Below are positions 1-64,000 of a stretch of 64,000 nt of DNA, one piece after another. A program made the translations under genes and the position numbers. Numbering within the stretch: the stretch's first letter is position 1; each line of letters opens with the position of its first letter. The DNA is taken from NCBI GenBank assembly GCA_963809485.1, contig CAWEJX010000017.1:96001-160000 (forward strand), written 5' to 3'. The notes below the pieces were generated by a model. It saw nothing but the letters and a program-made list of their open reading frames with translations. It was not told where the DNA came from and searched no databases. The stretch comes from an uncultured Acidobacteriota bacterium. GTDB lineage: Bacteria; Acidobacteriota; UBA6911.

Positions 1-2206
1 GGCCGAATTTGTTCGGGACCGCCGGATTGTTTTCAATCAGCAAAAGGGTCTGGAGATCCACAACGTAGATGGCCATCGTGGAAGACGCCGCGCCAAATAG
101 CAGTGAAGCCACTCCGCGGCCGTTTGCGGACATGGTATAAGTGCCGGTTACGGCGATGCCTTCCTGGGGTTCGCCGGCTTCATTGATGTCGGCGATTCCC
201 GATATGGTTCCAGATTCTCCATCGAAAGTAAGCTGGCCCGAATATATCGTGGATGAGCCCAGCTGTGTTCCGCGCAGCCCAAATCCATAGGTCCCGCTAA
301 TAGAGGAAACGTTAAATGGCCCGTTGGACTGCTCGCCAATCCGTCCGCCGGAAGCAAGCCAGAGGTCCCTCGAAACGAAAAAGGCTGACTGCGGCGAAAT
401 CATATACAGCCTGAGATTGTCCGTTGCGCCCGTCCTTACCATGGACGCGTATCCCTGTCCGTTGGCGTCAATCGCATAGCTGCCTGTAAAGGGCACATCT
501 GTCATAGTGCCGCCCACGTCCCTGTCCTGTGTGCCGCTCGAAATGGCTCCATTGCCATCGGCGGTGAAACGCCCTGCCCCAACCAATTGCGTGGGCGCAT
601 ACTCGGGCATCCCGCCGCTGAACTCGAACACCAGATTCCCGTTGAGAGAGGCTTTGGAGAAGGGTTCAACGCTCTGGCGCAAGGCCAAACCGATCAGCCC
701 TCTGCCGGTATCCGTGGAGGAGAAAATGAACGAATCAGCCGAAAGCATGTAATAGGTATAGTGGGTGGTCTGAGTGCCGGCCGTGATGGATAGCTGGCCG
801 CGGCCGGTTGTGTTGTTCGCCGCAGTGTAGTTGCCTGTGAACCATACGTTGCTTGCCACGGTGCCGTCGTCGTTGGTGTCCTGGATGCCGCTGGAAAGCT
901 TGCCGGACCCGTTTGCCGTGAACATTCCCGCTGCCGCGATAAAATCTTCGGCAGGGGTGAGGCCGTCATAGCCGAAGGCGAACCGTCCTGAAAGCCCTGT
1001 GGGGAAACTGTCCGGGTCCTGCCTTTCCAGGGCCCCCCACCCTGAGTCCTCTTCACCGAAAGCATTCAACCTTCCAGAATCCGCGCTGGACATGACCAGG
1101 CGCCAGCCGATATCGTTGGTGCCATACAGAATGTTCAAAATGCCCCGGCCGTCAGACCCGATCGAATAAGTCGCTGCGAAAGAAGCGCCGGCAATGGTCG
1201 CCGCCAGGTCATTTACGTCAAAAACTGCATTGGAAATACCTCCTGCGCCATCCGCCACAAAACTCCCGACGACAAAATACGGATTTGGCCCGTTCGCGCC
1301 CCAGAGACGAAGCGTGTAGTGGCCTTGCAGGCTCGCATTCGAAAAGGTAAGGGTGACAATCGCGAGCGCTTTTTGGCTCGGATCCGCTTTCGAGACGGCG
1401 GTCACTGTAACCTTTCCGGAAAGCGGAGGGGCTGAAGGAGCTGTGTAAAGGCCGGAGGCATCGATCGTTCCAAGCGGCCGGTCATTGCCCTCCGCTCCAC
1501 TCAACTTCCAGTCAACGGCGGCGCTGGCGTCGAACTGCTGCGTTGCACCAGCCGCCAGGGTCACAGCTGTCGGGGAAATGGTGACTGAGCTCGGGTCGGT
1601 GACGGTGACCGACGCTGTCGCGCTTTTTGCCATATTCAGTTGCCAGGCTGCCTTAATGGTGACTGTGGCCGGCGAAGGGACGCTCGCGGGCGCCGTGTAG
1701 AGTCCGCTCGAGCTGATTGTTCCGACGGTTGCGTTGCCGCCCTGGATATCGTTGACGAACCAGGCGGCTGCTTTGTTTGAGGTGAACTGCTGCGTCTTTC
1801 CCGCAGGGATGACGGCCACGGCCGGCGAGACTGCCATCTTAGGATAGATGGTTACCGGAGACGTGTCGGATTTCGTCGTGTCCGCCGCTGGAATCGCTTT
1901 GACGGTTACAGTGGCGGGATCAGGGATCGAAGCCGGCGCCGTGTACAGTCCGCCGTTCGTGATAGTGCCCACCGTTTCATTGCCGCCCAGGATGTCATTC
2001 ACGTACCAGCTGACGATGTAACTGCCTTGGTTGACCTCCGAAGAGAACTGCAGTGTTTCTGCAATTTCAAGAGATCCGCTCGCGGGAGAAACAGTGACAG
2101 AGACAGGAGGCGGTGGCGCGATATCATCGCCCCCTCCGCCGCCTCCACCGCAGCCTGTCAGTGTAACGATAGCAGCCAAAAACAGGAGCATTTTCAACGT
2201 TCGCAT
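1..2206 (-). CDS. Large lipoprotein with tandem Ig-like domains and repeated beta-rich domains (3' end runs off window)
   Basis: Not in the ORF track because it has no stop in the window. Translated manually from the ATG at 2206 (GGAGG upstream): MRTLKMLLFLAAIVTLTG-C lipobox, three GTIxxxGLYTAP Ig-like repeats, then repeated GxF(T/V)A(D/N)GxG...YxxxxxGRG units. The frame stays open to base 1. Confidence 0.8.
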   Translation of the reverse strand, partial: MRTLKMLLFLAAIVTLTGCGGGGGGGDDIAPPPPVSVTVSPASGSLEIAETLQFSSEVNQGSYIVSWYVNDILGGNETVGTITNGGLYTAPASIPDPATVTVKAIPAADTTKSDTSPVTIYPKMAVSPAVAVIPAGKTQQFTSNKAAAWFVNDIQGGNATVGTISSSGLYTAPASVPSPATVTIKAAWQLNMAKSATASVTVTDPSSVTISPTAVTLAAGATQQFDASAAVDWKLSGAEGNDRPLGTIDASGLYTAPSAPPLSGKVTVTAVSKADPSQKALAIVTLTFSNASLQGHYTLRLWGANGPNPYFVVGSFVADGAGGISNAVFDVNDLAATIAGASFAATYSIGSDGRGILNILYGTNDIGWRLVMSSADSGRLNAFGEEDSGWGALERQDPDSFPTGLSGRFAFGYDGLTPAEDFIAAAGMFTANGSGKLSSGIQDTNDDGTVASNVWFTGNYTAANNTTGRGQLSITAGTQTTHYTYYMLSADSFIFSSTDTGRGLIGLALRQSVEPFSKASLNGNLVFEFSGGMPEYAPTQLVGAGRFTADGNGAISSGTQDRDVGGTMTDVPFTGSYAIDANGQGYASMVRTGATDNLRLYMISPQSAFFVSRDLWLASGGRIGEQSNGPFNVSSISGTYGFGLRGTQLGSSTIYSGQLTFDGESGTISGIADINEAGEPQEGIAVTGTYTMSANGRGVASLLFGAASSTMAIYVVDLQTLLLIENNPAVPNKFG

Positions 2207-2625
2207 AGGGACCTCCATGGATCGCCAATAAAGAAGGGCGGATTTTCAGCTCTCCTTCCATTCACCGTTTCAGATTCAAGTATCAGGAAACTATGTCACC
2301 GCCAGCCTGTTTTCGCAGTCCGGGAAAGACCCTCAGGGCCGGTGTGAATGGAAGGCATTTTATGTCCAAAACCGCCGCATGCAATATGAAATAATTTCAA
2401 ATTTCCGGCAGGCGAAAATGGTCTCGGCCGCGGGCGAAGTTGCAGCAGATTATCCGTCCGGGTCCTGTTCGTAAGCAGGAAGTTCAGGACCAACAGGTTT
2501 GCCATAGATTCCCATTCCATCAAGGCGTTCACATGAATCCGAAGAAAAAATATGGAAATTGGCCGGCCATATTCTTTATGCTGTCGGCCTGCGCACTTAC
2601 AACTCATTGGAAAGGCGGGTATCCC

Positions 2626-3759
2626 ATGCGGAAATCTTTGATAATCGTTGCAGCATGCTTGTTGCTGTCCATGATTGCGGGAGGGTGCTCCTCGCAACAG
2701 AGTTCTACACAGACCGGTTCCACTCAAACCAGCCCAACGCCGGCTGCTTCCCAACCCTGCGACCGGGCTTGCCTCGAAGGATTCGTCGAAAAATACCTGG
2801 ACGCGGCCATCGCCCATGACCCAAAGCTATTGCCTCTTGCTCCGGATTTTATATTCACGGAGAACGGTCAGAGGCTGGAACTCCCCGATGCTCATTGGAA
2901 AATTATGACCGGCAAGGGGAAATACCGGTTGTTCGTTACCGACCCCGATGCCGGGCAGGTGGCCTGCCTGGCGACAATCCGCGAGGAAGGTCCCACGGAA
3001 GAAGGCATAGCTTCCGCCATCGCCCTCAGGTTGAAAATTAAGAACGGTCAAATCACAGAAATCGAAACACTGATCCCGCGCCCGCAAATGCCCATGGGGC
3101 CTGCGGGAAGCGCGGCGGCGGCTCCCCGTTTCCCGAGCACGGCAGAGCTCTACGAAAAGATGGGCACGCCCCATCCTGTGTACCTCGAGACCATCCCTCC
3201 CGCCGAGCGGATGTCACGAGCGGATCTCATCCGAGTCGCCAACATGTACTTTACCGGTTTGGAAAAGAACGACGGCAAGGGTGAGTATCCGTTCACGGAC
3301 GATTGCGTCCGCATTGAGGGAGGCATGCAGACCACGGGCGTTCCCTTGCGCCCCGGAGAGAAACGGCCGGATCCCAAAACGGCAACCATGTATTCAGCCA
3401 GCTGGGGATGCAAGGAGCAGTTTGAATCCGGGCTGATTCACTTCGTGTGGCGCATTCGCGACCGCCGGTACGTCGCGGTCGACCAGGAGCGCGGCATAGT
3501 CTTCAGTTTTGCCTTCTTTGATCACGCGCTCGGCAAGGACCGCACCTTCCAGACGCCGGACGGGCGCACCATAACAGCCGGCCCGATCCAGCCCAATGGC
3601 TGGGAAATCGCCGAATTGTTCAAAATCGAAAAGGGCCTGATCCGCCGGATCGAAGCCATCATGGTTTCGCCGCCCTATGGGATGAACTCCGGTTGGAGCA
3701 CCTGGAAAGAGGGTTTGTCCAGCGAAGCGCGGGATGTGACGGGAGTCGCCGGCCGCTGA
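2626..3759 (+). CDS. Hypothetical lipoprotein (CDRACL..Y..A...HDP type, likely two related domains)
   Basis: Lies within ORF 2440..3759. Start refined to MRKSLIIVAACLLLSMIAGG-C (lipobox) followed by a S/T/Q/P linker. Confidence 0.75.
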   Translation: MRKSLIIVAACLLLSMIAGGCSSQQSSTQTGSTQTSPTPAASQPCDRACLEGFVEKYLDAAIAHDPKLLPLAPDFIFTENGQRLELPDAHWKIMTGKGKYRLFVTDPDAGQVACLATIREEGPTEEGIASAIALRLKIKNGQITEIETLIPRPQMPMGPAGSAAAAPRFPSTAELYEKMGTPHPVYLETIPPAERMSRADLIRVANMYFTGLEKNDGKGEYPFTDDCVRIEGGMQTTGVPLRPGEKRPDPKTATMYSASWGCKEQFESGLIHFVWRIRDRRYVAVDQERGIVFSFAFFDHALGKDRTFQTPDGRTITAGPIQPNGWEIAELFKIEKGLIRRIEAIMVSPPYGMNSGWSTWKEGLSSEARDVTGVAGR

Positions 3760-3875
3760 TGCGCAATCGGCATTGCATCTGCACGGTGAACCCTGGATGT
3801 CTCGAGCCCTCGCGGGATACAAGCAGCAGGGCACGGTTCGCTGTACCCCTCCGATCTTGACGCCGTAATCCGCCT

Positions 3876-4457
3876 TTACTTGGCGGGCGGCGCGTAGTGG
3901 AATTCGTATTTCGAGGTTAGCGCCACGGCCATGCAAAGGAACGGCTTTTGGAATTTAAGCGTTTCCATGGGGCAATGCCACACCTCCTTAGGGATCACTA
4001 CGACGGTCGGGACCGAGAATATGTGATCCACTTCTTCTCCCTTCGGCCCTATCTTGAAGTTCACTTCTGCCCCAAGTTCGGTGCTGGAGGGATCGGAGCC
4101 TATAAAGTAAATCACCTCGTCATGATCGTGGATGTGCGGCTCCTTGGACGCTCCCAACGGCCCCACCTTTGTTCCGAAAGCATAGATGATATTGCAGGGA
4201 AAGCCGTTGAGTTTGTCTGCGCCCATCGAAAACATGACCGTCTCACCCATTTTGCGGATGGGAATAGGAATGATGCATTTCCCGTACTTGCTCTTCCCGT
4301 CCGCCATTTCGCGGGAGACACCCTGGACAAGAGGACCCGCGTTAAGGGTCCAGCCCAACATGGCATTTGCGGCTGCAACCGCAGCGCCGCCCACGGCCAC
4401 TTCCCTGACAAACCCTCTTCGCGATGTGCCGTTTTTTATCCTGTCGATAAGACTCAT
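3876..4457 (-). CDS. Tat-signal cupin-domain protein
   Basis: SRRGFV twin-arginine leader; cupin metal motifs PHIHDHDE and IPKEVWHCP. Confidence 0.75.
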   Translation of the reverse strand: MSLIDRIKNGTSRRGFVREVAVGGAAVAAANAMLGWTLNAGPLVQGVSREMADGKSKYGKCIIPIPIRKMGETVMFSMGADKLNGFPCNIIYAFGTKVGPLGASKEPHIHDHDEVIYFIGSDPSSTELGAEVNFKIGPKGEEVDHIFSVPTVVVIPKEVWHCPMETLKFQKPFLCMAVALTSKYEFHYAPPAK

Positions 4458-4654
4458 TGCAATTTTTCCCCTTTCCGAATGGATGATCATCTTTCGAACT
4501 TATGGATTGCGCGAATACGCATACTATTTTACACCGGACTAAGAGCTGAAACGGAATACTATCATGCCCATCCGCGGCGAACGGCCAAGGATTCCCACAT
4601 CGCAGATCGTCAAAGGACCAAAGCCCCGATTGGGCCCTGCCGCGGGCATGGAGC

Positions 4655-6028
4655 CTAATCCTTGAACTCAGTGACAAGCGCGTTAATGCTCTCCTTGGCA
4701 TCGCCCAGGAGCATGCGCGTGTTTGGGGCGGCGAAAAGCGGATTATCTACTCCGGCGAAACCGGCTTTGAGCGAACGCTTCAGCACAATACACACCCGCG
4801 CCTGGTCCACATTGATGATAGGCATTCCGTAAAGGGGTGTCCCTTTTTCTCGCGCTGCGGGGTTGACCACGTCGTTCGCGCCGATCACCACAGCCACATC
4901 CACGGACGCAATCGTCGGGTTAACATCCTGGGGCTCGACCAGCTGTTCATAAGGGACCTGGGCTTCCGCAAGCAGTACATTCATATGCCCCGGCATGCGG
5001 CCGGCCACAGGGTGCACGCAGTACCGGACTTCGCAGCCGTTGGCTTCCAGCAGGTCGCCCAGTTCGCGCACGGCATGCTGCGCCTGGGCAACGGCCATTC
5101 CGTATCCCGGCACAAAGACGACGGATGAAGCAGCCTCGAGCATAAGGTACGCATCTTCGGTGGACACGGTCCTGGCTTCGCCCCGGAAGACTGCTTCTCC
5201 CGAGCCGGCGCCAACTCCTCCGAACATGACGTTGGCCAGGGACCGGTTCATGGCCCGGCACATGATGCGGGTCAGGATCAGGCCGCTGGCGCCTACGAGC
5301 GCACCGGCCACGATCAGGACGTTGTTCATGATCACGAAGCCCGCCCCGCATGCCGCAAGGCCGGAGTAGCTGTTGAGCAGAGAAATCACCACGGGCATGT
5401 CCGCGCCGCCGATCGGAATCGTCACCAGCACGCCCAGGATCAACGAAACGGCCGCCAGCCCGATGAAAACTCCGTACGACCAACCCGGCTGGACACACAC
5501 CCTTGCCGAAGCCGCAATTGCCAGGACGAGCAGAGCCGCATTCAGGATCTTCTGGCCGGAAAACAATGCGGGCCTCCCGTCCATCTTCCCGCCCAGTTTC
5601 GCATAGGCGATCATGCTGCCCGAAAAAGTCACTCCGCCGATAAGAACCGTCGCCCCGATGGCAACCAGCGTGAATATCCGCGCCGATGCCGGGGCCGCAT
5701 GGATCAGGTGGTATTCGGCCCAGCCGACCAGAAGGCTTGCGAGACCTCCAAAACCGTTGAACAGGCCTACCATTTCGGGCATGGCCGTCATCCGGACCCT
5801 GCGCGCAACGACGCCGCCGATTACGGCGCCGCCGATGGAGCCAACGGCGATCCATTCGAAAGACATGCCTGAATAGAGCAGGGTCGCTACTATGGCCAGC
5901 AACATGCCGAGCGAAGAGATCATGTTGCCTTTGCGGGCACTGTCGGTCCGGCTCAACTGCTTCAGCCCGATGATGAACAGGACCGACGCCGCAATATAGA
6001 AATAGGGAATGATGGATTCGAATTTCAC
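4655..6028 (-). CDS. pntB: NAD(P) transhydrogenase subunit beta
   Basis: MTAMPEMV, IGGADMPVVISLLNSYSG, VPGYGMAVAQAQH, HPVAGRMPGHMNVLLAEA and GANDVVNP motifs. Confidence 0.97.
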   Translation of the reverse strand: MKFESIIPYFYIAASVLFIIGLKQLSRTDSARKGNMISSLGMLLAIVATLLYSGMSFEWIAVGSIGGAVIGGVVARRVRMTAMPEMVGLFNGFGGLASLLVGWAEYHLIHAAPASARIFTLVAIGATVLIGGVTFSGSMIAYAKLGGKMDGRPALFSGQKILNAALLVLAIAASARVCVQPGWSYGVFIGLAAVSLILGVLVTIPIGGADMPVVISLLNSYSGLAACGAGFVIMNNVLIVAGALVGASGLILTRIMCRAMNRSLANVMFGGVGAGSGEAVFRGEARTVSTEDAYLMLEAASSVVFVPGYGMAVAQAQHAVRELGDLLEANGCEVRYCVHPVAGRMPGHMNVLLAEAQVPYEQLVEPQDVNPTIASVDVAVVIGANDVVNPAAREKGTPLYGMPIINVDQARVCIVLKRSLKAGFAGVDNPLFAAPNTRMLLGDAKESINALVTEFKD

Positions 6029-6477
6029 GGCTTGCCCCGGTCCTTGCGCTTGAACATGCTCAACATGCGGTCCGTCACCAGGTATCCCCCGACGACGTTT
6101 ATCATCGCCAGAGCGACCGCCAATGTACCCAGAACAACCATCACGGTCCCCCGTCCGGTGCCAGCCGCGATCAATGCACCGACAACCGTGATCCCGGAAA
6201 TGGCATTGGAGCCGGACATCAGGGGGGTGTGCAGCTGGGAAGGGACCTTGGAAATCATCTCGAAACCGAGAAAGATGGCGAGCACGAACACAAAGATCAG
6301 CAAACCCATGCCGCCCTCATTCCCGCTTTCCTGCGCGGCCGTTCCTTCACTCCGTGCGGGCTGCGCCGCATGACCGGCCATGCCTTTGTCAGAGGGCCCG
6401 GGCGAAGCCTGAACAGCGGCCGTTCCCGCAAGGATCAGCAAGCCGCATATCCCCGCAACAAGCCATGTTCTCTTCAT
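6025..6477 (-). CDS. pntAB: NAD(P) transhydrogenase subunit alpha part 2 (membrane), with N-terminal extension
   Basis: KVPSQLHTPLMSGSNAISG and NVVGGYLVTDRML motifs; ATG at 6477 overlaps the stop of the alpha-1 gene. Confidence 0.93.
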   Translation of the reverse strand: MKRTWLVAGICGLLILAGTAAVQASPGPSDKGMAGHAAQPARSEGTAAQESGNEGGMGLLIFVFVLAIFLGFEMISKVPSQLHTPLMSGSNAISGITVVGALIAAGTGRGTVMVVLGTLAVALAMINVVGGYLVTDRMLSMFKRKDRGKP

Positions 6478-7622
6478 CCCTTCTTCTCCCACCGTTCGAC
6501 CAGCGCCCTGAGATTGGCGTTGCGGATCACTCCTTCGTGCACGACGAGGCACCCATCCATGATTTCGTCTTTGGTATCCAGCTTCAGCGCATTGGTCCCG
6601 GCGTCCCAGAAGTGCTCGACAAGATTTCCCAGGTTATTGGAATACATGAGGCTCGCATGGGCGGCGACACGCCCCGGGAGGTTGCCAATGCCGATCACAC
6701 GGACTCCGCCGATGTCGACTTCACGGTTCAGCTCGGATCCTTCGACATTTCCGCCTGTCTCAACCGCCATGTCCACGACGATGCTTCCCGGCTTCATGCC
6801 CTCGACCATCGCGCGGGTCAGTATGCGCGGAGCGGGCCGGCCAAATACCAGTGCGGTCGTAATCACAACGTCCGCCATGGCGGCGTGTTTTGCCATGGCT
6901 TGGCGCTGCAGTTCGAGCTGGCCGGGAGTCAATTCCAGAGCATATCCATCTTTCGTCTGGCCGGTATCCCCGAGGTCCACGCGCACGAAACGCGCACCCA
7001 GCGATTGCACCTGCTCAGCCACCCCGGGACGCGTATCAAACGCCTCCACGCGCGCTCCCAGGCGCCTGGCCGTGGCGATGGCCTGCAGGCCGGCCACGCC
7101 CGCGCCGATGATGAACACCCTGGCCGGCGCGATAGTGCCGGACGCTGTCATCATCATCGGAAATATCCGGTTCAGCCGCTCGGCCGCAATTATGACGGCT
7201 GCATAACCGGCCAGACTGGCCTGGGAACTCAGAGAATCCATTTTCTGGGCGATGGTCGTACGCGGGATCATTTCCATGCAGATCGCGCTTACCCCGGCAT
7301 CCGCCAGCCTCTTCAGAATCTCCGGATTTTGAAACGGATCGAGATGGCCGATATGGATGCAGCCTTCCCTCATTAAGGCCACCTCGTCGAGTGCCGGGGG
7401 GCGCAGCCGCAGCACGATATCGGCGGAACGCAAGCAACCGACTCTGTCCGGATTGACTTCGGCGCCGGCTTCCTCATATTCGCTGTCGCGAACCGCGATG
7501 GATGCCGCCAGACCGGACTCAACAATCACAGAGGCGCCGAGCTGCCTGAGTTTCTTTATGGTTTCCGGCACCACTGCAACGCGCGACTCGCCGGGTGTCT
7601 CTTTGGGAACAAACAGTTTCAC
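6474..7622 (-). CDS. pntAA: NAD(P) transhydrogenase subunit alpha part 1 (NAD-binding)
   Basis: GTG start after a GGAGG RBS; PKE..GESRVA, AQKMDSLSSQA, GAGVAGLQA and DMAVETGGNVE motifs. Confidence 0.95.
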   Translation of the reverse strand: MKLFVPKETPGESRVAVVPETIKKLRQLGASVIVESGLAASIAVRDSEYEEAGAEVNPDRVGCLRSADIVLRLRPPALDEVALMREGCIHIGHLDPFQNPEILKRLADAGVSAICMEMIPRTTIAQKMDSLSSQASLAGYAAVIIAAERLNRIFPMMMTASGTIAPARVFIIGAGVAGLQAIATARRLGARVEAFDTRPGVAEQVQSLGARFVRVDLGDTGQTKDGYALELTPGQLELQRQAMAKHAAMADVVITTALVFGRPAPRILTRAMVEGMKPGSIVVDMAVETGGNVEGSELNREVDIGGVRVIGIGNLPGRVAAHASLMYSNNLGNLVEHFWDAGTNALKLDTKDEIMDGCLVVHEGVIRNANLRALVERWEKKG

Positions 7623-7890
7623 TCGCCGCCATCCTCCTCGCGATATTGCATAAAAAGCCTGGCTCAACGGCTCTAAACACAGGTTACCGGAATGGGAGCC
7701 AGGATGCCAGCCGGGCTTGCAGCATGATCCCTACCAATTTCCCGGCATTGGGGCGGGAAACCCATCGCGCCGCGAGGTAAAGGATAGCGACATGAAGCTG
7801 CGCTTCCTGCGAGGAAGGGATCCCTATAGATATCGAGCGAGTCCGGTACCGGCGAAAAAGCGATTCAAGCAAGGCGCAGGATCGTTCTAT

Positions 7891-8253
7891 CTAACGTCCC
7901 GGATTGTATAGGGCCAATCCCAAATCCCGCGGGGATAAAAAGATTGCCGCCTTTTTATCCTTGCCAATGATGGCTTTCTTGTATTTTTCGGTCGGTCCTG
8001 TTGCAAGGTACCAGATCGGTGTGTCGATCCTCCTGAAATATATCGGGGCGTGCTTCAAACCGGCAGGGATGAAAACAGCGCAGCTTTTCTTAATCATATG
8101 CTTTTCCCCGCCGATCCACAGCTCGACCTCGCCGCCCAGATCGTTCGCATCCTTGGGATTCGTACCGAGGAATATCAAGTATTCGTCGAAATTATGATCG
8201 TGCGCCTCCGCAGGACTGCCCTGGCCCGTGACCTTTTGCCACCATGCAGCCAT
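7891..8253 (-). CDS. Cupin-domain protein, apparently N-terminally truncated
   Basis: AHDHNFDEYLIFLG..LGGEVELWIGGEKH..IPAGLKHAP; paralog of the cupins at 3876 and 63042; the 5' end abuts an IS200-like end. Confidence 0.65.
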   Translation of the reverse strand: MAAWWQKVTGQGSPAEAHDHNFDEYLIFLGTNPKDANDLGGEVELWIGGEKHMIKKSCAVFIPAGLKHAPIYFRRIDTPIWYLATGPTEKYKKAIIGKDKKAAIFLSPRDLGLALYNPGR

Positions 8254-8265
8254 AAAATAATAGGA

Positions 8266-8321
8266 TCCCGGAGCTGTCAGACTCTGTGAGTCCCCCAGCA
8301 GAGCCGGGTGATTGCCCGTTT
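8266..8321 (-). mobile_element. IS200/IS605-like left-end hairpin (solo end or remnant)
   Basis: Minus-strand aaacgggcaatcacccggctctgctgggggactcacagagtctgacagctccggga matches the ends of the elements at 19.8, 23.3 and 62.7 kb. Confidence 0.6.
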
Positions 8322-8609
8322 ATTCAAATTCGCATAATGAATTTCCTTACTGGCAGCGAATGCGGATACGCCGTCCCGAAACCAAACGCTCCGGGATCCC
8401 ATGTCTGCGCCCTGTGATTGCCGGCAGGCATTGGTTTTTCCGCCGTCGTTCAAAGGCGCGACGAACACAGATAAATTGAAAGAATGATTCAATCCTGATA
8501 TATAAGTATGTTTCCGAAATGAAGCTTTTGCGCATTATTCAGCGCATGCCCTTGCTGAAGCAGGAACACCGGAGGGTAATTACGGAAGACAATGGGAAAA
8601 CGGGCAAAA

Positions 8610-9452
8610 ATGGACAGAAGAATATTTCTAAAGGCTGTAGGCGCTCTGGGCAGCTCCGTTTTAGCCGCTCCGGCCGTCGGAGCCGCCGAAAATTTCCGGA
8701 ACAACAAACCGGTCGGAGTGCTGGTTGATGAAACGCGATGTATAGGATGCCGAAAATGCGAGCTGGCATGCGCCGAAGCTCATGGGCTGCCCAAACCGAA
8801 TCTTGAAGCGTCAGCGATAGTCGGGAAGCAGCGTCCGACGACGGAATCGCAATTGACGGTGGTCAATGGCTATGGGACGGCTGGCGAAGAAACATATGCA
8901 AAAAGGCAATGCATGCATTGCGCACAGCCGGCATGTGTCAGCGCCTGTCTGACGGGAGCCATGCACCTAAGCAGCGAAGGTCCCGTATTATGGGACCCCA
9001 AAAAATGCATGGGTTGCCGGTATTGCATGATCGCCTGCCCGTTTGACATGCCGAAATTCGAATACCACAAAGCTATTCCAAAAATCCAGAAGTGCGATCT
9101 GTGTCACGATCGGCTTCAGGAAGGGAAACAGCCGGCGTGTGTGGAGATCTGTCCCGCGAAGGTAATGTTGTTCGGCAAACGAAACGATCTGATCGAAACC
9201 GCTCGAACGCGCATCTACGGGCAGCCGGCCGAATACTCTCACTCTATATACGGAGAGCAGGAAGTGGGAGGAACGGGATGGATCTATATTTCACCGGTTC
9301 CGATGGAGCAGCTGGGCTTCCAAGCGAATCTCGGGACTGTCGCATACCCGGAATACACCAAACAATTTCTCTACAGCGTCCCCGTGGTGCTCATCCTCTG
9401 GCCCGCCATGCTGCTCGCGCTCAACCGGGCAACCCGATCCGAGGAAAAATAG
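8610..9452 (+). CDS. Tat-exported 4x[4Fe-4S] protein, HybA/HmcB/NrfC-like
   Basis: DRRIFLK Tat motif; CIGCRKCELAC, CMHCAQPAC..AC, CMGCRYCMIAC and CDLC..PACVEIC; C-terminal TM anchor. Confidence 0.9.
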   Translation: MDRRIFLKAVGALGSSVLAAPAVGAAENFRNNKPVGVLVDETRCIGCRKCELACAEAHGLPKPNLEASAIVGKQRPTTESQLTVVNGYGTAGEETYAKRQCMHCAQPACVSACLTGAMHLSSEGPVLWDPKKCMGCRYCMIACPFDMPKFEYHKAIPKIQKCDLCHDRLQEGKQPACVEICPAKVMLFGKRNDLIETARTRIYGQPAEYSHSIYGEQEVGGTGWIYISPVPMEQLGFQANLGTVAYPEYTKQFLYSVPVVLILWPAMLLALNRATRSEEK

Positions 9453-9502
9453 AAAACATTGAATGCGGAGGTGCGAGGTTGCCCGGAGCCAGTGAATTCC
9501 AA

Positions 9503-10777
9503 ATGCCCCAGAAAACAGTCATCGGCAGATCCCTCAAGTTTGTCCTCAGCGAATTGAAGCCCAGAGGCAAATGGCTTACTCTGTTCAACGTGATATCGAT
9601 TCCCGTCATTCTGCTGGCGGCCGTTTTGCTCGTTATCCGTTTTACCAGGGGATTAGGCGCAGTGACGAACCTTTCCCAGGATGTGCCCTGGGGACTCTGG
9701 ATTGGCTTTGACGTCGTCACGGGCGTCGCGTTCGCCGGAGGAGCCTATGTATTGACCTTCATCGTCTATATCGTGAGGATCGAGAAATACCATTGCCTCA
9801 TAAGGGCAACGGTTCTGAATGGCTTTCTTGCGTATGTCTTTTATGCCGGAGCCCTGCTGCTGGACCTGGGACGCCCCTGGAATGTTATCAATCCAATCAT
9901 TGGAAATTCGTTCGGTGTCAGCTCTGTGCTCTTCCTGGTTGCCTGGCACTTCCTGCTGTATATGATTGCGGAGCTGCTCGAATTTTCTCCCGTTTTCGCC
10001 GAATGGCTTGGGCTGCAGCGCATGAGAAAAATCCTGTCGGCAATGACGCTCGGAGCCGTAGTCTTCGGCATTACGCTCTCCACTCTTCATCAGTCCGGAC
10101 TGGGGGCGCTTTACCTGATGGCCAAAGGGAAAATCCACCCTCTGTGGTATTCAGAATTCATCCCGATTCTGTTTTTCGTCTCCAGCATCTTTGCCGGCAT
10201 CTCCCTCGTCATCTTTGAAGGATCCATCAGCCACCGTGTTTTTGCCGACCGGATCAGCCACGAAAATCTAAAATCGCATAATGACCTGCAGTTTGACCTG
10301 GCCAGGATATGCGCCGGTGCAATGTTCGTTTACCTTTTTCTGCAGGCCCTGGTTTTCATCCACGAAAAAAGAATTTCTTATTTCGGCAGCCCAATGTACT
10401 ACTGGTACCTTACCGAGCTTTTGGGATTCGTGCTGCTGCCCTGCATTCTGTTCGTCGCGGGCATGAAGCGGAAAAGCCCGATATTGGTCCGCACCGCAGC
10501 TGTCATGACGTTGATCGGAATCATTCTGAACCGGCTCAATATCTCCGTGATCGCCTTCAAGTGGTATGCCCCGGTCCGATACTACCCCACATGGATGGAA
10601 GTGGAGATCACACTGGCCATTATTTTCAGCGAAATTTGGGTATTCCGATGGTTTATAGACAGGATGCCCGTGCTGAATGATCCGCCAGTCTGGGCTTTGG
10701 AGCAGGATGCCCTGGCGCAAGGAACGCAATACGCCAGGGTCATTAAGGAGAACATTCCATGGAAACCCGATACATAG
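9503..10777 (+). CDS. NrfD/PsrC-family integral membrane subunit (HybB/HmcC-like)
   Basis: GLGAVTNLS..PWGLWIGFDV, DLGRPW and LSTLHQSGLGAL motifs; about 10 TM segments. Confidence 0.9.
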   Translation: MPQKTVIGRSLKFVLSELKPRGKWLTLFNVISIPVILLAAVLLVIRFTRGLGAVTNLSQDVPWGLWIGFDVVTGVAFAGGAYVLTFIVYIVRIEKYHCLIRATVLNGFLAYVFYAGALLLDLGRPWNVINPIIGNSFGVSSVLFLVAWHFLLYMIAELLEFSPVFAEWLGLQRMRKILSAMTLGAVVFGITLSTLHQSGLGALYLMAKGKIHPLWYSEFIPILFFVSSIFAGISLVIFEGSISHRVFADRISHENLKSHNDLQFDLARICAGAMFVYLFLQALVFIHEKRISYFGSPMYYWYLTELLGFVLLPCILFVAGMKRKSPILVRTAAVMTLIGIILNRLNISVIAFKWYAPVRYYPTWMEVEITLAIIFSEIWVFRWFIDRMPVLNDPPVWALEQDALAQGTQYARVIKENIPWKPDT

Positions 10778-11454
10778 AAATTTTCGCTACCAAGGGAGCG
10801 GAATACATTTTCGTCATCGGCTTTCTGCTGCTGCTGATTTTCTTTTGGAGGTTTCTGAACGCACCCGGCAAGCCGCGAAATGCGGGGACGGAACCAGCCG
10901 GGGCCTCCTTCCTGCCGAACCCGCAGTTTCGCATTGCCGAGGGATATTTTTACCACCAGGGTCACAGCTGGGCGGTCCCGGAAAGGCAGGATGTGGCCAG
11001 GGTGGGCATCGACGATTTCGCCCAGCAATTGCTCGGCGAGCCCGCAAAAGTCGACCTGCCGCAGATCGGCAGCCGTATTGAACAGGGAGAAAAGGCGTGG
11101 AAACTGTGGATTGACTCAAAATCCGTCGACATCCTCTCCCCTGTCGAAGGTGAGGTGGTTGCCGTCAATACTGAGGCCATCCAAACTCCCGCCCTCCTCA
11201 ACCGGGATCCTTATGGGAGCGGATGGCTCGTGAAAGTTAAAATTCCGAACATAAATAAAAACCTCAGGAATCTTATGTCCGGGGATCTGGCCATGGTCTG
11301 GATGAAGGAAACCGCCGATGCACTGGAGCACAGGATCCAGGGATCCATCGGGAAACCCTTTAAGGCGGCAAGTGCTCCCTTCGACGGGATTGCGAGGAAT
11401 TTCTTTCCGGACAACTGGGATAAATTCGCGGCAAAATTTCTTTCCGGAAATTGA
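10759..11454 (+). CDS. Membrane-anchored glycine cleavage H-like protein
   Basis: YFYHQGHSWA, RVGIDDFAQ, SPVEGEVVAVN and NRDPYGSGWLVKV GcvH motifs; N-terminal TM helix; non-canonical lipoyl site. Confidence 0.85.
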   Translation: METRYIEIFATKGAEYIFVIGFLLLLIFFWRFLNAPGKPRNAGTEPAGASFLPNPQFRIAEGYFYHQGHSWAVPERQDVARVGIDDFAQQLLGEPAKVDLPQIGSRIEQGEKAWKLWIDSKSVDILSPVEGEVVAVNTEAIQTPALLNRDPYGSGWLVKVKIPNINKNLRNLMSGDLAMVWMKETADALEHRIQGSIGKPFKAASAPFDGIARNFFPDNWDKFAAKFLSGN

Positions 11455-11762
11455 GTCCCGGGTCGAAGACTTCCGCTGCAGGCAAGAAAGCCTGAAAGGC
11501 CATTAAAGGCTGCAGGCATTCCAGCGCGGCAAACAACCTCCGGCCAAGATTTGACTCTTGTCCACGCGTGACACCCAGGTCGTGTCCCAACCTGTAATCT
11601 TCGTTTCCGTTTACGTTCCGCTCCAACGGGCATCCAGCGCGGAAGCCGCAGCCGGCAGGCTGCCTGAACTTCGACTCAGCCGGAAACCAATCCGGCATGC
11701 CTTCAGTGTCAAGTGCGTCCCGCAGCCAGGGCAAAGATGGAGACCTGCGGATGTGCCTGAAT

Positions 11763-12440
11763 TTACGGCGAGGGACTGCCGGAGACAGGCTGGTGGCAGC
11801 CGGTACAAATCGCCGCAGCATATTTGGCATGGTTTGCGGGGAATGGCTTCAGCTTCCCGATACCATGGCATTGAGTGCAGTCCTTGTACATGCTTCCTTC
11901 CGTTGTGTGAGGGATCCGTGCAGGTTTTGGAACGGCAGCCTTTTTGGCCTTTGCCGAGACTGCGGATTTCGGCTTTGGGCCGACCTGATGGCATGCCAGG
12001 CAATTCGCTATGGTAAAGCCGGCGTGACTCGCCGGGAACGCCTTTGATTTTCCTGTACCATGGCACTGCAGGCAATCCTTGAAGCCGTCTTCACCAACGG
12101 CATGCGGGATCCGTGCCGGCTTGCCATCCATTGATCCGGATACAGCCGAACCTTTGATTTCCGGCGCCGCACCGATTCTGTGGCAGCCCGAACAGCCTTT
12201 TGACGCAAAGCCGGCGTGGCTCTGCGGGAATGGCTTCATTTTCCCCAAACCATGGCATCGCGTACAATATTGATAATAAGCCTCCTTTTCGACCGGATGC
12301 GGAACGGGCCGCGGCCCGTCAGGCTTCGCCGGACCGCTCACAACAGCTGGCGATGATGCGGAAACAGCCGGCGCTTCGGCGCCGGCAGCCGGAAGGAATC
12401 CGGCAAACCCAAGCGTAATAACCGCAATGATCTGCAACAT
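11763..12440 (-). CDS. Periplasmic hexaheme cytochrome c (three tandem diheme repeats)
   Basis: Signal peptide; six CxxCH motifs (CTRCH, CSGCH, CLQCH, CLACH, CTQCH, CTGCH). Confidence 0.88.
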   Translation of the reverse strand: MLQIIAVITLGFAGFLPAAGAEAPAVSASSPAVVSGPAKPDGPRPVPHPVEKEAYYQYCTRCHGLGKMKPFPQSHAGFASKGCSGCHRIGAAPEIKGSAVSGSMDGKPARIPHAVGEDGFKDCLQCHGTGKSKAFPASHAGFTIANCLACHQVGPKPKSAVSAKAKKAAVPKPARIPHTTEGSMYKDCTQCHGIGKLKPFPANHAKYAAAICTGCHQPVSGSPSP

Positions 12441-12518
12441 AAAGTATGTTCTTTAATGTAAAGGTACGCGTTAATAGAAAGATTCACGATAGAGGCGGAA
12501 CAACCCCGGAATCGGGCG

Positions 12519-13610
12519 TCAAGTGCTTTGGGGCGGCTTCTGCCAGCTCAGGAGCTGCTCCATGTTGGAGGGCTCTTTGTATCGCTTGATGTGGTCTTTC
12601 AGCGCCGGCCCGAGGATTTCTATCTTGCTCATGTCGGCCTGTCCCATTCCCGCCTGGGCGCAGTAGGTCATGTAACCGATTTTGCCAATCCCGATTCCCA
12701 TCAGCTCTGCGCTTACCGTATCGGCGGCGAGCCAGTCGGTGCCGACGACACAAACGCGGTGGTCGATGGGCGTGCCGGTGATGGGCCCGTCGCCTTCCAT
12801 GCCCTCAAAACCATCGATCACCGCCAGGTGCGGGTGCAGGCGGGGCGCCAGGGCCGCGAGATTGTAGTTGATGCCTCGCGGGCCGCCGCCGTGGATGATG
12901 GGCTTGTCGGATCGGCCCACGACGTTGGGCACCGGGCTCGGATCCTTAATGGCTGCGCCGACGACGACATTCTTGAGCGAGAATGTGGCCACCACCATCC
13001 CGTGGGTTTTAATCTTTGCTGCGGAGATAATGTAGCTGTCCGGGTCCACCATCATCTTTGACACACGGCAGGGACGCGGACGCATGTCGGACTGATCGAT
13101 GCAGTAAACCGTTTCATATCCCGTTTTGTCCAGCTCAACCAGTCTTACGCCGTACTTTTCGACGAACCTGTTGTAGCCGTAGTTGGCGAAACCCTCGAGC
13201 GTCGAGCCGCCGCCCGGCGATTCGGCAATCACCACGTTGGTTTTGCGAATGGATTTGAGAAACTCGAGGATCCCTTCGAGCTGATCGGCGTGGGTAGCGC
13301 ACAGGGGCTTGTCAATGTTGACGTTGTTGACTTTTAGGACGACGAGTTTATTGCCGATGGCCTGCGCGATCTCTTTTTCAAAAGGGCGCAGAGCACGGAA
13401 GGTATTGTCGGCGCGGCTGTCGCCGGTGGTCAGCGCCACGCGTGCAGGCGGGACTTCCGGAATAACGGGGGCAGGGGACTTAAAGGGATCGACCTTTCCC
13501 TGCAGGGCACTTGCGTCAACAGCGAGGCGCAGTCCGCCCGCAAGCCCCAAACCGCCAAGCAGTGAGTTCTTGAGAAACCGACGACGGGAACCGGTATCAA
13601 AGGATGACAT
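12519..13610 (-). CDS. DUF362 family protein with Tat signal
   Basis: SRRRFLK leader; VVLKVNNV, KIKTHG..TFSLKN and AVIDGFEGMEGDGP motifs. Confidence 0.85.
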   Translation of the reverse strand: MSSFDTGSRRRFLKNSLLGGLGLAGGLRLAVDASALQGKVDPFKSPAPVIPEVPPARVALTTGDSRADNTFRALRPFEKEIAQAIGNKLVVLKVNNVNIDKPLCATHADQLEGILEFLKSIRKTNVVIAESPGGGSTLEGFANYGYNRFVEKYGVRLVELDKTGYETVYCIDQSDMRPRPCRVSKMMVDPDSYIISAAKIKTHGMVVATFSLKNVVVGAAIKDPSPVPNVVGRSDKPIIHGGGPRGINYNLAALAPRLHPHLAVIDGFEGMEGDGPITGTPIDHRVCVVGTDWLAADTVSAELMGIGIGKIGYMTYCAQAGMGQADMSKIEILGPALKDHIKRYKEPSNMEQLLSWQKPPQST

Positions 13611-13816
13611 ATTCTACCCTCTACATATCAGACTGGTGGCTGCATCAGTCCTATTTGACTTCGCATAATATCATAAGTCCCATTTATGAGAACACAGGTT
13701 CAAAAGTTTCAAGTGCGTCCCGAATTCAGGGCAGAGCCGTAGGCTCGATTGTGAACCGCCCAAAACGTTGGAATGAGCGGTACCAGATTTAGCCGCTGAT
13801 ATACGCGCACTTTCCC

Positions 13817-14419
13817 CTACTGCCCGGCGTTCGCCGGTTCCGAAGTAATCCTGCAGGGTTTGCCAAGGCGGATCACGTTTGTATCCCAGACGCATCCGCT
13901 GGCGCAATGCCAGCCGTAGTACCAGATGTAGCTCAAACTCCTCGAAGGGGAGTAAGGAACGATAATGATGCCGCTGTGTTTTTCGGCAACCTCCTCCCAC
14001 ATGATGTACTGGGAGAACTGCCTCTGGATATCGCCGATAAGATCATGCCCAAGCTTGCTTGTGAACGCATCAAGATCTTCGGTGCTTTGCAGGAACTGGA
14101 TTCTGCCCGTAAGATTGCGTCCGTACTTGCGGGTAAATGCGTCGATATCCCGCGCTCTTCGCAGAAACAATATCCGCGATGAATCGAGGATGGTCACCGT
14201 ATGCCGGTAGCGCAAGGTTTCGATGCGGAACTGGTCCGCCTCGCACCATCGTCTCCACTCCTCGTTTACATCGAACCAGATGCCGTTGGGCTTCGGATGT
14301 CCGCTCTGCAGGTAGTTCCTCTTACGCAGCCTTACCGGTTCTTCTGCCCAATGATAATACTTCACGCCGTCCATTATCGCCGAAGGTTCGCAGCCTTTCT
14401 GCTTTTGCCTGGATGCCAT
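13817..14419 (-). CDS. Hypothetical protein (KPxGIWF...GWxCASGCVW type)
   Basis: 200-aa ORF with a GGAG RBS; aromatic-rich motifs; internal duplication. Confidence 0.7.
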   Translation of the reverse strand: MASRQKQKGCEPSAIMDGVKYYHWAEEPVRLRKRNYLQSGHPKPNGIWFDVNEEWRRWCEADQFRIETLRYRHTVTILDSSRILFLRRARDIDAFTRKYGRNLTGRIQFLQSTEDLDAFTSKLGHDLIGDIQRQFSQYIMWEEVAEKHSGIIIVPYSPSRSLSYIWYYGWHCASGCVWDTNVIRLGKPCRITSEPANAGQ

Positions 14420-14716
14420 ATCTCTCCTTGGTTGCCTGCCCCATGCCGCAGGCCCATTTTACATCTGAACCGGATCTACGGACACGCTCAAGCCGTCGCG
14501 GACAAGGTTCGGCATATGGCGGATGTCAAACGCGGCAAGCCCCCCAAAGCATTCTGGATTCAATGACTCTGTGGCCAGTCCCGTAATTCCGGGCCCGAAA
14601 GACCCAAAGGTGGCCGGAACTGCGTATTTTGCTGTATGGGATTTTGGGTATTTCTACGCATTGAAGGCCATGATCTGCAGCCTTATATTTCGACATGTGC
14701 GCTTAGGAGGCTATCT

Positions 14717-15109
14717 ATGAAGACAAACATTGCAATAGCGATCAGTCTCGCAATATTGCTGATCGCAGGTTTCGTTATGGCACAAACCCACACGGTCCGT
14801 GCACAGATTCCCTTCGAATTCGCGGCCGCAGGGAAAGTCTTTCCGGCGGGAGAATATGTATTTAATTACGACCCTGGAAAGCTATTCGTTTCTGTCCAAG
14901 GAACGGAAAAGGGATCCGCGGCCTTGGTGCCGATTGTCACCATGCTTGCCGGGGCGATGCACACCACTCCGAAGGATGCACATGTCGTTTTCGATAAGAT
15001 CGGGAACAATCGCTATCTCTCCGAACTATGGAGTTCGGGAATGGACGGCTTCGACCTGCTCACCACAACAGAGAAACACGAGCACGAAATTGTGAATGCT
15101 CCTCGCTAA
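14717..15109 (+). CDS. Exported hypothetical protein (IPFEF..GK..PAGEY family)
   Basis: AGGAGG RBS; signal peptide; IPFEFAAAGKVFPAGEY motif typical of Acidobacteria small secreted proteins. Confidence 0.8.
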   Translation: MKTNIAIAISLAILLIAGFVMAQTHTVRAQIPFEFAAAGKVFPAGEYVFNYDPGKLFVSVQGTEKGSAALVPIVTMLAGAMHTTPKDAHVVFDKIGNNRYLSELWSSGMDGFDLLTTTEKHEHEIVNAPR

Positions 15110-15499
15110 CAACCTCTATGGATAAACCGGTAACCGGGACAACCCGACGGAGCCCCGGCGGGGCTGCTAACTGGATCTCCCCCGGCCGCAAAGAGAGGAC
15201 CGGGGGATGGGCTGGGCGGTTTCCCTTCCGGCGATGCTTTTACCGTCATTGTCACCGGTTAATCCAACAATTACCGGTGCATGGGCGTTATGATGCCCGA
15301 TCAGTCAGTCCGGATCGATCGACAAGTGGCGATAAAATGGTCTGCTGCGTCAGCCGGCAGTGGGTCGGTGGAACACTGCTAGCTTCTCTCTTTTATTGAA
15401 TGCTTCTGCCATTCCTGCTATCGGGCCGATTTCCTGATTTGAGCCGCAAATGTTCAAATCGCACAAAATAGGCAGAGTGGCCAGTCAAAGAATGATGCT

Positions 15500-15665
15500 G
15501 TTGAAACCTCAAGTGTTCGTTTTCGGATACCTACTGAAAACGGGCTATATAAACTGGGAGACGCCCTCGCTAACCCCGGTGGAGACTGCCTGCCCGACCG
15601 TCCTAGGGCCGGACCTGAAATAAGCTCAGTCTCTTGCTTCCAGGGTAAACAATATCCCCCATGCC
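15500..15665 (+). ncRNA. Candidate 6S-like RNA
   Basis: Long imperfect hairpin (tgtt/aaca, ctga..gggct/agctcag, gccct/agggc, cggt/accg) with an A-rich central bubble. The tgttcgt, aactgggag, cggtg and acctg motifs resemble 6S RNAs. Not confirmed with a covariance model. Confidence 0.35.
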
Positions 15666-15720
15666 CCCCAAAGAGAGGCACCCGAGTCGATCCTAAGCTC
15701 TCCTGCCCGAGACCTCTTAC

Positions 15721-16275
15721 CTACTTTATCTTCTGCCCTGCCAGGATCAGCTGTGCATGATAGATTTTTGTCTGCACATCCTTCGCTGTTGCAACCGCTT
15801 TGGGAAGATCCTCCTGAATCACCAGATCGCCAATCGCCGTCTTGCCCTCCTCGATCTCGGACGCAATCGCCTTCACCCTGCTCCGCTGACTGGAAGACAG
15901 CTTGTTCTTTGAAAGATCGATCTTCACCTGATCGAAGTTTTTGCTGATCATGAGTTGCATGGCATCAAGCTCGCGCGTTAAAGCGTCCTGCTTGGATCGG
16001 GCGATATCCGCAGCCTTGCCGAAATAGATTTTGGCGCTCGTGTAAAGTACTTTGGCCGTAGACGTCTGGCCTTCCTTTTCGGCAGTCTGAGCGTGGTCCC
16101 AGGCTTTCCGAGCCTGCTCAAAGTCCACCTGCGCGTATCTGTCGGCATGGAGCAATCGGGCTTGATCCATAGCCGTCCGGGCTTCCTTCATTTCGATGGC
16201 CGCACTTCCGCCACACCCGTAAAGGGCCAGCATTAATACCAAGAGACTGAAGCTGTTATGAATCCGGACTCTCAT
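15721..16275 (-). CDS. Helical lipoprotein (DUF4398-like)
   Basis: LALYG-C lipobox; Ala-rich helical EARTAMDQAR..ADRYA segment. Confidence 0.75.
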   Translation of the reverse strand: MRVRIHNSFSLLVLMLALYGCGGSAAIEMKEARTAMDQARLLHADRYAQVDFEQARKAWDHAQTAEKEGQTSTAKVLYTSAKIYFGKAADIARSKQDALTRELDAMQLMISKNFDQVKIDLSKNKLSSSQRSRVKAIASEIEEGKTAIGDLVIQEDLPKAVATAKDVQTKIYHAQLILAGQKIK

Positions 16276-16422
16276 TATCGATCTCCCATTGGGTTTTGGC
16301 GCCGAGGGCAGCGATCCTGGTTTGTTTATGGATCAATTTGCAGATCAGATCGCAAAGGTGAATCTCACGGGAAAAGTGGAAGGTTTTTGAGATTGGCGAT
16401 GGCAATAATCTATTGATTCCAG

Positions 16423-16498
<76 letters not shown>

Positions 16499-16640
16499 AT
16501 TCCAGTCTGCTCAGTTTGCAAAAACAAAGCGCCTAGCTTTATACCATCGACCGGCCAAAAAATCCACCCCAGATATCGATTTGCGGTGCAAAAACCGTTT
16601 TGAGGTTTTGGGCAATTCAGAACGATAAACGTACACTATC

Positions 16641-16700
16641 TCACGCGGAGACGCGGGGCATAATACTCCGGATCTCCGCGCTCCCCGCGTCTCCGCGTGA
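16641..16700. repeat. Intergenic palindrome (18-bp perfect inverted repeat)
   Basis: tcacgcggagacgcgggg ... ccccgcgtctccgcgtga. Confidence 0.8.
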
Positions 16701-16743
16701 TCCAAATTTGCGCTGCGACTGTGCCACGCGGGGCAACTCGTTG

Positions 16744-17637
16744 TTATTTCCCGAAGCGCTCCGGATAGGCCTCGGCCAGAAGAGGCGGGACCGCCGGCGG
16801 CGCAGCATCCAGTTCCTCCATAATCTCCATCGCGTTGACCAGCGCCTGCCCCCGGAAGTGGTTATTCGTGACCGCGTAGGTTTCCTCGGTGCTTTGCTGC
16901 AGCTTGCGTATCTGACTCGATAAATATCGTATTTCGTCCTTCGAATACAGGTAGTCGTAGCGCGCGTCCCGTCCGGCATCTTCCTTGAACCAGTTTGCGT
17001 AGTTGCGCCCGTGCATCCGGAAATACCCCAGTTTCGCCGTGGCATACGCCGCGGGTCTGATCGAGTTGCCGATCAAGGGCTGGTCCACGTTGCAGAAGGC
17101 CACGCCGCGCTCGCGCAAAAAATCGTAAAAAGGATCCCGGTCCCAGCTGCCGTGCCGGACTTCCAGCGCCAGCGGGAAATCGCGCAAATGGCGAAACAAC
17201 CGGTCGAGGTAATCCTGATTCTCCGGTGTGCAGCGAAATCGCCAGGGAAACTGAATGAGAACAGCCCCAAGGACCCCGGCTTCCGCAAGCGGCGCTATCG
17301 AGCCGCGGACCTCACCGCAGTCGGCGGCCAAAGCCGTCTCCTCCGCTGCGGTGCGTTCATGCGAAAGCCGCTGCCAGGCTTTCGCCGTGAATTTGAACCG
17401 TGGATTGTTGCGGACCCGGCGGGCCCACGAGGAGGTGTCCCTGGGACGCGGGGGCGCATAAAAGGAACTGTTGATCTCTATCGTGTCGCAATAATCCGCC
17501 AGAAACGCCAGAGCATCCGAAGATCCGCCGGCGGGATAAACGATACCCTCCCAGTCTTTGTAATTCCACCCTGCTGGTCCGACACGAAGGCTGGAATTAC
17601 GGCCGGGGAGCTGGAATAGAGAGCCTTGTGTTGCCAT
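16744..17637 (-). CDS. DUF72 family protein
   Basis: VGPAGWNYKDW, TIEINSSFY, LIQFP, LEVRH, YFRMHGRN and YDYLYS motifs. Confidence 0.92.
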   Translation of the reverse strand: MATQGSLFQLPGRNSSLRVGPAGWNYKDWEGIVYPAGGSSDALAFLADYCDTIEINSSFYAPPRPRDTSSWARRVRNNPRFKFTAKAWQRLSHERTAAEETALAADCGEVRGSIAPLAEAGVLGAVLIQFPWRFRCTPENQDYLDRLFRHLRDFPLALEVRHGSWDRDPFYDFLRERGVAFCNVDQPLIGNSIRPAAYATAKLGYFRMHGRNYANWFKEDAGRDARYDYLYSKDEIRYLSSQIRKLQQSTEETYAVTNNHFRGQALVNAMEIMEELDAAPPAVPPLLAEAYPERFGK

Positions 17638-17684
17638 AGAAACCTCAAACGGCACTTCCACCGCCTGCCATGTTCGGTCCCCAT

Positions 17685-18470
17685 TCAGACCAGCACGACC
17701 CCTATCGGCGCACCACTTTTAAGGCCAAGGACCGATGCGGCGGACCCGTTTTTCATTGCAATCTCCAGATACCCGGTCGAGCCGGGAACGATAAATACCT
17801 CCTCGGGAGCGCCCTCAGCATAGGTGGCCCGGAAACTAATTATTTCCCGCTTGCCTGCCAGGATCCTGGATGTGCGCGGCACCTCTGCCGGCACAAGGTT
17901 GGTTATCAGGTTTCCGAACTGATCGACGGCGAGGATCGTGCCCTGGATCAATGCCTCCTTGACTCTTTTGGGGGCCGGTATGTACAGCCGCTCCGGTTCC
18001 GGCACCCTCGGCCCGATCTGATGCAGCGGGATATCCCGGCTGATCCAGGCAGCAATGGGAGCAAAAATGTCGCGCCCATGGAAAGTGGAGGAAACCGGCT
18101 TGCGGAAGTAATGGTCCGACGTGATTTCGTAGGCGGAATAATCCGGTTCGGCCTTATACACGAAAGACAAAATGCCGTTGTCCGGCGCTACAAAGAAATG
18201 CCCGCCGGCCGAAACCGCCAGCGCCTTGCGCGCGGTTCCCACTTCGGGGTCCACCACGGCAAGATGAATCGAGCCCGCCGGGTAGCATGAATACGCCTGC
18301 CCCAGGGTGAAAGCGCCGGTGAATAAATCCAGTGGCGGAACAAGATGGCTTATGTCCACCAGGGTTACGTCAGGATTCACGCTCAGAATCACTCCCTTCA
18401 TGGCCGCAACGAAGTGATCGCGCAATCCAAAATCCGTCAGCAAGGTGATGATGCGCCGCGAATCCCCCAT
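17685..18470 (-). CDS. SAM hydrolase / SAM-dependent halogenase family protein
   Basis: ITLLTDFG, VDISH, VVDPEVGT, APDNG, STFHGRDIFAP and DQFGNLITN motifs. Confidence 0.93.
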   Translation of the reverse strand: MGDSRRIITLLTDFGLRDHFVAAMKGVILSVNPDVTLVDISHLVPPLDLFTGAFTLGQAYSCYPAGSIHLAVVDPEVGTARKALAVSAGGHFFVAPDNGILSFVYKAEPDYSAYEITSDHYFRKPVSSTFHGRDIFAPIAAWISRDIPLHQIGPRVPEPERLYIPAPKRVKEALIQGTILAVDQFGNLITNLVPAEVPRTSRILAGKREIISFRATYAEGAPEEVFIVPGSTGYLEIAMKNGSAASVLGLKSGAPIGVVLV

Positions 18471-18577
18471 GTCATTCCTCCGTCTGAAAAAACTCACCGA
18501 TGCACTTCCCGGGAAGACCGGGCGGCTCCGGGGAGCCGTCCACAAAGATCCCCGATAATATGCTATTCTAGGGCATC

Positions 18578-19732
18578 ATGAAGCAAAGAATCTATCTTGA
18601 TAACAGCGCAACAACCCGCGTAGACGAGCGGGTTGTTGAAGCCATGCTGCCCTGTTTCCGCGAAAATTTCGGCAATGCCAGCTCGGTTCATTTGTTTGGC
18701 CAGGAAGCCCGCGCAATCGTCGAAGCTGCCAGGCGGTCCGTTGCCGGCTTGCTGGGTGCGGACACACGGGAAATCGTGTTCACTTCCGGCGGCACCGAAT
18801 CCGACAATTCCGCCCTCTGGGGGATTTTCCGCAGCGGCTACCGCCCCGGCAAACACATCATCACTACCAGAATCGAGCACCCGGCAATACTGGAAACCTG
18901 CAAGGCGCTGGAAAGCGCCGGAGCTGAAATCACCTACTTGCCCGTCGGCAGTTCGGGAAAAGTGGATCCCGAAGCGGTGGAAGCCGCGGTCCGCGGAAAT
19001 ACCATCCTCATATCCGTGATGCACGCAAACAACGAGACCGGAGTGATCCAGCCTGTCACCGAAATAAGTTCCATCGCCAAACGGCACGGGATTTTATTCC
19101 ATACTGATGCAGTGCAATCGGTCGGCAAAATTCCCGTGGACGTCCAGGATCTGGGTGTGGACCTGCTTTCCATTTCAGGCCACAAACTCCATGGCCCGAA
19201 GGGCATTGGAGCCCTGTACGTCCGAAAGGGAACCAGAATGGCCCCGTTCATGACCGGAGGTTCGCAGGAGCGGAAACGCCGGGCGGGCACGGAGAACGTC
19301 CCGGCCATCGCAGGGCTCGGAGCGGCGGCTCTTTTGGCCGGAGAACGGCTGCCGGAAATGAGCACTCGCGTAGCGGAACTGCGGGACCGGCTCCAGGATC
19401 AGGCAATGGCCCGCATTGCCGGCACACGCATTAACGGCCAGGCGTTCCGGCTGCCCAACGTCGCCAATCTCTCTTTTGAAAACCTCGAGGGAGAGGCGGC
19501 AGTCATCGCCCTCGATCTTGAAGGGATCGCGGTTTCGACAGGGTCCGCCTGCTCATCCGGGGCTCTGGAACCCTCGCACGTACTGGTCGCCATGGGACTC
19601 CGGCCGGAAGTTGTTCAGAGCTCCCTGCGGTTCAGCCTATGCTGTTACACCACGCAGGAAGAAATCGACCGCACCGTTCAGACGCTGGAAGCCGTCATCC
19701 AAAGGCTGCGCAAGCTTTCACGGCGCGGGTGA
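18578..19732 (+). CDS. iscS: Cysteine desulfurase (IscS/NifS family)
   Basis: YLDNSATT, FTSGGTES, HTDAVQ, SGHKLHGPKG (PLP Lys) and STGSACSSG (catalytic Cys). Confidence 0.93.
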   Translation: MKQRIYLDNSATTRVDERVVEAMLPCFRENFGNASSVHLFGQEARAIVEAARRSVAGLLGADTREIVFTSGGTESDNSALWGIFRSGYRPGKHIITTRIEHPAILETCKALESAGAEITYLPVGSSGKVDPEAVEAAVRGNTILISVMHANNETGVIQPVTEISSIAKRHGILFHTDAVQSVGKIPVDVQDLGVDLLSISGHKLHGPKGIGALYVRKGTRMAPFMTGGSQERKRRAGTENVPAIAGLGAAALLAGERLPEMSTRVAELRDRLQDQAMARIAGTRINGQAFRLPNVANLSFENLEGEAAVIALDLEGIAVSTGSACSSGALEPSHVLVAMGLRPEVVQSSLRFSLCCYTTQEEIDRTVQTLEAVIQRLRKLSRRG

Positions 19733-19798
19733 AAGCCGAAACCCAATGTCCGCATTTCCGGCAGGCGCGGCCTCCTGGCCGCCTGCGAGATCTTTATG

Positions 19799-20017
19799 AA
19801 ACTGGTAGCCCCCCAGCTCTGCCTGGAGACTCACAGAGTTTGACAGTTCCAGTTTTATTTAACGCCGACATACACGGACAAAACGCTGACGATCGCCGAT
19901 TAATAAGGCAGCGGTCGGTGTGCAAGAGCCAATGTCAGCGGTTAGAGTCAGTGTAGTTCATCCAAGCGCTTTGAGCGGTATACAACCAAATCTCCGCCTC
20001 TGATGGAAGTAGTTGGC
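19799..20017 (+). mobile_element. Degenerate non-autonomous IS200/IS605-end element (PATE-like)
   Basis: Left end ccccccagctctgcctggagactcacagagtttgacag and a degraded right end aagcgctttgagcggt...; no ORF inside. Confidence 0.6.
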
Positions 20018-20122
20018 TTCATCGCCGGGCGGCCGGAAGGCGCTCCTAATGAAAATCCGCCGCAATACGGGACATACGCAACAAAACGCTCGCAATATCC
20101 GCAAGAAAAGTCTACCCTGTGA

Positions 20123-21325
20123 ATGCCTATGGATGGTTCGCCAGCAAAAGAAATCACTATCGGTTCCGCTATACCCTACACCCTGATATCCACTGCCGAG
20201 CGCTTCGAGGGCATGCTGAAAAACCTGATCCAGGCGCGCCGCCTGGCTATCGACATGGAAGCCGACAGCCTGTACCACTATTTTGAAAAAGTCTGCCTCA
20301 TCCAGATATCTACCGACCGCGACACCTACATACTCGATCCGCTGGCCGTTGAATCGGTGGCGAAGCTTGCCCCGCTGATGTCCGATCCTGCCGTGGAGAA
20401 GGTTTTTCATGCGGCAAGCTATGACGTTTACTGCCTTCGCCGCGACTATGGTTTTGCGTTCGCCAATATATTCGACACCCACGTCGCGGCCCAATTGCTG
20501 GGCCATGAGTTTCTGGGACTGGGAGTCTTGATGGAAGCGTTCCTCGGTATCCATCATTCGAAAAGGCGGCAGAGGGATGACTGGTCGCGGCGGCCGCTGG
20601 CGGCCGAACAGCTGGAATATGCGGCCATGGATACCCACTACCTGCTTCGATTGAGGGATGTGCTGGAACAGGAGCTGCAGCAGAAGGGGCGGATCAGCTG
20701 GGCGCGCGAGGAATTCGAAACCGAGGCGGCGGTGGAAAAAGTCGAAAAGGAATTCGACACGGAAGGCTTCCGCCGCATCAAGGGCTGCCGCGAACTGCCG
20801 CTTCAGGATCAGGCGGTGCTGAGGGCCCTCTATCTTTTCCGGGACAAGGTGGCCCGGACGCTGGATGTGCCGCCCTTCAAGGTGCTGAACAACTCCGTTC
20901 TCCTCGACCTGGTGCATAAGCCTCCGCAGTCGCCGCGCGACATGTTTAACAGGCACGGAATATCCAACCGGGTTGCCCGGAAATACGCCGGTGAAATACT
21001 GCAGACCATATCGGAAGCCCGTCGGCGAGGCCCGTCCTTTCTGGAAACGCCCGCCCACAATAACGGCAAGGCCCCAAGCCGCGCGGCCAAACGCCGCCTG
21101 GAAGCCTTAAAAGTTTGGCGCAAGGCGAGAGCCCAACAGCTGGAATTGCATGTGGGAGTTGTTTTCCCGGCGAATCTGCTGGAAAATCTGGCCGTCAATC
21201 CTCCCGGCAGCCTGGAGGAACTGTCGACCCTGCCCGGAATGCGCCGCTGGCGTATTCGGGAATTTGGGGAAGATGTGCTTCAGCTCCTTCATACGCAAGG
21301 CTCCCTTGTCGATCCGCCTGTATGA
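20123..21325 (+). CDS. rnd: Ribonuclease D (3'-5' exonuclease plus HRDC domains)
   Basis: AIDMEADS, CLIQIST, KVFHAASYD, FDTHVAAQLLG, DWSRRPL and YAAMDT motifs; two HRDC domains. Confidence 0.9.
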   Translation: MPMDGSPAKEITIGSAIPYTLISTAERFEGMLKNLIQARRLAIDMEADSLYHYFEKVCLIQISTDRDTYILDPLAVESVAKLAPLMSDPAVEKVFHAASYDVYCLRRDYGFAFANIFDTHVAAQLLGHEFLGLGVLMEAFLGIHHSKRRQRDDWSRRPLAAEQLEYAAMDTHYLLRLRDVLEQELQQKGRISWAREEFETEAAVEKVEKEFDTEGFRRIKGCRELPLQDQAVLRALYLFRDKVARTLDVPPFKVLNNSVLLDLVHKPPQSPRDMFNRHGISNRVARKYAGEILQTISEARRRGPSFLETPAHNNGKAPSRAAKRRLEALKVWRKARAQQLELHVGVVFPANLLENLAVNPPGSLEELSTLPGMRRWRIREFGEDVLQLLHTQGSLVDPPV

Positions 21326-21485
21326 ACGGCTGAAGCGCGATACTTTTGAGGATCCCGATCCCGGGCTTTAGCGTCTGTTCCCTGCCCCGAGTTTGGGTTC
21401 TGAAGGTTGACCGGATCGAATTCGGTAGGGTGAACGGTCGCCTCATTCACCCGTGCTTCTCCGTGTCGAAAGCTGATGCCGAACC

Positions 21486-22499
21486 GTGAAAAACTTTCGC
21501 CTTAAAACAAGCTGGCTCTACCACCCTGTCACGATCTTCCTCCTCATCCAGATCCTCTGGATCCTGCTGATGGTTGTCTGGATACGGTGGTACCTCGAAA
21601 AACATTCCCAGTTGCGCGAAATGGCGCAGAGGCTGAGGACCCAGGTTGAAGTCGAGGGATTCGGCTGGATGCCGCTTTTTGAAGGGGGCCTGCTCCTCAC
21701 CCTGATACTGGCCGGCGTTACCGTGATTTTCATCTACTGGATCAAACAGCACCGCTTGAACAAGATGCAGCGCAATTTCGTCTCCAATGTCACCCACGAG
21801 CTCAAATCCCCCGTCGCTTCAATTCAGCTGGCATTGGAAACCATGGCCCTGCGGGACCTATCGGAAGAGAAAAAGCGCGAATACATTTCCATGATGCTCG
21901 ACGACACCGAGCGTCTGTCGATGCTGATCGACCGGATCCTTGGCGCCGCGAGGATTGAAAGGAAGCAAAGTCGCTACCGGCTGGAGAGCGTCAGCATGCG
22001 CCATTTCCTCGAGGACTTCATTGCCGAAGACCGCCATCTCTACGAAAAGGACCGCCATCTCATCGTGCTCGAAAAGGGCAAGGATGCCCGCGTTGCCATC
22101 GATCGACCCGCAATGCGCGTGGTGCTGGCAAACCTCCTCGAGAACGCGGCCCGGTATTCGCCGCCAGGCTCAAAAATCCGCCTGAAGCTGCACAGGGATT
22201 TGCGCAGCTGCCGCCTGGACGTCATCGACAGCGGGACCGGGATTACGGGCAAAGACCTTAAAAACATCTTCAAAATGTTCTGGAGAGGATCCGAAGGCTC
22301 GGCGGCGCGCGTCCCAGGCACCGGTCTGGGTCTTTATATTGTGCGGAACATCGTGAAGGATCACCACGGAAAGGTCTGGGCTTCAAGCCAGGGAATGGGC
22401 CGCGGAACCACCTTCAGCGTGCGCCTGCCCCGCTCCCGCAAGTATTGGAGCCTTGCCAGGCGCAGAAACCTGAATCCCCAGGCTGAGAGCAGGGCCTGA
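21486..22499 (+). CDS. Sensor histidine kinase
   Basis: Two TM segments; H-box THELKSP, N-box NLLENAARY, DSGTG and GTGLGL. Confidence 0.93.
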   Translation: MKNFRLKTSWLYHPVTIFLLIQILWILLMVVWIRWYLEKHSQLREMAQRLRTQVEVEGFGWMPLFEGGLLLTLILAGVTVIFIYWIKQHRLNKMQRNFVSNVTHELKSPVASIQLALETMALRDLSEEKKREYISMMLDDTERLSMLIDRILGAARIERKQSRYRLESVSMRHFLEDFIAEDRHLYEKDRHLIVLEKGKDARVAIDRPAMRVVLANLLENAARYSPPGSKIRLKLHRDLRSCRLDVIDSGTGITGKDLKNIFKMFWRGSEGSAARVPGTGLGLYIVRNIVKDHHGKVWASSQGMGRGTTFSVRLPRSRKYWSLARRRNLNPQAESRA

Positions 22500-22513
22500 A
22501 AGACTGGAATCCG

Positions 22514-23215
22514 ATGAGTGCACCCAAGCGCAGGATACTCCTTGTTGAAGACGAGCTGAACATCGCGCGGCCGGTCCAGTTCAACCTTGAGCAGGAAGGG
22601 TACGAGGTCCGGTCTACCCCCAGCGGCAAAGAGGCGCTGGCGCTGCAGGCACGCGAGCCTTTCGACCTGATCATCCTGGATCTTATGCTGGAGGAGGTGG
22701 ACGGATTCGAAGTGGCGCGCCAGGTTCGCCAGCGCGACAAGAAGCTGCCGATTCTCATGCTCACAGCCAGATCCGCGGTGCAGGACCGCATCCACGGACT
22801 TGAACTGGGCGCGGATGATTACATCGTCAAGCCCTTTCATTTGCGCGAGCTGCTGCTGAGAGTCGAGCGGATGATGCAGCGCTCCTCCTGGTACGCTCCC
22901 GGACCGTACCTCTCAAGAAAAGTAACCGTCGCCAGCTACGTCGTCGATTTCGACAAGCTCAGCTGCGAAGGGCCTGGCGGCAAGCTGCAGCTTACGGCCC
23001 TGGAGGCGGACCTGCTCGAAACTCTGACATCGCAGCCCAACCGCGTTTTCTCGCGGGGCGAGCTCCTGGAAAAAGTATGGGGATATCACTCAGAGGTTGA
23101 AACCCGTACCGTGGATAACTTCATCGTACGCCTGAGAAAGTATTTTGAGACGGAACCGGATCGGCCTCGCCACTTCGTCAGCCTCAGGGGAAAAGGCTAC
23201 ATGTACGTGCCTTGA
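22514..23215 (+). CDS. OmpR-family response regulator
   Basis: LLVEDE, IILDLML and GADDYIVKPF motifs; winged-helix RTVDNFIVRLRK. Confidence 0.95.
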   Translation: MSAPKRRILLVEDELNIARPVQFNLEQEGYEVRSTPSGKEALALQAREPFDLIILDLMLEEVDGFEVARQVRQRDKKLPILMLTARSAVQDRIHGLELGADDYIVKPFHLRELLLRVERMMQRSSWYAPGPYLSRKVTVASYVVDFDKLSCEGPGGKLQLTALEADLLETLTSQPNRVFSRGELLEKVWGYHSEVETRTVDNFIVRLRKYFETEPDRPRHFVSLRGKGYMYVP

Positions 23216-23273
23216 GGATTCGTTATTCGGAATTGCGGGTTATGGGTTTTGAATCTCGAATTTCGAATCCCAT

Positions 23274-23474
23274 GTCAGGCACCTCCGGCAAAGCCGGAGG
23301 CTTGAAAGATTGGAACCGCTCAAAGCGGTTGGAGGAGTTACGCCGGTCTTGAACGCTGACTTACGCCGACCCTCGCCGAACAAATCGGCGTCTTTCAGCG
23401 CTTTTATCAGCGTTTCAAAATACGGAGCTGCCAAACTCTTTGAGTCCACCGGCAGAGCCGGGGGTTTACCAATG
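23274..23474 (-). mobile_element. Non-autonomous IS200/IS605-end element (PATE-like), ~200 bp
   Basis: Hairpins cctccggcaaagccggagg and aaccgctcaaagcggtt at one end, ccaccggcagagccggggg at the other; near-identical to 62654..63039 minus that copy's insert. Confidence 0.7.
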
Positions 23475-23477
23475 TAA

Positions 23478-24398
23478 TTACGGCTGAGCCGCTTTGGGCG
23501 CGTAGTAGCCTTTTCTCGCGCGAATCCGCACGCCGTTCCCTTTGCATCGAACAGAGATCGCGCGAAATTTGCCGTCCTTGTTTTTGTTGGTCGAACTGTA
23601 GGCCAGGCTGTATTGCCCCAGGAGTTCCTCCCCGATGGAGCGGAAAGCAGCCTGTATCTCCTCAAGGCGGGCCCGCGGCGAGAAAAAGGCTCCCCCTGTT
23701 TCCTCGGCGAATTTCTTGAGCACGCCAAAATTGCTGCCGTATTCGTCACTGCGGACCCCGATCCCGTAAATGAGCACATCGCTTCGCTGGGCGGCCTCGA
23801 TGGCCGCCTCTTTGCGCAGTTTGCTGGAAGTGTCCTCGCCGTCGCTGATCACAACCATAACCTTCCGCCCCGCTTCGTGGCGCAGCTTCTCTTCGGCGGC
23901 GAGAAAAACTGCGTCATACAGTGAGGTGCTGTTCCCGGCCTTGAGGCCGTTCAGAGCGTTGATGAGATCATCCTGACTTTGTGTAAAGTCCTGAACCAGG
24001 TTTACCTCTGAGTCAAACTGGATGATCAGAGCCAGGTCTTTGTTGGGCCGAAGCACTTCCCTGAAAAACTCCGCAGCCGTGGTTTTTTCATAGTCCAGCT
24101 TGTTTCTCACGCTGCCGCTGGTATCGATGAGCAAAGCGATCGTGAGGGGCACCTGACTGCCCTTGCCCAATTCGCTGAAATACTCGATGGTCTGGGGCTG
24201 CCCGTTTTCAGTTATCTGGAAATCATTCGCCTTTAGGCCTCGAACCGGCCTTCCGCCCCGGTCCACGGCTGTGAAAATAACGTCCACCAGCGCAACTTCG
24301 GCCCGGATGATCGTCTGCGAATCCTGTCCGGAGACTTCGGCGGCCAGAAAGCCGGGAATCATCAAAACCATAATTATTGAACCTAGCAGAAGCTTCAT
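23478..24398 (-). CDS. VWA-domain exported protein (Acidobacterial type)
   Basis: Signal peptide; DFQITENGQPQ, LLIDTSGS (MIDAS), TSLYDAV, ISDGED and VRIRARKGYYA motifs. Confidence 0.9.
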   Translation of the reverse strand: MKLLLGSIIMVLMIPGFLAAEVSGQDSQTIIRAEVALVDVIFTAVDRGGRPVRGLKANDFQITENGQPQTIEYFSELGKGSQVPLTIALLIDTSGSVRNKLDYEKTTAAEFFREVLRPNKDLALIIQFDSEVNLVQDFTQSQDDLINALNGLKAGNSTSLYDAVFLAAEEKLRHEAGRKVMVVISDGEDTSSKLRKEAAIEAAQRSDVLIYGIGVRSDEYGSNFGVLKKFAEETGGAFFSPRARLEEIQAAFRSIGEELLGQYSLAYSSTNKNKDGKFRAISVRCKGNGVRIRARKGYYAPKAAQP

Positions 24399-24492
24399 AG
24401 TTTTGATCGAGGCCGCGTCGCCATGCCGGCTGATTCGCCGGTCCCAGGGGTGCGTCCGTGATCCTTTCCACCAATAGGGATGCAGATTTCGG

Positions 24493-25203
24493 CTATGAGT
24501 TTTCCCGGGAGAACAAAATGCGGGAGCAGCTGTCGCAGAATTGTATGTTTTCCGTGCGGAGCAGATCGGCATACATCTGCGGCCGTATGCGGACATGGCA
24601 AGCGCTGCAAAGCTCGTCTTTAGCCTCAGCCAGAGCAATCCCTTTCCGCACCTCCGCGATCCGCCGATAGCGGGAGAGCAGCTCCGCCTCGATGCGGGAC
24701 TCCATCCCGGCCCTTTCCTCTTCCAGCTTCGCGAGTTCCAGTTCCAGCACCGGGGCGGATTCGTTCGTTTGCCGGATAGCTTCCTGGAGTTCAGCGGTTC
24801 TCCTCGAAACTTCCTTCTCGGAAGTCTTGAGATCATTATCCATGCCCTCTGCCTCTTCCATGACTTCCAGTATCTTGTCCTCTTCGCCCCGGATGTGCTC
24901 CTCGGCCGTCTGGATTTCATGGAGCATGGCGGTATATTCCTTGTTGGTCTTGACCGACATGAGCTGGTCCTTGAGCCGTGAAAGCTTGGATCTGAGCATA
25001 TCAACATCACCCTCGAGGGTTCGCCTGCGGTTGGAGAGCTCCTTCGTGCGCACGACGCGCGCCTGGTGCTCGGTCTGAACCTGTTGAAGCTCGTTGTTCA
25101 GGCTTTGGACATGAGTTGGAATACTGGAGATCTGTTTATGCAGACTGGCGATCTTAAGCTCGATGTCTTGAAGGGCTATCAGGTTCCGAAGCTCGGGATT
25201 CAC
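24493..25203 (-). CDS. Coiled-coil protein with C4 zinc ribbon (DUF164/CT398-like)
   Basis: LIALQDIE, KTNKEYTAMLHEI and C-terminal CSACH..CDSCSRIL motifs. Confidence 0.9.
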   Translation of the reverse strand: MNPELRNLIALQDIELKIASLHKQISSIPTHVQSLNNELQQVQTEHQARVVRTKELSNRRRTLEGDVDMLRSKLSRLKDQLMSVKTNKEYTAMLHEIQTAEEHIRGEEDKILEVMEEAEGMDNDLKTSEKEVSRRTAELQEAIRQTNESAPVLELELAKLEEERAGMESRIEAELLSRYRRIAEVRKGIALAEAKDELCSACHVRIRPQMYADLLRTENIQFCDSCSRILFSRENS

Positions 25204-25399
25204 CTGGTTGCCCCCTCCAAGTTTGAATGACCGGAGGAGGACACCGCCCGCAGCTGAAGCGGGCTATCGTACCTGCAATCTCGGCATGGGTTGCGCTGTG
25301 CTACCATATTATCCGTCTACAAACGGCTTAATATATACTTTGGAAACCGGATCTGTCAATGTCGCCCTTAAATCGGATTCACCGGAGAACCCTTCAAAT

Positions 25400-25882
25400 A
25401 TGAGAGCCGTCGTTCAGAGAGTCAGCCGTGCAGAGGTTGTAGTAGGGAATGAGTCCGTGGCCCGCATAGGGGAAGGACTTCTGGCGCTGGTAGCCATCTC
25501 GCGCCGGGACAGCGAGAGAGACCTGAACTGGATGGCCAGGAAGATAATCGAATTGCGGATCTTCGACGACAGCCACGGTAAGCTGAATCTGAGCCTAAAG
25601 GATATCGGCGGCCAGCTGCTCCTGGTATCGCAGTTCACTCTTTATGGAGACTGCCAGAAGGGCCGCCGTCCTTCCTACATAGAAGCCGCCGCTCCCGCGC
25701 AAGCCGAGGCTCTTTACCGCGATTTTGTTGAAATCGTCCGCGGGCAGATCCCCGGAGTTCAGACGGGGCAATTTCAGGCCTCGATGGAAGTCTCCCTGAC
25801 GAATTCGGGCCCCGTCACCCTGATTCTCGACAGCCCAAAGTGGGACAGTCACCAGTGTCCCCATCAGGATGGCCGTGGATGA
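25400..25882 (+). CDS. dtd: D-aminoacyl-tRNA deacylase
   Basis: MRAVVQRV, LRIF, SQFTL, KGRRPS and NSGPVT motifs. Confidence 0.96.
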   Translation: MRAVVQRVSRAEVVVGNESVARIGEGLLALVAISRRDSERDLNWMARKIIELRIFDDSHGKLNLSLKDIGGQLLLVSQFTLYGDCQKGRRPSYIEAAAPAQAEALYRDFVEIVRGQIPGVQTGQFQASMEVSLTNSGPVTLILDSPKWDSHQCPHQDGRG

Positions 25883-25931
25883 GCGTCACTACTTTCCCTG
25901 CGCAAGTGGGACACTTGTGACTGTCCCACTT
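25838..25931. repeat. REP/REPIN-like doublet palindrome
   Basis: 24-bp arms aagtgggacagtcaccagtgtccc / gggacacttgtgactgtcccactt (23/24 complementary); related copy at 59336. Confidence 0.75.
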
Positions 25932-25968
25932 GATTATGGGGGAGCTGCTTCCGTAAGATTGCTATGGT

Positions 25969-26559
25969 ATGAATTCGAACAAATTTCGCGTGAACCTGCT
26001 CTTTGCCCTTGTGGTTGCAGCGCTTGGATTGACCGCCGTCACTTTCCTTCTCAGGAATCGGGATCAGACGCCGATTCGTCCGCCCGCGGCTGAGGGTGCG
26101 TCCGGCAGTTCGTTGCCCGAAAACCATCCCCCGCTCGACTCCGCAAAAAATCTTGCGGCGCTCGAGCAGCTGAGCGCAAAGGATCCTGCAAACGCCGATT
26201 ACGTGACACAGATTGCGAATATATATTATGACCTCGGCCAGTACGAAAAGGCCGCCGACGCCTATCAGAGGAGCCTGAAGGTCCGCCCCGGGGACGCGAG
26301 CGCGGAAACCGACCTTGCTTCCTGCTTCCATTACCTGGGTCAGCACGACAAAGCCCTGGAAACGCTGAACAATGTTCTGACATACAGTCCGAACTTCGCC
26401 CAAGCCCTTTTCAATAAAGGGATTGTTTTGATAAGCGGCAAGAAGGATATCCGCGGCGGGATTGCGGTTTGGGAAGAGTTGCTTCGACTGGATCCCGATT
26501 TTTCACGGAAAGCGGATCTGGAACAAAGGATCAACAGACTGAAGGCGTCCGCCAAATAG
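25969..26559 (+). CDS. TPR protein with N-terminal TM and LPENHP motif
   Basis: TM helix; LPENHPP; TPR repeats (IANIYYDLGQYEKAADAY). Confidence 0.85.
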   Translation: MNSNKFRVNLLFALVVAALGLTAVTFLLRNRDQTPIRPPAAEGASGSSLPENHPPLDSAKNLAALEQLSAKDPANADYVTQIANIYYDLGQYEKAADAYQRSLKVRPGDASAETDLASCFHYLGQHDKALETLNNVLTYSPNFAQALFNKGIVLISGKKDIRGGIAVWEELLRLDPDFSRKADLEQRINRLKASAK

Positions 26560-26580
26560 GCGTCCGACTATCGCAAAACT

Positions 26581-26871
26581 ATGCTCTCAATACTGCTTAG
26601 AATATTGTCGCTGGCGTTCGTTATCTGGCTCCTGAGACGCTTTCTGGCCGCCATACTGGGCAAAACGGGTTCCGGCAAGCCCGCGAGCAATTTCCCAAAA
26701 TCAGCGCAAAAAATGGTCAAAGACCCTGTCTGCGGAATGTATATGGATTCGCGGCTGGCTGTCCGGCTTGAGGAGGGCAAGGAGGTTGTCTATTTCTGTT
26801 CCGAGGGCTGCAGGAATAAGTACCTCAAAAAGCCGCCCGCTGACGTGGCCGGGCCGGCCGCAGCAGGCTAG
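26581..26871 (+). CDS. YHS/TRASH domain protein
   Basis: KDPVCGMY...YFCSEGC; N-terminal TM. Confidence 0.88.
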   Translation: MLSILLRILSLAFVIWLLRRFLAAILGKTGSGKPASNFPKSAQKMVKDPVCGMYMDSRLAVRLEEGKEVVYFCSEGCRNKYLKKPPADVAGPAAAG

Positions 26872-26986
26872 GAGTCTTTTGATTAGAAAGTTTACACGAT
26901 AAAATCGTGCGCACCTGAGCTATTTCGCTTTAAAAAGAATGTTTTGAGATCGTATAATGCCTCGTTTGAACTAATGATCAACCCGA

Positions 26987-27757
26987 TTGAGGTCCAGCGA
27001 CGTGGCCGACGCGAACAAGCCCCTCCCAAAAAAGTCCAAACACTTCTCCGATGACATGATCCACAATTGCCTTGCGACCATGGAATCGGGCGACATCGAA
27101 GATCTGTTTGAAATCATCCCGCGGATCGGCGTTCTGCGCGATCCGAGTTTCAGCCAGCCGCTTTTGTCTCTTCTGGAGCATCGCGATATCAGGCGGCGGG
27201 AATTTGCCGCTTACGCCATGGGCGCCATAGGAAGCAGAAAATTCGTCGGGCCCCTCAAGAAAGCATTCCTGGAGACGCGGAAGCTTAAAGGATTTGGCGC
27301 CCAGGATCTGCAGATCGCCATCATCGAGGCTATCGGGGTCATTGGCGATGATGCGGCCGTGGAATTCTTCCTTCCGGTCCTGAAAACCTGCTGTGCCACG
27401 ATGGCTTCCCGCGAACAAAAAGGCACGGGAAAAAATGCGGAAAGAATGTGCAAATGGATCATCGAATCCCTGGGTGCAATCGCCCAGCAGGGCGGGCCGC
27501 GATCCCTGGATGCTTTGCTTGAGCTCACATCCCACCCGAACCCGGAGATTCAGGCTCAGGCGCTTTCGGAAATTTCCGTGGCATTCTGGCACAGGCCGAA
27601 CGAAGTGGACGACTCCACGCTGCAGAGAATTTACGAGCTTACCACTCACCGGGAAGCAGCGGTCGCGGATTCAGCGCTGGCCGCCCTGCAAAACCTTGCG
27701 GACGTCGGCTGCGCCAAAGCGGAAGCTATGTTCGCCACCTCTGAAGAAGAGGATTAA
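26987..27757 (+). CDS. HEAT repeat protein
   Basis: Repeated AAYAMGAIG / IIEAIGVIG / IIESLGAIA units. Confidence 0.8.
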   Translation: MRSSDVADANKPLPKKSKHFSDDMIHNCLATMESGDIEDLFEIIPRIGVLRDPSFSQPLLSLLEHRDIRRREFAAYAMGAIGSRKFVGPLKKAFLETRKLKGFGAQDLQIAIIEAIGVIGDDAAVEFFLPVLKTCCATMASREQKGTGKNAERMCKWIIESLGAIAQQGGPRSLDALLELTSHPNPEIQAQALSEISVAFWHRPNEVDDSTLQRIYELTTHREAAVADSALAALQNLADVGCAKAEAMFATSEEED

Positions 27758-27952
27758 GCCCCGGTCCCAGCCTGGTTCCCTGGCGTATATTTCCTTATTT
27801 CTCGCCGAATTCCGTATTCGCTTATCGGACGGCTCTGGAGAGCCCGTCCGCACTGGGCTTAGGACAGATATAGGGATTGTCTTTCGTGGCTTTCGTGTGT
27901 TTTGTATCGGGAGTTTTCAGGCCAAAACAGAGGGAGGCTCAAACGTTGGTAA

Positions 27953-27980
27953 GGGGGACGGCTGATTGCGGCCGTCCCCC
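27953..27980 (-). terminator. GC-rich hairpin, probable terminator
   Basis: gggggacggc...gccgtccccc located just past the stop of the gene at 27995. Confidence 0.5.
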
Positions 27981-27994
27981 GGAAAGCACGGGCA

Positions 27995-29011
27995 CTACTT
28001 TTTAACTGACACCTCGAGGGCTTTGATAATTTCCTTTGCCACTTCAATCTGATCCGGCTTTTGCCCGATCTGTAAGTACTTCTGCAGGGCTTTGATTGCA
28101 TCCGGCATGGTTTCTGTTTTGCCCGACAGGCACATCCCGAGCTGGTAGTAGGCTTCGGCGAAATTGGGATCCGCGGCGATGGCCTGCTTGAAGGATTCTG
28201 CGGCTTCCACTGTTTTGCCGTTGTTCACGAGCGTGGCGCCGATATTGTAAAAGCTCTGCGCGGACGCACCAGGATTCAAGCTCGCCGCTTTTTTGAATGC
28301 CGCCTGCGATTCTTCATTTTTCCCCATTTTGCTCAGTATGACTCCCAGGTTTGTTTGCAGAGCTGCGTCATTCGGACTTATGGCAACGGCTTTCTGGTAG
28401 AGCGCCAGAGCCTCTTCGTTTTTATCCATTTTTGAATAGCTATCCGCCATGTTGCCAAGGATGTTGGGCTGTTCGGGATCCCTCTCGAGAGCCTTCTTGT
28501 ATTCCTCAACCGCCTCGGCATGCTTCCCTTCCTGAGCCAGCTTAAGGCCGGAGTCGAAAAAAGCCTGGACCTCCGCCGAGGTCTCCTTCCTCTTTTCAGC
28601 CTTCTCCATTTCCTTCTTGAGCTGCTCGATTTCCTGGTCCGACAGCTCGAAGGGAAGCTTTGCATCCGCACCTGGAGTCAACTTCAGATCGATCACGCTT
28701 TCAGCCGAAATGTTGGGACGCACCGATGGAACATAGCTTGGCATAAAGCCCTGCGCGCGAACAACAACCCGGTATTCCCCGGCCGGAAGCCCCATATAAA
28801 TATATGTGCCCTTCTTGTCGGTTTTAGTGTTGAACTGGCGGGTTTTCGAGTCGGTCGCCTGAATCGAAACCTGGGCCCCGACTACGGGCTCACCTTTTTC
28901 GTCCGTCACCTTGCCTTTGATAAGCCGGTTCTGTGCCATGGCCGGCAAAGCCAGCGCGAAGACGACCAAACAAACTGCAAAAAAACCCACCTTCCGCGAA
29001 GAGATATGCAT
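27995..29011 (-). CDS. Exported carboxypeptidase-regulatory-like domain plus TPR protein
   Basis: Signal peptide; IKGKVTDEKGEPV..TDKKGTY..LPAGEY; several TPRs. Confidence 0.88.
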   Translation of the reverse strand: MHISSRKVGFFAVCLVVFALALPAMAQNRLIKGKVTDEKGEPVVGAQVSIQATDSKTRQFNTKTDKKGTYIYMGLPAGEYRVVVRAQGFMPSYVPSVRPNISAESVIDLKLTPGADAKLPFELSDQEIEQLKKEMEKAEKRKETSAEVQAFFDSGLKLAQEGKHAEAVEEYKKALERDPEQPNILGNMADSYSKMDKNEEALALYQKAVAISPNDAALQTNLGVILSKMGKNEESQAAFKKAASLNPGASAQSFYNIGATLVNNGKTVEAAESFKQAIAADPNFAEAYYQLGMCLSGKTETMPDAIKALQKYLQIGQKPDQIEVAKEIIKALEVSVKK

Positions 29012-29216
29012 GGGACCTCCTTACAATTCCCCTATGTAAATTGCACCTCTAATAGAAAACACCCTATTCTAGGAGGCATTAAACCTCATGTCAACAAACC
29101 TGGGATGTTTTTCCCGGGATTCCTGCACAAGGTTGACCTCCCCGCGGCTCCGGGCCGCCTTCGAGATTTGAAGTCCAACGCTTCAAGCTCTCGTCCAACT
29201 CCCATGAGATAGATTC

Positions 29217-31163
29217 CTAATTTTGCAGGAAGTTGCAAATTTTAATGGAATCATGCGTGAGAGGCGCCGGAGGCAGGCTTTGGAGAAACACCCTCCCGTA
29301 GCTCTTGGTCAATATCCGCTTGTCCAGCAAGGCCAGGATTCCCCGGTCCGTTTTGCTGCGTATAAGCCGGCCCAATCCCTGTTTCAGCAAAATGGTGGCG
29401 GTAGGGATCTGATAGTCATAAAAAGCGTTTCCGCCGGATTCGTTGATCTGCGCAATGCGGGCAGCCACGACGGGATCGCTGGGCACCGAGAAGGGGAGTT
29501 TATCCACGACCACGCAACTCAGCTGTTCCCCCTGGACGTCGACGCCCTGCCAGAAGCTGCTCGTGGCAAACAAAACCGCATGAGGGGTGCTCCTGAAGGA
29601 TTCCAACAAGGCGGACTTGCTCTTTTCGCCCTGGATCATCACCGGGAAGGGCAGACGGCTTTTCAGCACCTGGTGGACCTGCTCCATCTGGCTGTAGCTG
29701 GTGAATAGAACAAAGGCGCGTCCACGGCTGGCATCCAGGATCATCTCGAGTTCCTGGCAGGCGCGCTTCACCCAGCCTTCTTCGCGCGGTTCGGGAATAT
29801 TCCGGGGGACGTAGAAAACAGCCTGGCGGGCAAAATCAAAATGGGACGGGACAATGAGTTCGCCGGCGTCATCAAGGCCGAGGCGGGCCTTAACGAAAGA
29901 AAAATTGCCTCCCGTCGAGAGGGTAGCGGATGTCAGGATCGCGGATTCGACGCATGAGAAAAGCCGGTCTTTAAGAAGCGCGGATATATTGATGGGCGAG
30001 GCCCAGAGAAAGATGCCCCTCCCACGTATCTCGCACCAGTACACGTGTTCCCTGGAGTCGGCCTCCAGTATTGCCGCCAGGTCGCCCTGCAATTCCATGC
30101 TTCTGCGTATCAGGGCTTCAATGCCGTCGCTCTGAACCGGGATATTGGCCAGCGAGCTCTTAACCACATCCAGCTGAACGCGCAGCGCCCGGTAATCGTC
30201 ACTGATAATATCGGTGCCGGAAGGTCCGCGGCGTGTGCCGCTTCCCGGGCCAAGCGGCTGAAGCGCGTACCGCCCTTCCCTGCTTTGGAACTGCGCAAAG
30301 AACTCCCTGGAGCGCTCCGCCAGCTTTTCGATCTGACCGGATAAAAACGCAGAGGAGGAGCCTGTTTCCGCAAGCACCCGGTCTATGTCGCGCACGAGTT
30401 CCTCGATTCGATAGTTGCTGACCATCACGCCAAAGTACTGTGTGGCAACATCCTCGATCTCATGCGCCTCATCAAAAACCAGGACCGAGTAATCCGGCAG
30501 AACCGATCCGAAATCCCCCTGACGCAAAGCCAGGTCGGCAAAGAACAAATGGTGATTCACGATAACGATATCCGACTCCAGCGCTTTCTGGCGGACCCTC
30601 GTGATGAAACATGCTTCAAAATTACGGCATTTCTGACCTGCGCACGTTTCGCGGCGGGCGTCCAGATGATGCCAGAGGAGCATGTCCTCGGGAAGCTCGG
30701 ATAATTCCGCCCGATCGCCCGTGTCGGTCCTTTGCGCCCATTTTTTGATCACCTTTATGTATTTCGGGTCGTGCGGGGAAAACAAATAAGCCTCGCCGTC
30801 GATTTCCTCGAGCCGGTTCCAGCAGAGATAATTGCTCCGGCCTTTCATGTAGCAGATCGAGAGCTTGCGTCCCAGGGCTTTTTCAAGGAACGGGATGTCC
30901 TTGTAAAACAGCTGTTCCTGAAGGTTTTTTGTAGCCGTGGAAATGACGACCCGCTTGTCGGAAAAAATGGCCGGAATCAGATAGGCCAGGGTTTTGCCGG
31001 TGCCGGTTCCCGCCTCGACACAGAGGTGGTGATTCTGCTCAATGGCATCTGCGACCCCTTGCGCCATTTGTATCTGCCCTGGACGGTATTCATAGAAGGG
31101 ATGATTTGCGGCAATGGCGCCGTTGGTCCCCAGTATCCGCTCCAGTTCATCGCATGAAATCAT
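29217..31163 (-). CDS. dinG: ATP-dependent DNA helicase, DinG/YoaA family
   Basis: EAGTGTGKT, KGRSNYLC, FDEAH, TSATL, FWQGVDV and QGLGRLIR motifs; Fe-S cysteines. Confidence 0.92.
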   Translation of the reverse strand: MISCDELERILGTNGAIAANHPFYEYRPGQIQMAQGVADAIEQNHHLCVEAGTGTGKTLAYLIPAIFSDKRVVISTATKNLQEQLFYKDIPFLEKALGRKLSICYMKGRSNYLCWNRLEEIDGEAYLFSPHDPKYIKVIKKWAQRTDTGDRAELSELPEDMLLWHHLDARRETCAGQKCRNFEACFITRVRQKALESDIVIVNHHLFFADLALRQGDFGSVLPDYSVLVFDEAHEIEDVATQYFGVMVSNYRIEELVRDIDRVLAETGSSSAFLSGQIEKLAERSREFFAQFQSREGRYALQPLGPGSGTRRGPSGTDIISDDYRALRVQLDVVKSSLANIPVQSDGIEALIRRSMELQGDLAAILEADSREHVYWCEIRGRGIFLWASPINISALLKDRLFSCVESAILTSATLSTGGNFSFVKARLGLDDAGELIVPSHFDFARQAVFYVPRNIPEPREEGWVKRACQELEMILDASRGRAFVLFTSYSQMEQVHQVLKSRLPFPVMIQGEKSKSALLESFRSTPHAVLFATSSFWQGVDVQGEQLSCVVVDKLPFSVPSDPVVAARIAQINESGGNAFYDYQIPTATILLKQGLGRLIRSKTDRGILALLDKRILTKSYGRVFLQSLPPAPLTHDSIKICNFLQN

Positions 31164-31279
31164 GTTCCGGTGAATCTCCCGGTTTAGAGTTTAGCGCATT
31201 GATGCCCTGAACACGAAAAATTCGTGGAATTCTTGTCTTTTTCAGAGTTTAGGTGCTGTATCCTTCATCCGGAGGGGCT

Positions 31280-31852
31280 ATGGATCTCAACAATCCCGAA
31301 ACAACCGTTCTCCGCCACGAGGAGATTTATCGCGGGAAAATCGTTGCGCTTCATGTGGATACTATTCAGCAGGCTTCGGGAAGGACTACCATCCGGGAGG
31401 TTGTCAAACACCCTGGGGGAGTTACGGCGGTTCCGGTGCTCGACGATGGCCGCATTCTCCTGATCCGTCAGTTTCGCTATCCGATCGGGAAATTCATACT
31501 TGAGCTTCCTGCAGGCAAACTGGACAGCGGCCAGCCGCCTCTGGAAACCATGGCGCGCGAGCTCGAGGAGGAAATCGGCCATCAGGCCGGCAGTTTGACG
31601 TATCTATGCTCTTTCTATACTACTCCCGGCATCAGCGACGAACTGATCCATTTTTTTGTTGCGCGCAAACTCACACCCTGTCCCCAACGCCTGGAGGAAG
31701 GCGAACACATTACGGTTGAGGCCTATTCTCCGGAGGAATGCCTAGAAAAGATGAGGACGGGAGAAATCCGCGACGGCAAAACCATCCTGGGCATCCTCTG
31801 GTATCAGAATCACTCCCTGCTTGAACCCGGTTCTCCATCCGGTCCGAAGTAA
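31280..31852 (+). CDS. NUDIX hydrolase (ADP-ribose pyrophosphatase-like)
   Basis: ELPAGKLD..ARELEEEIG Nudix box; REVVKHPG, QFRYP and DGKT motifs. Confidence 0.92.
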   Translation: MDLNNPETTVLRHEEIYRGKIVALHVDTIQQASGRTTIREVVKHPGGVTAVPVLDDGRILLIRQFRYPIGKFILELPAGKLDSGQPPLETMARELEEEIGHQAGSLTYLCSFYTTPGISDELIHFFVARKLTPCPQRLEEGEHITVEAYSPEECLEKMRTGEIRDGKTILGILWYQNHSLLEPGSPSGPK

Positions 31853-31963
31853 GTATCCTCGGGCAGAGCCGGCTTTCTTGTTGTTAGCCCCTCAAAGGGG
31901 CTCGATCCCAGCCGATGAAAGATAATTGAAGCTTCATGCGCCATGGATATCTTTGAGGCTTTT

Positions 31964-32040
31964 TGAACCGCAGAATGTCGAATAATAAATTTCGAATCTC
32001 GAAGTGCTTCTGCGGTTCGACATTCAAAATTCGATATTCA
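31964..32040. repeat. Short-unit palindromic intergenic repeat
   Basis: gaaccgcagaatgtcgaa...cttctgcggttcgacattc, built from ttcga-type units. Confidence 0.55.
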
Positions 32041-32277
32041 TTATTTCTTTGGCTGCTGTCAGAACACCGGTCAAAAGGCCTGCTCCAGTATTTGTCAAAC
32101 CGATACTGCCTCACCGGCAGATCCGGTGGATCTCCTATTGGACCAATAACTCTGAGCGGCAAACCGGGGAAGATTCTTGCCCCTGGCTCCCGGCTTCTGG
32201 CGTCTATCCCGCAGTTTTCCCCGAGTAGCATGCCTCTATATGCTGCAGCCCTCTATAAATTGTGCTAATATAGGAAT

Positions 32278-32694
32278 ATGAGCAAAATAGCTGTTGGTTC
32301 GGATGTAGAGGCATATTGTACAAAATGCAAGCTTGTCCTGGCGCACACGGTCATGGCGATGGACGGCGCAAAACCGCGCCGCGTCCGCTGCAATACCTGC
32401 AACGGCGAGCACAACTATCGCCCCGCCAAGCCTGTGTCAAAAGCTGCGCCCAAAAAAGGCGAAAAGAAGGCGAAAACCACCACCAAAAAGACCCGGCAAA
32501 CCTGGGAAGAGGTGATGCAGGAAGCATCGGCTAAACCTCACAAGAAATACTCCATGTCGGGGAGTTTTGGGGAGGGCGACTGGATTGAACACGCAACGTT
32601 TGGATTGGGCTGCGTCCAGTCTTTCATAGCTCCCAACAAAATCACCGTCCGTTTTGCGGATGCCACCCGGATGCTTGTCTGCAACCGAGCTTAG
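32278..32694 (+). CDS. Zinc-ribbon hypothetical protein
   Basis: CTKCK..CNTCNGEH; C-terminal GDWIEHATFGLG motif. Confidence 0.85.
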   Translation: MSKIAVGSDVEAYCTKCKLVLAHTVMAMDGAKPRRVRCNTCNGEHNYRPAKPVSKAAPKKGEKKAKTTTKKTRQTWEEVMQEASAKPHKKYSMSGSFGEGDWIEHATFGLGCVQSFIAPNKITVRFADATRMLVCNRA

Positions 32695-33573
32695 GTGAAA
32701 AGCACAGCCTCCGTTTCGGGTTCCCTTCTGAATACGCTCGAGCTCCTAGTGCCGGGAGCTTCCAGGCGAACATTGCGTCAAATGCTGGACCAGGGCCGGA
32801 TCCTTTTGAACGGCAGCGTGTGCAAACTCGCCTCTCAACCTGTCAAACCGGGCGACCGGATTGAAATAGGGCCCCGGAGCACGCCGACGGAACTCCCCGG
32901 CGGGCTGGAAATACTTTTCGAAGACCAGGATATCCTCATAGTCCAGAAGCCGTCGGGCCTGCTCACGGTCGCCACCATCGATGAGCGGGAGCGGACGGCC
33001 TACGCGTACCTGCGCCGGTACCTGAAGGAACGCAATCCAAGACAGAAGCTGTTTATCGTTCACAGGCTGGACAAGTTCGCGAGCGGGATTCTGGTTTTTG
33101 CCAAATCCGAAAAAGTGAAATTAAGGCTTCAGGGAGTATTCAGCCGGCATGAAATCCAGCGGAAGTACTGGGCGATAGTGGAAGGGAGAGTGGAAAAAGA
33201 CCGCGGGACGATTCGAAGCCGGGTGGCGGAGGACAATACACTCCGCATGCACTCTACCGATGACCCGGAACGCGGAAAGCCTGCAGTGACCCATTTCCGC
33301 GTTTTGCGCCGTTTACCGAAAATCACCGCGCTTGAGGTGACGCTCGAGACGGGCCGCAAAAATCAGATTCGGGTTCATTTATCCGAGATGGGGCATCCGA
33401 TCGCCGGCGACCGGGCCTACGGCAGCACGCAGGATCCGCTAGGAAGGCTCGGATTGCACGCTTTTCTGCTCGGATTCAAGCATCCGACACGGGGCGTACC
33501 TGTCGAATTCCGGACCGATCCCCCACCCGAATTCGTCCGCTACCTGCCGAACGTTGAACGCTTGAACGTTTGA
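32695..33573 (+). CDS. RluA-family pseudouridine synthase
   Basis: S4-like N-terminus; KPSGL, VHRLDK (catalytic Asp), TGRKNQIRVH and HPIAGD motifs. Confidence 0.93.
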   Translation: MKSTASVSGSLLNTLELLVPGASRRTLRQMLDQGRILLNGSVCKLASQPVKPGDRIEIGPRSTPTELPGGLEILFEDQDILIVQKPSGLLTVATIDERERTAYAYLRRYLKERNPRQKLFIVHRLDKFASGILVFAKSEKVKLRLQGVFSRHEIQRKYWAIVEGRVEKDRGTIRSRVAEDNTLRMHSTDDPERGKPAVTHFRVLRRLPKITALEVTLETGRKNQIRVHLSEMGHPIAGDRAYGSTQDPLGRLGLHAFLLGFKHPTRGVPVEFRTDPPPEFVRYLPNVERLNV

Positions 33574-33595
33574 ACGTTCGAACGTTCGAACGTTT
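33549..33595. repeat. Tandem 7-8-mer (gaacgtt) repeat over the rluA stop
   Basis: gaacgttgaacgcttgaacgtttgaacgttcgaacgttcgaacgttt. Confidence 0.7.
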
Positions 33596-33645
33596 ATCGT
33601 TGCAGTTCGTGCAGCCAATTATTGTTTGCTGCATGCGACTCGTCT

Positions 33646-34275
33646 TCAGAGCAGTCTGTCCAGGTCCGTGATGCGGGCTATATGGTGGTGCGCCCCGTCT
33701 ATTCGCACGCCCTCGCGAACGAGCACCGTGGTCATGCCGAGTTTCATGGCCGGGATGATATTGGCCATCATGTCCTCTATAAGCAGGCACTCTTCCGGCC
33801 GGGCCGAGACAAAATCCAGCGCCGTGAGATAAGCCCGTCGGTCGGGCTTGTTGATGAAATCCAGCATGTGTATATCGATGATGGATTCGAAGTGCCGGAG
33901 GATGCCCAGCCGCGAAAGGACGCGCCGGGCGTGTTTGGCGTCGGCATTCGTGAAGACTATCTTTCTTATGGCAAGCCGGCCCAGCATTTGGTCCAGCGCC
34001 GGATCGAAATGAAGGTAGGCTTCCAGCGGTATATCGTGAACGAAGTCAAGGAATTCATCCGGATCCACGGTATAGTGGCGGCGAAGGGCATTCAGCGTGG
34101 TTCCGAAGGCCCTGAGCAGTTCATCTCGCGATTTGCTAACCTCGTTCTTCGCTATCCCCAAACGCTTCACCATAAACAGGTTGATGCGGTTCCCGATTTC
34201 CTTCATTAAACCACTGGACGCCGGGTAGAGGGTATTGTCGAGATCAAAGAATGCGCAGCGAAGGTTTTCTATCAA
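33646..34275 (-). CDS. Pyrimidine 5'-nucleotidase (HAD superfamily)
   Basis: [14 protein letters not shown] and IED motifs; probable TTG start after GAGG. Confidence 0.88.
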
Positions 34276-35017
34276 GCGGTACCTCTGTTTGTGTGGGCCT
34301 GTGCAGTTTATCCAGCGCCGACTGGATGGAGTGGCGCACATTCGGGATTTCCTTCTGCAGTTCATCCAGCAGGCGGCGCATGCGCTGGCGCTGGAGATTC
34401 TGTTGCCGTCCGCAGAGATTGCCCGGGACTATCGGGTAGTTCTGAAATCCCGCAAAAGCCCGGATGTCGGATTCCCAGCAGTAAGCGAGCGGGCGGATTA
34501 CGGTATTGCGGCCGTCGTTGCTGTGAAGGAGCGGAGGCATGCTCCGGGGAGAGCCTTCATAGAACAGGTTGAGCAAAAAAGTTTGCAGGATGTCGTCCGC
34601 ATGGTGGCCCAAAGCGATTTTGCTGCACCCTTCTTCAACGGCGGCCTTATAGAGAATGCCCCGGCGCAGACGGGAGCAAAGGGAGCAGGCGGTCTCTCCT
34701 TCGGAAAGGATTCGTTGGACAGTCGGGTAAACATCCTTCCGAATCATCCGGTAAGGCAGGTTTTGGGAAGCCAGGTATTGCTCGAGAGTTTGCGCGGAGA
34801 ACCCGGGCTGTTTCTGGTCGAGACCGACTGCAAGCAGCTCGAAACGGACCGGGGCGCGCTTTTGGAGATCCTGAAGCAGGGAGAGAAGGGTGAAACTATC
34901 CTTCCCGCCGCTCATGCAGACCATGATGCGGTCTCCCTCGACAATCATTTTGAAATCCGCGATGGCCTGGCCGACGCCCCGCAGGAGCTTTCTTTTCAAC
35001 AACAGATCTTCTTTCAT
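34244..35017 (-). CDS. ttcA: tRNA 2-thiocytidine(32) synthetase
   Basis: SGGKDS PP-loop; [22 protein letters not shown] and NLCG motifs. Confidence 0.93.
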
Positions 35018-35108
35018 TACATGCTTCCCTGCCTGCCCGGGGAGAAATTGTATCACACCGCCCCTTCGTCCATCGTCAACCGCAAATTGGCAATGATATA
35101 CTTCAGCC

Positions 35109-35852
35109 ATGGATCCTGTTCGAGTTCATTTCCTGGGCACGGGCGACGCTTTTTCCGCGGGGGGGCGGAGCCAGGCGGCTTATCTGATCCAGTGCGCGCA
35201 GGGTTCCCTGCTGCTCGACTGCGGCGCATCGGTCCTGGCTTCGCTCAAGCGGCATGATCTGGCTTCCGGATCCATCGATTCAATTCTGCTGAGCCACTTC
35301 CACGGCGATCACATTGCGGGGCTGCCCTTTCTCTTCCTGGAATACATTTACGTGGAACCGCGCCGCAGGCCGCTGAAGATCGTCGGCCCGGAGGGAGTCG
35401 AGAACAGGGTCATGCAGGTTTTCCGGGCTATGTACGCCGATTCGGCCGAAGAACCGCTGCCCTACCCCGTCGATTTCCGGGAGATCGTACCCCGGAAAGA
35501 GCTATCCATCGACGGGATGCGGATCCGGGCATTCCAGGCGCCCCACGATGAACCTCCGCTCTCGCTGGGATTTGAAATCACGGCCGACGGCAGGAAGATC
35601 GTGTACTCCGGGGACACCGGGTGGAGTGAGGATCTCGTTGTGCATGCGCGCAATGCGGATTTATTCCTATGCGAGTGCAGCTTTTTCGAGACGCGCATGG
35701 ACACGCACCTGGATTATCCGCGGATTGCGGAAAATCTAAAGCGCTTCGGCGCGAAGAGGATTGTATTGACGCATCTCGGCCGGGAGGTTCTGCGGCGCCG
35801 GGACGAAATAGAGCTGGAGATGGCCCACGACGGGCTGGTTGTTACACTATAG
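35109..35852 (+). CDS. MBL-fold metallo-hydrolase (RNase Z-like)
   Basis: [25 protein letters not shown] and LTHL motifs. Confidence 0.9.
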
Positions 35853-36145
35853 GGTTTTTGAGATCTGCGACACGCACAGAACGCGGCGCAGGCATGGATT
35901 CCCAACCAATTGCTTCCGGGAACGCCGCCGATTCGGAGAAACACTCAACGCTTTGCGGCGTTATGCTCATACATTGATCGAGAGCATCTACCAGCAGAGC
36001 AAGTGGTATCAGGAAGCTTCCAGGATGGGCGCAACACCCTTGGGACGCAATCGCGAAGCCTCGGGCCGCGCTTTTTGCGGCCCGCGATGGGAAAAGATGC
36101 AATGTAACCATCTACGCTCAAGATACTGCCCTGATGGCGGCCCCA

Positions 36146-36577
36146 TTACTGGGATTGCTCTTTGTAGATCCACGCCCCAAGCAACGTAGCCACGATATAC
36201 ATGACCAGGGTTGTAAGGGCATCAGACACAAGCGCGTTGGCTGGAAACAATCCATAGCAAGCCGATATGGCGGCATAGGACAATGCCTGCAGAACCCAAA
36301 CAGCCAATGCCGCTATCAGAGCCGTTTTGGCTCCTGCACCATATCGGGGTCGAATGGCAGAATACAGCCAAACGGCCACAATGCCTGAAACGAGATTAAA
36401 AACAATCCAGAAAGTCTGGAATCCGATCGTTTGTTGAACCGGGTGACCTAAGGCTTCCAGTGCAGGATCCCAAAGCTTCCTCAGATAAATCGCCAAGGCG
36501 GCATACGAGAGAATATTGAGCACGATCCCCGCCACCAAACCACCAAGAAACACACGGGACCAGTTTGTTTTTCCCAT
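36146..36577 (-). CDS. Four-TM membrane protein
   Basis: NWSRVFLGGLVAG and WLYSAIRPRYGAG motifs; four hydrophobic segments. Confidence 0.8.
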   Translation of the reverse strand: MGKTNWSRVFLGGLVAGIVLNILSYAALAIYLRKLWDPALEALGHPVQQTIGFQTFWIVFNLVSGIVAVWLYSAIRPRYGAGAKTALIAALAVWVLQALSYAAISACYGLFPANALVSDALTTLVMYIVATLLGAWIYKEQSQ

Positions 36578-36873
36578 GGCTGCCCTCTCGCGCCTTCATT
36601 GGCGCGGTTAGTTGTCAGTCGTGTCTTTGCCGACCATGGTAGGACGTTTGTTCGGGGGATTCAAGCATCGGGAACCATTTGCGGCGCGCTGCTCTCCACG
36701 CTCCTCGTCGCTGCATACCCCACTTCCGCAGTTTGTTTGCCGGCAGAGTTTTGTTGACTCTGGCTGTGGAAGGGTATAGGAATATTGCTACACGCACAAT
36801 CCAAAGAACAAGTTGGAGCTCCATACGTTTACTGATGTCTCCACAACAACTGGCACACAGTTCGGAGGAAACC

Positions 36874-37542
36874 ATGAAACTGCAAAAGCTCGGAGGATAT
36901 GCCTCAATCGTTTTGGTACTTGTGGGGATGGCTAGCATTGCCATGCTCGCCATCGCGTTCCGTGGATTCACGGGATCCGGTGATTCGCTGGACCCGGCCA
37001 AGATGAAGGCTGCCTATGAAGCCTCCCCTATCGCTTTTCACTCATATTACGTTTTGGGAATTTTGGGCGGCATCCTTGTGCTCATCATCGCCTTGGCTAT
37101 TCAGGAGCGGATGCAAGCCAAAGCGTCTAACCTCATGCGATTCGCCGTAATTGCTGCGTCGGCTTGCTCGGCTTTATCGCTCACAACGATGATAAGCGGA
37201 TTTCTCCGCTACAAACTGCTTGCGGAAACGGGAGATTTATCGGCTTACAGATCAGCCCTTGTTCTGTTTACGTGCATCGGCGCCGCGGCTGACAACGCGT
37301 GGGGCTGGGCGCTTTTGTTGATCGGCCTGGCTGGGCTCAGCACACTTGTATTGCCTCGTGTCCTCAGCTGGCTCATCCTTGTATATGGCATCGTGACGAT
37401 CATCGGATTTGCCATGCCAACCATCCCCGGTGCTGCCGGAATGGTCATCGATGTCATTTTTATTTTACTCGAAATAGTCAGCATGATATGGCTTGGAGTG
37501 GTGCTGATACGGAAACCTGAGTCAATCGCCGCACAATTGTAG
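36874..37542 (+). CDS. Multi-pass membrane protein (DUF4386-like)
   Basis: GGAGG RBS; about 6 TM segments. Confidence 0.75.
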   Translation: MKLQKLGGYASIVLVLVGMASIAMLAIAFRGFTGSGDSLDPAKMKAAYEASPIAFHSYYVLGILGGILVLIIALAIQERMQAKASNLMRFAVIAASACSALSLTTMISGFLRYKLLAETGDLSAYRSALVLFTCIGAAADNAWGWALLLIGLAGLSTLVLPRVLSWLILVYGIVTIIGFAMPTIPGAAGMVIDVIFILLEIVSMIWLGVVLIRKPESIAAQL

Positions 37543-37563
37543 ATTGCAGCAAGAAGCGAATAG

Positions 37564-37595
37564 AAAAAAATGGCCGCTCTTCGGAGCGGCCTTTT
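37564..37595. terminator. Bidirectional rho-independent terminator
   Basis: A7-t-ggccgctc-ttcg-gagcggcc-tttt. Confidence 0.8.
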
Positions 37596-37972
37596 CATGC
37601 CCGCAATGCTTTACAGCGCCTGCGTGGCGTTTTCTCCTTTTATCCATGCCTCTCTGATATGGCCGATCCTGCATGAGCACCTCTCCCTGACGCATTCTCC
37701 ACGCCTTCGCCGTACCGCAGGGGCCATGATCTGATGCATTTATTATAGCGTGATCGCTGCGTCGTACCGCTTCCGTTGTTTTGGCATTTGTCTCTACCCA
37801 TATTCGGCAGCGATTTTACACCTTAATCACCTGTCCAGTTTTTGGGGAGCACTATAGTTTTGACGGGCCACCATCGATTAAAAGGCCGTTTTCTACTTGA
37901 GTTTTATCCTTTGGGGGCGGAAACTTTGAGGCGCGGAGCAGTATATTTTTCTATCAGAAAAGGAGACACTCA

Positions 37973-38635
37973 ATGCGCTGGACGGCAATGGTTATAACGA
38001 CAATCGCTTTGTTGTTTTTTGCAGTTGCGCCTGGATCCGCCGCCGATCCGCAGGGCGCTCAACCCAATCAGGAGAAGCTTATGAATCCTGCTCAATTGAA
38101 CGAAACGGCGCCGGACAAATTCCAGGCCAAATTCGACACCTCCAAGGGCGAGTTCATCATCGAGGTCACGCGCGAATGGGCGCCGGCCGGGGCCGACCGG
38201 TTCTATAACCTGGTGAAAAACGGTTACTTCGATAATTGCCGGTTCTTCCGGGTGGTAAAAAATTTCATGGTGCAGTTCGGGATCAACGGGGATCCCAAGC
38301 TCAACACGGTCTGGCGCTCCGCGCGTATCACTGACGATAAAGGCAAAAAGTCCAATTACCGGGGATATGTCACCTTTGCCCACGCCGGCGCCAATACGCG
38401 CACCACTCAGATATTCATCAATTACGCCGATAATCAGTTTCTCGATAATCAGGGCTTCCCGCCCTTCGGCAAGGTCTCCAAGGGCATGAATGTCGTCGAT
38501 TCCATCACGGCCGAATACGGCGAAAAACCGGACCAGGGCCGGATTCAGACGGAAGGCAATGCCTACCTGGAACAGACATTCCCGAAGCTCGACTACGTGA
38601 AGTCCGCAACTATCCTTCCAGACGCGGCAAAATAG
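37973..38635 (+). CDS. Periplasmic cyclophilin-type peptidyl-prolyl isomerase
   Basis: Signal peptide; WAPAGADRF, FFRVV..FMVQFG, RTTQIFIN and PFGKV motifs. Confidence 0.93.
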   Translation: MRWTAMVITTIALLFFAVAPGSAADPQGAQPNQEKLMNPAQLNETAPDKFQAKFDTSKGEFIIEVTREWAPAGADRFYNLVKNGYFDNCRFFRVVKNFMVQFGINGDPKLNTVWRSARITDDKGKKSNYRGYVTFAHAGANTRTTQIFINYADNQFLDNQGFPPFGKVSKGMNVVDSITAEYGEKPDQGRIQTEGNAYLEQTFPKLDYVKSATILPDAAK

Positions 38636-38857
38636 GCATCCAAACCGGATCCATGCGCACGATGCTGCGTAGCCGGAATACCGGCAACACAGCATCGTGC
38701 CACCGCGCGGCTCTCAAAATGTATTTGCCTCTGAAGAGCAGTCCCATTGATTTACCCGTCTGTCCGGAAGTCAGACTGCTCTATTATTGATATTGAAGTC
38801 AGCCCGATGCAAAGCTACCGTCGAAAATTGTTCTTTGAGCAATGATCGATTAATGGT

Positions 38858-40098
38858 ATGAATACGAGGCAGTTAATCCATAATTCTCCAGCCGCGCGCT
38901 CCAGCCTGCTGCTGAACAGGGATTATGCATTGGCGCTGCTGTCCTATTTCTTTGCCTTCTTCAGCATCGCGGTATTCTACCTTTTTCCCCTGTATCTCGA
39001 TCGCTTCCACCCGTCCAAAGCCCGCGTCGGCCTGATCATGGGCATCCACAGCGTCGCCGCCATTATGGTCCGTCCCCTTTTCGGCCGTTTCCTGGACCGG
39101 CGGGGCGGCAGGAAAGTGGCCGTTCTAGGTCTCCTCCTGATGATTATTACAATGCCCGGGTTTCACCTGGTCCAGAGCGCAGGCGTCCTGGCTGCCGTGC
39201 TTCGCGCGCTGAACGGCATCGGCTGGGGAATCGCGACCACGGCGATATGGGCGCTCTGCTCGGACCTTGCGCCCCCCGAGCGTATGGCCCACTCCCTTGG
39301 AATCATAGGCGTCGCGGGAATTGTTTCAGGCGCCATTGGCCCGACAGCCGCGGAAGAGGTCTTCCGCCGCTTTAACTTCGGAGCGGTCATGGACCTGGGT
39401 TCGGTTATGGCGGCCGCTGCTCTGCTATGCGTGGTTGCGATAAAAAAAATACCCGTCCGAGCGAATCCGGAGCAAGATCCGAATCCGGCGCGGATTTTAT
39501 GAAGCATTCGATCGCCGTTCTGCTGGTGATCGCATCCATGCCGGTCATTCACGGCGCGGTCCGGGGCACAGTCCTCAACTTCATCGCGCTCTTTGGAACC
39601 AGCGTGGGCTTCAGTCGCGTGAGCCCCTTCTTTATGGCATTCTCAGCCGCAGCCATACTGACCAGGCTGGGAATAGGCGACCTTTCGGACAGGTATGGCC
39701 GCAAAAGTGTCATCTTCCCTTCCGGAGTGCTTATCTGCCTCAACCTATTCTGGATTGCCGGAATCCGCTCTTACCCGCCGTTCGTGATCAGCGGCTTTGT
39801 GGCCGGCTTCGGACAGGGACTGCTGTTTCCTGCGCTTAGTGCTTATCTGATCGACTTTCTGGGGCGAAGCAACAAAGGCCTGGCGCTCGGCCTTTACATG
39901 TCTCTTTTTGATGTCGGCATGGGATTGGGGTCCCCGCTTTTCGGATGGGTGTCGGACCTAACCGGGTATCGCTGGATGTACGCCCTGGCGAGTTGCCTTC
40001 TGCTGGCTTCAACTATAGTATTCACCCTCAAAGCTCCCCGATTGGCCGAATCGGTCCCCGCCAACGCCAGTAATCCCCGCAGCATCATGCCTGAATAG
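38858..40098 (+). CDS. MFS transporter, split or frameshifted into halves 38858..39502 and 39499..40098
   Basis: Motif A in both halves (GRFLDRRGGR; GDLSDRYGRK); frame change in the central loop. Confidence 0.85.
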
Positions 40099-40180
40099 TC
40101 GGCGTTTGTCAGCGTTACGGGATCCTGTAACGGTCAAACTCTGCGAACCATCCAACAGAGCCCGGGGATCATCGATTTAT

Positions 40181-40849
40181 TCAGACCCGATGCTCCTTGC
40201 GCACCACTTTGCGCGCTCCGGAATACCAGGCCGTACTCCAATCCTTGGGTGGGATGATATCTTCGAGACGGTCAAGCTGGCCGATATTCTTCAGCCTGAT
40301 ATAAATGAGCTGCCAGGCGCATGGCCGTTCGGGATCCACTTCACACTGGCTCTCCAGCGAACCGCCGCAGGGCCCGTTCAGCAGTCGCTTGGCGCAGCGC
40401 GTCACCGGGCAAATCCCGCCGAATTGCGCCAGCATGCATTCACCGCAACCCAGGCACTTCTCCGTCCAGACCGCCTGCTCTTCCAGCACCCCCAGGAATT
40501 GAGTATTGAGGCCGGCATAAACCGGCTTATTCGGAAACCTCTCGGCAATCGCCTGCACTCCCGCACCACAGCCAAAAGAGACAATCGCTTCAACCCCGGA
40601 CGCCGGTTCCGCCAGATCCTTGAGAAATTCATTGTCGCACTGGCGCTCTATGGTGACCTGGGTGATTTCGAGCGTGTTACGTTCCAGCTTGCGAGCCATG
40701 CGAATGGCGTAAGAGGCAATGCCGACTTCCCGTTCGCCGCCCGCAAGGCAGACCGTCACACAGGTCCCGCAGCCTGCAAACAGGACTTTTTTATGTCCGG
40801 ATATAAGGTTCTTTACTTCGGTAATCGACTTGGGTGAAGCGACAATCAT
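40181..40849 (-). CDS. metV: MetV (methylene-THF reductase C-terminal/zinc-FeS subunit)
   Basis: GCGTCVTVC, ERQCD, GCGAGVQ, CLGCGEC, CPVTRCAKRLLNGPCGG and CEVDPERPCAW motifs. Confidence 0.9.
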   Translation of the reverse strand: MIVASPKSITEVKNLISGHKKVLFAGCGTCVTVCLAGGEREVGIASYAIRMARKLERNTLEITQVTIERQCDNEFLKDLAEPASGVEAIVSFGCGAGVQAIAERFPNKPVYAGLNTQFLGVLEEQAVWTEKCLGCGECMLAQFGGICPVTRCAKRLLNGPCGGSLESQCEVDPERPCAWQLIYIRLKNIGQLDRLEDIIPPKDWSTAWYSGARKVVRKEHRV

Positions 40850-41346
40850 ACCTTCCCTGCACTTTCCGTCTGTTCCAGCGCCCGGATGGGGCTGGGACCC
40901 AGAGCCTTAACGGTTTCCACTATTCCCCTCACATGCTGCACAAATGCCGGCGCCATGGCGTCGGAGAGATTCACCATCTGAAGCCGGCTGCCCCCAATGC
41001 CGATCTCATCAAGAATGGACCGGATCCGGTCGATACGCTTGCGGGCCCGAAGATTTCCTTCCACATAATGGCAGCCTCCCTCCAGGCACCCGACCACGAG
41101 TACTCCGTCCACACCCTTTTCAAATGCATCCAGGATATGCTCCATCTCGAGTTTCCCCGTGCATGGCGTGTGGATGATACGGACTCCGGCAGGATATTGC
41201 ATGCGCCGGGATCCCGCCAGATCCGCCGCAGCGAAGGCACAATAATTGCAGCAGAATGCGATGATTCGCGGAGCGCCGCAACGCCAGGCAGACGGGGCTG
41301 CCCGATCCTGCATTTTCGCCGACTGTCCAGTGTTCGCTGCAATCAT
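40846..41346 (-). CDS. mvhD: MvhD/FlpD [2Fe-2S] subunit
   Basis: FCCNYCAFAAADLAG, PCTGK and GCLEGGCHY..GN motifs. Confidence 0.93.
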   Translation of the reverse strand: MIAANTGQSAKMQDRAAPSAWRCGAPRIIAFCCNYCAFAAADLAGSRRMQYPAGVRIIHTPCTGKLEMEHILDAFEKGVDGVLVVGCLEGGCHYVEGNLRARKRIDRIRSILDEIGIGGSRLQMVNLSDAMAPAFVQHVRGIVETVKALGPSPIRALEQTESAGKV

Positions 41347-41348
41347 GC

Positions 41349-44300
41349 CTACCCTCCGCCAACCAGCATTTCTTCAAGCATCGCGATCATAGCGCCGGCC
41401 TCCTGGTGCCTCAGGGTAATGGATTTGGCCGGACAGGAAGCGGCGCAACTCCCGCATCCCATGCACTTGCCGCCCTGAATCTCCGATTTCCCAAGCCTGT
41501 TTATCATTGGAGCGCCGTAAGGGCACACCTTTAGGCAGGTGGTGCAGGCGACGCATTGAGCCGGATTCACAAAGGCGACCTGGCCGGCAATTTCGAGCTG
41601 AGCTTTTGAAAGAATCCTGGCCGCGCGTCCTGCGGCTGCCAGAGCCTGCGCGATTGTCTCATCGATGAACTGCGGCGAGTGAGCCATGCCGCACAGGAAT
41701 TCCCCCTCGTTGACAAGATCGACGGGGCGAAGCCTGGAATGAGCTTCCATGAAAAAGCCGTCAGCCGTTAACCCGCTGCGCAGCAGGCCCGCAATCGCCG
41801 CGTTATCCAAAGCCGGAGAGATTCCGGTCGAAAGCAAAAGGAGGTCAGGATGAAAAACCTCGTCATCGAGGCCGTCGGCGTCCCGGACACTCACGACAAG
41901 ACGGCCGTCCTCTTCCTCTATCTTCGGATCCTTGCCGTCCATGGAACGAACGAAGCGAATTCCCTCTTCCAGCGCCTGCCGGAAATACGCTTCGCGGAAT
42001 CCCTGGGTGCGCATATCCCGGCCGAGGATATGGATCCTGGCTTGCGGCAAACGGCGCCTGATTGCGAGGGCATTCTTAATCGCTTCCGCGCAACAGACAC
42101 GGCTGCAATACGGATTTTCTTCATTACGGCTTTCCACGCACTGGATCATGACGACCGTCGGATCCGGTTTGCCGATCAGCTCAGCAGGCAGGTTTCCCTC
42201 CGCCAGAGAGGCCTCAAACTCGGTCTGCGTGCGCACACGGGGGTTTCGGCCGTTCAAATATCGCTGGGTGGGTCGTTCCATCGCCCCGGTCGCAACCAGG
42301 ACCGCTCCGTGGCTCACGGGCTGCTCCCGGCCGGCCATATTCAGAACGCTTTTGAAATTTCCCACCTGCCCCGAGATTCCGGTCAGAGTCGTGTTCAGAT
42401 AAACAGTGATCTCCGGATGGGATAGGACTTTTGATATCAGCCGATGCAGGTGCCCCTGGACGTCATCGCCTTCCAGCGTAGAGCACCTGTTGCGCAATTG
42501 CCCGCCCAGAGCCGCCGTTTTTTCCGCCAGGTGTACTTTATATCCCTGACCGGCAATGTTCAGCGCAGCGGTCATTCCCGCAAGGCCTCCTCCCAGAATC
42601 AGTGCCGAGGCGGTTACGGGGATTTCGCCATTTCTCAGCGCCTTCAAATGCCTCGCCCGAGCGACAGCCATCGACACCAGATCCACCGCTTTGGCGGTCG
42701 CCGCGGCGGGGTCGTCCTGGTGGACCCAGGAGCATTGGTCGCGGATGTTCGTCATGGCAAGGAGATAGGGATTGAGGCCGTTTTCAAGCAGCGTTTCCTG
42801 GAAGAGGATCTCATGCGTGCGCGACCAGCACGAAGCCACAACCAGGCGGTTCAGCCCGTGTTGTTTGATCACTTCCCTTATGTGCCGCTGACTGTCGTCC
42901 GAGCATGCATAGAGGCCGGCCTCGGCGTGCTTCACACCCGGCAGGGCAGCGGCCCTGGCCGCCACGCGATCCACATCGACAATGGAATCGATGTTGTGCC
43001 CGCAGCGGCAGACGAAAACGCCTATGCGGGGCGGCTCGTCCGTGACATCCCGCTCCCAGGGATACTCATGGCGCCGAGTCATGGTTCCGCGGACGGTTGT
43101 GAGCAGGTCCATGGCGCAAGCGGCCGCCGCAGACGCCTGGGTCACGGATCCGGAAATTTCCTTGGGTTCCTGAAACGCGCCGGCCGTGTAAACTCCGGGT
43201 TGATTGGTTGTGACCGGCGACAGCCTCTCCGTCCGTGCAAAGCCGGACTCGTTGAGATCGATCCCCAGCCGGCGAGCCATTTCTTTCACTTTGGCCGGGA
43301 CCTGCAGCCCTGAGCTGAGCACTACCAGATCGAATTCCTGCCGTTGCTCGGCGCCATCCGGGTCCTGGAAAACGACCTGCAGACCTTTGCCGTCGGGCGA
43401 TTCCTCAACCCGGGAAGGGACGGCATGGATATAGCGAATGCCGCACTCGACGCGAGCCCGGTGGAGATAGCTGTCGAACTCTTTGCCGGAGACCCGCGTG
43501 TCCATGCAAAAGATCGCCGCCTCTATCCCCTGGTTTTGCTCCAGTGCGCCCATGGCTTCTTTGGATGCGCTCATGCAGCAGATCGATGAACAATAGGATT
43601 TGCCGCGCCTCGGATTCCGGCTTCCTACGCACTGTATGAAGGCGATGGATTTCACCACTCTGCCGTCCGACGGACGTTTGATTTGCCCGCCGGTCGGCCC
43701 GCCGGCCGAAAGCAGGCGCTCGAACTGCAGATTGGTCACCACGTCCGGATAGCGGCCGTGACCGAACTCCGCCCAGAGAGAGGCCGGAAACTCCTCGATG
43801 CCCGGAGCGGCGATAATGCTGCCGACCTCGATGTCGATTTCCGTCTGCTGTTGATCGTGGCACACCGCTTGGGCTGAGCATGCCTGGACGCACTGCATGC
43901 ATTCGCTGCAGCGGGCGCACGAAAGGCACCGTTTGGCTTCAGAGACTGCTTCGTCCGGGCTGTACCCCAGGTTGATTTCATCCCAATCCTCCAGCCTGGC
44001 GTCCGCACTTCGTTGCGGCATCCTGACGCGCTCTCTCCTGGGACCATCGGGTCCGGGATCGGGGACAGGCTTTGCCTTGGGAGCATTCACCGCGGCAGCT
44101 GAGCTCTGAAGTTTCAAAGTGCGGGGGACATGAGCAGTCTTTAGAATATACGATTCGATCGATGCGGCGGCTTTGTGGCCTTGAGCAATCGCTTCCGCAA
44201 CAGACGCGGAACCCAGCACAACGCCGCCTCCGGCAAAAATGCCTTCGATGTTTGTGGCAAGAGTGTCCTCATCCGCGCGGATTCGCCCCCCGGGACGCAG

Positions 44301-45858
44301 TTCAAATCCGAACCGGGCGGCATCGACTCCCAGGCCCGCGGCCACAATCACCGTATCCGCAGGTAGAGAAGTGATTTTGGCATCATCGAATATGGGGTCG
44401 AAGCGCCTGTACTCCTTGTCGAAAACGCTGGTGCAGGCACGAAAAATCACGCCCGTAACCTTGCCTTCGGAGTGCTCGAACCTGGTAGGGCCAAGGCCGT
44501 TATGGAAGACTACGCCTTCATCCAGAGCATCGGATACTTCCCGGGAATGGGCCTGCATTTCGGCGCGGCTTTCGAGACAGGCCAGGTGCACCGAGCGGAC
44601 GCCGGGTAGCCGAAGGGCGCAACGCGCCGCGTCGATCGCCATCTCCGAACTGCCGATCACCAGCACCCGGGCGCCAAGGACCGGCTTTTTCCCGTCGTTG
44701 ACATCGCTAAGGAAGCTCAGTCCTTCCCGGACCCCCAAAGCATCCTCTCCCGGAACGCCGAGCTTCCGGTTCAACCAGGCTCCGGTGGCAACAAACACAG
44801 CATCGAATGCTTCAGCCGCACCGGATTCATGCCCCGATTGCAGTTCGGGTTTAAGCAGATCCTTCGGCCTGGCGATATGGGTACCGGCGCGGACTTCCAC
44901 TCCCAAATCGAGTATTTGTTTGATTTCGAAATCCAGAACAGGCCTGGGCAGCCTGTAGGCCGGGATGCCGTAACGGAGCATCCCGCCGAGCTGCAGTCTG
45001 AGCATCGAATAAAGTCACTCCGAAGCCTTTCATGGCAAGATCGGCGGCGGCCGTCAGGCCGGCCGCGCCGCTCCCCATCACGGCAATCCGGGCGTGATGC
45101 CGGAGAGGCGGTGCCGTCCATGCAGCATAATCCGCAGGATTCGAATAAACATGGTCGGCGACAAACCTTTCGAGATCACGGATCGAAAGAGCCTCGTCGA
45201 TTCCATTCCGGTTGCACCCATCCTGACAGGGATGCGGACACAGCCGTCCGCACACAGCCGGAAGGGGGCAGCGCTGGCGAATAAGCTCATAGGAATCCCC
45301 GAACCGGCCCGCAGCAGCGAGAGCCAGGGCGCCCGGGACATTCACGCCCGCAGGGCAGGAACTCCTGCAGGGCGCAGGCAGGGCGGACTTCGTTATACTG
45401 AAGGCACTGGGGATAGACTGCGGGTAAGGACGGCAAACCGCCTTGCGCGTGCTCAGTCCGCAATCATGTTCATTGGGAAGATGGACCGGGCAGACCTTCT
45501 CGCAGTCGCCGCAGGCGTCGCATTTCTTAATATCGATATAGCGCGGATTCTGACGGATCTTGACCCGGAAATTTCCAGGCCCGCCGGAGACGCTTTGTAC
45601 GTCGCCAAGCGTGATGATTTCGATGTTTTTATTCCGGGCGCATTCCACCAGCTTGGGGGAAAGAATGCACATGGCGCAATCGCCGGCCGGGAAAATCCTG
45701 TCAAGCTGGGCCATTTTCCCGCCGATGGCAGGGGAGGAATCCAGCAGATAGACTTTGAAACCTCCGTCCGCCAGGTCCAGCGATGCCTGAATGCCGCTGA
45801 TTCCCGCACCGCAAACCAGCACCGCTCCGGTTTTTTCAATTTCCTGATTCCATGCCAT
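41349..45858 (-). CDS. hdrA: Large HdrA-like (HdrL-type) flavoprotein with embedded GltD-like module; one +1 frameshift near 44995-45005
   Basis: GAGISGIQASLDLA..IGGKMAQLD..DCAMC; GltD-like CPAG..VCGRLCPHPC..LGGMLRYGIP; IQCVGSR..YCSSICC; second module CRCGHNI..NIRDQCSWVH..IQCVESR..YCSRVCC; C-terminal 2x[4Fe-4S]. Joins track ORFs 44851..45858 and 41349..45005. Confidence 0.9.
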
Positions 45859-45907
45859 GAAGCCGCCTGATGATTCAAAATAAGAAATTGCTTATAACGC
45901 GCACCGG

Positions 45908-48511
45908 TCAGTTCCTGGATCCGGCCAGCACCGAAAGCTTGACCGCGCCGACCTTGCGGTAGACTTCGTGCGGAGCCCGAACCTGTCCATCCACCATCAA
46001 TAAATCTTCCAGCCGGATGCCGAAAAGGCGTTCGTTTTCCACCAGGTAAGGACGGATCAGCTGCCAATCCTTGTCGGAAAGCCCGGAAAGGACGCCGCCG
46101 TTCAGCTGTCGTTCGACCACCTGTTGATGAGGATCGCGGATGTAGATGGCTCCGCCGCTGGCAAGAGAAAATAGATTGCTGCCCGGATAGGGCACCGCGA
46201 GAGGAATGACCCTGCCGTTTCTGTCGAACCCGATGCCGTTTAGGATGATGAATCCGCCGCCGTTCAGAGGATCTCCGGCCATGAAGGATTCCGCCAGAAA
46301 ATCCAGACAGGTGCCGTTAATGACAACCCGCGGGCGGCCGACGGCATTGATCAACGGACGGCCCGCCGCGTTGCCGAGGACAAAAACGTCGCCGCCCTTG
46401 GCGCCGTACATGAACGTCTGGCCGACATCGCCATACACGACCAGCTTGCCGCTGCGGGCGATCTGGGCGACCTGGTCCTGCGCGTTGCCATGGATGTGGA
46501 TATGCAAGCCGTCCATGCCGCTTGCCGCATAATCGCCAACAGAGCCATAAAGGTCGATGCGCACGCCGTTTGTGTCCGGGCCCAGGCCTGCGCCGTGAAA
46601 GCGCTGCCCGCGCAGGCGGTAAACAACAAAGCGTGTCCAGCCCGCCTGGTAGGCAGTGCGAAGCAGAACGGCATCGCAATTGTCTCCCTCGGGGGGGAAA
46701 TCCTCCGCATCAATGATCAGAAGCTCTTCGCCTGCACGAGGCGACGACAGTTGGTTCCGGGTACCCCAGTTCACACGGCGCCAGAAGCGGCTGGCCGGTT
46801 CGCCGAACAGCGGCGCCCGGTCCAGAAGATCTTCGATCCTGTCATCGACAACGCGTATCACCGTCGCCCGGCGCTTGTCGCCGGTGTCGAAATGCCGGTC
46901 GCGAAGCATCGTCAGCAACTCAAGGGCGGTAGCGCGGGATTGGGCATTGTCGGCGCCCTCGACCACCAGGCGGCAGAACTGCTCGAGGTCGCCGGCGGAC
47001 CAGGAAGGCAGGCTGAGCGCAAAGCGGAAAAGGTTCTCCCTATCCCCTTTCTGCAGCCATTGGTTCACCAGCTCTCTCAATGCATCCGGCGCTTTGCCCG
47101 GATGGGCGGCCGGTGTCATGTCACACCGGATCGTTCCTGCATCCAGGATGACAGGGCGGCCGAACTTGTCGGCGCAGGAAAGCTTCTTGCGGCCATTTTG
47201 TTCTGTATCCACGGAAAAGATGAAGGCGCCGCCATCCGTGCTCGATCCTCCGCGGGCATTCCAGTATTTATCTGCGATGGGGCAGAAGCGCGGGTCTTCA
47301 CGGGCCAGGCTTCGCAGCGTGGCGTCGATGGCCTGTTTTTCGGAACAGATTAAACCGATCTGCACGTCCCCGCTTTCGGAAAGCGCAAATACCTGGGGAC
47401 GGAGCATGGCCGTATCTGTGATGCCCATCAATTGAACTCTCTTCAGATCCGGCTGGCTGCGGGCGATGATGAAAAACCAGGGCCCGTCCGGAGATGCGTG
47501 CATATGAGTCGCCTGGATTTGCCGGTAGACCGACTGCTTCTCCGGCGGCAACTGGTCGAAGTCCAGTTCGGTCGTCGGAGCCAGCGCTTCGATGATGTAC
47601 TCCAGGGGATACTTGTAGACCCTGTCCCACAGGTCGAACAGCTGAACCGATACTTCGGTATCGGTGAGGAACTGCTGGCGGATGTTGCGCTGGCGCAGAT
47701 ATTCGCAAACCGAATGATAATTGGCGAAATCGCCATTGTGCACCAGGGCTTCGTTCAATCCCGCGAAAGGGTGCGCACCGCCCGGATGCCATACGCGTCC
47801 CTTGGTGGGATAGCGCTGATGAGCAATCCAGGCATGGGCTTTGAAATCCTGAAGCTGGTAATACTCGACGTTTTGTTCGGCATAGCCGACCATTTTGTAA
47901 ATCAACAAATCCCTGCCGTGAGAAAGCACAAAAGCCCGCTTTTCCCCCAGGGACGCATAATACCGGTCATTCAGCCGGTAGGAATTCCGCCAGACAAACT
48001 CGTCCTCCAGGTCCCGGGGCGATAAGAGTTCGAGGCCCGTCTCGGCGGCAAAGGCATTCAATACACCGGGCTTGACTCGGACGACATAGCGGTGGACGTC
48101 CGGCGGGCGGACTTCCAGTCCTGGGATATCCCGATAATCGTCAATGTGGCTTTGCCTCTTGGATAGGGCCACCTCGAAGTGAGGGAGGACAAACTCGCGT
48201 TCGAGTTCCGCGTGGCATTCAGGGTCCAGCAGAGCGATCTGAAGCAGGTAGTGATGATCCAGCACGTCGCGGGAGACGCCCATCTGCTCGGGGGTCAGGC
48301 CGACAGCGGCAATGCCGCCGCCCTTGCCATTGCCGCGGTTCTGCATTTGGATCGACGGTTCATAAATGAACCGTCCTGCCAGCGGCACGGTGCAGGCGAA
48401 TCCCGTTACGCCGCAGCCTCCTTCTTCGGCAGTATCGGCGGAAAATGCAGATTCCTTGCCGGAGTATATCTGCGACCGGGTTGCCAGCAATTGTTCGATA
48501 ATATCTTTCAC
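45908..48511 (-). CDS. Glutamate-synthase-like subunit: class II glutamine amidotransferase fused to GXGXG beta-helix
   Basis: EEGG-CGVTG (Ntn Cys after a propeptide), NRGNG, HQRYPT, AHPF, HNGD, TDTE and DGP motifs; C-terminal GXGXG repeats. Confidence 0.9.
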   Translation of the reverse strand: MKDIIEQLLATRSQIYSGKESAFSADTAEEGGCGVTGFACTVPLAGRFIYEPSIQMQNRGNGKGGGIAAVGLTPEQMGVSRDVLDHHYLLQIALLDPECHAELEREFVLPHFEVALSKRQSHIDDYRDIPGLEVRPPDVHRYVVRVKPGVLNAFAAETGLELLSPRDLEDEFVWRNSYRLNDRYYASLGEKRAFVLSHGRDLLIYKMVGYAEQNVEYYQLQDFKAHAWIAHQRYPTKGRVWHPGGAHPFAGLNEALVHNGDFANYHSVCEYLRQRNIRQQFLTDTEVSVQLFDLWDRVYKYPLEYIIEALAPTTELDFDQLPPEKQSVYRQIQATHMHASPDGPWFFIIARSQPDLKRVQLMGITDTAMLRPQVFALSESGDVQIGLICSEKQAIDATLRSLAREDPRFCPIADKYWNARGGSSTDGGAFIFSVDTEQNGRKKLSCADKFGRPVILDAGTIRCDMTPAAHPGKAPDALRELVNQWLQKGDRENLFRFALSLPSWSAGDLEQFCRLVVEGADNAQSRATALELLTMLRDRHFDTGDKRRATVIRVVDDRIEDLLDRAPLFGEPASRFWRRVNWGTRNQLSSPRAGEELLIIDAEDFPPEGDNCDAVLLRTAYQAGWTRFVVYRLRGQRFHGAGLGPDTNGVRIDLYGSVGDYAASGMDGLHIHIHGNAQDQVAQIARSGKLVVYGDVGQTFMYGAKGGDVFVLGNAAGRPLINAVGRPRVVINGTCLDFLAESFMAGDPLNGGGFIILNGIGFDRNGRVIPLAVPYPGSNLFSLASGGAIYIRDPHQQVVERQLNGGVLSGLSDKDWQLIRPYLVENERLFGIRLEDLLMVDGQVRAPHEVYRKVGAVKLSVLAGSRN

Positions 48512-48517
48512 TCGTAT

Positions 48518-50134
48518 TTATCCTTCTTTGGCTTCCGGCCCGTCCTCGAGGTAGCAGAGTACATCGCTGCGGCCGCGAAGACTGCGAATCGACGGCATGC
48601 CCAGTTTCCTCAAAACAGCAACCATTTGCTCATGCCAGGCATTCTGGAGGTTGATAAGTCTCTGCGCGGCCCACTCCGGGCTCATCAATGTCACAAGTTC
48701 GGGATCCGTGGAGGCAATTCCGCGCGGGCAACCCCGGCCGCTTTCACAGGAGGCGCATCGCACACAGCCCAGTGCCACCATTTCAGCCGTGCCTATGACC
48801 ACGCCGTCCGCCCCCAGGGCGATGGCTTTGAGCGCGTCATAGGCTGTCCGGATGCCGCCGGATGCAATCAGCGTAATCTTCTCCCGGATGCCTTCGGCGG
48901 AGAGGAATTTGTGCACTTTGGGAATGGCATATTCGATCGGCATCGCGATATTTTTTTTGGCGATGTCGGGCGCCGCGCCCGTGCCGCCGTAGCTTCCATC
49001 CAGGTGAATAATGTGCGCCCCCGCGTAATAGCTGCCCACGGCCACCATATCCACATCCACAGGAGTGGAAACCTTGACGCTTACGAGGCATCGGGGATTG
49101 ACTTCTTTGATCCAGTCGAGATGCTTTTTGTGGTCCTCCACGCTGTAAACGCTGTGGAAGGGGAAGGGGCTGAAAAGCGCATTTCCGGGGACCGCGCCCC
49201 GCATGCGGGCGACAGCAGGGGTGTTCTTGTCGCCCAGCAGATGACCTCCGAGGCCGGGTTTGGCGCCCTGCGCATATTTGAACTCCACGATTCTCACGCG
49301 CTGGATGGTATCCTCGCGCACGCCGAAAAGGCCTGTGGCGACCTGCGTGATCACGTGGTTGTCATAGGGCTTGAGACGGTCCGGATACCCTCCCTCGCCC
49401 GTGCAGGTAAAGCTGTTCCAGGCAGCGGCAGCGCGAGCTTTGGCCAGAATAGTATGGATGCTCACGGACCCGAAACTCATCCCTCCGCCGTATACCGGGA
49501 TGTCGATATGTACCTGCGGCCGACCATCCTCCCGACGGTTCAGATCGAGGCCGGTGTCTATCTCAACAGAAGCCGCCTCCTTCAAGCCCTTTCTTCTTTC
49601 CGCAGTTTCGGAAACGACCGGACCGCCGAATCCCGCGATCTCAAATTTAAAGCGGAGCCTGTCAAAGCCGCCCCCTGATTCGCCGCAGCGATATTTCAGG
49701 TGAGGCAGCGGGGTATGGCCGGTTTCTGCCTCATACCATGTCGATAAAATCAGGTCGCTCGGCCATCGGTAATCGCCGAGACAACGGGTATTGGGATTGA
49801 GCCCGAGGGTCAGGGCTTTTTGCGGGCACCGGGCGACGCAATAATTTTCCGTTTCCGCACACGCCGGACCGATGCACCGATTGTCCCTGGGGCGCAGCAT
49901 GAGAGCATATCCTTCCGGCTTTGTGTGCACACCATACCGGCAGACCTCGGCGCACAGGCCGCAGTCAATGCAATCGGCCGAACGGCTTATTTTGTATTTG
50001 CCCAAAGGATTGCGATAACGGTCGGGCGCCGGACATATTTCGCGCCGGACCGTCTCCTGGGACCAATCCTCGGAGCCATCGGTCTCCTGCCGGATTTCGT
50101 CCTGAATGTTGAGATCGGCGATTGTTGTCTTCAT
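48518..50134 (-). CDS. Glutamate synthase FMN-binding subunit with N-terminal ferredoxin
   Basis: CIDCGLCAEVC; GMSFGS, TGEGG, QVATGLFG, KYAQGAKPGLGGHL, DGSYGGTGAA, SGGIR and CVRCASC..CPRGI motifs. Confidence 0.92.
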   Translation of the reverse strand: MKTTIADLNIQDEIRQETDGSEDWSQETVRREICPAPDRYRNPLGKYKISRSADCIDCGLCAEVCRYGVHTKPEGYALMLRPRDNRCIGPACAETENYCVARCPQKALTLGLNPNTRCLGDYRWPSDLILSTWYEAETGHTPLPHLKYRCGESGGGFDRLRFKFEIAGFGGPVVSETAERRKGLKEAASVEIDTGLDLNRREDGRPQVHIDIPVYGGGMSFGSVSIHTILAKARAAAAWNSFTCTGEGGYPDRLKPYDNHVITQVATGLFGVREDTIQRVRIVEFKYAQGAKPGLGGHLLGDKNTPAVARMRGAVPGNALFSPFPFHSVYSVEDHKKHLDWIKEVNPRCLVSVKVSTPVDVDMVAVGSYYAGAHIIHLDGSYGGTGAAPDIAKKNIAMPIEYAIPKVHKFLSAEGIREKITLIASGGIRTAYDALKAIALGADGVVIGTAEMVALGCVRCASCESGRGCPRGIASTDPELVTLMSPEWAAQRLINLQNAWHEQMVAVLRKLGMPSIRSLRGRSDVLCYLEDGPEAKEG

Positions 50135-50278
50135 GCAAGGACCTTGGTCGTATCAGAAAAAAGCCGGTCTGAAATATCCGAAGTGCCCGCCGGCGGTTCC
50201 GGGCAAGACGTAGCGGCAAAAACGGCTCCCTCAAAACATGCTGTGTTTCCCATGGTCGTTCCCGACGGACTATTCATG

Positions 50279-51715
50279 TCACTGCTCCATGGCCACGCGG
50301 GCCAAATCCCCGAAAGCTTCTTTCTCCATGTCTTCCCGGAAAATGGCGCGTCCCACTTCGCCGCGCAGGCGCCGGACTTCACGGATGCCCATGGCGCCCA
50401 GCACCTCAATCAGCTGGCTGTTCCAGGCGCCCATAAGGTTGCTCATGCGCCGGGCTGCATATTCGACATCACAGGAAGCGCTTTGCACCGGGCAGAGGCC
50501 GTGCATCCGGGTTTCAGGAGGCGTCTCTTCCGTGCTCATGCCATGGGTGTCGCGGCAGACACGGCAGCCGAGGGCGACCAGCAGAGCCGTATCCACAGCC
50601 ACAAGGTCGGCGCCGCAGATGATGGCTTTGGCCATATGCTCGGCCAGATCGATTCCTCCGGAAACGATCAATGTAATTTCGTCGCGGATTCCCGCATCTA
50701 CCAGGCGGCCGTGAATCTCGCGCATGGCATCTTTGATATGCCGGCCATTGACCGATTGCTCACACCCGTGCCGGCTCGCGCAGAGATGAAAAACCTTGAA
50801 TCCCTGTTGTGACAATTCGAGGATGCGGCCGGCGGTTGAGGACCGAAGCACCGTGCGGACCGAAAGAATGGCTTCCGGCGCCCCGGGCCGAATCAGGTCT
50901 GCCATTTTCGGCAAATCCGGGCAGTCCTGCAGTTGGACCATTTTGCCGATCCGGCCGCAAAGCGCCGGCAAACTCCACAGGTTGTTTTGGTCAAAAATGG
51001 GCACTACCGCCGGCATCAGATCCGGCGGCAGGCTGACGGCTTCCTGGGCGAGCACTGTCGCTACGGTGCCCAAATTTGCCGCTGCCCGCGACCGGGCATG
51101 CGCCAGCGTGACCGGGGGCACGGGCCAGGCGGGGATATCCAGAATGGCCGGGAGCGGAAGCTCGATCAGGCGCGCCGGCTGCGTGAGCATCCTGCCTTCC
51201 GGAGTGAAACTCAGACGCATTGGCTTGGATCCGACATCCACCGAGGTTGAGATGTATTCGCGCCCATGGATGCCGTCGCGTGTGGGGCGCACGATTTCGG
51301 ACATATCCGTCCATATGGAATCGAAACCGGGTCCATGGAACCTGCCCCGGTACCCTGCGCCCGAAACCGGTATCTTGCCGGACTCTGCCTGATCCCAGGT
51401 GCTGAGGATCATTTCCGGCCTGTAGTAATCGTCGCCCAATTCCAGGAATTCGGGATTGAGAGAAAGGTTCAGCAGCCCCTTGGTACAGCTTTGAACGCAG
51501 GAAAGACAGGCTTTGCATTCATACAAGGGCTGCAAAACCGCAAACGGGTCGCGGTTGTGGGCGGATTCATGCCCGTAAACGTCGTAACAGCAGCGGGGCT
51601 TGACGCAATTGGTGCAGTGCGAGCAATCCTCACGCCAGTCTACGCTGCCGAATTTGCCAATCCTGTGGAAACGTCCCGGTGTCAAAACCGTGTGTATGTG
51701 ATAGCGATCAGGCAC
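50279..51715 (-). CDS. Second, degenerate glutamate-synthase FMN-barrel-like subunit with ferredoxin
   Basis: CSHCTNC and CKACLSCVQSC; SGGI..HMAKAIICGAD and CRVC; lacks MSFG, GEGG and QGAKPG. Confidence 0.8.
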   Translation of the reverse strand: MPDRYHIHTVLTPGRFHRIGKFGSVDWREDCSHCTNCVKPRCCYDVYGHESAHNRDPFAVLQPLYECKACLSCVQSCTKGLLNLSLNPEFLELGDDYYRPEMILSTWDQAESGKIPVSGAGYRGRFHGPGFDSIWTDMSEIVRPTRDGIHGREYISTSVDVGSKPMRLSFTPEGRMLTQPARLIELPLPAILDIPAWPVPPVTLAHARSRAAANLGTVATVLAQEAVSLPPDLMPAVVPIFDQNNLWSLPALCGRIGKMVQLQDCPDLPKMADLIRPGAPEAILSVRTVLRSSTAGRILELSQQGFKVFHLCASRHGCEQSVNGRHIKDAMREIHGRLVDAGIRDEITLIVSGGIDLAEHMAKAIICGADLVAVDTALLVALGCRVCRDTHGMSTEETPPETRMHGLCPVQSASCDVEYAARRMSNLMGAWNSQLIEVLGAMGIREVRRLRGEVGRAIFREDMEKEAFGDLARVAMEQ

Positions 51716-51766
51716 CTCGATCTCCTCTTTGGGGCGGCCGCCCGCCCCCAGCTGCGGTTCAGAATT

Positions 51767-52675
51767 TCAATCCCGTAAGCCCGCCTGCTCGATGACAGCG
51801 CCAGCCAAATGCTCACAACCGTTACTGAGAACGTGAATGCCACGGATGCCGGGCATACCTTTAAGCCTTGCCGCGATTTCGGCGGCCACGGTCACCCCTT
51901 CCTTTTCTGGGTCTGCAGCTTTTTGGATTCGCTCGACAACCTCGTCTCCAATAGGCCCATAGGTCCGGCGCTTCTGAAGCACCTTTGCCTTCTCCGGGCT
52001 GGTAAGAGGCAATACGCTCGCAATAATGGCCGTACGCTTGTCAAAACCCGCAGACCTCACCACGTCCATCCATTGAGTGAATGCCTCAAAATCGAAGACC
52101 GCCTGGGTCAGCAGAAAATCCGCTCCCACTGAAATTTTTTTGGTCAGGCGCAGCACGTTCAGTTCCATCGGCCTCAAATAGGGATGGGCGATTGCTCCTA
52201 TTTGAAGGTCCAGGCCGGGTTCAGACGGGTTCCGATAGTATCCCGCCTCCTGGAGTGCCATTCTTTTCAGCGCCTTCGTGAACTGGATCGAGTCAAAATC
52301 GTTGGCAGCGGCGGCTTGAGGGCAAATGCCGAGAGACTGATGATTCCCGCTCATGCAGAGGATGCCGGATATGCCCAGGGCCGACGCGCCCATTGCGTCG
52401 CTCAATAGGGCAATACGGTTGCGGTCGCGGGTAGCCATCGACAGGATGACACCGGAATGGCCTGCCCTGCCCAGCGCGACGGCAGCAGAAAAAGCCGAGC
52501 CGCGAATCCCATCGGGGTTATCCGCAACCACGACCGCATCCAGATTGCGCGGCAACGAATCTGAAATGCCTTGGACCGCATCGGCATCGGCGCCCGCTGG
52601 GGGCAGGTATCCCGCGGTCACAAGAAAACGCGTGGAGGAAAGAGCCTGGGAAAATCCATTACAATTGCCGGTCAT
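51767..52675 (-). CDS. metF: MetF-like (methylene-THF reductase fold) flavoprotein with altered catalytic residues
   Basis: VADNP, TRDRNRIAL, GADFLLTQAVFD and GIHV motifs; catalytic Glu and Asp positions appear as Gly (VTAGYLPP) and Asn (SGNHQ). Confidence 0.85.
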   Translation of the reverse strand: MTGNCNGFSQALSSTRFLVTAGYLPPAGADADAVQGISDSLPRNLDAVVVADNPDGIRGSAFSAAVALGRAGHSGVILSMATRDRNRIALLSDAMGASALGISGILCMSGNHQSLGICPQAAAANDFDSIQFTKALKRMALQEAGYYRNPSEPGLDLQIGAIAHPYLRPMELNVLRLTKKISVGADFLLTQAVFDFEAFTQWMDVVRSAGFDKRTAIIASVLPLTSPEKAKVLQKRRTYGPIGDEVVERIQKAADPEKEGVTVAAEIAARLKGMPGIRGIHVLSNGCEHLAGAVIEQAGLRD

Positions 52676-52678
52676 CGG

Positions 52679-53233
52679 TTAACTCGCACCTTTCCCGGGA
52701 GAGCTTCCGGCCGGATTTTCAGAGGGCGACAACCGCAGCGGGCTCGAGCGGCTGCAATGAAACGTCTTCATGACCTGGTCGCGGATTTCGGTCAGTTGGG
52801 CATCCAATCTTTCCGCCGATGATTCGGCCGAATCGGCTTTCGCATCGCCGGCCGGAAAGGCTACGGTTGCCCCGGCGCGGCCCGGAAGATGAAAAAGCAT
52901 CAGACGTTCAGCCCCAAGACCGATCTCCATGAGGATCGACCGGATAAAATCGACGCGGCGGTCGCAGCGTTTGCTGCCCTCGAGAAATGTGCAATGCTCT
53001 TCCCGGCAGCCGACAACAGACACAATGCTAGTGCCGGATTCAAAGGCCTTCAGAACATGCTCGGGCTGCAACCGCCCGGAGCATGGAACAAGTATCTGCT
53101 GAACCTCGACGGGCCAATGGAAATCCAGGGCCGCGGACCGGGTCGCAATACCCGAGGCCGGTTGCCGGCCTGGCTGTGCGCAGTTAGCGCACAGAAACAG
53201 TGTAATTTCAGGAGAGTTCGGGGAATGTTCCAC
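52679..53233 (-). CDS. mvhD: Second MvhD-like [2Fe-2S] subunit
   Basis: GTG start after AGGAGG; FLCANC, VPCSGR, GCREEHC..GS and IGLGAERL motifs. Confidence 0.85.
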   Translation of the reverse strand: MEHSPNSPEITLFLCANCAQPGRQPASGIATRSAALDFHWPVEVQQILVPCSGRLQPEHVLKAFESGTSIVSVVGCREEHCTFLEGSKRCDRRVDFIRSILMEIGLGAERLMLFHLPGRAGATVAFPAGDAKADSAESSAERLDAQLTEIRDQVMKTFHCSRSSPLRLSPSENPAGSSPGKGAS

Positions 53234-53420
53234 CAGTCCTCCTTGCTTTCTTGCTCAAAAAGCCGGGATCGGGGTTGCCGCCAGACTCATCGCGGGCAGC
53301 CCGATGATCCTTGAAATCTTCGCACCGGATAATCCTCAACTGGGCGCTTCGCCTCAAAGTGCACGTTGAATCGTGCATGCAGGTTTCACACAGGCCATGA
53401 TATTTTGTCGTTTCGGCCAT
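53208..53420 (-). CDS. Small Cys-rich protein (GLCxxCxxxxxC...CEDF)
   Basis: ATG at 53420 after AAGGA and just downstream of a sigma-54 promoter; four-Cys motif. Confidence 0.6.
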   Translation of the reverse strand: MAETTKYHGLCETCMHDSTCTLRRSAQLRIIRCEDFKDHRAARDESGGNPDPGFLSKKARRTGGTFPELS

Positions 53421-53448
53421 AAAGAATCCTTTCGGAAGCGATAACTCT

Positions 53449-53464
53449 AGCAAGCGCCATGCCA
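53449..53464 (-). promoter_or_regulatory. Sigma-54 (-24/-12) promoter
   Basis: Minus-strand TGGCATGGCGCTTGCT fits TGGCAC-N5-TTGCW; 28 bp upstream of the first ATG; adjacent enhancer-binding protein gene. Confidence 0.85.
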
Positions 53465-53566
53465 ATTCAGGCATTCTATTGGCAATTATTTTCTCCAATA
53501 TTTAAGCAAATTTATAATTATTATGAAATTAAATACCATTTTAAACTAAACCTGGCAAACTATTTC

Positions 53567-53604
53567 TGGTATTAATTATTTACCATGGAACGCTATTTAT
53601 ACCA
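53567..53604. promoter_or_regulatory. Candidate tandem upstream activator sites TGGWA-N9-TACCA
   Basis: tggta-ttaattatt-tacca immediately followed by tggaa-cgctattta-tacca, about 100-140 bp upstream of the -24 box. Confidence 0.55.
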
Positions 53605-53733
53605 GTCGGGATTAAAAGGCGTTTTGGGGAGATTCATTATAAAAGTAGGAACTTCGGCGTGGGTCAGCGCTTATGTCCGCGTTCGTCCGCGTTAAGAACT
53701 GAATGGATTTGCCTGAACCTGCTCGGGACAGTA

Positions 53734-55542
53734 TCAGGATAGCCCATATTTATCGAGTTTTTTACGCAGGGTAACGCGGCTTATGGAAAGCATTCTGGCC
53801 AGTTCGCGCTGACTGAATCGACCAGAATCAAGAAAGTGACGCAGGAGTGTTTCCTCCACAGTGTCCAGGAGCAAATCCCGCAGGCCAGAAGGATTCCTTG
53901 AGGAAGCCAGAACGCGCAGAACAGCTTTGCGGAGGTCGGCCTGAGCATCGGTTTCCTGCATGGGGCTTGGATCCGCACCGGGATTCAAACGGCTGTCCAA
54001 AATCTCGTCGGGAAGCAGTTCGAGTGAGACGGTATTGTCCGGGCTCATGACCACGGCCCGCTCGATGCAGTTTTCCAGCTCGCGCACATTTCCGGGCCAG
54101 GAATAGGCCACCAGGGTGTCCAGCACATCCCGGGGGACGATCGTGACTTTGCGGTTCGCTTCGCGGTTGTATTTTTCCAGGAAATGGTCCACGAGGAGGG
54201 GAATATCCTCGCGCCGGTCTCTGAGGGGCGGCAGATGTATGGGGATGACGTTCAGCCTGTAGAGAAGGTCCTGGCGGAAACGGCCGGCGCGTATTTCCGA
54301 TCGCAGGTCCCGGCCGGTCGCAGCCACGATGCGGACGTCGACTGTCACCGTACGGCTTGATCCCACCGGCTCGAATTGTTTTTCCTGGAGCACGCGCAGA
54401 AGCTTGACCTGAAGGCGCGGGCTCATTTCACTGACTTCATCCAGGAAAAGCGTGCCCCCGTCGGCCGCCCGGAATCTTCCTTCGTAATCCCGTACGGCTC
54501 CCGTAAATGCGCCTCTGACGTGGCCGAACAGTTCGGTTTCGAGCAAGGTTTCGGGGAGCGCCCCGCAATTCACTTTGACCAGCGGGCCGCCGGAGCGATC
54601 GCTGTTGTAATGGACAACATTTGCGATCAGCTCTTTTCCCGTGCCGGTTTCGCCCGTAATCAGCACGGATGAACGCGATTGGGCCGCGGTGGCGGCCAAA
54701 CCCAACAGCCGCCGGATAGCGGCGCTGCCGCCGACGATGCTGTCGACCCTGTAGCTGCGCCTTAATTCCTCGCCGCGGCGCGTCAGGCGGTCGACACCCC
54801 GGGCGCTGCCGGTATCCCCATCCTGCGCCGCCGATCCCTCGTCCAGGTCCAGGGGTTGCGCGACGCCGATGGCGGCGTTCCGGCCCGCGGATTTGTGCAC
54901 CGTCAATGATCGTTGGCCGTTGGACAGAGAGACTTCCATTACGACCTGCGTTATGTGTCTCACTTTCGCCAGGAAAGCTTCGCTGTGAGCATCTGTCTCC
55001 ACAAGCCAGTATGCCAGGGTCGAAAGATCGTACAGACGCGGGCAGAGGTGTCCAAAAAGCCTCACGACCCTGTTTTCATCGCCCCAGAGGTCCAGCATTC
55101 CGGTGAGCGAATCAAAGACGTAGTTGGCCGACTGGCCCCCGCGCGTGCCGACCTCGACAATGGCTTTTTCCAAACGGGATGGATCCGAGGGGTCGGCGAT
55201 GTGAACGGGAGCATGCACACTATTGCGGGCGGGATCATCGAAAAATTTCAGAAAGACCTCATCGGAATTCCCTTTCCCCGATGAGAAACAGTCGATCAAA
55301 AAAAAGCGTCCCGGGGTCATGAGTCCGGCATACTTCGCCGCGATCGTTTGGGGGGATCGATTGAAGCTGACGTATACAACCGGGATTTCGTCGTGTTCGC
55401 AGGCAAGTACAAAGCTGGAGATAAAATGGTCGCCGGCCACTCCCGAGTCGATTTCCCAGACAAGGTTATCACCGGCCATCACTCCGCCGATGGCCCGGTC
55501 CACTTCGGTAATGCCCGTGGTAGGCCCGTACTTGAATGCCAT
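53734..55542 (-). CDS. Sigma-54-dependent transcriptional activator with N-terminal KaiC/RAD55-like domain
   Basis: GETGTGKE, ELFGHVRGAFTGA, TLFLDEV and WPGNVRELEN motifs; C-terminal HTH; N-terminus TTGITEVDRAIGG..YVSF..YVFDSL. Confidence 0.92.
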   Translation of the reverse strand: MAFKYGPTTGITEVDRAIGGVMAGDNLVWEIDSGVAGDHFISSFVLACEHDEIPVVYVSFNRSPQTIAAKYAGLMTPGRFFLIDCFSSGKGNSDEVFLKFFDDPARNSVHAPVHIADPSDPSRLEKAIVEVGTRGGQSANYVFDSLTGMLDLWGDENRVVRLFGHLCPRLYDLSTLAYWLVETDAHSEAFLAKVRHITQVVMEVSLSNGQRSLTVHKSAGRNAAIGVAQPLDLDEGSAAQDGDTGSARGVDRLTRRGEELRRSYRVDSIVGGSAAIRRLLGLAATAAQSRSSVLITGETGTGKELIANVVHYNSDRSGGPLVKVNCGALPETLLETELFGHVRGAFTGAVRDYEGRFRAADGGTLFLDEVSEMSPRLQVKLLRVLQEKQFEPVGSSRTVTVDVRIVAATGRDLRSEIRAGRFRQDLLYRLNVIPIHLPPLRDRREDIPLLVDHFLEKYNREANRKVTIVPRDVLDTLVAYSWPGNVRELENCIERAVVMSPDNTVSLELLPDEILDSRLNPGADPSPMQETDAQADLRKAVLRVLASSRNPSGLRDLLLDTVEETLLRHFLDSGRFSQRELARMLSISRVTLRKKLDKYGLS

Positions 55543-55609
55543 GATTTCATGTTAAGGCGGGGTTCCGTCTCCGTCAAGGATAAGAGGTCCGGTGGCCATC
55601 CGGAGGCTC

Positions 55610-56839
55610 TCAGGGACTGGATTCCATTTCTTTGAGGCGCGCGCGCACCGCGTCCGCATCATCGGCCTCGGGAGCGAACTTGAGGTAATTCCTCATTTCC
55701 GTCATGGCGCCCGCCCTGTCATTCTTCCGGACAAGAATGCTTGCCATTAAGAGGTGGACCCTGGGAACGCGGTGCTCCGGGTCTATCAATCCGGCACGCC
55801 ATGCGCGCTGTTCGGCAAGATCCATGTTGTTCAGATTGTAATTGGCGATTGCGTTCACGAGATAAGCTTCGGGAAACGACACAGAGTCCAGCATCAGCGC
55901 TTGATCGGAAACGTCCGCCGCTTCCTGCCACTTTTTCTCAATCCCGGCGACCTGGGCAAGCCAGACATAGGGTTTTACGTATAATTTGTCGATGGCGATC
56001 GCCTGGCTGTAGGCGCTTCGGGCATCTTCCAGGCGGTTTTGCTGTTGATGCAAAAGACCGAGTAGGAACCACGCTTCCACATAGGAGGGATATATTCCGA
56101 TTGCCTCTAGCAGCAGTTTTTGCGCTTCATCATACTTTTCCTTCCGGAGAGCGTTCTTTGCCCGCTCGAAAGGCTTTCTGGCTTCCTTTGGCGCGAGCAG
56201 ACTTGTAGCGCTGACCAGGCTTCCCCGAACCCGGCCGATTGGATAAAGCACAATGACGCCGACATCGTGCTGCCCTATCCCCTGCACATTGTCCAACCGC
56301 ACAACGTTGGATTGATAGCCTGCAAGTTTAGCGCGCAACTCGCAACCCCTCAATCCTGAGAACACGGGTGCAGCCTCATAGCCAGACGCCGGTTTGAAAT
56401 CCGATGACCCGCCGGCGGACCAATCCGTATCGATTCCCTGACTGGCGTCCGCTATATAGGTTCTTTCCTTCTCCGGACCGCCGACCTGAAACCCAAAGTG
56501 GCCGGATACGCCCACATTGCCTTCCAATCTGGTTCTGCCTTCACATTCGCGCTCAATGGCTGCCTCGGAAGGCACAGGCAATCCATCATCCATTACAACT
56601 TTACCGATAATAAAAATGGCAGGCTGATCGGTCTGCGGAGTTTTTTTAAACTCAGGAGAAGGGAAGGTTGGCTGCGTGGATGGAGTAGTAGAAGGCGTGC
56701 TGGGTGTGTTTTTGCCGGCGCTGCCGGTATTGCTGCCGCTGCCCGACCCCTGCCCGCCCTGCTGCGCCGGCGACAGCTGGATGCTTATCGCCAGAATCAA
56801 GACCAATACCGATATTCGTAATGCACTTGGGGCTTTCAT
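55610..56839 (-). CDS. Exported TPR protein
   Basis: Signal peptide; low-complexity linker; SATSLLAPKEARK followed by TPR repeats. Confidence 0.85.
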   Translation of the reverse strand: MKAPSALRISVLVLILAISIQLSPAQQGGQGSGSGSNTGSAGKNTPSTPSTTPSTQPTFPSPEFKKTPQTDQPAIFIIGKVVMDDGLPVPSEAAIERECEGRTRLEGNVGVSGHFGFQVGGPEKERTYIADASQGIDTDWSAGGSSDFKPASGYEAAPVFSGLRGCELRAKLAGYQSNVVRLDNVQGIGQHDVGVIVLYPIGRVRGSLVSATSLLAPKEARKPFERAKNALRKEKYDEAQKLLLEAIGIYPSYVEAWFLLGLLHQQQNRLEDARSAYSQAIAIDKLYVKPYVWLAQVAGIEKKWQEAADVSDQALMLDSVSFPEAYLVNAIANYNLNNMDLAEQRAWRAGLIDPEHRVPRVHLLMASILVRKNDRAGAMTEMRNYLKFAPEADDADAVRARLKEMESSP

Positions 56840-56973
56840 GGCAGAGTCCTCATATTTAAAGAACAGGACAACAGGGAGGAACGGGACAACAACCTACGAG
56901 CCCAACTAATGCAGCAGATCCATTGAATACACTATACTCCCAAAACTCCTGAAATGCATGACCCATATGAAGA

Positions 56974-56999
56974 GGTTCCGGCAGGGGAATGCCGGAACC
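56974..56999 (-). terminator. Hairpin downstream of tyrS
   Basis: ggttccggca...tgccggaacc. Confidence 0.5.
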
Positions 57000-57032
57000 C
57001 GAAGATTCCTATACGCCCGGAGGGAAGAAAGG

Positions 57033-58314
57033 CTAACGGGTGATGCGTATCAGCCAGTAATTCTTGCGGCCTCGACGCAGCACCAGAAACTGGCCATCAA
57101 TAACATCAGCCGGCTTTATTTTGAACGCGGACTCAGCGACGCGGCGATTATTCAGATAAATTCCACCTGCCTCAACCGCGCGGCGAGCTTCGCCCTTGGA
57201 TGGCACAATCCCGCATTCCGTCAGGAGATCGGGAAGGGCCAATCCCTCCCCCTGAAGGCGATCCATGGGATATTTCGCCCGAAGGAACATCGGCAAAGAG
57301 GTCCGCCACTTCAGCCGCCGAAAGGCCAGTGACCTCGCCTCCGAACAGGACCTGGGAAGCCTGTTCCGCGCTACGGAGCGCCGTTTCATCATGGACCGTC
57401 CGCGTCATCTCGCACGCAAGACGGCGCTGGGCTTCGCGCTGTTCCGGCTTCTGTGCCACGGCAGCCTCGAGTTCCTGCACCTCATCCGCCCCGAGCCAGG
57501 TGAAGAACTTCAAATAGCTGACCACATCCCGGTCGTCGGTGTTTAGCCAGAACTGATAGAAGCGGTACGGCGAGGTGCGCTCAGGAGAAAGCCAAACGGC
57601 GCCTGATTCCGTCTTGCCGAACTTGGTGCCATCCGCTTTGGTGATCAGAGGATATACCAGGGCGCCCGCAGGCTTGCCCCTCATGCGGCGGATCAACTCC
57701 ACGCCTGCCGTGATGTTGCCCCACTGGTCGCTCCCGCCGGCCTGCAGGGTGCAGTTATAGTGATCGAACAAATGCAGAAAGTCGTACGACTGAAGCAGCA
57801 TGTAGCTGAACTCGGTAAAGGAAATCCCGTCCTCACGGTCGAGGCGCAGCTTGACGGAGTCCTTGCTGATCATGTAATTCACGGTGAAATGCTTGCCGAT
57901 ATCGCGCAGAAAATCTACCAGGTTGAGCGACAGGAGCCAATCGGCATTATTCACCAGGATCGCCGGATTCTTTTGACTCTCAAAATCGAGAAAATGGGCG
58001 AGCTGCTGTTTGATGGCCTCGATATTGGCCTCGATTGTCTCGCGTGACAAAAGCTGGCGTTCGGATGCCCTGCCGCTGGGATCGCCGATCATGCTTGTCC
58101 CCCCTCCGGCAACGGGGATGGGCGTATGTCCGTAGCGCTGTAAGCGGGCGAGAGTTATCAGCGGGACCATATGTCCCACATGCAGGCTGTCGGCCGTCGC
58201 GTCAAAGCCGGTGTATACCGTCACCTGGCCGCCGGCAAGCATCTCCGGCACGCTTTCCGTAGAGTCATATACCAGTCCCCGCCACTTGAGTTCATCAAAT
58301 GCGCTCGGCGCCAT
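57033..58314 (-). CDS. tyrS: Tyrosine--tRNA ligase (one +1 frameshift near 57265 before the S4 domain)
   Basis: [23 protein letters not shown] and KFGKT motifs; the S4 domain ([25 protein letters not shown]) continues in the adjacent frame. Confidence 0.95.
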
Positions 58315-58455
58315 AAACTTTCCCTCCAATAGAAAAATGGCGGCAGGCGCGCATTTTCCCCATTTGCGAAATGAGTGCCTGTCGCCATTTTCCCTGTTAG
58401 TATAGCATCAGTCAGTCGTCTTCCGGCTGGCCTAATAAGAAAGGGGAAAATCACA

Positions 58456-59337
58456 ATGGTGCGCTTAGCCCTGACCATCCTTATACTCGCTGTCACTTCG
58501 CCGTCATTGCTGCGGGCGCAGCAGAATTCGCCGCAAATCACCACCGTGCCCGTAGCCGGACCGATATTCATGCTTCAGGGCGGCGGCGGCAATATCGGCG
58601 TGATCACCGATGCCGCAGGACTCTTCATCATCGACAGCATGGATGAACGATCCGCCGATCAGATACGCGCGGCGCTCAAGGCTCTGCCCGGCGGCCAGAG
58701 GACCCGAATTCTGATCGACACGCACTGGCACAGTGACCACACGGATGGCAACAAGGTTTTTGGGCCCGAGGCCGTCATCATCTCACAACAGAATGTCCGA
58801 TCGCTCCTGGCCAAATCTCAAAATATGGGGGGACAGCAGACCAAGCCTTTGCCTCCCGGCACTCTCCCCATCGTAACGTTTTCGGACAAGCTGATGCTCT
58901 ATGCGGGAGATGAGACGGTGCGGCTGGTCCATTACGCAAATGCGCATACGGACGGAGACACGGTGGTCTTCATGGACCGGTCCAAAGTAGTCCACATGGG
59001 GGACATGTTTTTTAACGGTTTGTTCCCGTATCTGGATGTGGCCAATGGCGGCGATATCGATAACTGGGTCCGGCAGCTGGACGCCATACTTTCGGAACTG
59101 CCCGAGGGCGTGAAAATCATTCCCGGGCATGGCCCCGTGGCCGGCATATCCGATCTCAAAGCATTCCGGCAGATGCTCTACGATTCAGCGGAAACGGTTC
59201 GGAAACAGATGAAGGAAGGGAAAATTCTGGAGCAGATCAAAGCCGCCGGCCTGCCCGAGCGTTTCGCTCCATGGACTGGAGGGTTCCTAACAACGCCGCA
59301 GTGGCTGGAACTCGTTTACCGCAGTCTTGAAAAATAA
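58456..59337 (+). CDS. Exported MBL-fold metallo-hydrolase (cyclase-like)
   Basis: Signal peptide; GGNIG, THWHSDHTDGN, AHTDGD, HMGD and IPGHG motifs. Confidence 0.9.
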   Translation: MVRLALTILILAVTSPSLLRAQQNSPQITTVPVAGPIFMLQGGGGNIGVITDAAGLFIIDSMDERSADQIRAALKALPGGQRTRILIDTHWHSDHTDGNKVFGPEAVIISQQNVRSLLAKSQNMGGQQTKPLPPGTLPIVTFSDKLMLYAGDETVRLVHYANAHTDGDTVVFMDRSKVVHMGDMFFNGLFPYLDVANGGDIDNWVRQLDAILSELPEGVKIIPGHGPVAGISDLKAFRQMLYDSAETVRKQMKEGKILEQIKAAGLPERFAPWTGGFLTTPQWLELVYRSLEK

Positions 59338-59430
59338 GGGGCACAGTCACGAATGTCCCCGATACGCTCGCCTTTTTCCTGCGTCTGAATTGGGGATCTG
59401 AATTGGGGACACTCGGGACTGTCCCCCCTT
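59336..59430. repeat. REP/REPIN-like doublet palindrome between convergent genes
   Basis: aaggggcacagtcacgaatgtcccc ... ggggacactcgggactgtcccccctt; same family as 25838. Confidence 0.7.
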
Positions 59431-60203
59431 TACCCAAACATGCTGCTGGCTGCAGCGCCGATCACTGCAATAACGGCGTAAACGCCAGCAATCCAGATAG
59501 CGGCGGTCGACGTCTTCAATTTTCGGGAAACGGCCGAATAGCCGATCGCCAGCAGCGCGATGATCCATATGGCGAATATGTCCACATACCCGGCCAGTCG
59601 CATTAAAAATTTCGGCAAGGCATCCTCGCCCAAAATGCCGGCAAACACCGCTCCGAGGTTCGAGGCAACCAGGGAGTTTATGTTTGAAATGTCCACCCCC
59701 CCGGAACCTTTAAGAGAAAGAATGAGCACAATCAGCGCATATTGGATAATCGAGACCGCAATCATGGCGTAGATCGTGACTGCAAAGACGGATTTGAACC
59801 TGTTTTCAGCCCCAATGAGGCTGCTGATCAGTTTGAACCCCGCCGCGACTAAAAGCGTCACGGCAAGGCTCCCAAAGGCGGCGAAGACGACCATCTGTGT
59901 GCTCGCAAACTTCGATACCAGGGCTAATTGCTGTTCCATTTGTTCCTGAGTCATTCTGCCCGCGGCAACTGCCTCTTCCATACGTCCCGCCATCATGGAT
60001 TCCACATCCAGGTTTCTCGACAAATAAATGCCGGCCAGGGCACCGATGACAATCATTGCAATGATCGGTACAAGCACCTTCGGCGAAAGGCCGATTTCCC
60101 GGAAGGTTTCCCGCGGGGAGAAATAGACTCCCGCGAGCCTGCTGAAAAAATTTTTCGATTCAGGCAATTCCGTTCCCGGCGCAGATTCACTCCTGGATTC
60201 CAT
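59430..60203 (-). CDS. Yip1-family membrane protein
   Basis: GVYFSPRETFREI motif; about 5 TM segments; DIFAIW..LLAIG. Confidence 0.85.
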   Translation of the reverse strand: MESRSESAPGTELPESKNFFSRLAGVYFSPRETFREIGLSPKVLVPIIAMIVIGALAGIYLSRNLDVESMMAGRMEEAVAAGRMTQEQMEQQLALVSKFASTQMVVFAAFGSLAVTLLVAAGFKLISSLIGAENRFKSVFAVTIYAMIAVSIIQYALIVLILSLKGSGGVDISNINSLVASNLGAVFAGILGEDALPKFLMRLAGYVDIFAIWIIALLAIGYSAVSRKLKTSTAAIWIAGVYAVIAVIGAAASSMFG

Positions 60204-60615
60204 CGTCGCAGCTCCCTTCTTCAGGTCTATGGACATGAATTTCAAAGAAAACGGTCTCAGTATACAGGATAGCCGACACTGTGATCCCCTGATTTGTTGG
60301 AATTCTAAGGACCAGAGACTTGGTAAGAAGTCAACAATTTACGGCAGAGCCGCCGAAGCAGGTAAGCGATATGAAATCCGGTCTAACGGAAATTCCGATT
60401 CATTTTGCTGCTTGATTTTGAGGGTTTGCTGTATCATGCCTGAAGCAGTATCCGGAAGTTGGAGCTATTTTGCATACGTGTTTATAGAAATGATTCTTAT
60501 TGCACAGGTACACCACGGCCCCACGGTGAGTCCGCAGCCATCCGACGATACATCTGTGGAGCGGCCGCCGGACGGCATTGCTACCCGTCAGGCCGACAAT
60601 TAAGGAGGGCGCATC

Positions 60616-61338
60616 ATGGCTGATGAAGTCACCCAGAACGGTGAAGGAACCGGATTGGATCGCAGGAGCTTTCTGAAGAGCGCGGGCGTCGTTGTCGCCG
60701 GCGGCACGCTGGGAGCCGGCCTCTTGCCTGCTCCGCAGGCAGCGGCAGCCGAAGCCGCACCCACAACGCTGACGAATTTCCGATGCCCGATCGACGGTAA
60801 GGATTTCAATACCTTCGCCGCCCTGCAAAAGCACTTTGGCGAGGCGCATCCCGGCGCCGTCATCCCGGTGACCACCAGGCTCAAGGTCAACGGAAAAGAT
60901 TACGAAGTCCTGATCGAGCCGCACTGGACTCTGCAGCGCACGCTCCAGTTCAGGCTGGGTTTGACCGGCGCCAAGCAGATGTGCGACCGCGGCGTGTGCG
61001 GCTCCTGCACCGTCATCATCGACGGCAGGGCCGTTTTGTCCTGCACCACGCTCGCCGTCGAGTGCGAAGGCAAATCGATCGAGACAGTGGAGGGCATCGC
61101 CGCCAATCCCAAGTGGAAGCCGCTCATTCAGTCTTACTGCAAGTGGGATGCCATGCAATGCGGCTATTGCACGCCGGGATTCGTGGTTTCCGCCAAAGCC
61201 CTTCTGGACAAAAACCCCAATCCGAGCGAGAACGACTGCAAGCAGGCGCTCGCCGGCAATATCTGCTGTTGCGGAACCTACCCGAGGCATCCTACTGCGA
61301 TCATGGAAGCGGCGCAGGTGATGAAGGGAGGGGCATAG
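60616..61338 (+). CDS. Tat-exported 2x[2Fe-2S] subunit of a xanthine-oxidoreductase-family enzyme (PaoA/CoxS-like)
   Basis: DRRSFLK; LTGAKQMCDRGVCGSCTV..SC, QCGYCTPG and GNICCCG motifs. Confidence 0.92.
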   Translation: MADEVTQNGEGTGLDRRSFLKSAGVVVAGGTLGAGLLPAPQAAAAEAAPTTLTNFRCPIDGKDFNTFAALQKHFGEAHPGAVIPVTTRLKVNGKDYEVLIEPHWTLQRTLQFRLGLTGAKQMCDRGVCGSCTVIIDGRAVLSCTTLAVECEGKSIETVEGIAANPKWKPLIQSYCKWDAMQCGYCTPGFVVSAKALLDKNPNPSENDCKQALAGNICCCGTYPRHPTAIMEAAQVMKGGA

Positions 61339-61384
61339 CATTGCCGATCTCCAAAGGGCAAACGGGAAAAGAAGAAATTGACGG

Positions 61385-61544
61385 ATTTCCAGTTCAGAGT
61401 TTCCAGTTCCCGGTTGGATGTTTTAACTGGAAACTGGGAACTCATAAAGCGCTGGGCAAGGCATAAATAACGTTTCCGGTTTCCGGTTTCCCGTTTGGGA
61501 TTTAAGGTTTTCAACGGGAAACGGGAAACGCTGAACGGGAAACG
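61385..61544. repeat. Two heptamer-based palindromic repeats
   Basis: tttccag/aactgga units, then tttccgg/aacggga units, each arranged as an inverted array. Confidence 0.7.
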
Positions 61545-61559
61545 CCAAGGAGAGATGAG

Positions 61560-62510
61560 ATGAAAGCATTCAACCATACGAACGCAAAGACCCTGGCGGA
61601 AGCCAGAACCGCCCTCGCCGGCGGCAAAGCCAACCTGATTGCCGGCGGCACTGATCTGATCGGTACGCTCAAGGACAACATCCTTCCCGCCTACCCCGCC
61701 ACCCTGGTCAACATCAAGACCATCGTCCCTGGGCTCGACTACATCAAGGAGGAGGCGGGCATGCTCAAGGTCGGCGCCACCACGCGCCTGGCCGACATCG
61801 CCTCCAGTCCCGTCGTCAATCAAAAGTACACAGCCCTCGCCCAGGCAGCTTCAAGGGTGGGCACTCCGCATGTCCGGGACATGGCCACCATCGGCGGCAA
61901 CATCGCCCAATTGCACCGCTGCTGGTATTTCCGCAAGCCGGAGAACCGGTTCAACTGCATCCGCAAGGGCGGGACCACCTGCTTTGCCATGACGGGCGAC
62001 AACCGATACCACTCGATCTTCGGCAACGTCAACCGCTGCATCGCCGTCCATCCCAGCGACGTGGCCCCCGCGCTCATCGCTCTGGACGCGAAAGTGGTCA
62101 CCAACAAGCGCACGATCGATGCGGAGAATTTCTTTGACGTCAAGTTCCCGGGCAACACGGTCCTGGCCGTCGATGAGATCGTCACCGAGATCCGCGTCCC
62201 GGCTCCCCCGGCCGGAGCGAAGAGCGCCTTTATCAAGTTCGCCATCCGCAAGTCGATCGATTTCCCGATCGTCAACTGCGCCGTGAGGGTGGGCGGCGCG
62301 ACGCCGCGCATCTGCCTCAACGCGGTCGCGCCCAAGCCCTACCGCGCGCTCAAGGCGGAGGCGGCCATCGCGGGTAAGCCCATCAATGATGCGAATGCGG
62401 AGGCGGCGGGAGCGGCGGCCGTGGAAGACGCCAAACCGCTTCAGGCGACCAAGTACAAAGTCCAGCTGGCCAAAGTCATGGTCAAACGGGCCCTTCTGGC
62501 AACCGTCTGA
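61560..62510 (+). CDS. FAD-binding subunit of a xanthine-oxidoreductase-family enzyme (PaoB/YagS-like, with [4Fe-4S] insert)
   Basis: IAGGTDL, ATIGGN, RCWYFR..C..KGG..C and HPSDVAPALIAL motifs. Confidence 0.92.
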   Translation: MKAFNHTNAKTLAEARTALAGGKANLIAGGTDLIGTLKDNILPAYPATLVNIKTIVPGLDYIKEEAGMLKVGATTRLADIASSPVVNQKYTALAQAASRVGTPHVRDMATIGGNIAQLHRCWYFRKPENRFNCIRKGGTTCFAMTGDNRYHSIFGNVNRCIAVHPSDVAPALIALDAKVVTNKRTIDAENFFDVKFPGNTVLAVDEIVTEIRVPAPPAGAKSAFIKFAIRKSIDFPIVNCAVRVGGATPRICLNAVAPKPYRALKAEAAIAGKPINDANAEAAGAAAVEDAKPLQATKYKVQLAKVMVKRALLATV

Positions 62511-62653
62511 TCTGAGATTCCTGATTCGAGATTCGAGGTTGGCATCATTCAATCTCGAATCTCGAATCGTATTCTGTCGAGCCAATCTGCAAAAAACTGC
62601 TACTCTGCCGAACAGCCGCGAAGCACATGGAAGTCCGCAACCCCCAACAAAGA

Positions 62654-63039
62654 GTCAGGTACCTCCGGCAAAGCCGGAGGCTTGAAAGATTTGAACCGCT
62701 CAAAGCGGTTGGAGGAGTTACGCCGGTCTTGAACGCTGACTTACGCGGGCAAAAGCCGATGAGGCGCTTCCGATCCCCGCAGGGGCCAGCGCTCCGCGCT
62801 GGTCAGTTTTCTGCGGCGGCACTGTGGCAAGCGCCGTGCGGCAAGGAGATGAAGGGTATGAGAAACCGGGCGTTTGCCACAGTGCCGCCGCAGAAAACTC
62901 CATCGGAAGCGCCTCATCGGCTTTTGCTCGCCGACCCTCGCCGAACAAATCGGCGTGTGTCAGCGCTTTTATCAGCGTTTCAAAATACGGAGCTGTCAAA
63001 CCTTGTGAGTCTCCCAAAGAAGCGGGGGATTGCCAGTTT
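62654..63039 (-). mobile_element. Non-autonomous IS200/IS605-end element with nested 185-bp palindromic insert
   Basis: Near-identical to 23274..23474 except for the extra segment 62747..62931. Confidence 0.72.
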
Positions 63040-63041
63040 AT

Positions 63042-63653
63042 TTAGCCAGGAATAGCCGCACCTGAGGCTTCATAAGTGGGTGTGAACATGATATGCCCAA
63101 ACATGATCGGCCGATCTACCCTTTTGAAATTTAGCGGGCAGTGAAAAACATTCTTCGGCACGAACACCCATGTGGTGGTGGTGATTAAGTGTTTTTCTCC
63201 CTCCTCGCCCATCACCAGTTCGACTTCAGCCCCGAAATCCTTGAAATTCATAGGATTGCCCCCGATGAAGTACAGAATTTCGGCGCAATTATGCCGGTGT
63301 CCATTGGGTATCATGACCATGGGTTTATAAATCGGGCGCAGGACTTGGGTAATCGGCTCATCCCAGTCCTTTACGGCGACTTCCTGCCCGATCCCTATGT
63401 ATACCGGAGCATTGGGGTCCGGATTGCCCTTGCCTGGCAGTCCCCAGGGCTCTCTCAAGAAATATTTCCCGTACTTCGTGTCAGTCATTTCCATCTCCTC
63501 CCGGTATTTTCCGTCAAAAGTATCGGTCGCCGCATTCGGCAATGGCGGAACGGCTCCGGCCATCCAGTTCAGGATTGAACTCGCAGCTGCAACAGCTGCG
63601 CCCCCCGTCGCTACTGCCTTCACAAAACTTCGCCTTGTCGAATTACACTTCAT
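63042..63653 (-). CDS. Tat-signal cupin-domain protein
   Basis: TRRSFVK leader; GHRHNCAE, FGAEVEL and VPKNVFHCP motifs. Confidence 0.78.
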   Translation of the reverse strand: MKCNSTRRSFVKAVATGGAAVAAASSILNWMAGAVPPLPNAATDTFDGKYREEMEMTDTKYGKYFLREPWGLPGKGNPDPNAPVYIGIGQEVAVKDWDEPITQVLRPIYKPMVMIPNGHRHNCAEILYFIGGNPMNFKDFGAEVELVMGEEGEKHLITTTTWVFVPKNVFHCPLNFKRVDRPIMFGHIMFTPTYEASGAAIPG

Positions 63654-64000
63654 CTCTGCGGCTCCTGTCTGCTGCGGCCCTGGACGTTTTGGCAATTATA
63701 TCCAAACCAGGCTCGATTCATTGAGTACTAAAAATTCCTGGCAATACGTATTAAGCATGCGCCGCTGGAGAAGATATCCCTGCGAACCAACCTCGTTCTG
63801 GACGAAAAGCTTGTGGAATAAAATATCCTGCTGGAGAGCCGTCCTCATTAAAAAAAATGGCCGAAAGCTGACGTCCTGCGTGGCTATTTCCTTTTTATAG
63901 AAACAAAATCCAGCGCAGCCGTTTCCTCCCCGTCAGGTATCCCTTCAATGTGGATCCGGTCGCCCGGGCGGAGCTCAAGTCCCCTAATTCTCCGGCGGCT

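Follow-up and report, generated by a model that had tools for sequence, protein, structure and literature searches.

The window analysed here, a stretch of 64,000 nucleotides from an uncultured Acidobacteriota bacterium of soil or wetland, holds a minus-strand operon. It extends from a sigma-54 promoter at 53464-53449 to the stop codon of the MetV gene (40181), with intergenic gaps of -26 to 144 nt. An earlier note on this DNA had read the genes as one co-directional series behind a single -24/-12 promoter, and this order and shared direction are borne out by Pfam matches, ORF positions and the match to the promoter consensus. The genes it named for a Cys-rich peptide, two MvhD proteins, a MetF-like protein and MetV were also confirmed, with Pfam support for all except the peptide. 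In the direction of transcription, the features are:

53734..55542, minus strand, sigma-54 enhancer-binding protein (EBP), 602 aa (Pfam Sigma54_activat, E 6.1e-68; AAA_lid_14; HTH_8)
53567..53604, minus strand, inverted repeat TGGTAT-N26-ATACCA, core bases invariant in 8/8 upstream regions of the clade
53449..53464, minus strand, sigma-54 -24/-12 promoter, TGGCATGGCGCTTGCT, fitting TGGCAY-N5-TTGCW
53208..53420, minus strand, Cys-rich peptide, 70 aa, motif GLCETC-x5-C-x12-CE(D/E)F
52679..53233, minus strand, MvhD1, MvhD/FlpD-type [2Fe-2S] adaptor, 184 aa (Pfam FlpD, E 2.5e-23)
51767..52675, minus strand, MetF-like protein of MTHFR fold, 302 aa (Pfam MTHFR, E 6e-17)
50279..51715, minus strand, GltBdeg, ferredoxin-fused paralogue of the FMN (synthase) barrel, 478 aa (Pfam Glu_synthase, E 1.2e-13)
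48518..50134, minus strand, GltBfmn, FMN/synthase subunit, 538 aa (Pfam Glu_synthase, E 3.8e-90, and Fer4_9)
45908..48511, minus strand, GATase-GXGXG fusion, 867 aa (Pfam GATase_6 and GXGXG)
41349..45858, minus strand, HdrL, HdrA'(N)-GltD-like-HdrA'(C)-HdrA'' fusion, ~1500 aa (Pfam and NCBIfam domains)
40846..41346, minus strand, MvhD2, MvhD/FlpD [2Fe-2S] adaptor, 166 aa (Pfam FlpD, E 5.7e-46)
40181..40849, minus strand, MetV, 222 aa (Pfam DUF5981, MTHFR C-terminal, E 4.5e-37)

The promoter consensus TGGCAY-N5-TTGCW is matched twice in the window against 0.14 matches expected, a count reached by 1 of 100 shuffles. The GG and GC elements are invariant in the aligned upstream regions of 8/8 clade relatives, and of 62 loci, nine have a sigma-54 site with at most one mismatch ahead of the first gene (~0.006 expected per region). 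Inside the operon, neither promoter-like sites (4 versus 5.8 in shuffles) nor terminator-like sites (10 versus 14) were found in excess. The inverted repeat is likely an upstream activating sequence bound by the enhancer-binding protein. The EBP encoded just upstream consists of an N-terminal domain of no known family (residues 1-255, without a sequence match in Pfam or PDB), an AAA+ sigma-54 interaction domain and a Fis-type HTH, and in loci L001-L004, L009 and L035 an orthologue is encoded immediately upstream of the operon. Relative to L001, dN/dS is 0.05-0.29 for all eleven ORFs (EBP, the eight intact operon genes and both fragments of HdrL), which are thus under purifying selection despite the trimmed electron-transfer module described below. 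At most 0.14 of the words sampled from the sequence were present in RNA runs.

The three Glt genes appear to encode a functional glutamate synthase in split form. Pfam supports the intact GltB FMN barrel and the GATase-GXGXG gene that the earlier note had named. GltBfmn matches the synthase domain of GltS alpha (2vdc/1ea0) with E 2e-50, and its substrate/FMN motifs KxAQGAKPGxGG, SPxPxHxxYSxED and GGTGAxP align with those of solved GltS synthase domains. It carries an N-terminal 2x[4Fe-4S] ferredoxin domain; Cys 55/58/61/65, 87/92/99/103 and 457/460/469 are invariant in 67/67 sequences, and C463 is found in 58/67. In the GATase-GXGXG fusion, the glutamine amidotransferase is of class II (Ntn), and 32 leader residues precede its nucleophile, Cys33. 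This Cys is found in 78 of 80 homologues, with gaps at the position in the remaining two; in the same set, the motifs HQRYPTKG and HNGDFANY show little or no variation. GltBdeg had been described as a degenerate barrel, and this description holds: its Pfam match covers no more than the final third of the Glu_synthase model (positions 256-368), and it lacks both AQGAKPG and GGTGA, motifs present in the active subunit. It is related to the genome's own GltB synthase domain (hhalign probability 95.9%), and its structure model (pLDDT 72.7) best matches residues 788-1157 of GltS alpha (Z 20.8, rmsd 3.3 A over 281 aligned residues). GltBdeg has twelve invariant Cys in three groups, and is probably a catalytically dead barrel paralogue. 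Natural GltBdeg-GltBfmn fusions occur in loci L036 and L047.

A canonical GltB of 1533 aa is also present in the source genome, next to a GltD-like match identified by tblastn hit alone, so the operon is not essential for glutamate synthesis here. In six of ten other genomes (G002, G005, G007-G010) the canonical long frame was not found, which leaves the trio as the only strong Glu_synthase match there. The genomic company of the trio is that of ammonium assimilation. At least one of amt, glnK (PII) and glnA is found in 33 of 96 related loci; among the conserved neighbours in the first 80 loci, an ammonium transporter appears in 14 and a glutamine synthetase in nine; and amt-glnK pairs lie directly upstream in L033. 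This company bears on an alternative raised in the earlier note, an anaerobic amine or C1 pathway of the MgsABC type. In such a pathway, the GATase-like domain would release a different amine in place of ammonia, and the methyl group would be handled by MetF/MetV. MgsABC is built from the same three domain types (GATase-like, GXGXG and FMN barrel), and the operon does encode a folate enzyme homologue. However, all five neighbouring glutamine synthetases tested score above the type I GlnA cut-off and below that of the type III model, the other recurrent neighbours are Amt and PII, and no N-methylglutamate pathway, sarcosine-oxidase-like or gamma-glutamylmethylamide genes were among the clustered conserved neighbours. 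Since the trio is moreover the sole glutamate-synthase candidate in those six genomes, and the MetF-like protein of the window appears catalytically crippled, the proposal finds no support and is hardly credible.

Comparison of loci separates the Glt core from its accessory genes. The 160 loci collected are the best-scoring matches of two sequence searches rather than a random sample, and their phyla were taken from record titles. Within the 96 related loci, the trio stands alone in 27, with MvhD, MetV and MetF in 33, and with HdrL as well in 29; it is accompanied by MvhD only in three, and by MvhD and MetV without MetF in another three. The conserved core is the three Glt genes, and the trio-alone loci indicate that the enzyme can do without the Hdr/Mvh/Met proteins, which are optional additions to it. 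In the 53 well-flanked loci of the first set, MvhD is found in 52 and MetF and/or MetV in 51. The predicted co-occurrence of Glt-like with Met/Mvh/Hdr genes was recovered, as the same interleaved order is kept in related loci of Acidobacteriota, Actinomycetota, Myxococcota, Planctomycetota and Verrucomicrobiota, and also of Armatimonadota, Desulfobacterota, Chloroflexota and Nitrospirota. The published literature searched held no description of such a split Glt plus Hdr/Met arrangement, consistent with the earlier note, which knew of no characterisation.

One explanation for this pattern is that the operon encodes two enzymes, a self-sufficient ferredoxin-dependent Glt trio and a separate, co-regulated soluble oxidoreductase of the Hdr type (MvhD, MetF-like protein, HdrL and MetV) that might, for instance, regenerate reduced ferredoxin. 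The trio-alone loci, often with amt-glnK-glnA downstream, show that the enzyme itself does not require the accessory proteins, which could serve a separate activity, and both barrel subunits have ferredoxin-like 2x[4Fe-4S] domains of their own. A free-standing HdrCB-HdrL-MvhD-MetVF cluster also exists ~25 kb away in the same genome. Conversely, accessory genes lie to either side of the trio in an order fixed across phyla, which would be unusual for mere co-regulation, and the accessory set lacks an evident substrate of its own, as the MetF-like protein has lost its catalytic residues. A predicted contact between the two parts also argues against separate enzymes. In three-chain structure predictions, GltBdeg scored 0.36 with the MetF-like protein and MvhD1 (runs 0.35-0.37), compared with 0.01 for the best of three controls, a value in a class (reaching the mark at a score of 0.60 or less) for which, in the absence of a strong prior, wrong predictions outnumber correct ones. 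This class contained seven of 80 solved complexes and both of the mismatched pairs that passed, where the mark itself was reached by 58/80 solved complexes and 2/110 mismatched pairs. Replacement of the MetF-like protein by an unrelated one lowered the score to 0.01; the runs shared at least 54% of contacts, with partner pLDDT of at least 76. The complex modelling proposed in the earlier note thus lends weak support to a contact of GltBdeg with the MetF-like/MvhD pair. Overall, we consider two separate enzymes unlikely, at something over one chance in five.

The MetF-like protein carries Gly22 in place of E. coli Glu28 and Asn111 in place of Asp120, whereas the genome's three other MetF paralogues retain E and D. 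For E. coli MTHFR, one report gives ~0.01% residual activity for Glu28Gln and, for Asp120Asn, 0.3% of kcat with Km raised more than 40-fold (PMC11094777). Loss of both folate catalytic residues points to a flavin or structural adaptor, not a methylene-THF reductase; the gene has a dN/dS of 0.16. Asp120 persists in 30 of the 34 loci that lack HdrL versus eight of the 27 that have it, and its substitutes (N, A, Y, H or R) differ by lineage, a pattern that fits a relay role once HdrL is present. It could also be envisaged that MetF couples one-carbon and nitrogen metabolism, exchanging electrons from methyl-THF oxidation or for methylene-THF reduction with the Glt site; folate one-carbon metabolism would then be tied to glutamate synthesis. 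The trio-adjacent MetF of loci without HdrL does retain Glu28, Asp120 and Gln183 (27 'ED' loci), and in the 96 loci MetF is always accompanied by MetV and MvhD. However, both catalytic residues are replaced in the window, at positions where the E. coli mutants retain little activity (PMC11094777), and MvhD and MetV occur without MetF in 3/96 loci, so this coupling appears very improbable. The remaining small accessory proteins are well conserved: C15, C51, C76 and C81 of MvhD1 are invariant in 26 sequences and C33, C62, C87 and C92 of MvhD2 in 53/53, and MetV, the Cys-rich small subunit of MetFV-type methylene-THF reductases, keeps thirteen Cys in 54-55 of 55 sequences, with a dN/dS of 0.05.

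HdrL contains two HdrA-type FAD modules and, between parts of the first, a GltD/NfnB-like Fer4_20 plus Pyr_redox_2 module (Pfam, NCBIfam). The ~1500-aa HdrA noticed earlier is right as to the size of the fusion, orthologues in L001, L003 and L011 being single ORFs of about 1480-1500 aa, but the protein is of HdrL type (HdrA-GltD-HdrA) and is encoded here in two overlapping ORFs of different frames (45858-44851, 335 aa, and 45005-41349, 1218 aa). The split is due to one extra base at 45001, absent from contigs of two ~95% relatives (runs X1 and X2); near-identical contigs of run X4 do not span the position. An assembly error or a lesion of very recent origin is the most likely cause of the frameshift, and the fragments have dN/dS of 0.16 and 0.18. 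As a separate gene, gltD is missing, as had been noted, but a GltD-homologous domain is embedded in HdrL, and GltD has not simply been replaced by HdrA-MvhD-MetV-MetF. The NAD(P)H fingerprint of this domain reads GSSEMAID, where most relatives have GGGDVAMD, and the change removes the most obvious electron donor. The reported lack of hdrB and hdrC in the operon was confirmed; both genes occur in the cluster ~25 kb away. Of the first 80 related loci, 31 have hdrC and hdrB after the GATase gene and before hdrL, and HdrCB is kept in 21 of the 53 well-flanked loci. The clade of the window is thus a trimmed form, which lacks HdrBC and the folate residues and has an altered NAD(P)H fingerprint.

We hold, with moderate confidence, that the operon encodes a second, sigma-54/EBP-controlled glutamate synthase, split and rich in iron-sulfur clusters, with its own Hdr/Mvh/MetV electron-input module. 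The catalytic core of GATase-GXGXG, GltBfmn and GltBdeg is strongly supported. In the proposed mechanism, GATase-GXGXG would hydrolyse glutamine at the Ntn Cys33 once the leader is removed, and ammonia would move to the ferredoxin-fused FMN subunit, where 2-oxoglutarate would be aminated and the imine reduced to glutamate. GltBdeg, with up to three Fe-S clusters, would act as a structural and electron-wire subunit on which the input module would dock, passing electrons through the clusters to FMN. The MetF-like protein, MetV, the two MvhD and HdrL are probably paralogues of the genome's Moorella-type HdrCB-HdrL-MvhD-MetVF set. Given the trimming of the module in this clade, ferredoxin or an HdrA-type flavin couple is the most likely ultimate donor, NAD(P)H less so. 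As a widespread arrangement, it may be an unusual way to power nitrogen assimilation in anaerobes.

Flavin-based bifurcation by this complex is possible. As a sub-case of such a synthase, strongly exergonic 2-iminoglutarate reduction would drive uphill ferredoxin reduction by a mid-potential donor at the HdrA-type flavin of HdrL, and nitrogen assimilation would save energy. The flavin modules of HdrL, as well as the retention of HdrCB in many loci, are in line with this, and HdrA and Nfn are listed among four known bifurcating families in a review by Vanoni (PMC8097209); the parent system, MetFV-HdrABC-MvhD of Moorella, is described as bifurcating in two papers (PMC5736913, PMC6085437). However, bifurcating and non-bifurcating HdrA are not separable by a sequence signature, many genomes have a trio that does without Hdr components altogether, and the loss of HdrBC together with the altered fingerprint leaves the clade with no obvious mid-potential donor. 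A bifurcating or confurcating synthase is accordingly a distinctly unlikely form of the split synthase preferred here.

The Cys-rich peptide that opens the operon belongs to no known family, having no Pfam or NCBIfam match. Homologues in eight clade relatives keep its four Cys, five of them with a second copy of the motif, and its dN/dS against L001 is 0.16 over 70 codons.

The whole gene set lies on the minus strand of the window, with intergenic spacing ranging from a 26-nt overlap up to 144 nt. The ORF map and the order of Pfam matches agree with the coordinates and gene order of the earlier note.

Features of the operon and the region directly upstream
55542-53734, minus strand: sigma-54 enhancer-binding protein (EBP), 602 aa, directly upstream of the operon and on the same strand
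53464-53449, minus strand: TGGCATGGCGCTTGCT, match to the sigma-54 consensus TGGCAY-N5-TTGCW
53420-53208, minus strand: Cys-rich ORF, 70 aa, first gene
53233-52679, minus strand: MvhD1 (Pfam FlpD, E 2.5e-23)
52675-51767, minus strand: MTHFR-family (MetF-like) protein (Pfam, E 6e-17)
51715-50279, minus strand: GltBdeg, 478 aa, Glu_synthase model match limited to positions 256-368
50134-48518, minus strand: GltBfmn, 538 aa, ferredoxin-fused (Glu_synthase, E 3.8e-90)
48511-45908, minus strand: GATase_6 and GXGXG fusion, 867 aa (Pfam)
45858-41349, minus strand: HdrA-like ORFs, HdrL (Pfam)
45858-44851, minus strand: hdrL fragment, 335 aa
45005-41349, minus strand: hdrL fragment, 1218 aa
41346-40846, minus strand: MvhD2 (FlpD, E 5.7e-46)
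40849-40181, minus strand: MetV (DUF5981, E 4.5e-37)

Ammonium enters biomass chiefly through glutamate synthase, whose textbook forms are supplied with electrons either by NAD(P)H via GltD or by ferredoxin. Three genes in the middle of the operon, those for GltBdeg, GltBfmn, and the GATase-GXGXG fusion (together, the trio), very probably encode a glutamate synthase (GltS). GltBfmn matches the synthase domain of the GltS alpha subunit (2vdc_A, 1ea0_A; E 2e-50), and its KxAQGAKPGxGG, SPxPxH..YS.ED, and GGTGA motifs are in register with those of the two structures. Its N-terminal ferredoxin domain carries eight invariant Cys; in the Fe-S loop beside the FMN, which corresponds to the cluster loop of GltS, C457, C460, and C469 are present in 67/67 sequences and C463 in 58/67. 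The Ntn nucleophile of the amidotransferase, Cys33 (in GGCGVTGF), is found in 78/80 homologues, and the HQRYPTKG and HNGDFANY motifs show little or no variation. Cys33 is preceded by a poorly conserved 32-residue leader, which would presumably have to be removed. The GXGXG beta-helix occupies residues 636-804 of the fusion (Pfam E 1.8e-12). Judged by sequence, the Ntn glutaminase, the FMN/synthase domain, the Fe-S cluster loop beside the FMN, and the C-terminal GXGXG element of GltS all appear to be in place.

The third member of the trio, GltBdeg, is devoid of the AQGAKPG and GGTGA motifs; its twelve invariant Cys are arranged in three groups. By hhalign it aligns with the synthase domain of the GltB of its own genome (probability 95.9%), and the best match of its predicted structure (pLDDT 72.7) is to residues 788-1157 of GltS alpha (Z 20.8, rmsd 3.3 A, 281 residues aligned); GltBdeg therefore looks like a full-size dead copy of the FMN barrel. 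Assignment to the GltS central domain (423-780) was rejected, as sequence and fold both match the FMN/synthase domain, and a role like that of the central domain could be proposed from position only. Residues 116-157 (PVSGAGYRG...TDMSEIVRPTRDGIHGREYIS) are the most conserved stretch of the protein, invariant over 51 sequences from many phyla. They are predicted at pLDDT <50 in the monomer model and may form an interface or tunnel element that is ordered only in a complex. Natural fusions of GltBdeg and GltBfmn into a single ORF of 980-993 aa occur in a Planctomycetaceae MAG (L036:7054-9996) and a Chloroflexi MAG (L047:6924-9905).

GltBD of Azospirillum brasilense (1ea0, 2vdc, 6s6s) and the ferredoxin-dependent enzyme of Synechocystis (1ofd) are built from the same four functional pieces as the trio: an Ntn glutaminase, an FMN barrel and its neighboring Fe-S cluster, a GXGXG beta-helix, and a further barrel-like element. 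An FAD/Fe-S module homologous to GltD is shared with GltBD as well, although in the operon it lies inside HdrL. The operon departs from these enzymes in dividing the pieces over separate genes, with GATase and GXGXG joined in one of them, and in having no free GltD. It also differs in the N-terminal 2x[4Fe-4S] domain on both barrels, in a second barrel that is a dead FMN-domain copy (the 788-1157 match), and in an FMN-adjacent cluster with four Cys in most members. Individual GltS domains encoded as separate ORFs have been described for Archaea in the available part of the Vanoni review (PMC8097209). Such split "archaeal-type" forms, taken here by description rather than by sequence, resemble the trio in their separate domain genes and ferredoxin-fused FMN subunit, whereas a GATase-GXGXG fusion, an obligatory dead paralogue, and Mvh/Met/Hdr partners were not found described for them. 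We know of no characterization of the donor or activity of the archaeal split enzymes.

Genomic context also points to nitrogen assimilation. When the flanking ORFs of the first 80 related loci were clustered without supervision, the recurrent neighbors outside the operon were an ammonium transporter, in 14 loci, and glutamine synthetase, in 9. Genes for amt, PII, or glnA occur in 33/96 loci; many loci that have only the trio read trio-amt-glnK-glnA, and at locus L033 amt-glnK-amt-glnK lies directly upstream on the same strand. All five neighboring glutamine synthetases tested pass the NCBIfam cut-off for type I GlnA and fail that for type III. In a scan of ten genomes with the Glu_synthase model, both forms of GltS were found in G001, G003, G004, and G006, as they were in the window's own genome. 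A canonical long GltB frame was not found in the other six (G002, G005, and G007-G010), where the trio appears to be the only glutamate synthase candidate; this absence is provisional for G005 and G007-G010, which are MAGs, while the G002 locus comes from a record titled complete chromosome. The earlier note had raised, as an alternative, an amine or C1 pathway resembling MgsABC. The type I identity of all five synthetases speaks against it, as does the lack of any N-methylglutamate dehydrogenase family among the conserved neighbors of the first 80 loci. The context fits a glutamate synthase working with glutamine synthetase rather than an amine pathway of this type, which is disfavored, with MgsA-C set apart here by genomic neighbors.

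Relatives of the GATase-GXGXG fusion were found in at least 569 stretches of a collection with one genome per species. According to record titles they span nine phyla: Acidobacteriota, Actinomycetota, Myxococcota, Planctomycetota, Verrucomicrobiota, Armatimonadota, Desulfobacterota, Chloroflexota, and Nitrospirota. The best 80 records of each of two species-genome scans are all titled MAG or "uncultured," and none links a published strain to the operon. Gene order was compared in 53 well-flanked loci from a first search, and gene content in 96 well-flanked loci from that search and a second one seeded with a Syntrophobacteraceae homologue, after removal of six duplicates; both sets are best-hit rather than random samples.

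Gene orders in the 53 loci of the first search
MvhD-MetF-trio-HdrC-HdrB-HdrL-MvhD-MetV: 21
Form found in the window, without HdrCB: 6
MvhD-MetV-MetF-trio: 13
MvhD-trio-MetV-MetF: 5
MvhD-MetF-trio-MetV: 3
MvhD-trio: 2
Other orders, one locus each: 3

Gene content of the 96 loci of both searches
Trio alone: 27
Trio with MvhD: 3
Trio with MvhD and MetV: 3
Trio with MetV and MetF: 1
Trio with MvhD, MetV, and MetF: 33
Trio with MvhD, MetV, MetF, and HdrL: 29

From the 96-locus tally, the trio emerges as the constant core and the Mvh/Met/Hdr proteins as graded add-ons. Co-occurrence of the Glt-like and Hdr/Met genes in other genomes, which had been set as a check on their association, is thus borne out in loci of nine phyla. 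The series itself (trio; then with MvhD; MetV; MetF; HdrCB-HdrL; trimmed HdrL) amounts to a natural set of constructs for experiments.

The accessory proteins resemble the MetFV-HdrABC-MvhD methylene-THF reductase of Moorella thermoacetica (Mock et al., 2014, as quoted in the available parts of PMC5736913 and PMC6085437), with homologues of MetF, MetV, MvhD, and HdrA in one operon. The operon differs from that system in having no HdrB or HdrC, a MetF-like protein without equivalents of Glu28 and Asp120, two MvhD, HdrA as the HdrL megafusion, and three glutamate synthase genes inserted mid-operon. In the window's own genome, a paralogous HdrC-HdrB-HdrL(1499 aa)-MvhD-MetV-MetF cluster whose MetF is intact is located outside the window, some 25 kb away from the operon; it was assembled twice in near-identical form, at the end of contig C17 (C17:165526-170394) and the start of contig C3 (C3:420-8749). 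Operon HdrL, MvhD2, MetV, and MetF-like are 44%, 46%, 50%, and 37% identical to their counterparts in this cluster, so the accessory module appears to have been recruited as a duplicate of a methylene-THF reductase set of the Moorella type. Further MetV/MetF pairs are present on contigs C7 and C21 of the same genome.

HdrB and HdrC were found in 31 of the first 80 related loci and are missing from the clade formed, in this comparison, by the window and loci L001, L003, L004, and L035. Their absence from the operon had been noticed earlier and stands: no CCG-domain ORF occurs within 40181-53464, the nearest being at C17:166093, outside the window. In the MetF-like protein of the window, the columns of E. 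coli Glu28 and Asp120 are occupied by Gly22 and Asn111, while the other three MetF paralogues of its genome retain Glu and Asp. In E. coli MTHFR, Glu28Gln leaves ~0.01% of activity and Asp120Asn 0.3% of kcat, with Km raised >40-fold (PMC11094777, available part). Among loci without HdrL, Asp120 is retained in 30/34 that have a residue at this column (14 more are gapped), compared with only 8/27 among loci with HdrL, where N, A, Y, H, or R takes its place in different lineages, although the loci are not phylogenetically independent. This pattern suggests that folate chemistry was relaxed repeatedly once HdrL was present. Where MetF is intact, a folate-coupled enzyme is plausible; for the window it is not. 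The changes in the clade are not decay, since dN/dS against L001 is 0.05-0.29 for all eleven ORFs; a pseudogene reading of MetF-like, GltBdeg, and HdrL was rejected on their values of 0.16-0.29.

HdrL had been read as a single HdrA of ~1500 aa, but here its sequence is divided between two ORFs that overlap in different frames. The frame is lost within the GltD-like Rossmann module, between the FAD fingerprint and a GG-x-L-x-YGIP motif. Orthologues are uninterrupted, with 1483 aa in L011 and in-frame sequences in L001 and L003. Contigs of two relatives of ~95-96% identity from public sequencing runs (X1 record 2 and X2 record 5) span the break, and each is one base shorter at 45001; near-identical contigs of a third run (X4) end before this site. 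The two fragments give dN/dS of 0.16 and 0.18 against L001, indicating purifying selection. An MFS transporter within 5 kb is also split, into ORFs of 214 and 223 aa in different frames (38858-39502 and 39427-40098, plus strand; both MFS_1), and its L001 orthologue is an intact 412-aa ORF. This second frameshift points to indel errors in the assembly, and from these comparisons the hdrL break is taken for an indel of the assembly or else a lesion of very recent origin. The MetV/MetF copy on C21 also appears frameshifted.

The earlier statement that gltD is absent holds for a free gene in the operon; a GltD homologue is, however, fused inside HdrL. Pfam places Fer4_20 and Pyr_redox_2 between its HdrA-type parts, and NCBIfam resolves the intact orthologue into an N-terminal HdrA piece, a GltD-like block at residues 166-655 (PRK12771, 514 bits), the remainder of the first HdrA at 627-903, and a second complete HdrA at 923-1483. 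HdrA modules and an inserted GltD-like module in one polypeptide, with mvhD2 next, are the marks of the HdrL class, the frame being broken at 45001 in this assembly. HdrL has been described as a large HdrA/glutamate-synthase-small-subunit fusion of sulfate reducers (Strittmatter et al., 2009, PMC2702500) and discussed for Syntrophobacter fumaroxidans (Sedano-Nunez et al., 2018, PMC5947623). In the available parts of these papers its gene neighbors are dsr, fdh, or hdrABC, and NADH is the suggested donor. Like these proteins, that of the operon is of the large, soluble HdrA type, has a GltD-like pyridine-nucleotide module inserted, and is followed by an mvhD gene. It differs in its tie to glutamate synthase large-subunit genes, which those parts of PMC2702500 and PMC5947623 do not mention, and in the NAD(P)H fingerprint, where GGGDVAMD of the usual HdrL has become GSSEMAID. 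This second dinucleotide fingerprint of the module reads GGG(D/N/S)VAxD in 23/23 HdrL from loci with HdrCB, and GSSEMAID (the window), GSSELAID, GSSDLALD, GGSALAID, and GSTDLAVD in five clade members. GltS of the NADPH type has a free GltD with an NAD(P)H site, and the Fd type a direct ferredoxin site; the operon has, in place of the free GltD, an embedded module with GSSEMA for GGGDVA, and the altered fingerprint makes NAD(P)H doubtful as the donor in the clade.

Contact between the Glt and Hdr/Met proteins, as proposed in the earlier note, was examined in one three-chain structure prediction, with GltBdeg as partner against MetF-like and MvhD1 and a separate alignment for each chain. The complex scored 0.36 (runs 0.35-0.37), vs. 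0.01 for the best of three controls. In calibration, the mark was reached by 58/80 solved complexes and 2/110 mismatched pairs; at scores of 0.60 or below, the range of the present value, it was reached by 7/80 solved complexes and both of the passing mismatches. At least 54% of contacts agreed between runs, partner pLDDT was at least 76, and an unrelated protein in place of MetF-like abolished the score. The prediction lends weak support to the proposed contact, for GltBdeg with MetF-like and MvhD1, and hints that GltBdeg may be a docking subunit. We consider it an evenly balanced question whether the accessory proteins (MvhD1, MvhD2, MetF-like, MetV, and HdrL) form a dedicated electron-input module of the trio within one complex. 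The main rival, a ferredoxin-dependent trio and a separate Hdr-type oxidoreductase that merely share an operon, is rather unlikely. That the complex bifurcates electrons, as had also been suggested, seems improbable, and so does the specific scheme of a single complex of HdrL, MvhD, MetV, MetF-like, and split GltS in which the strongly downhill reduction of 2-iminoglutarate would drive uphill reduction of ferredoxin at an HdrA-type flavin.

No description of the split form or its Mvh/MetV/MetF/HdrL partners was found in the literature searched. If these partners are an electron-input module, it becomes possible to test what donates electrons to the split ("archaeal-type") enzymes, MvhD and MetV would be portable Fe-S adaptors with uses beyond hydrogenases and folate reductases, and nitrogen assimilation may be tied to flavin-based energy conservation. 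A bifurcating complex, if real, would represent a new class of flavin-based electron-bifurcating enzyme, through which anaerobes of many phyla conserve energy while assimilating ammonium; the clade of the window would then be a trimmed derivative with a swapped electron donor.

Expression of the operon is probably under sigma-54 control, as the earlier note had it: the putative promoter has GG at -24 and GC at -12 at the right spacing, and a gene for a cognate EBP is present. The consensus TGGCAY-N5-TTGCW has 2 matches in the window vs. 0.14 expected (1/100 shuffles got 2), and a match ahead of the first gene occurs in 9/62 loci vs. ~0.006 expected per region. Within the operon, consensus scans gave promoter and terminator matches at or below shuffle expectation. 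At the front of the clade operons, the promoter is accompanied by an invariant TGGTAT-N26-ATACCA repeat, ~100-140 nt upstream, and by the EBP gene (8/8 aligned). The second exact match in the window, TGGCATCCCACTTGCA (61138-61153, minus strand), lies in the 5′ part of an ORF without a Pfam family (60400-61341). A CO-dehydrogenase/xanthine-dehydrogenase-type flavoprotein subunit (FAD_binding_5 and CO_deh_flav_C) is encoded at the far end (61560-62510, plus strand), with no link to the operon seen. A small Cys-rich protein as the product of the first gene is a further change that marks the clade. It belongs to no known family and has a C-x2-C-x5-C-x12-C motif ending in CE(E/D)(F/Y). The motif is present once in the window and L001 and twice in 5/7 other relatives (L003, L004, L006, L012, and L035); the window and L001 proteins have kept the first copy only.

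Residues 1-255 of the EBP (54778-55542, minus strand) have no Pfam or PDB sequence match and no Walker A motif. Their AlphaFold model is poor (pLDDT 60), and the weak Foldseek matches to the KaiC-CI/RecA superfamily (E 0.008-0.03, TM 0.32-0.38) are a lead to a possible fold rather than an assignment. This N-terminal domain is highly conserved despite having no family, with the motifs DCFxxGKG, F(D/E)SLTGM, and HxCPxLY, and three Desulfobacterota loci (L065, L067, and L074) carry homologues of 33-35% identity close to the Glt cluster; the domain may act as a sensor dedicated to this operon.
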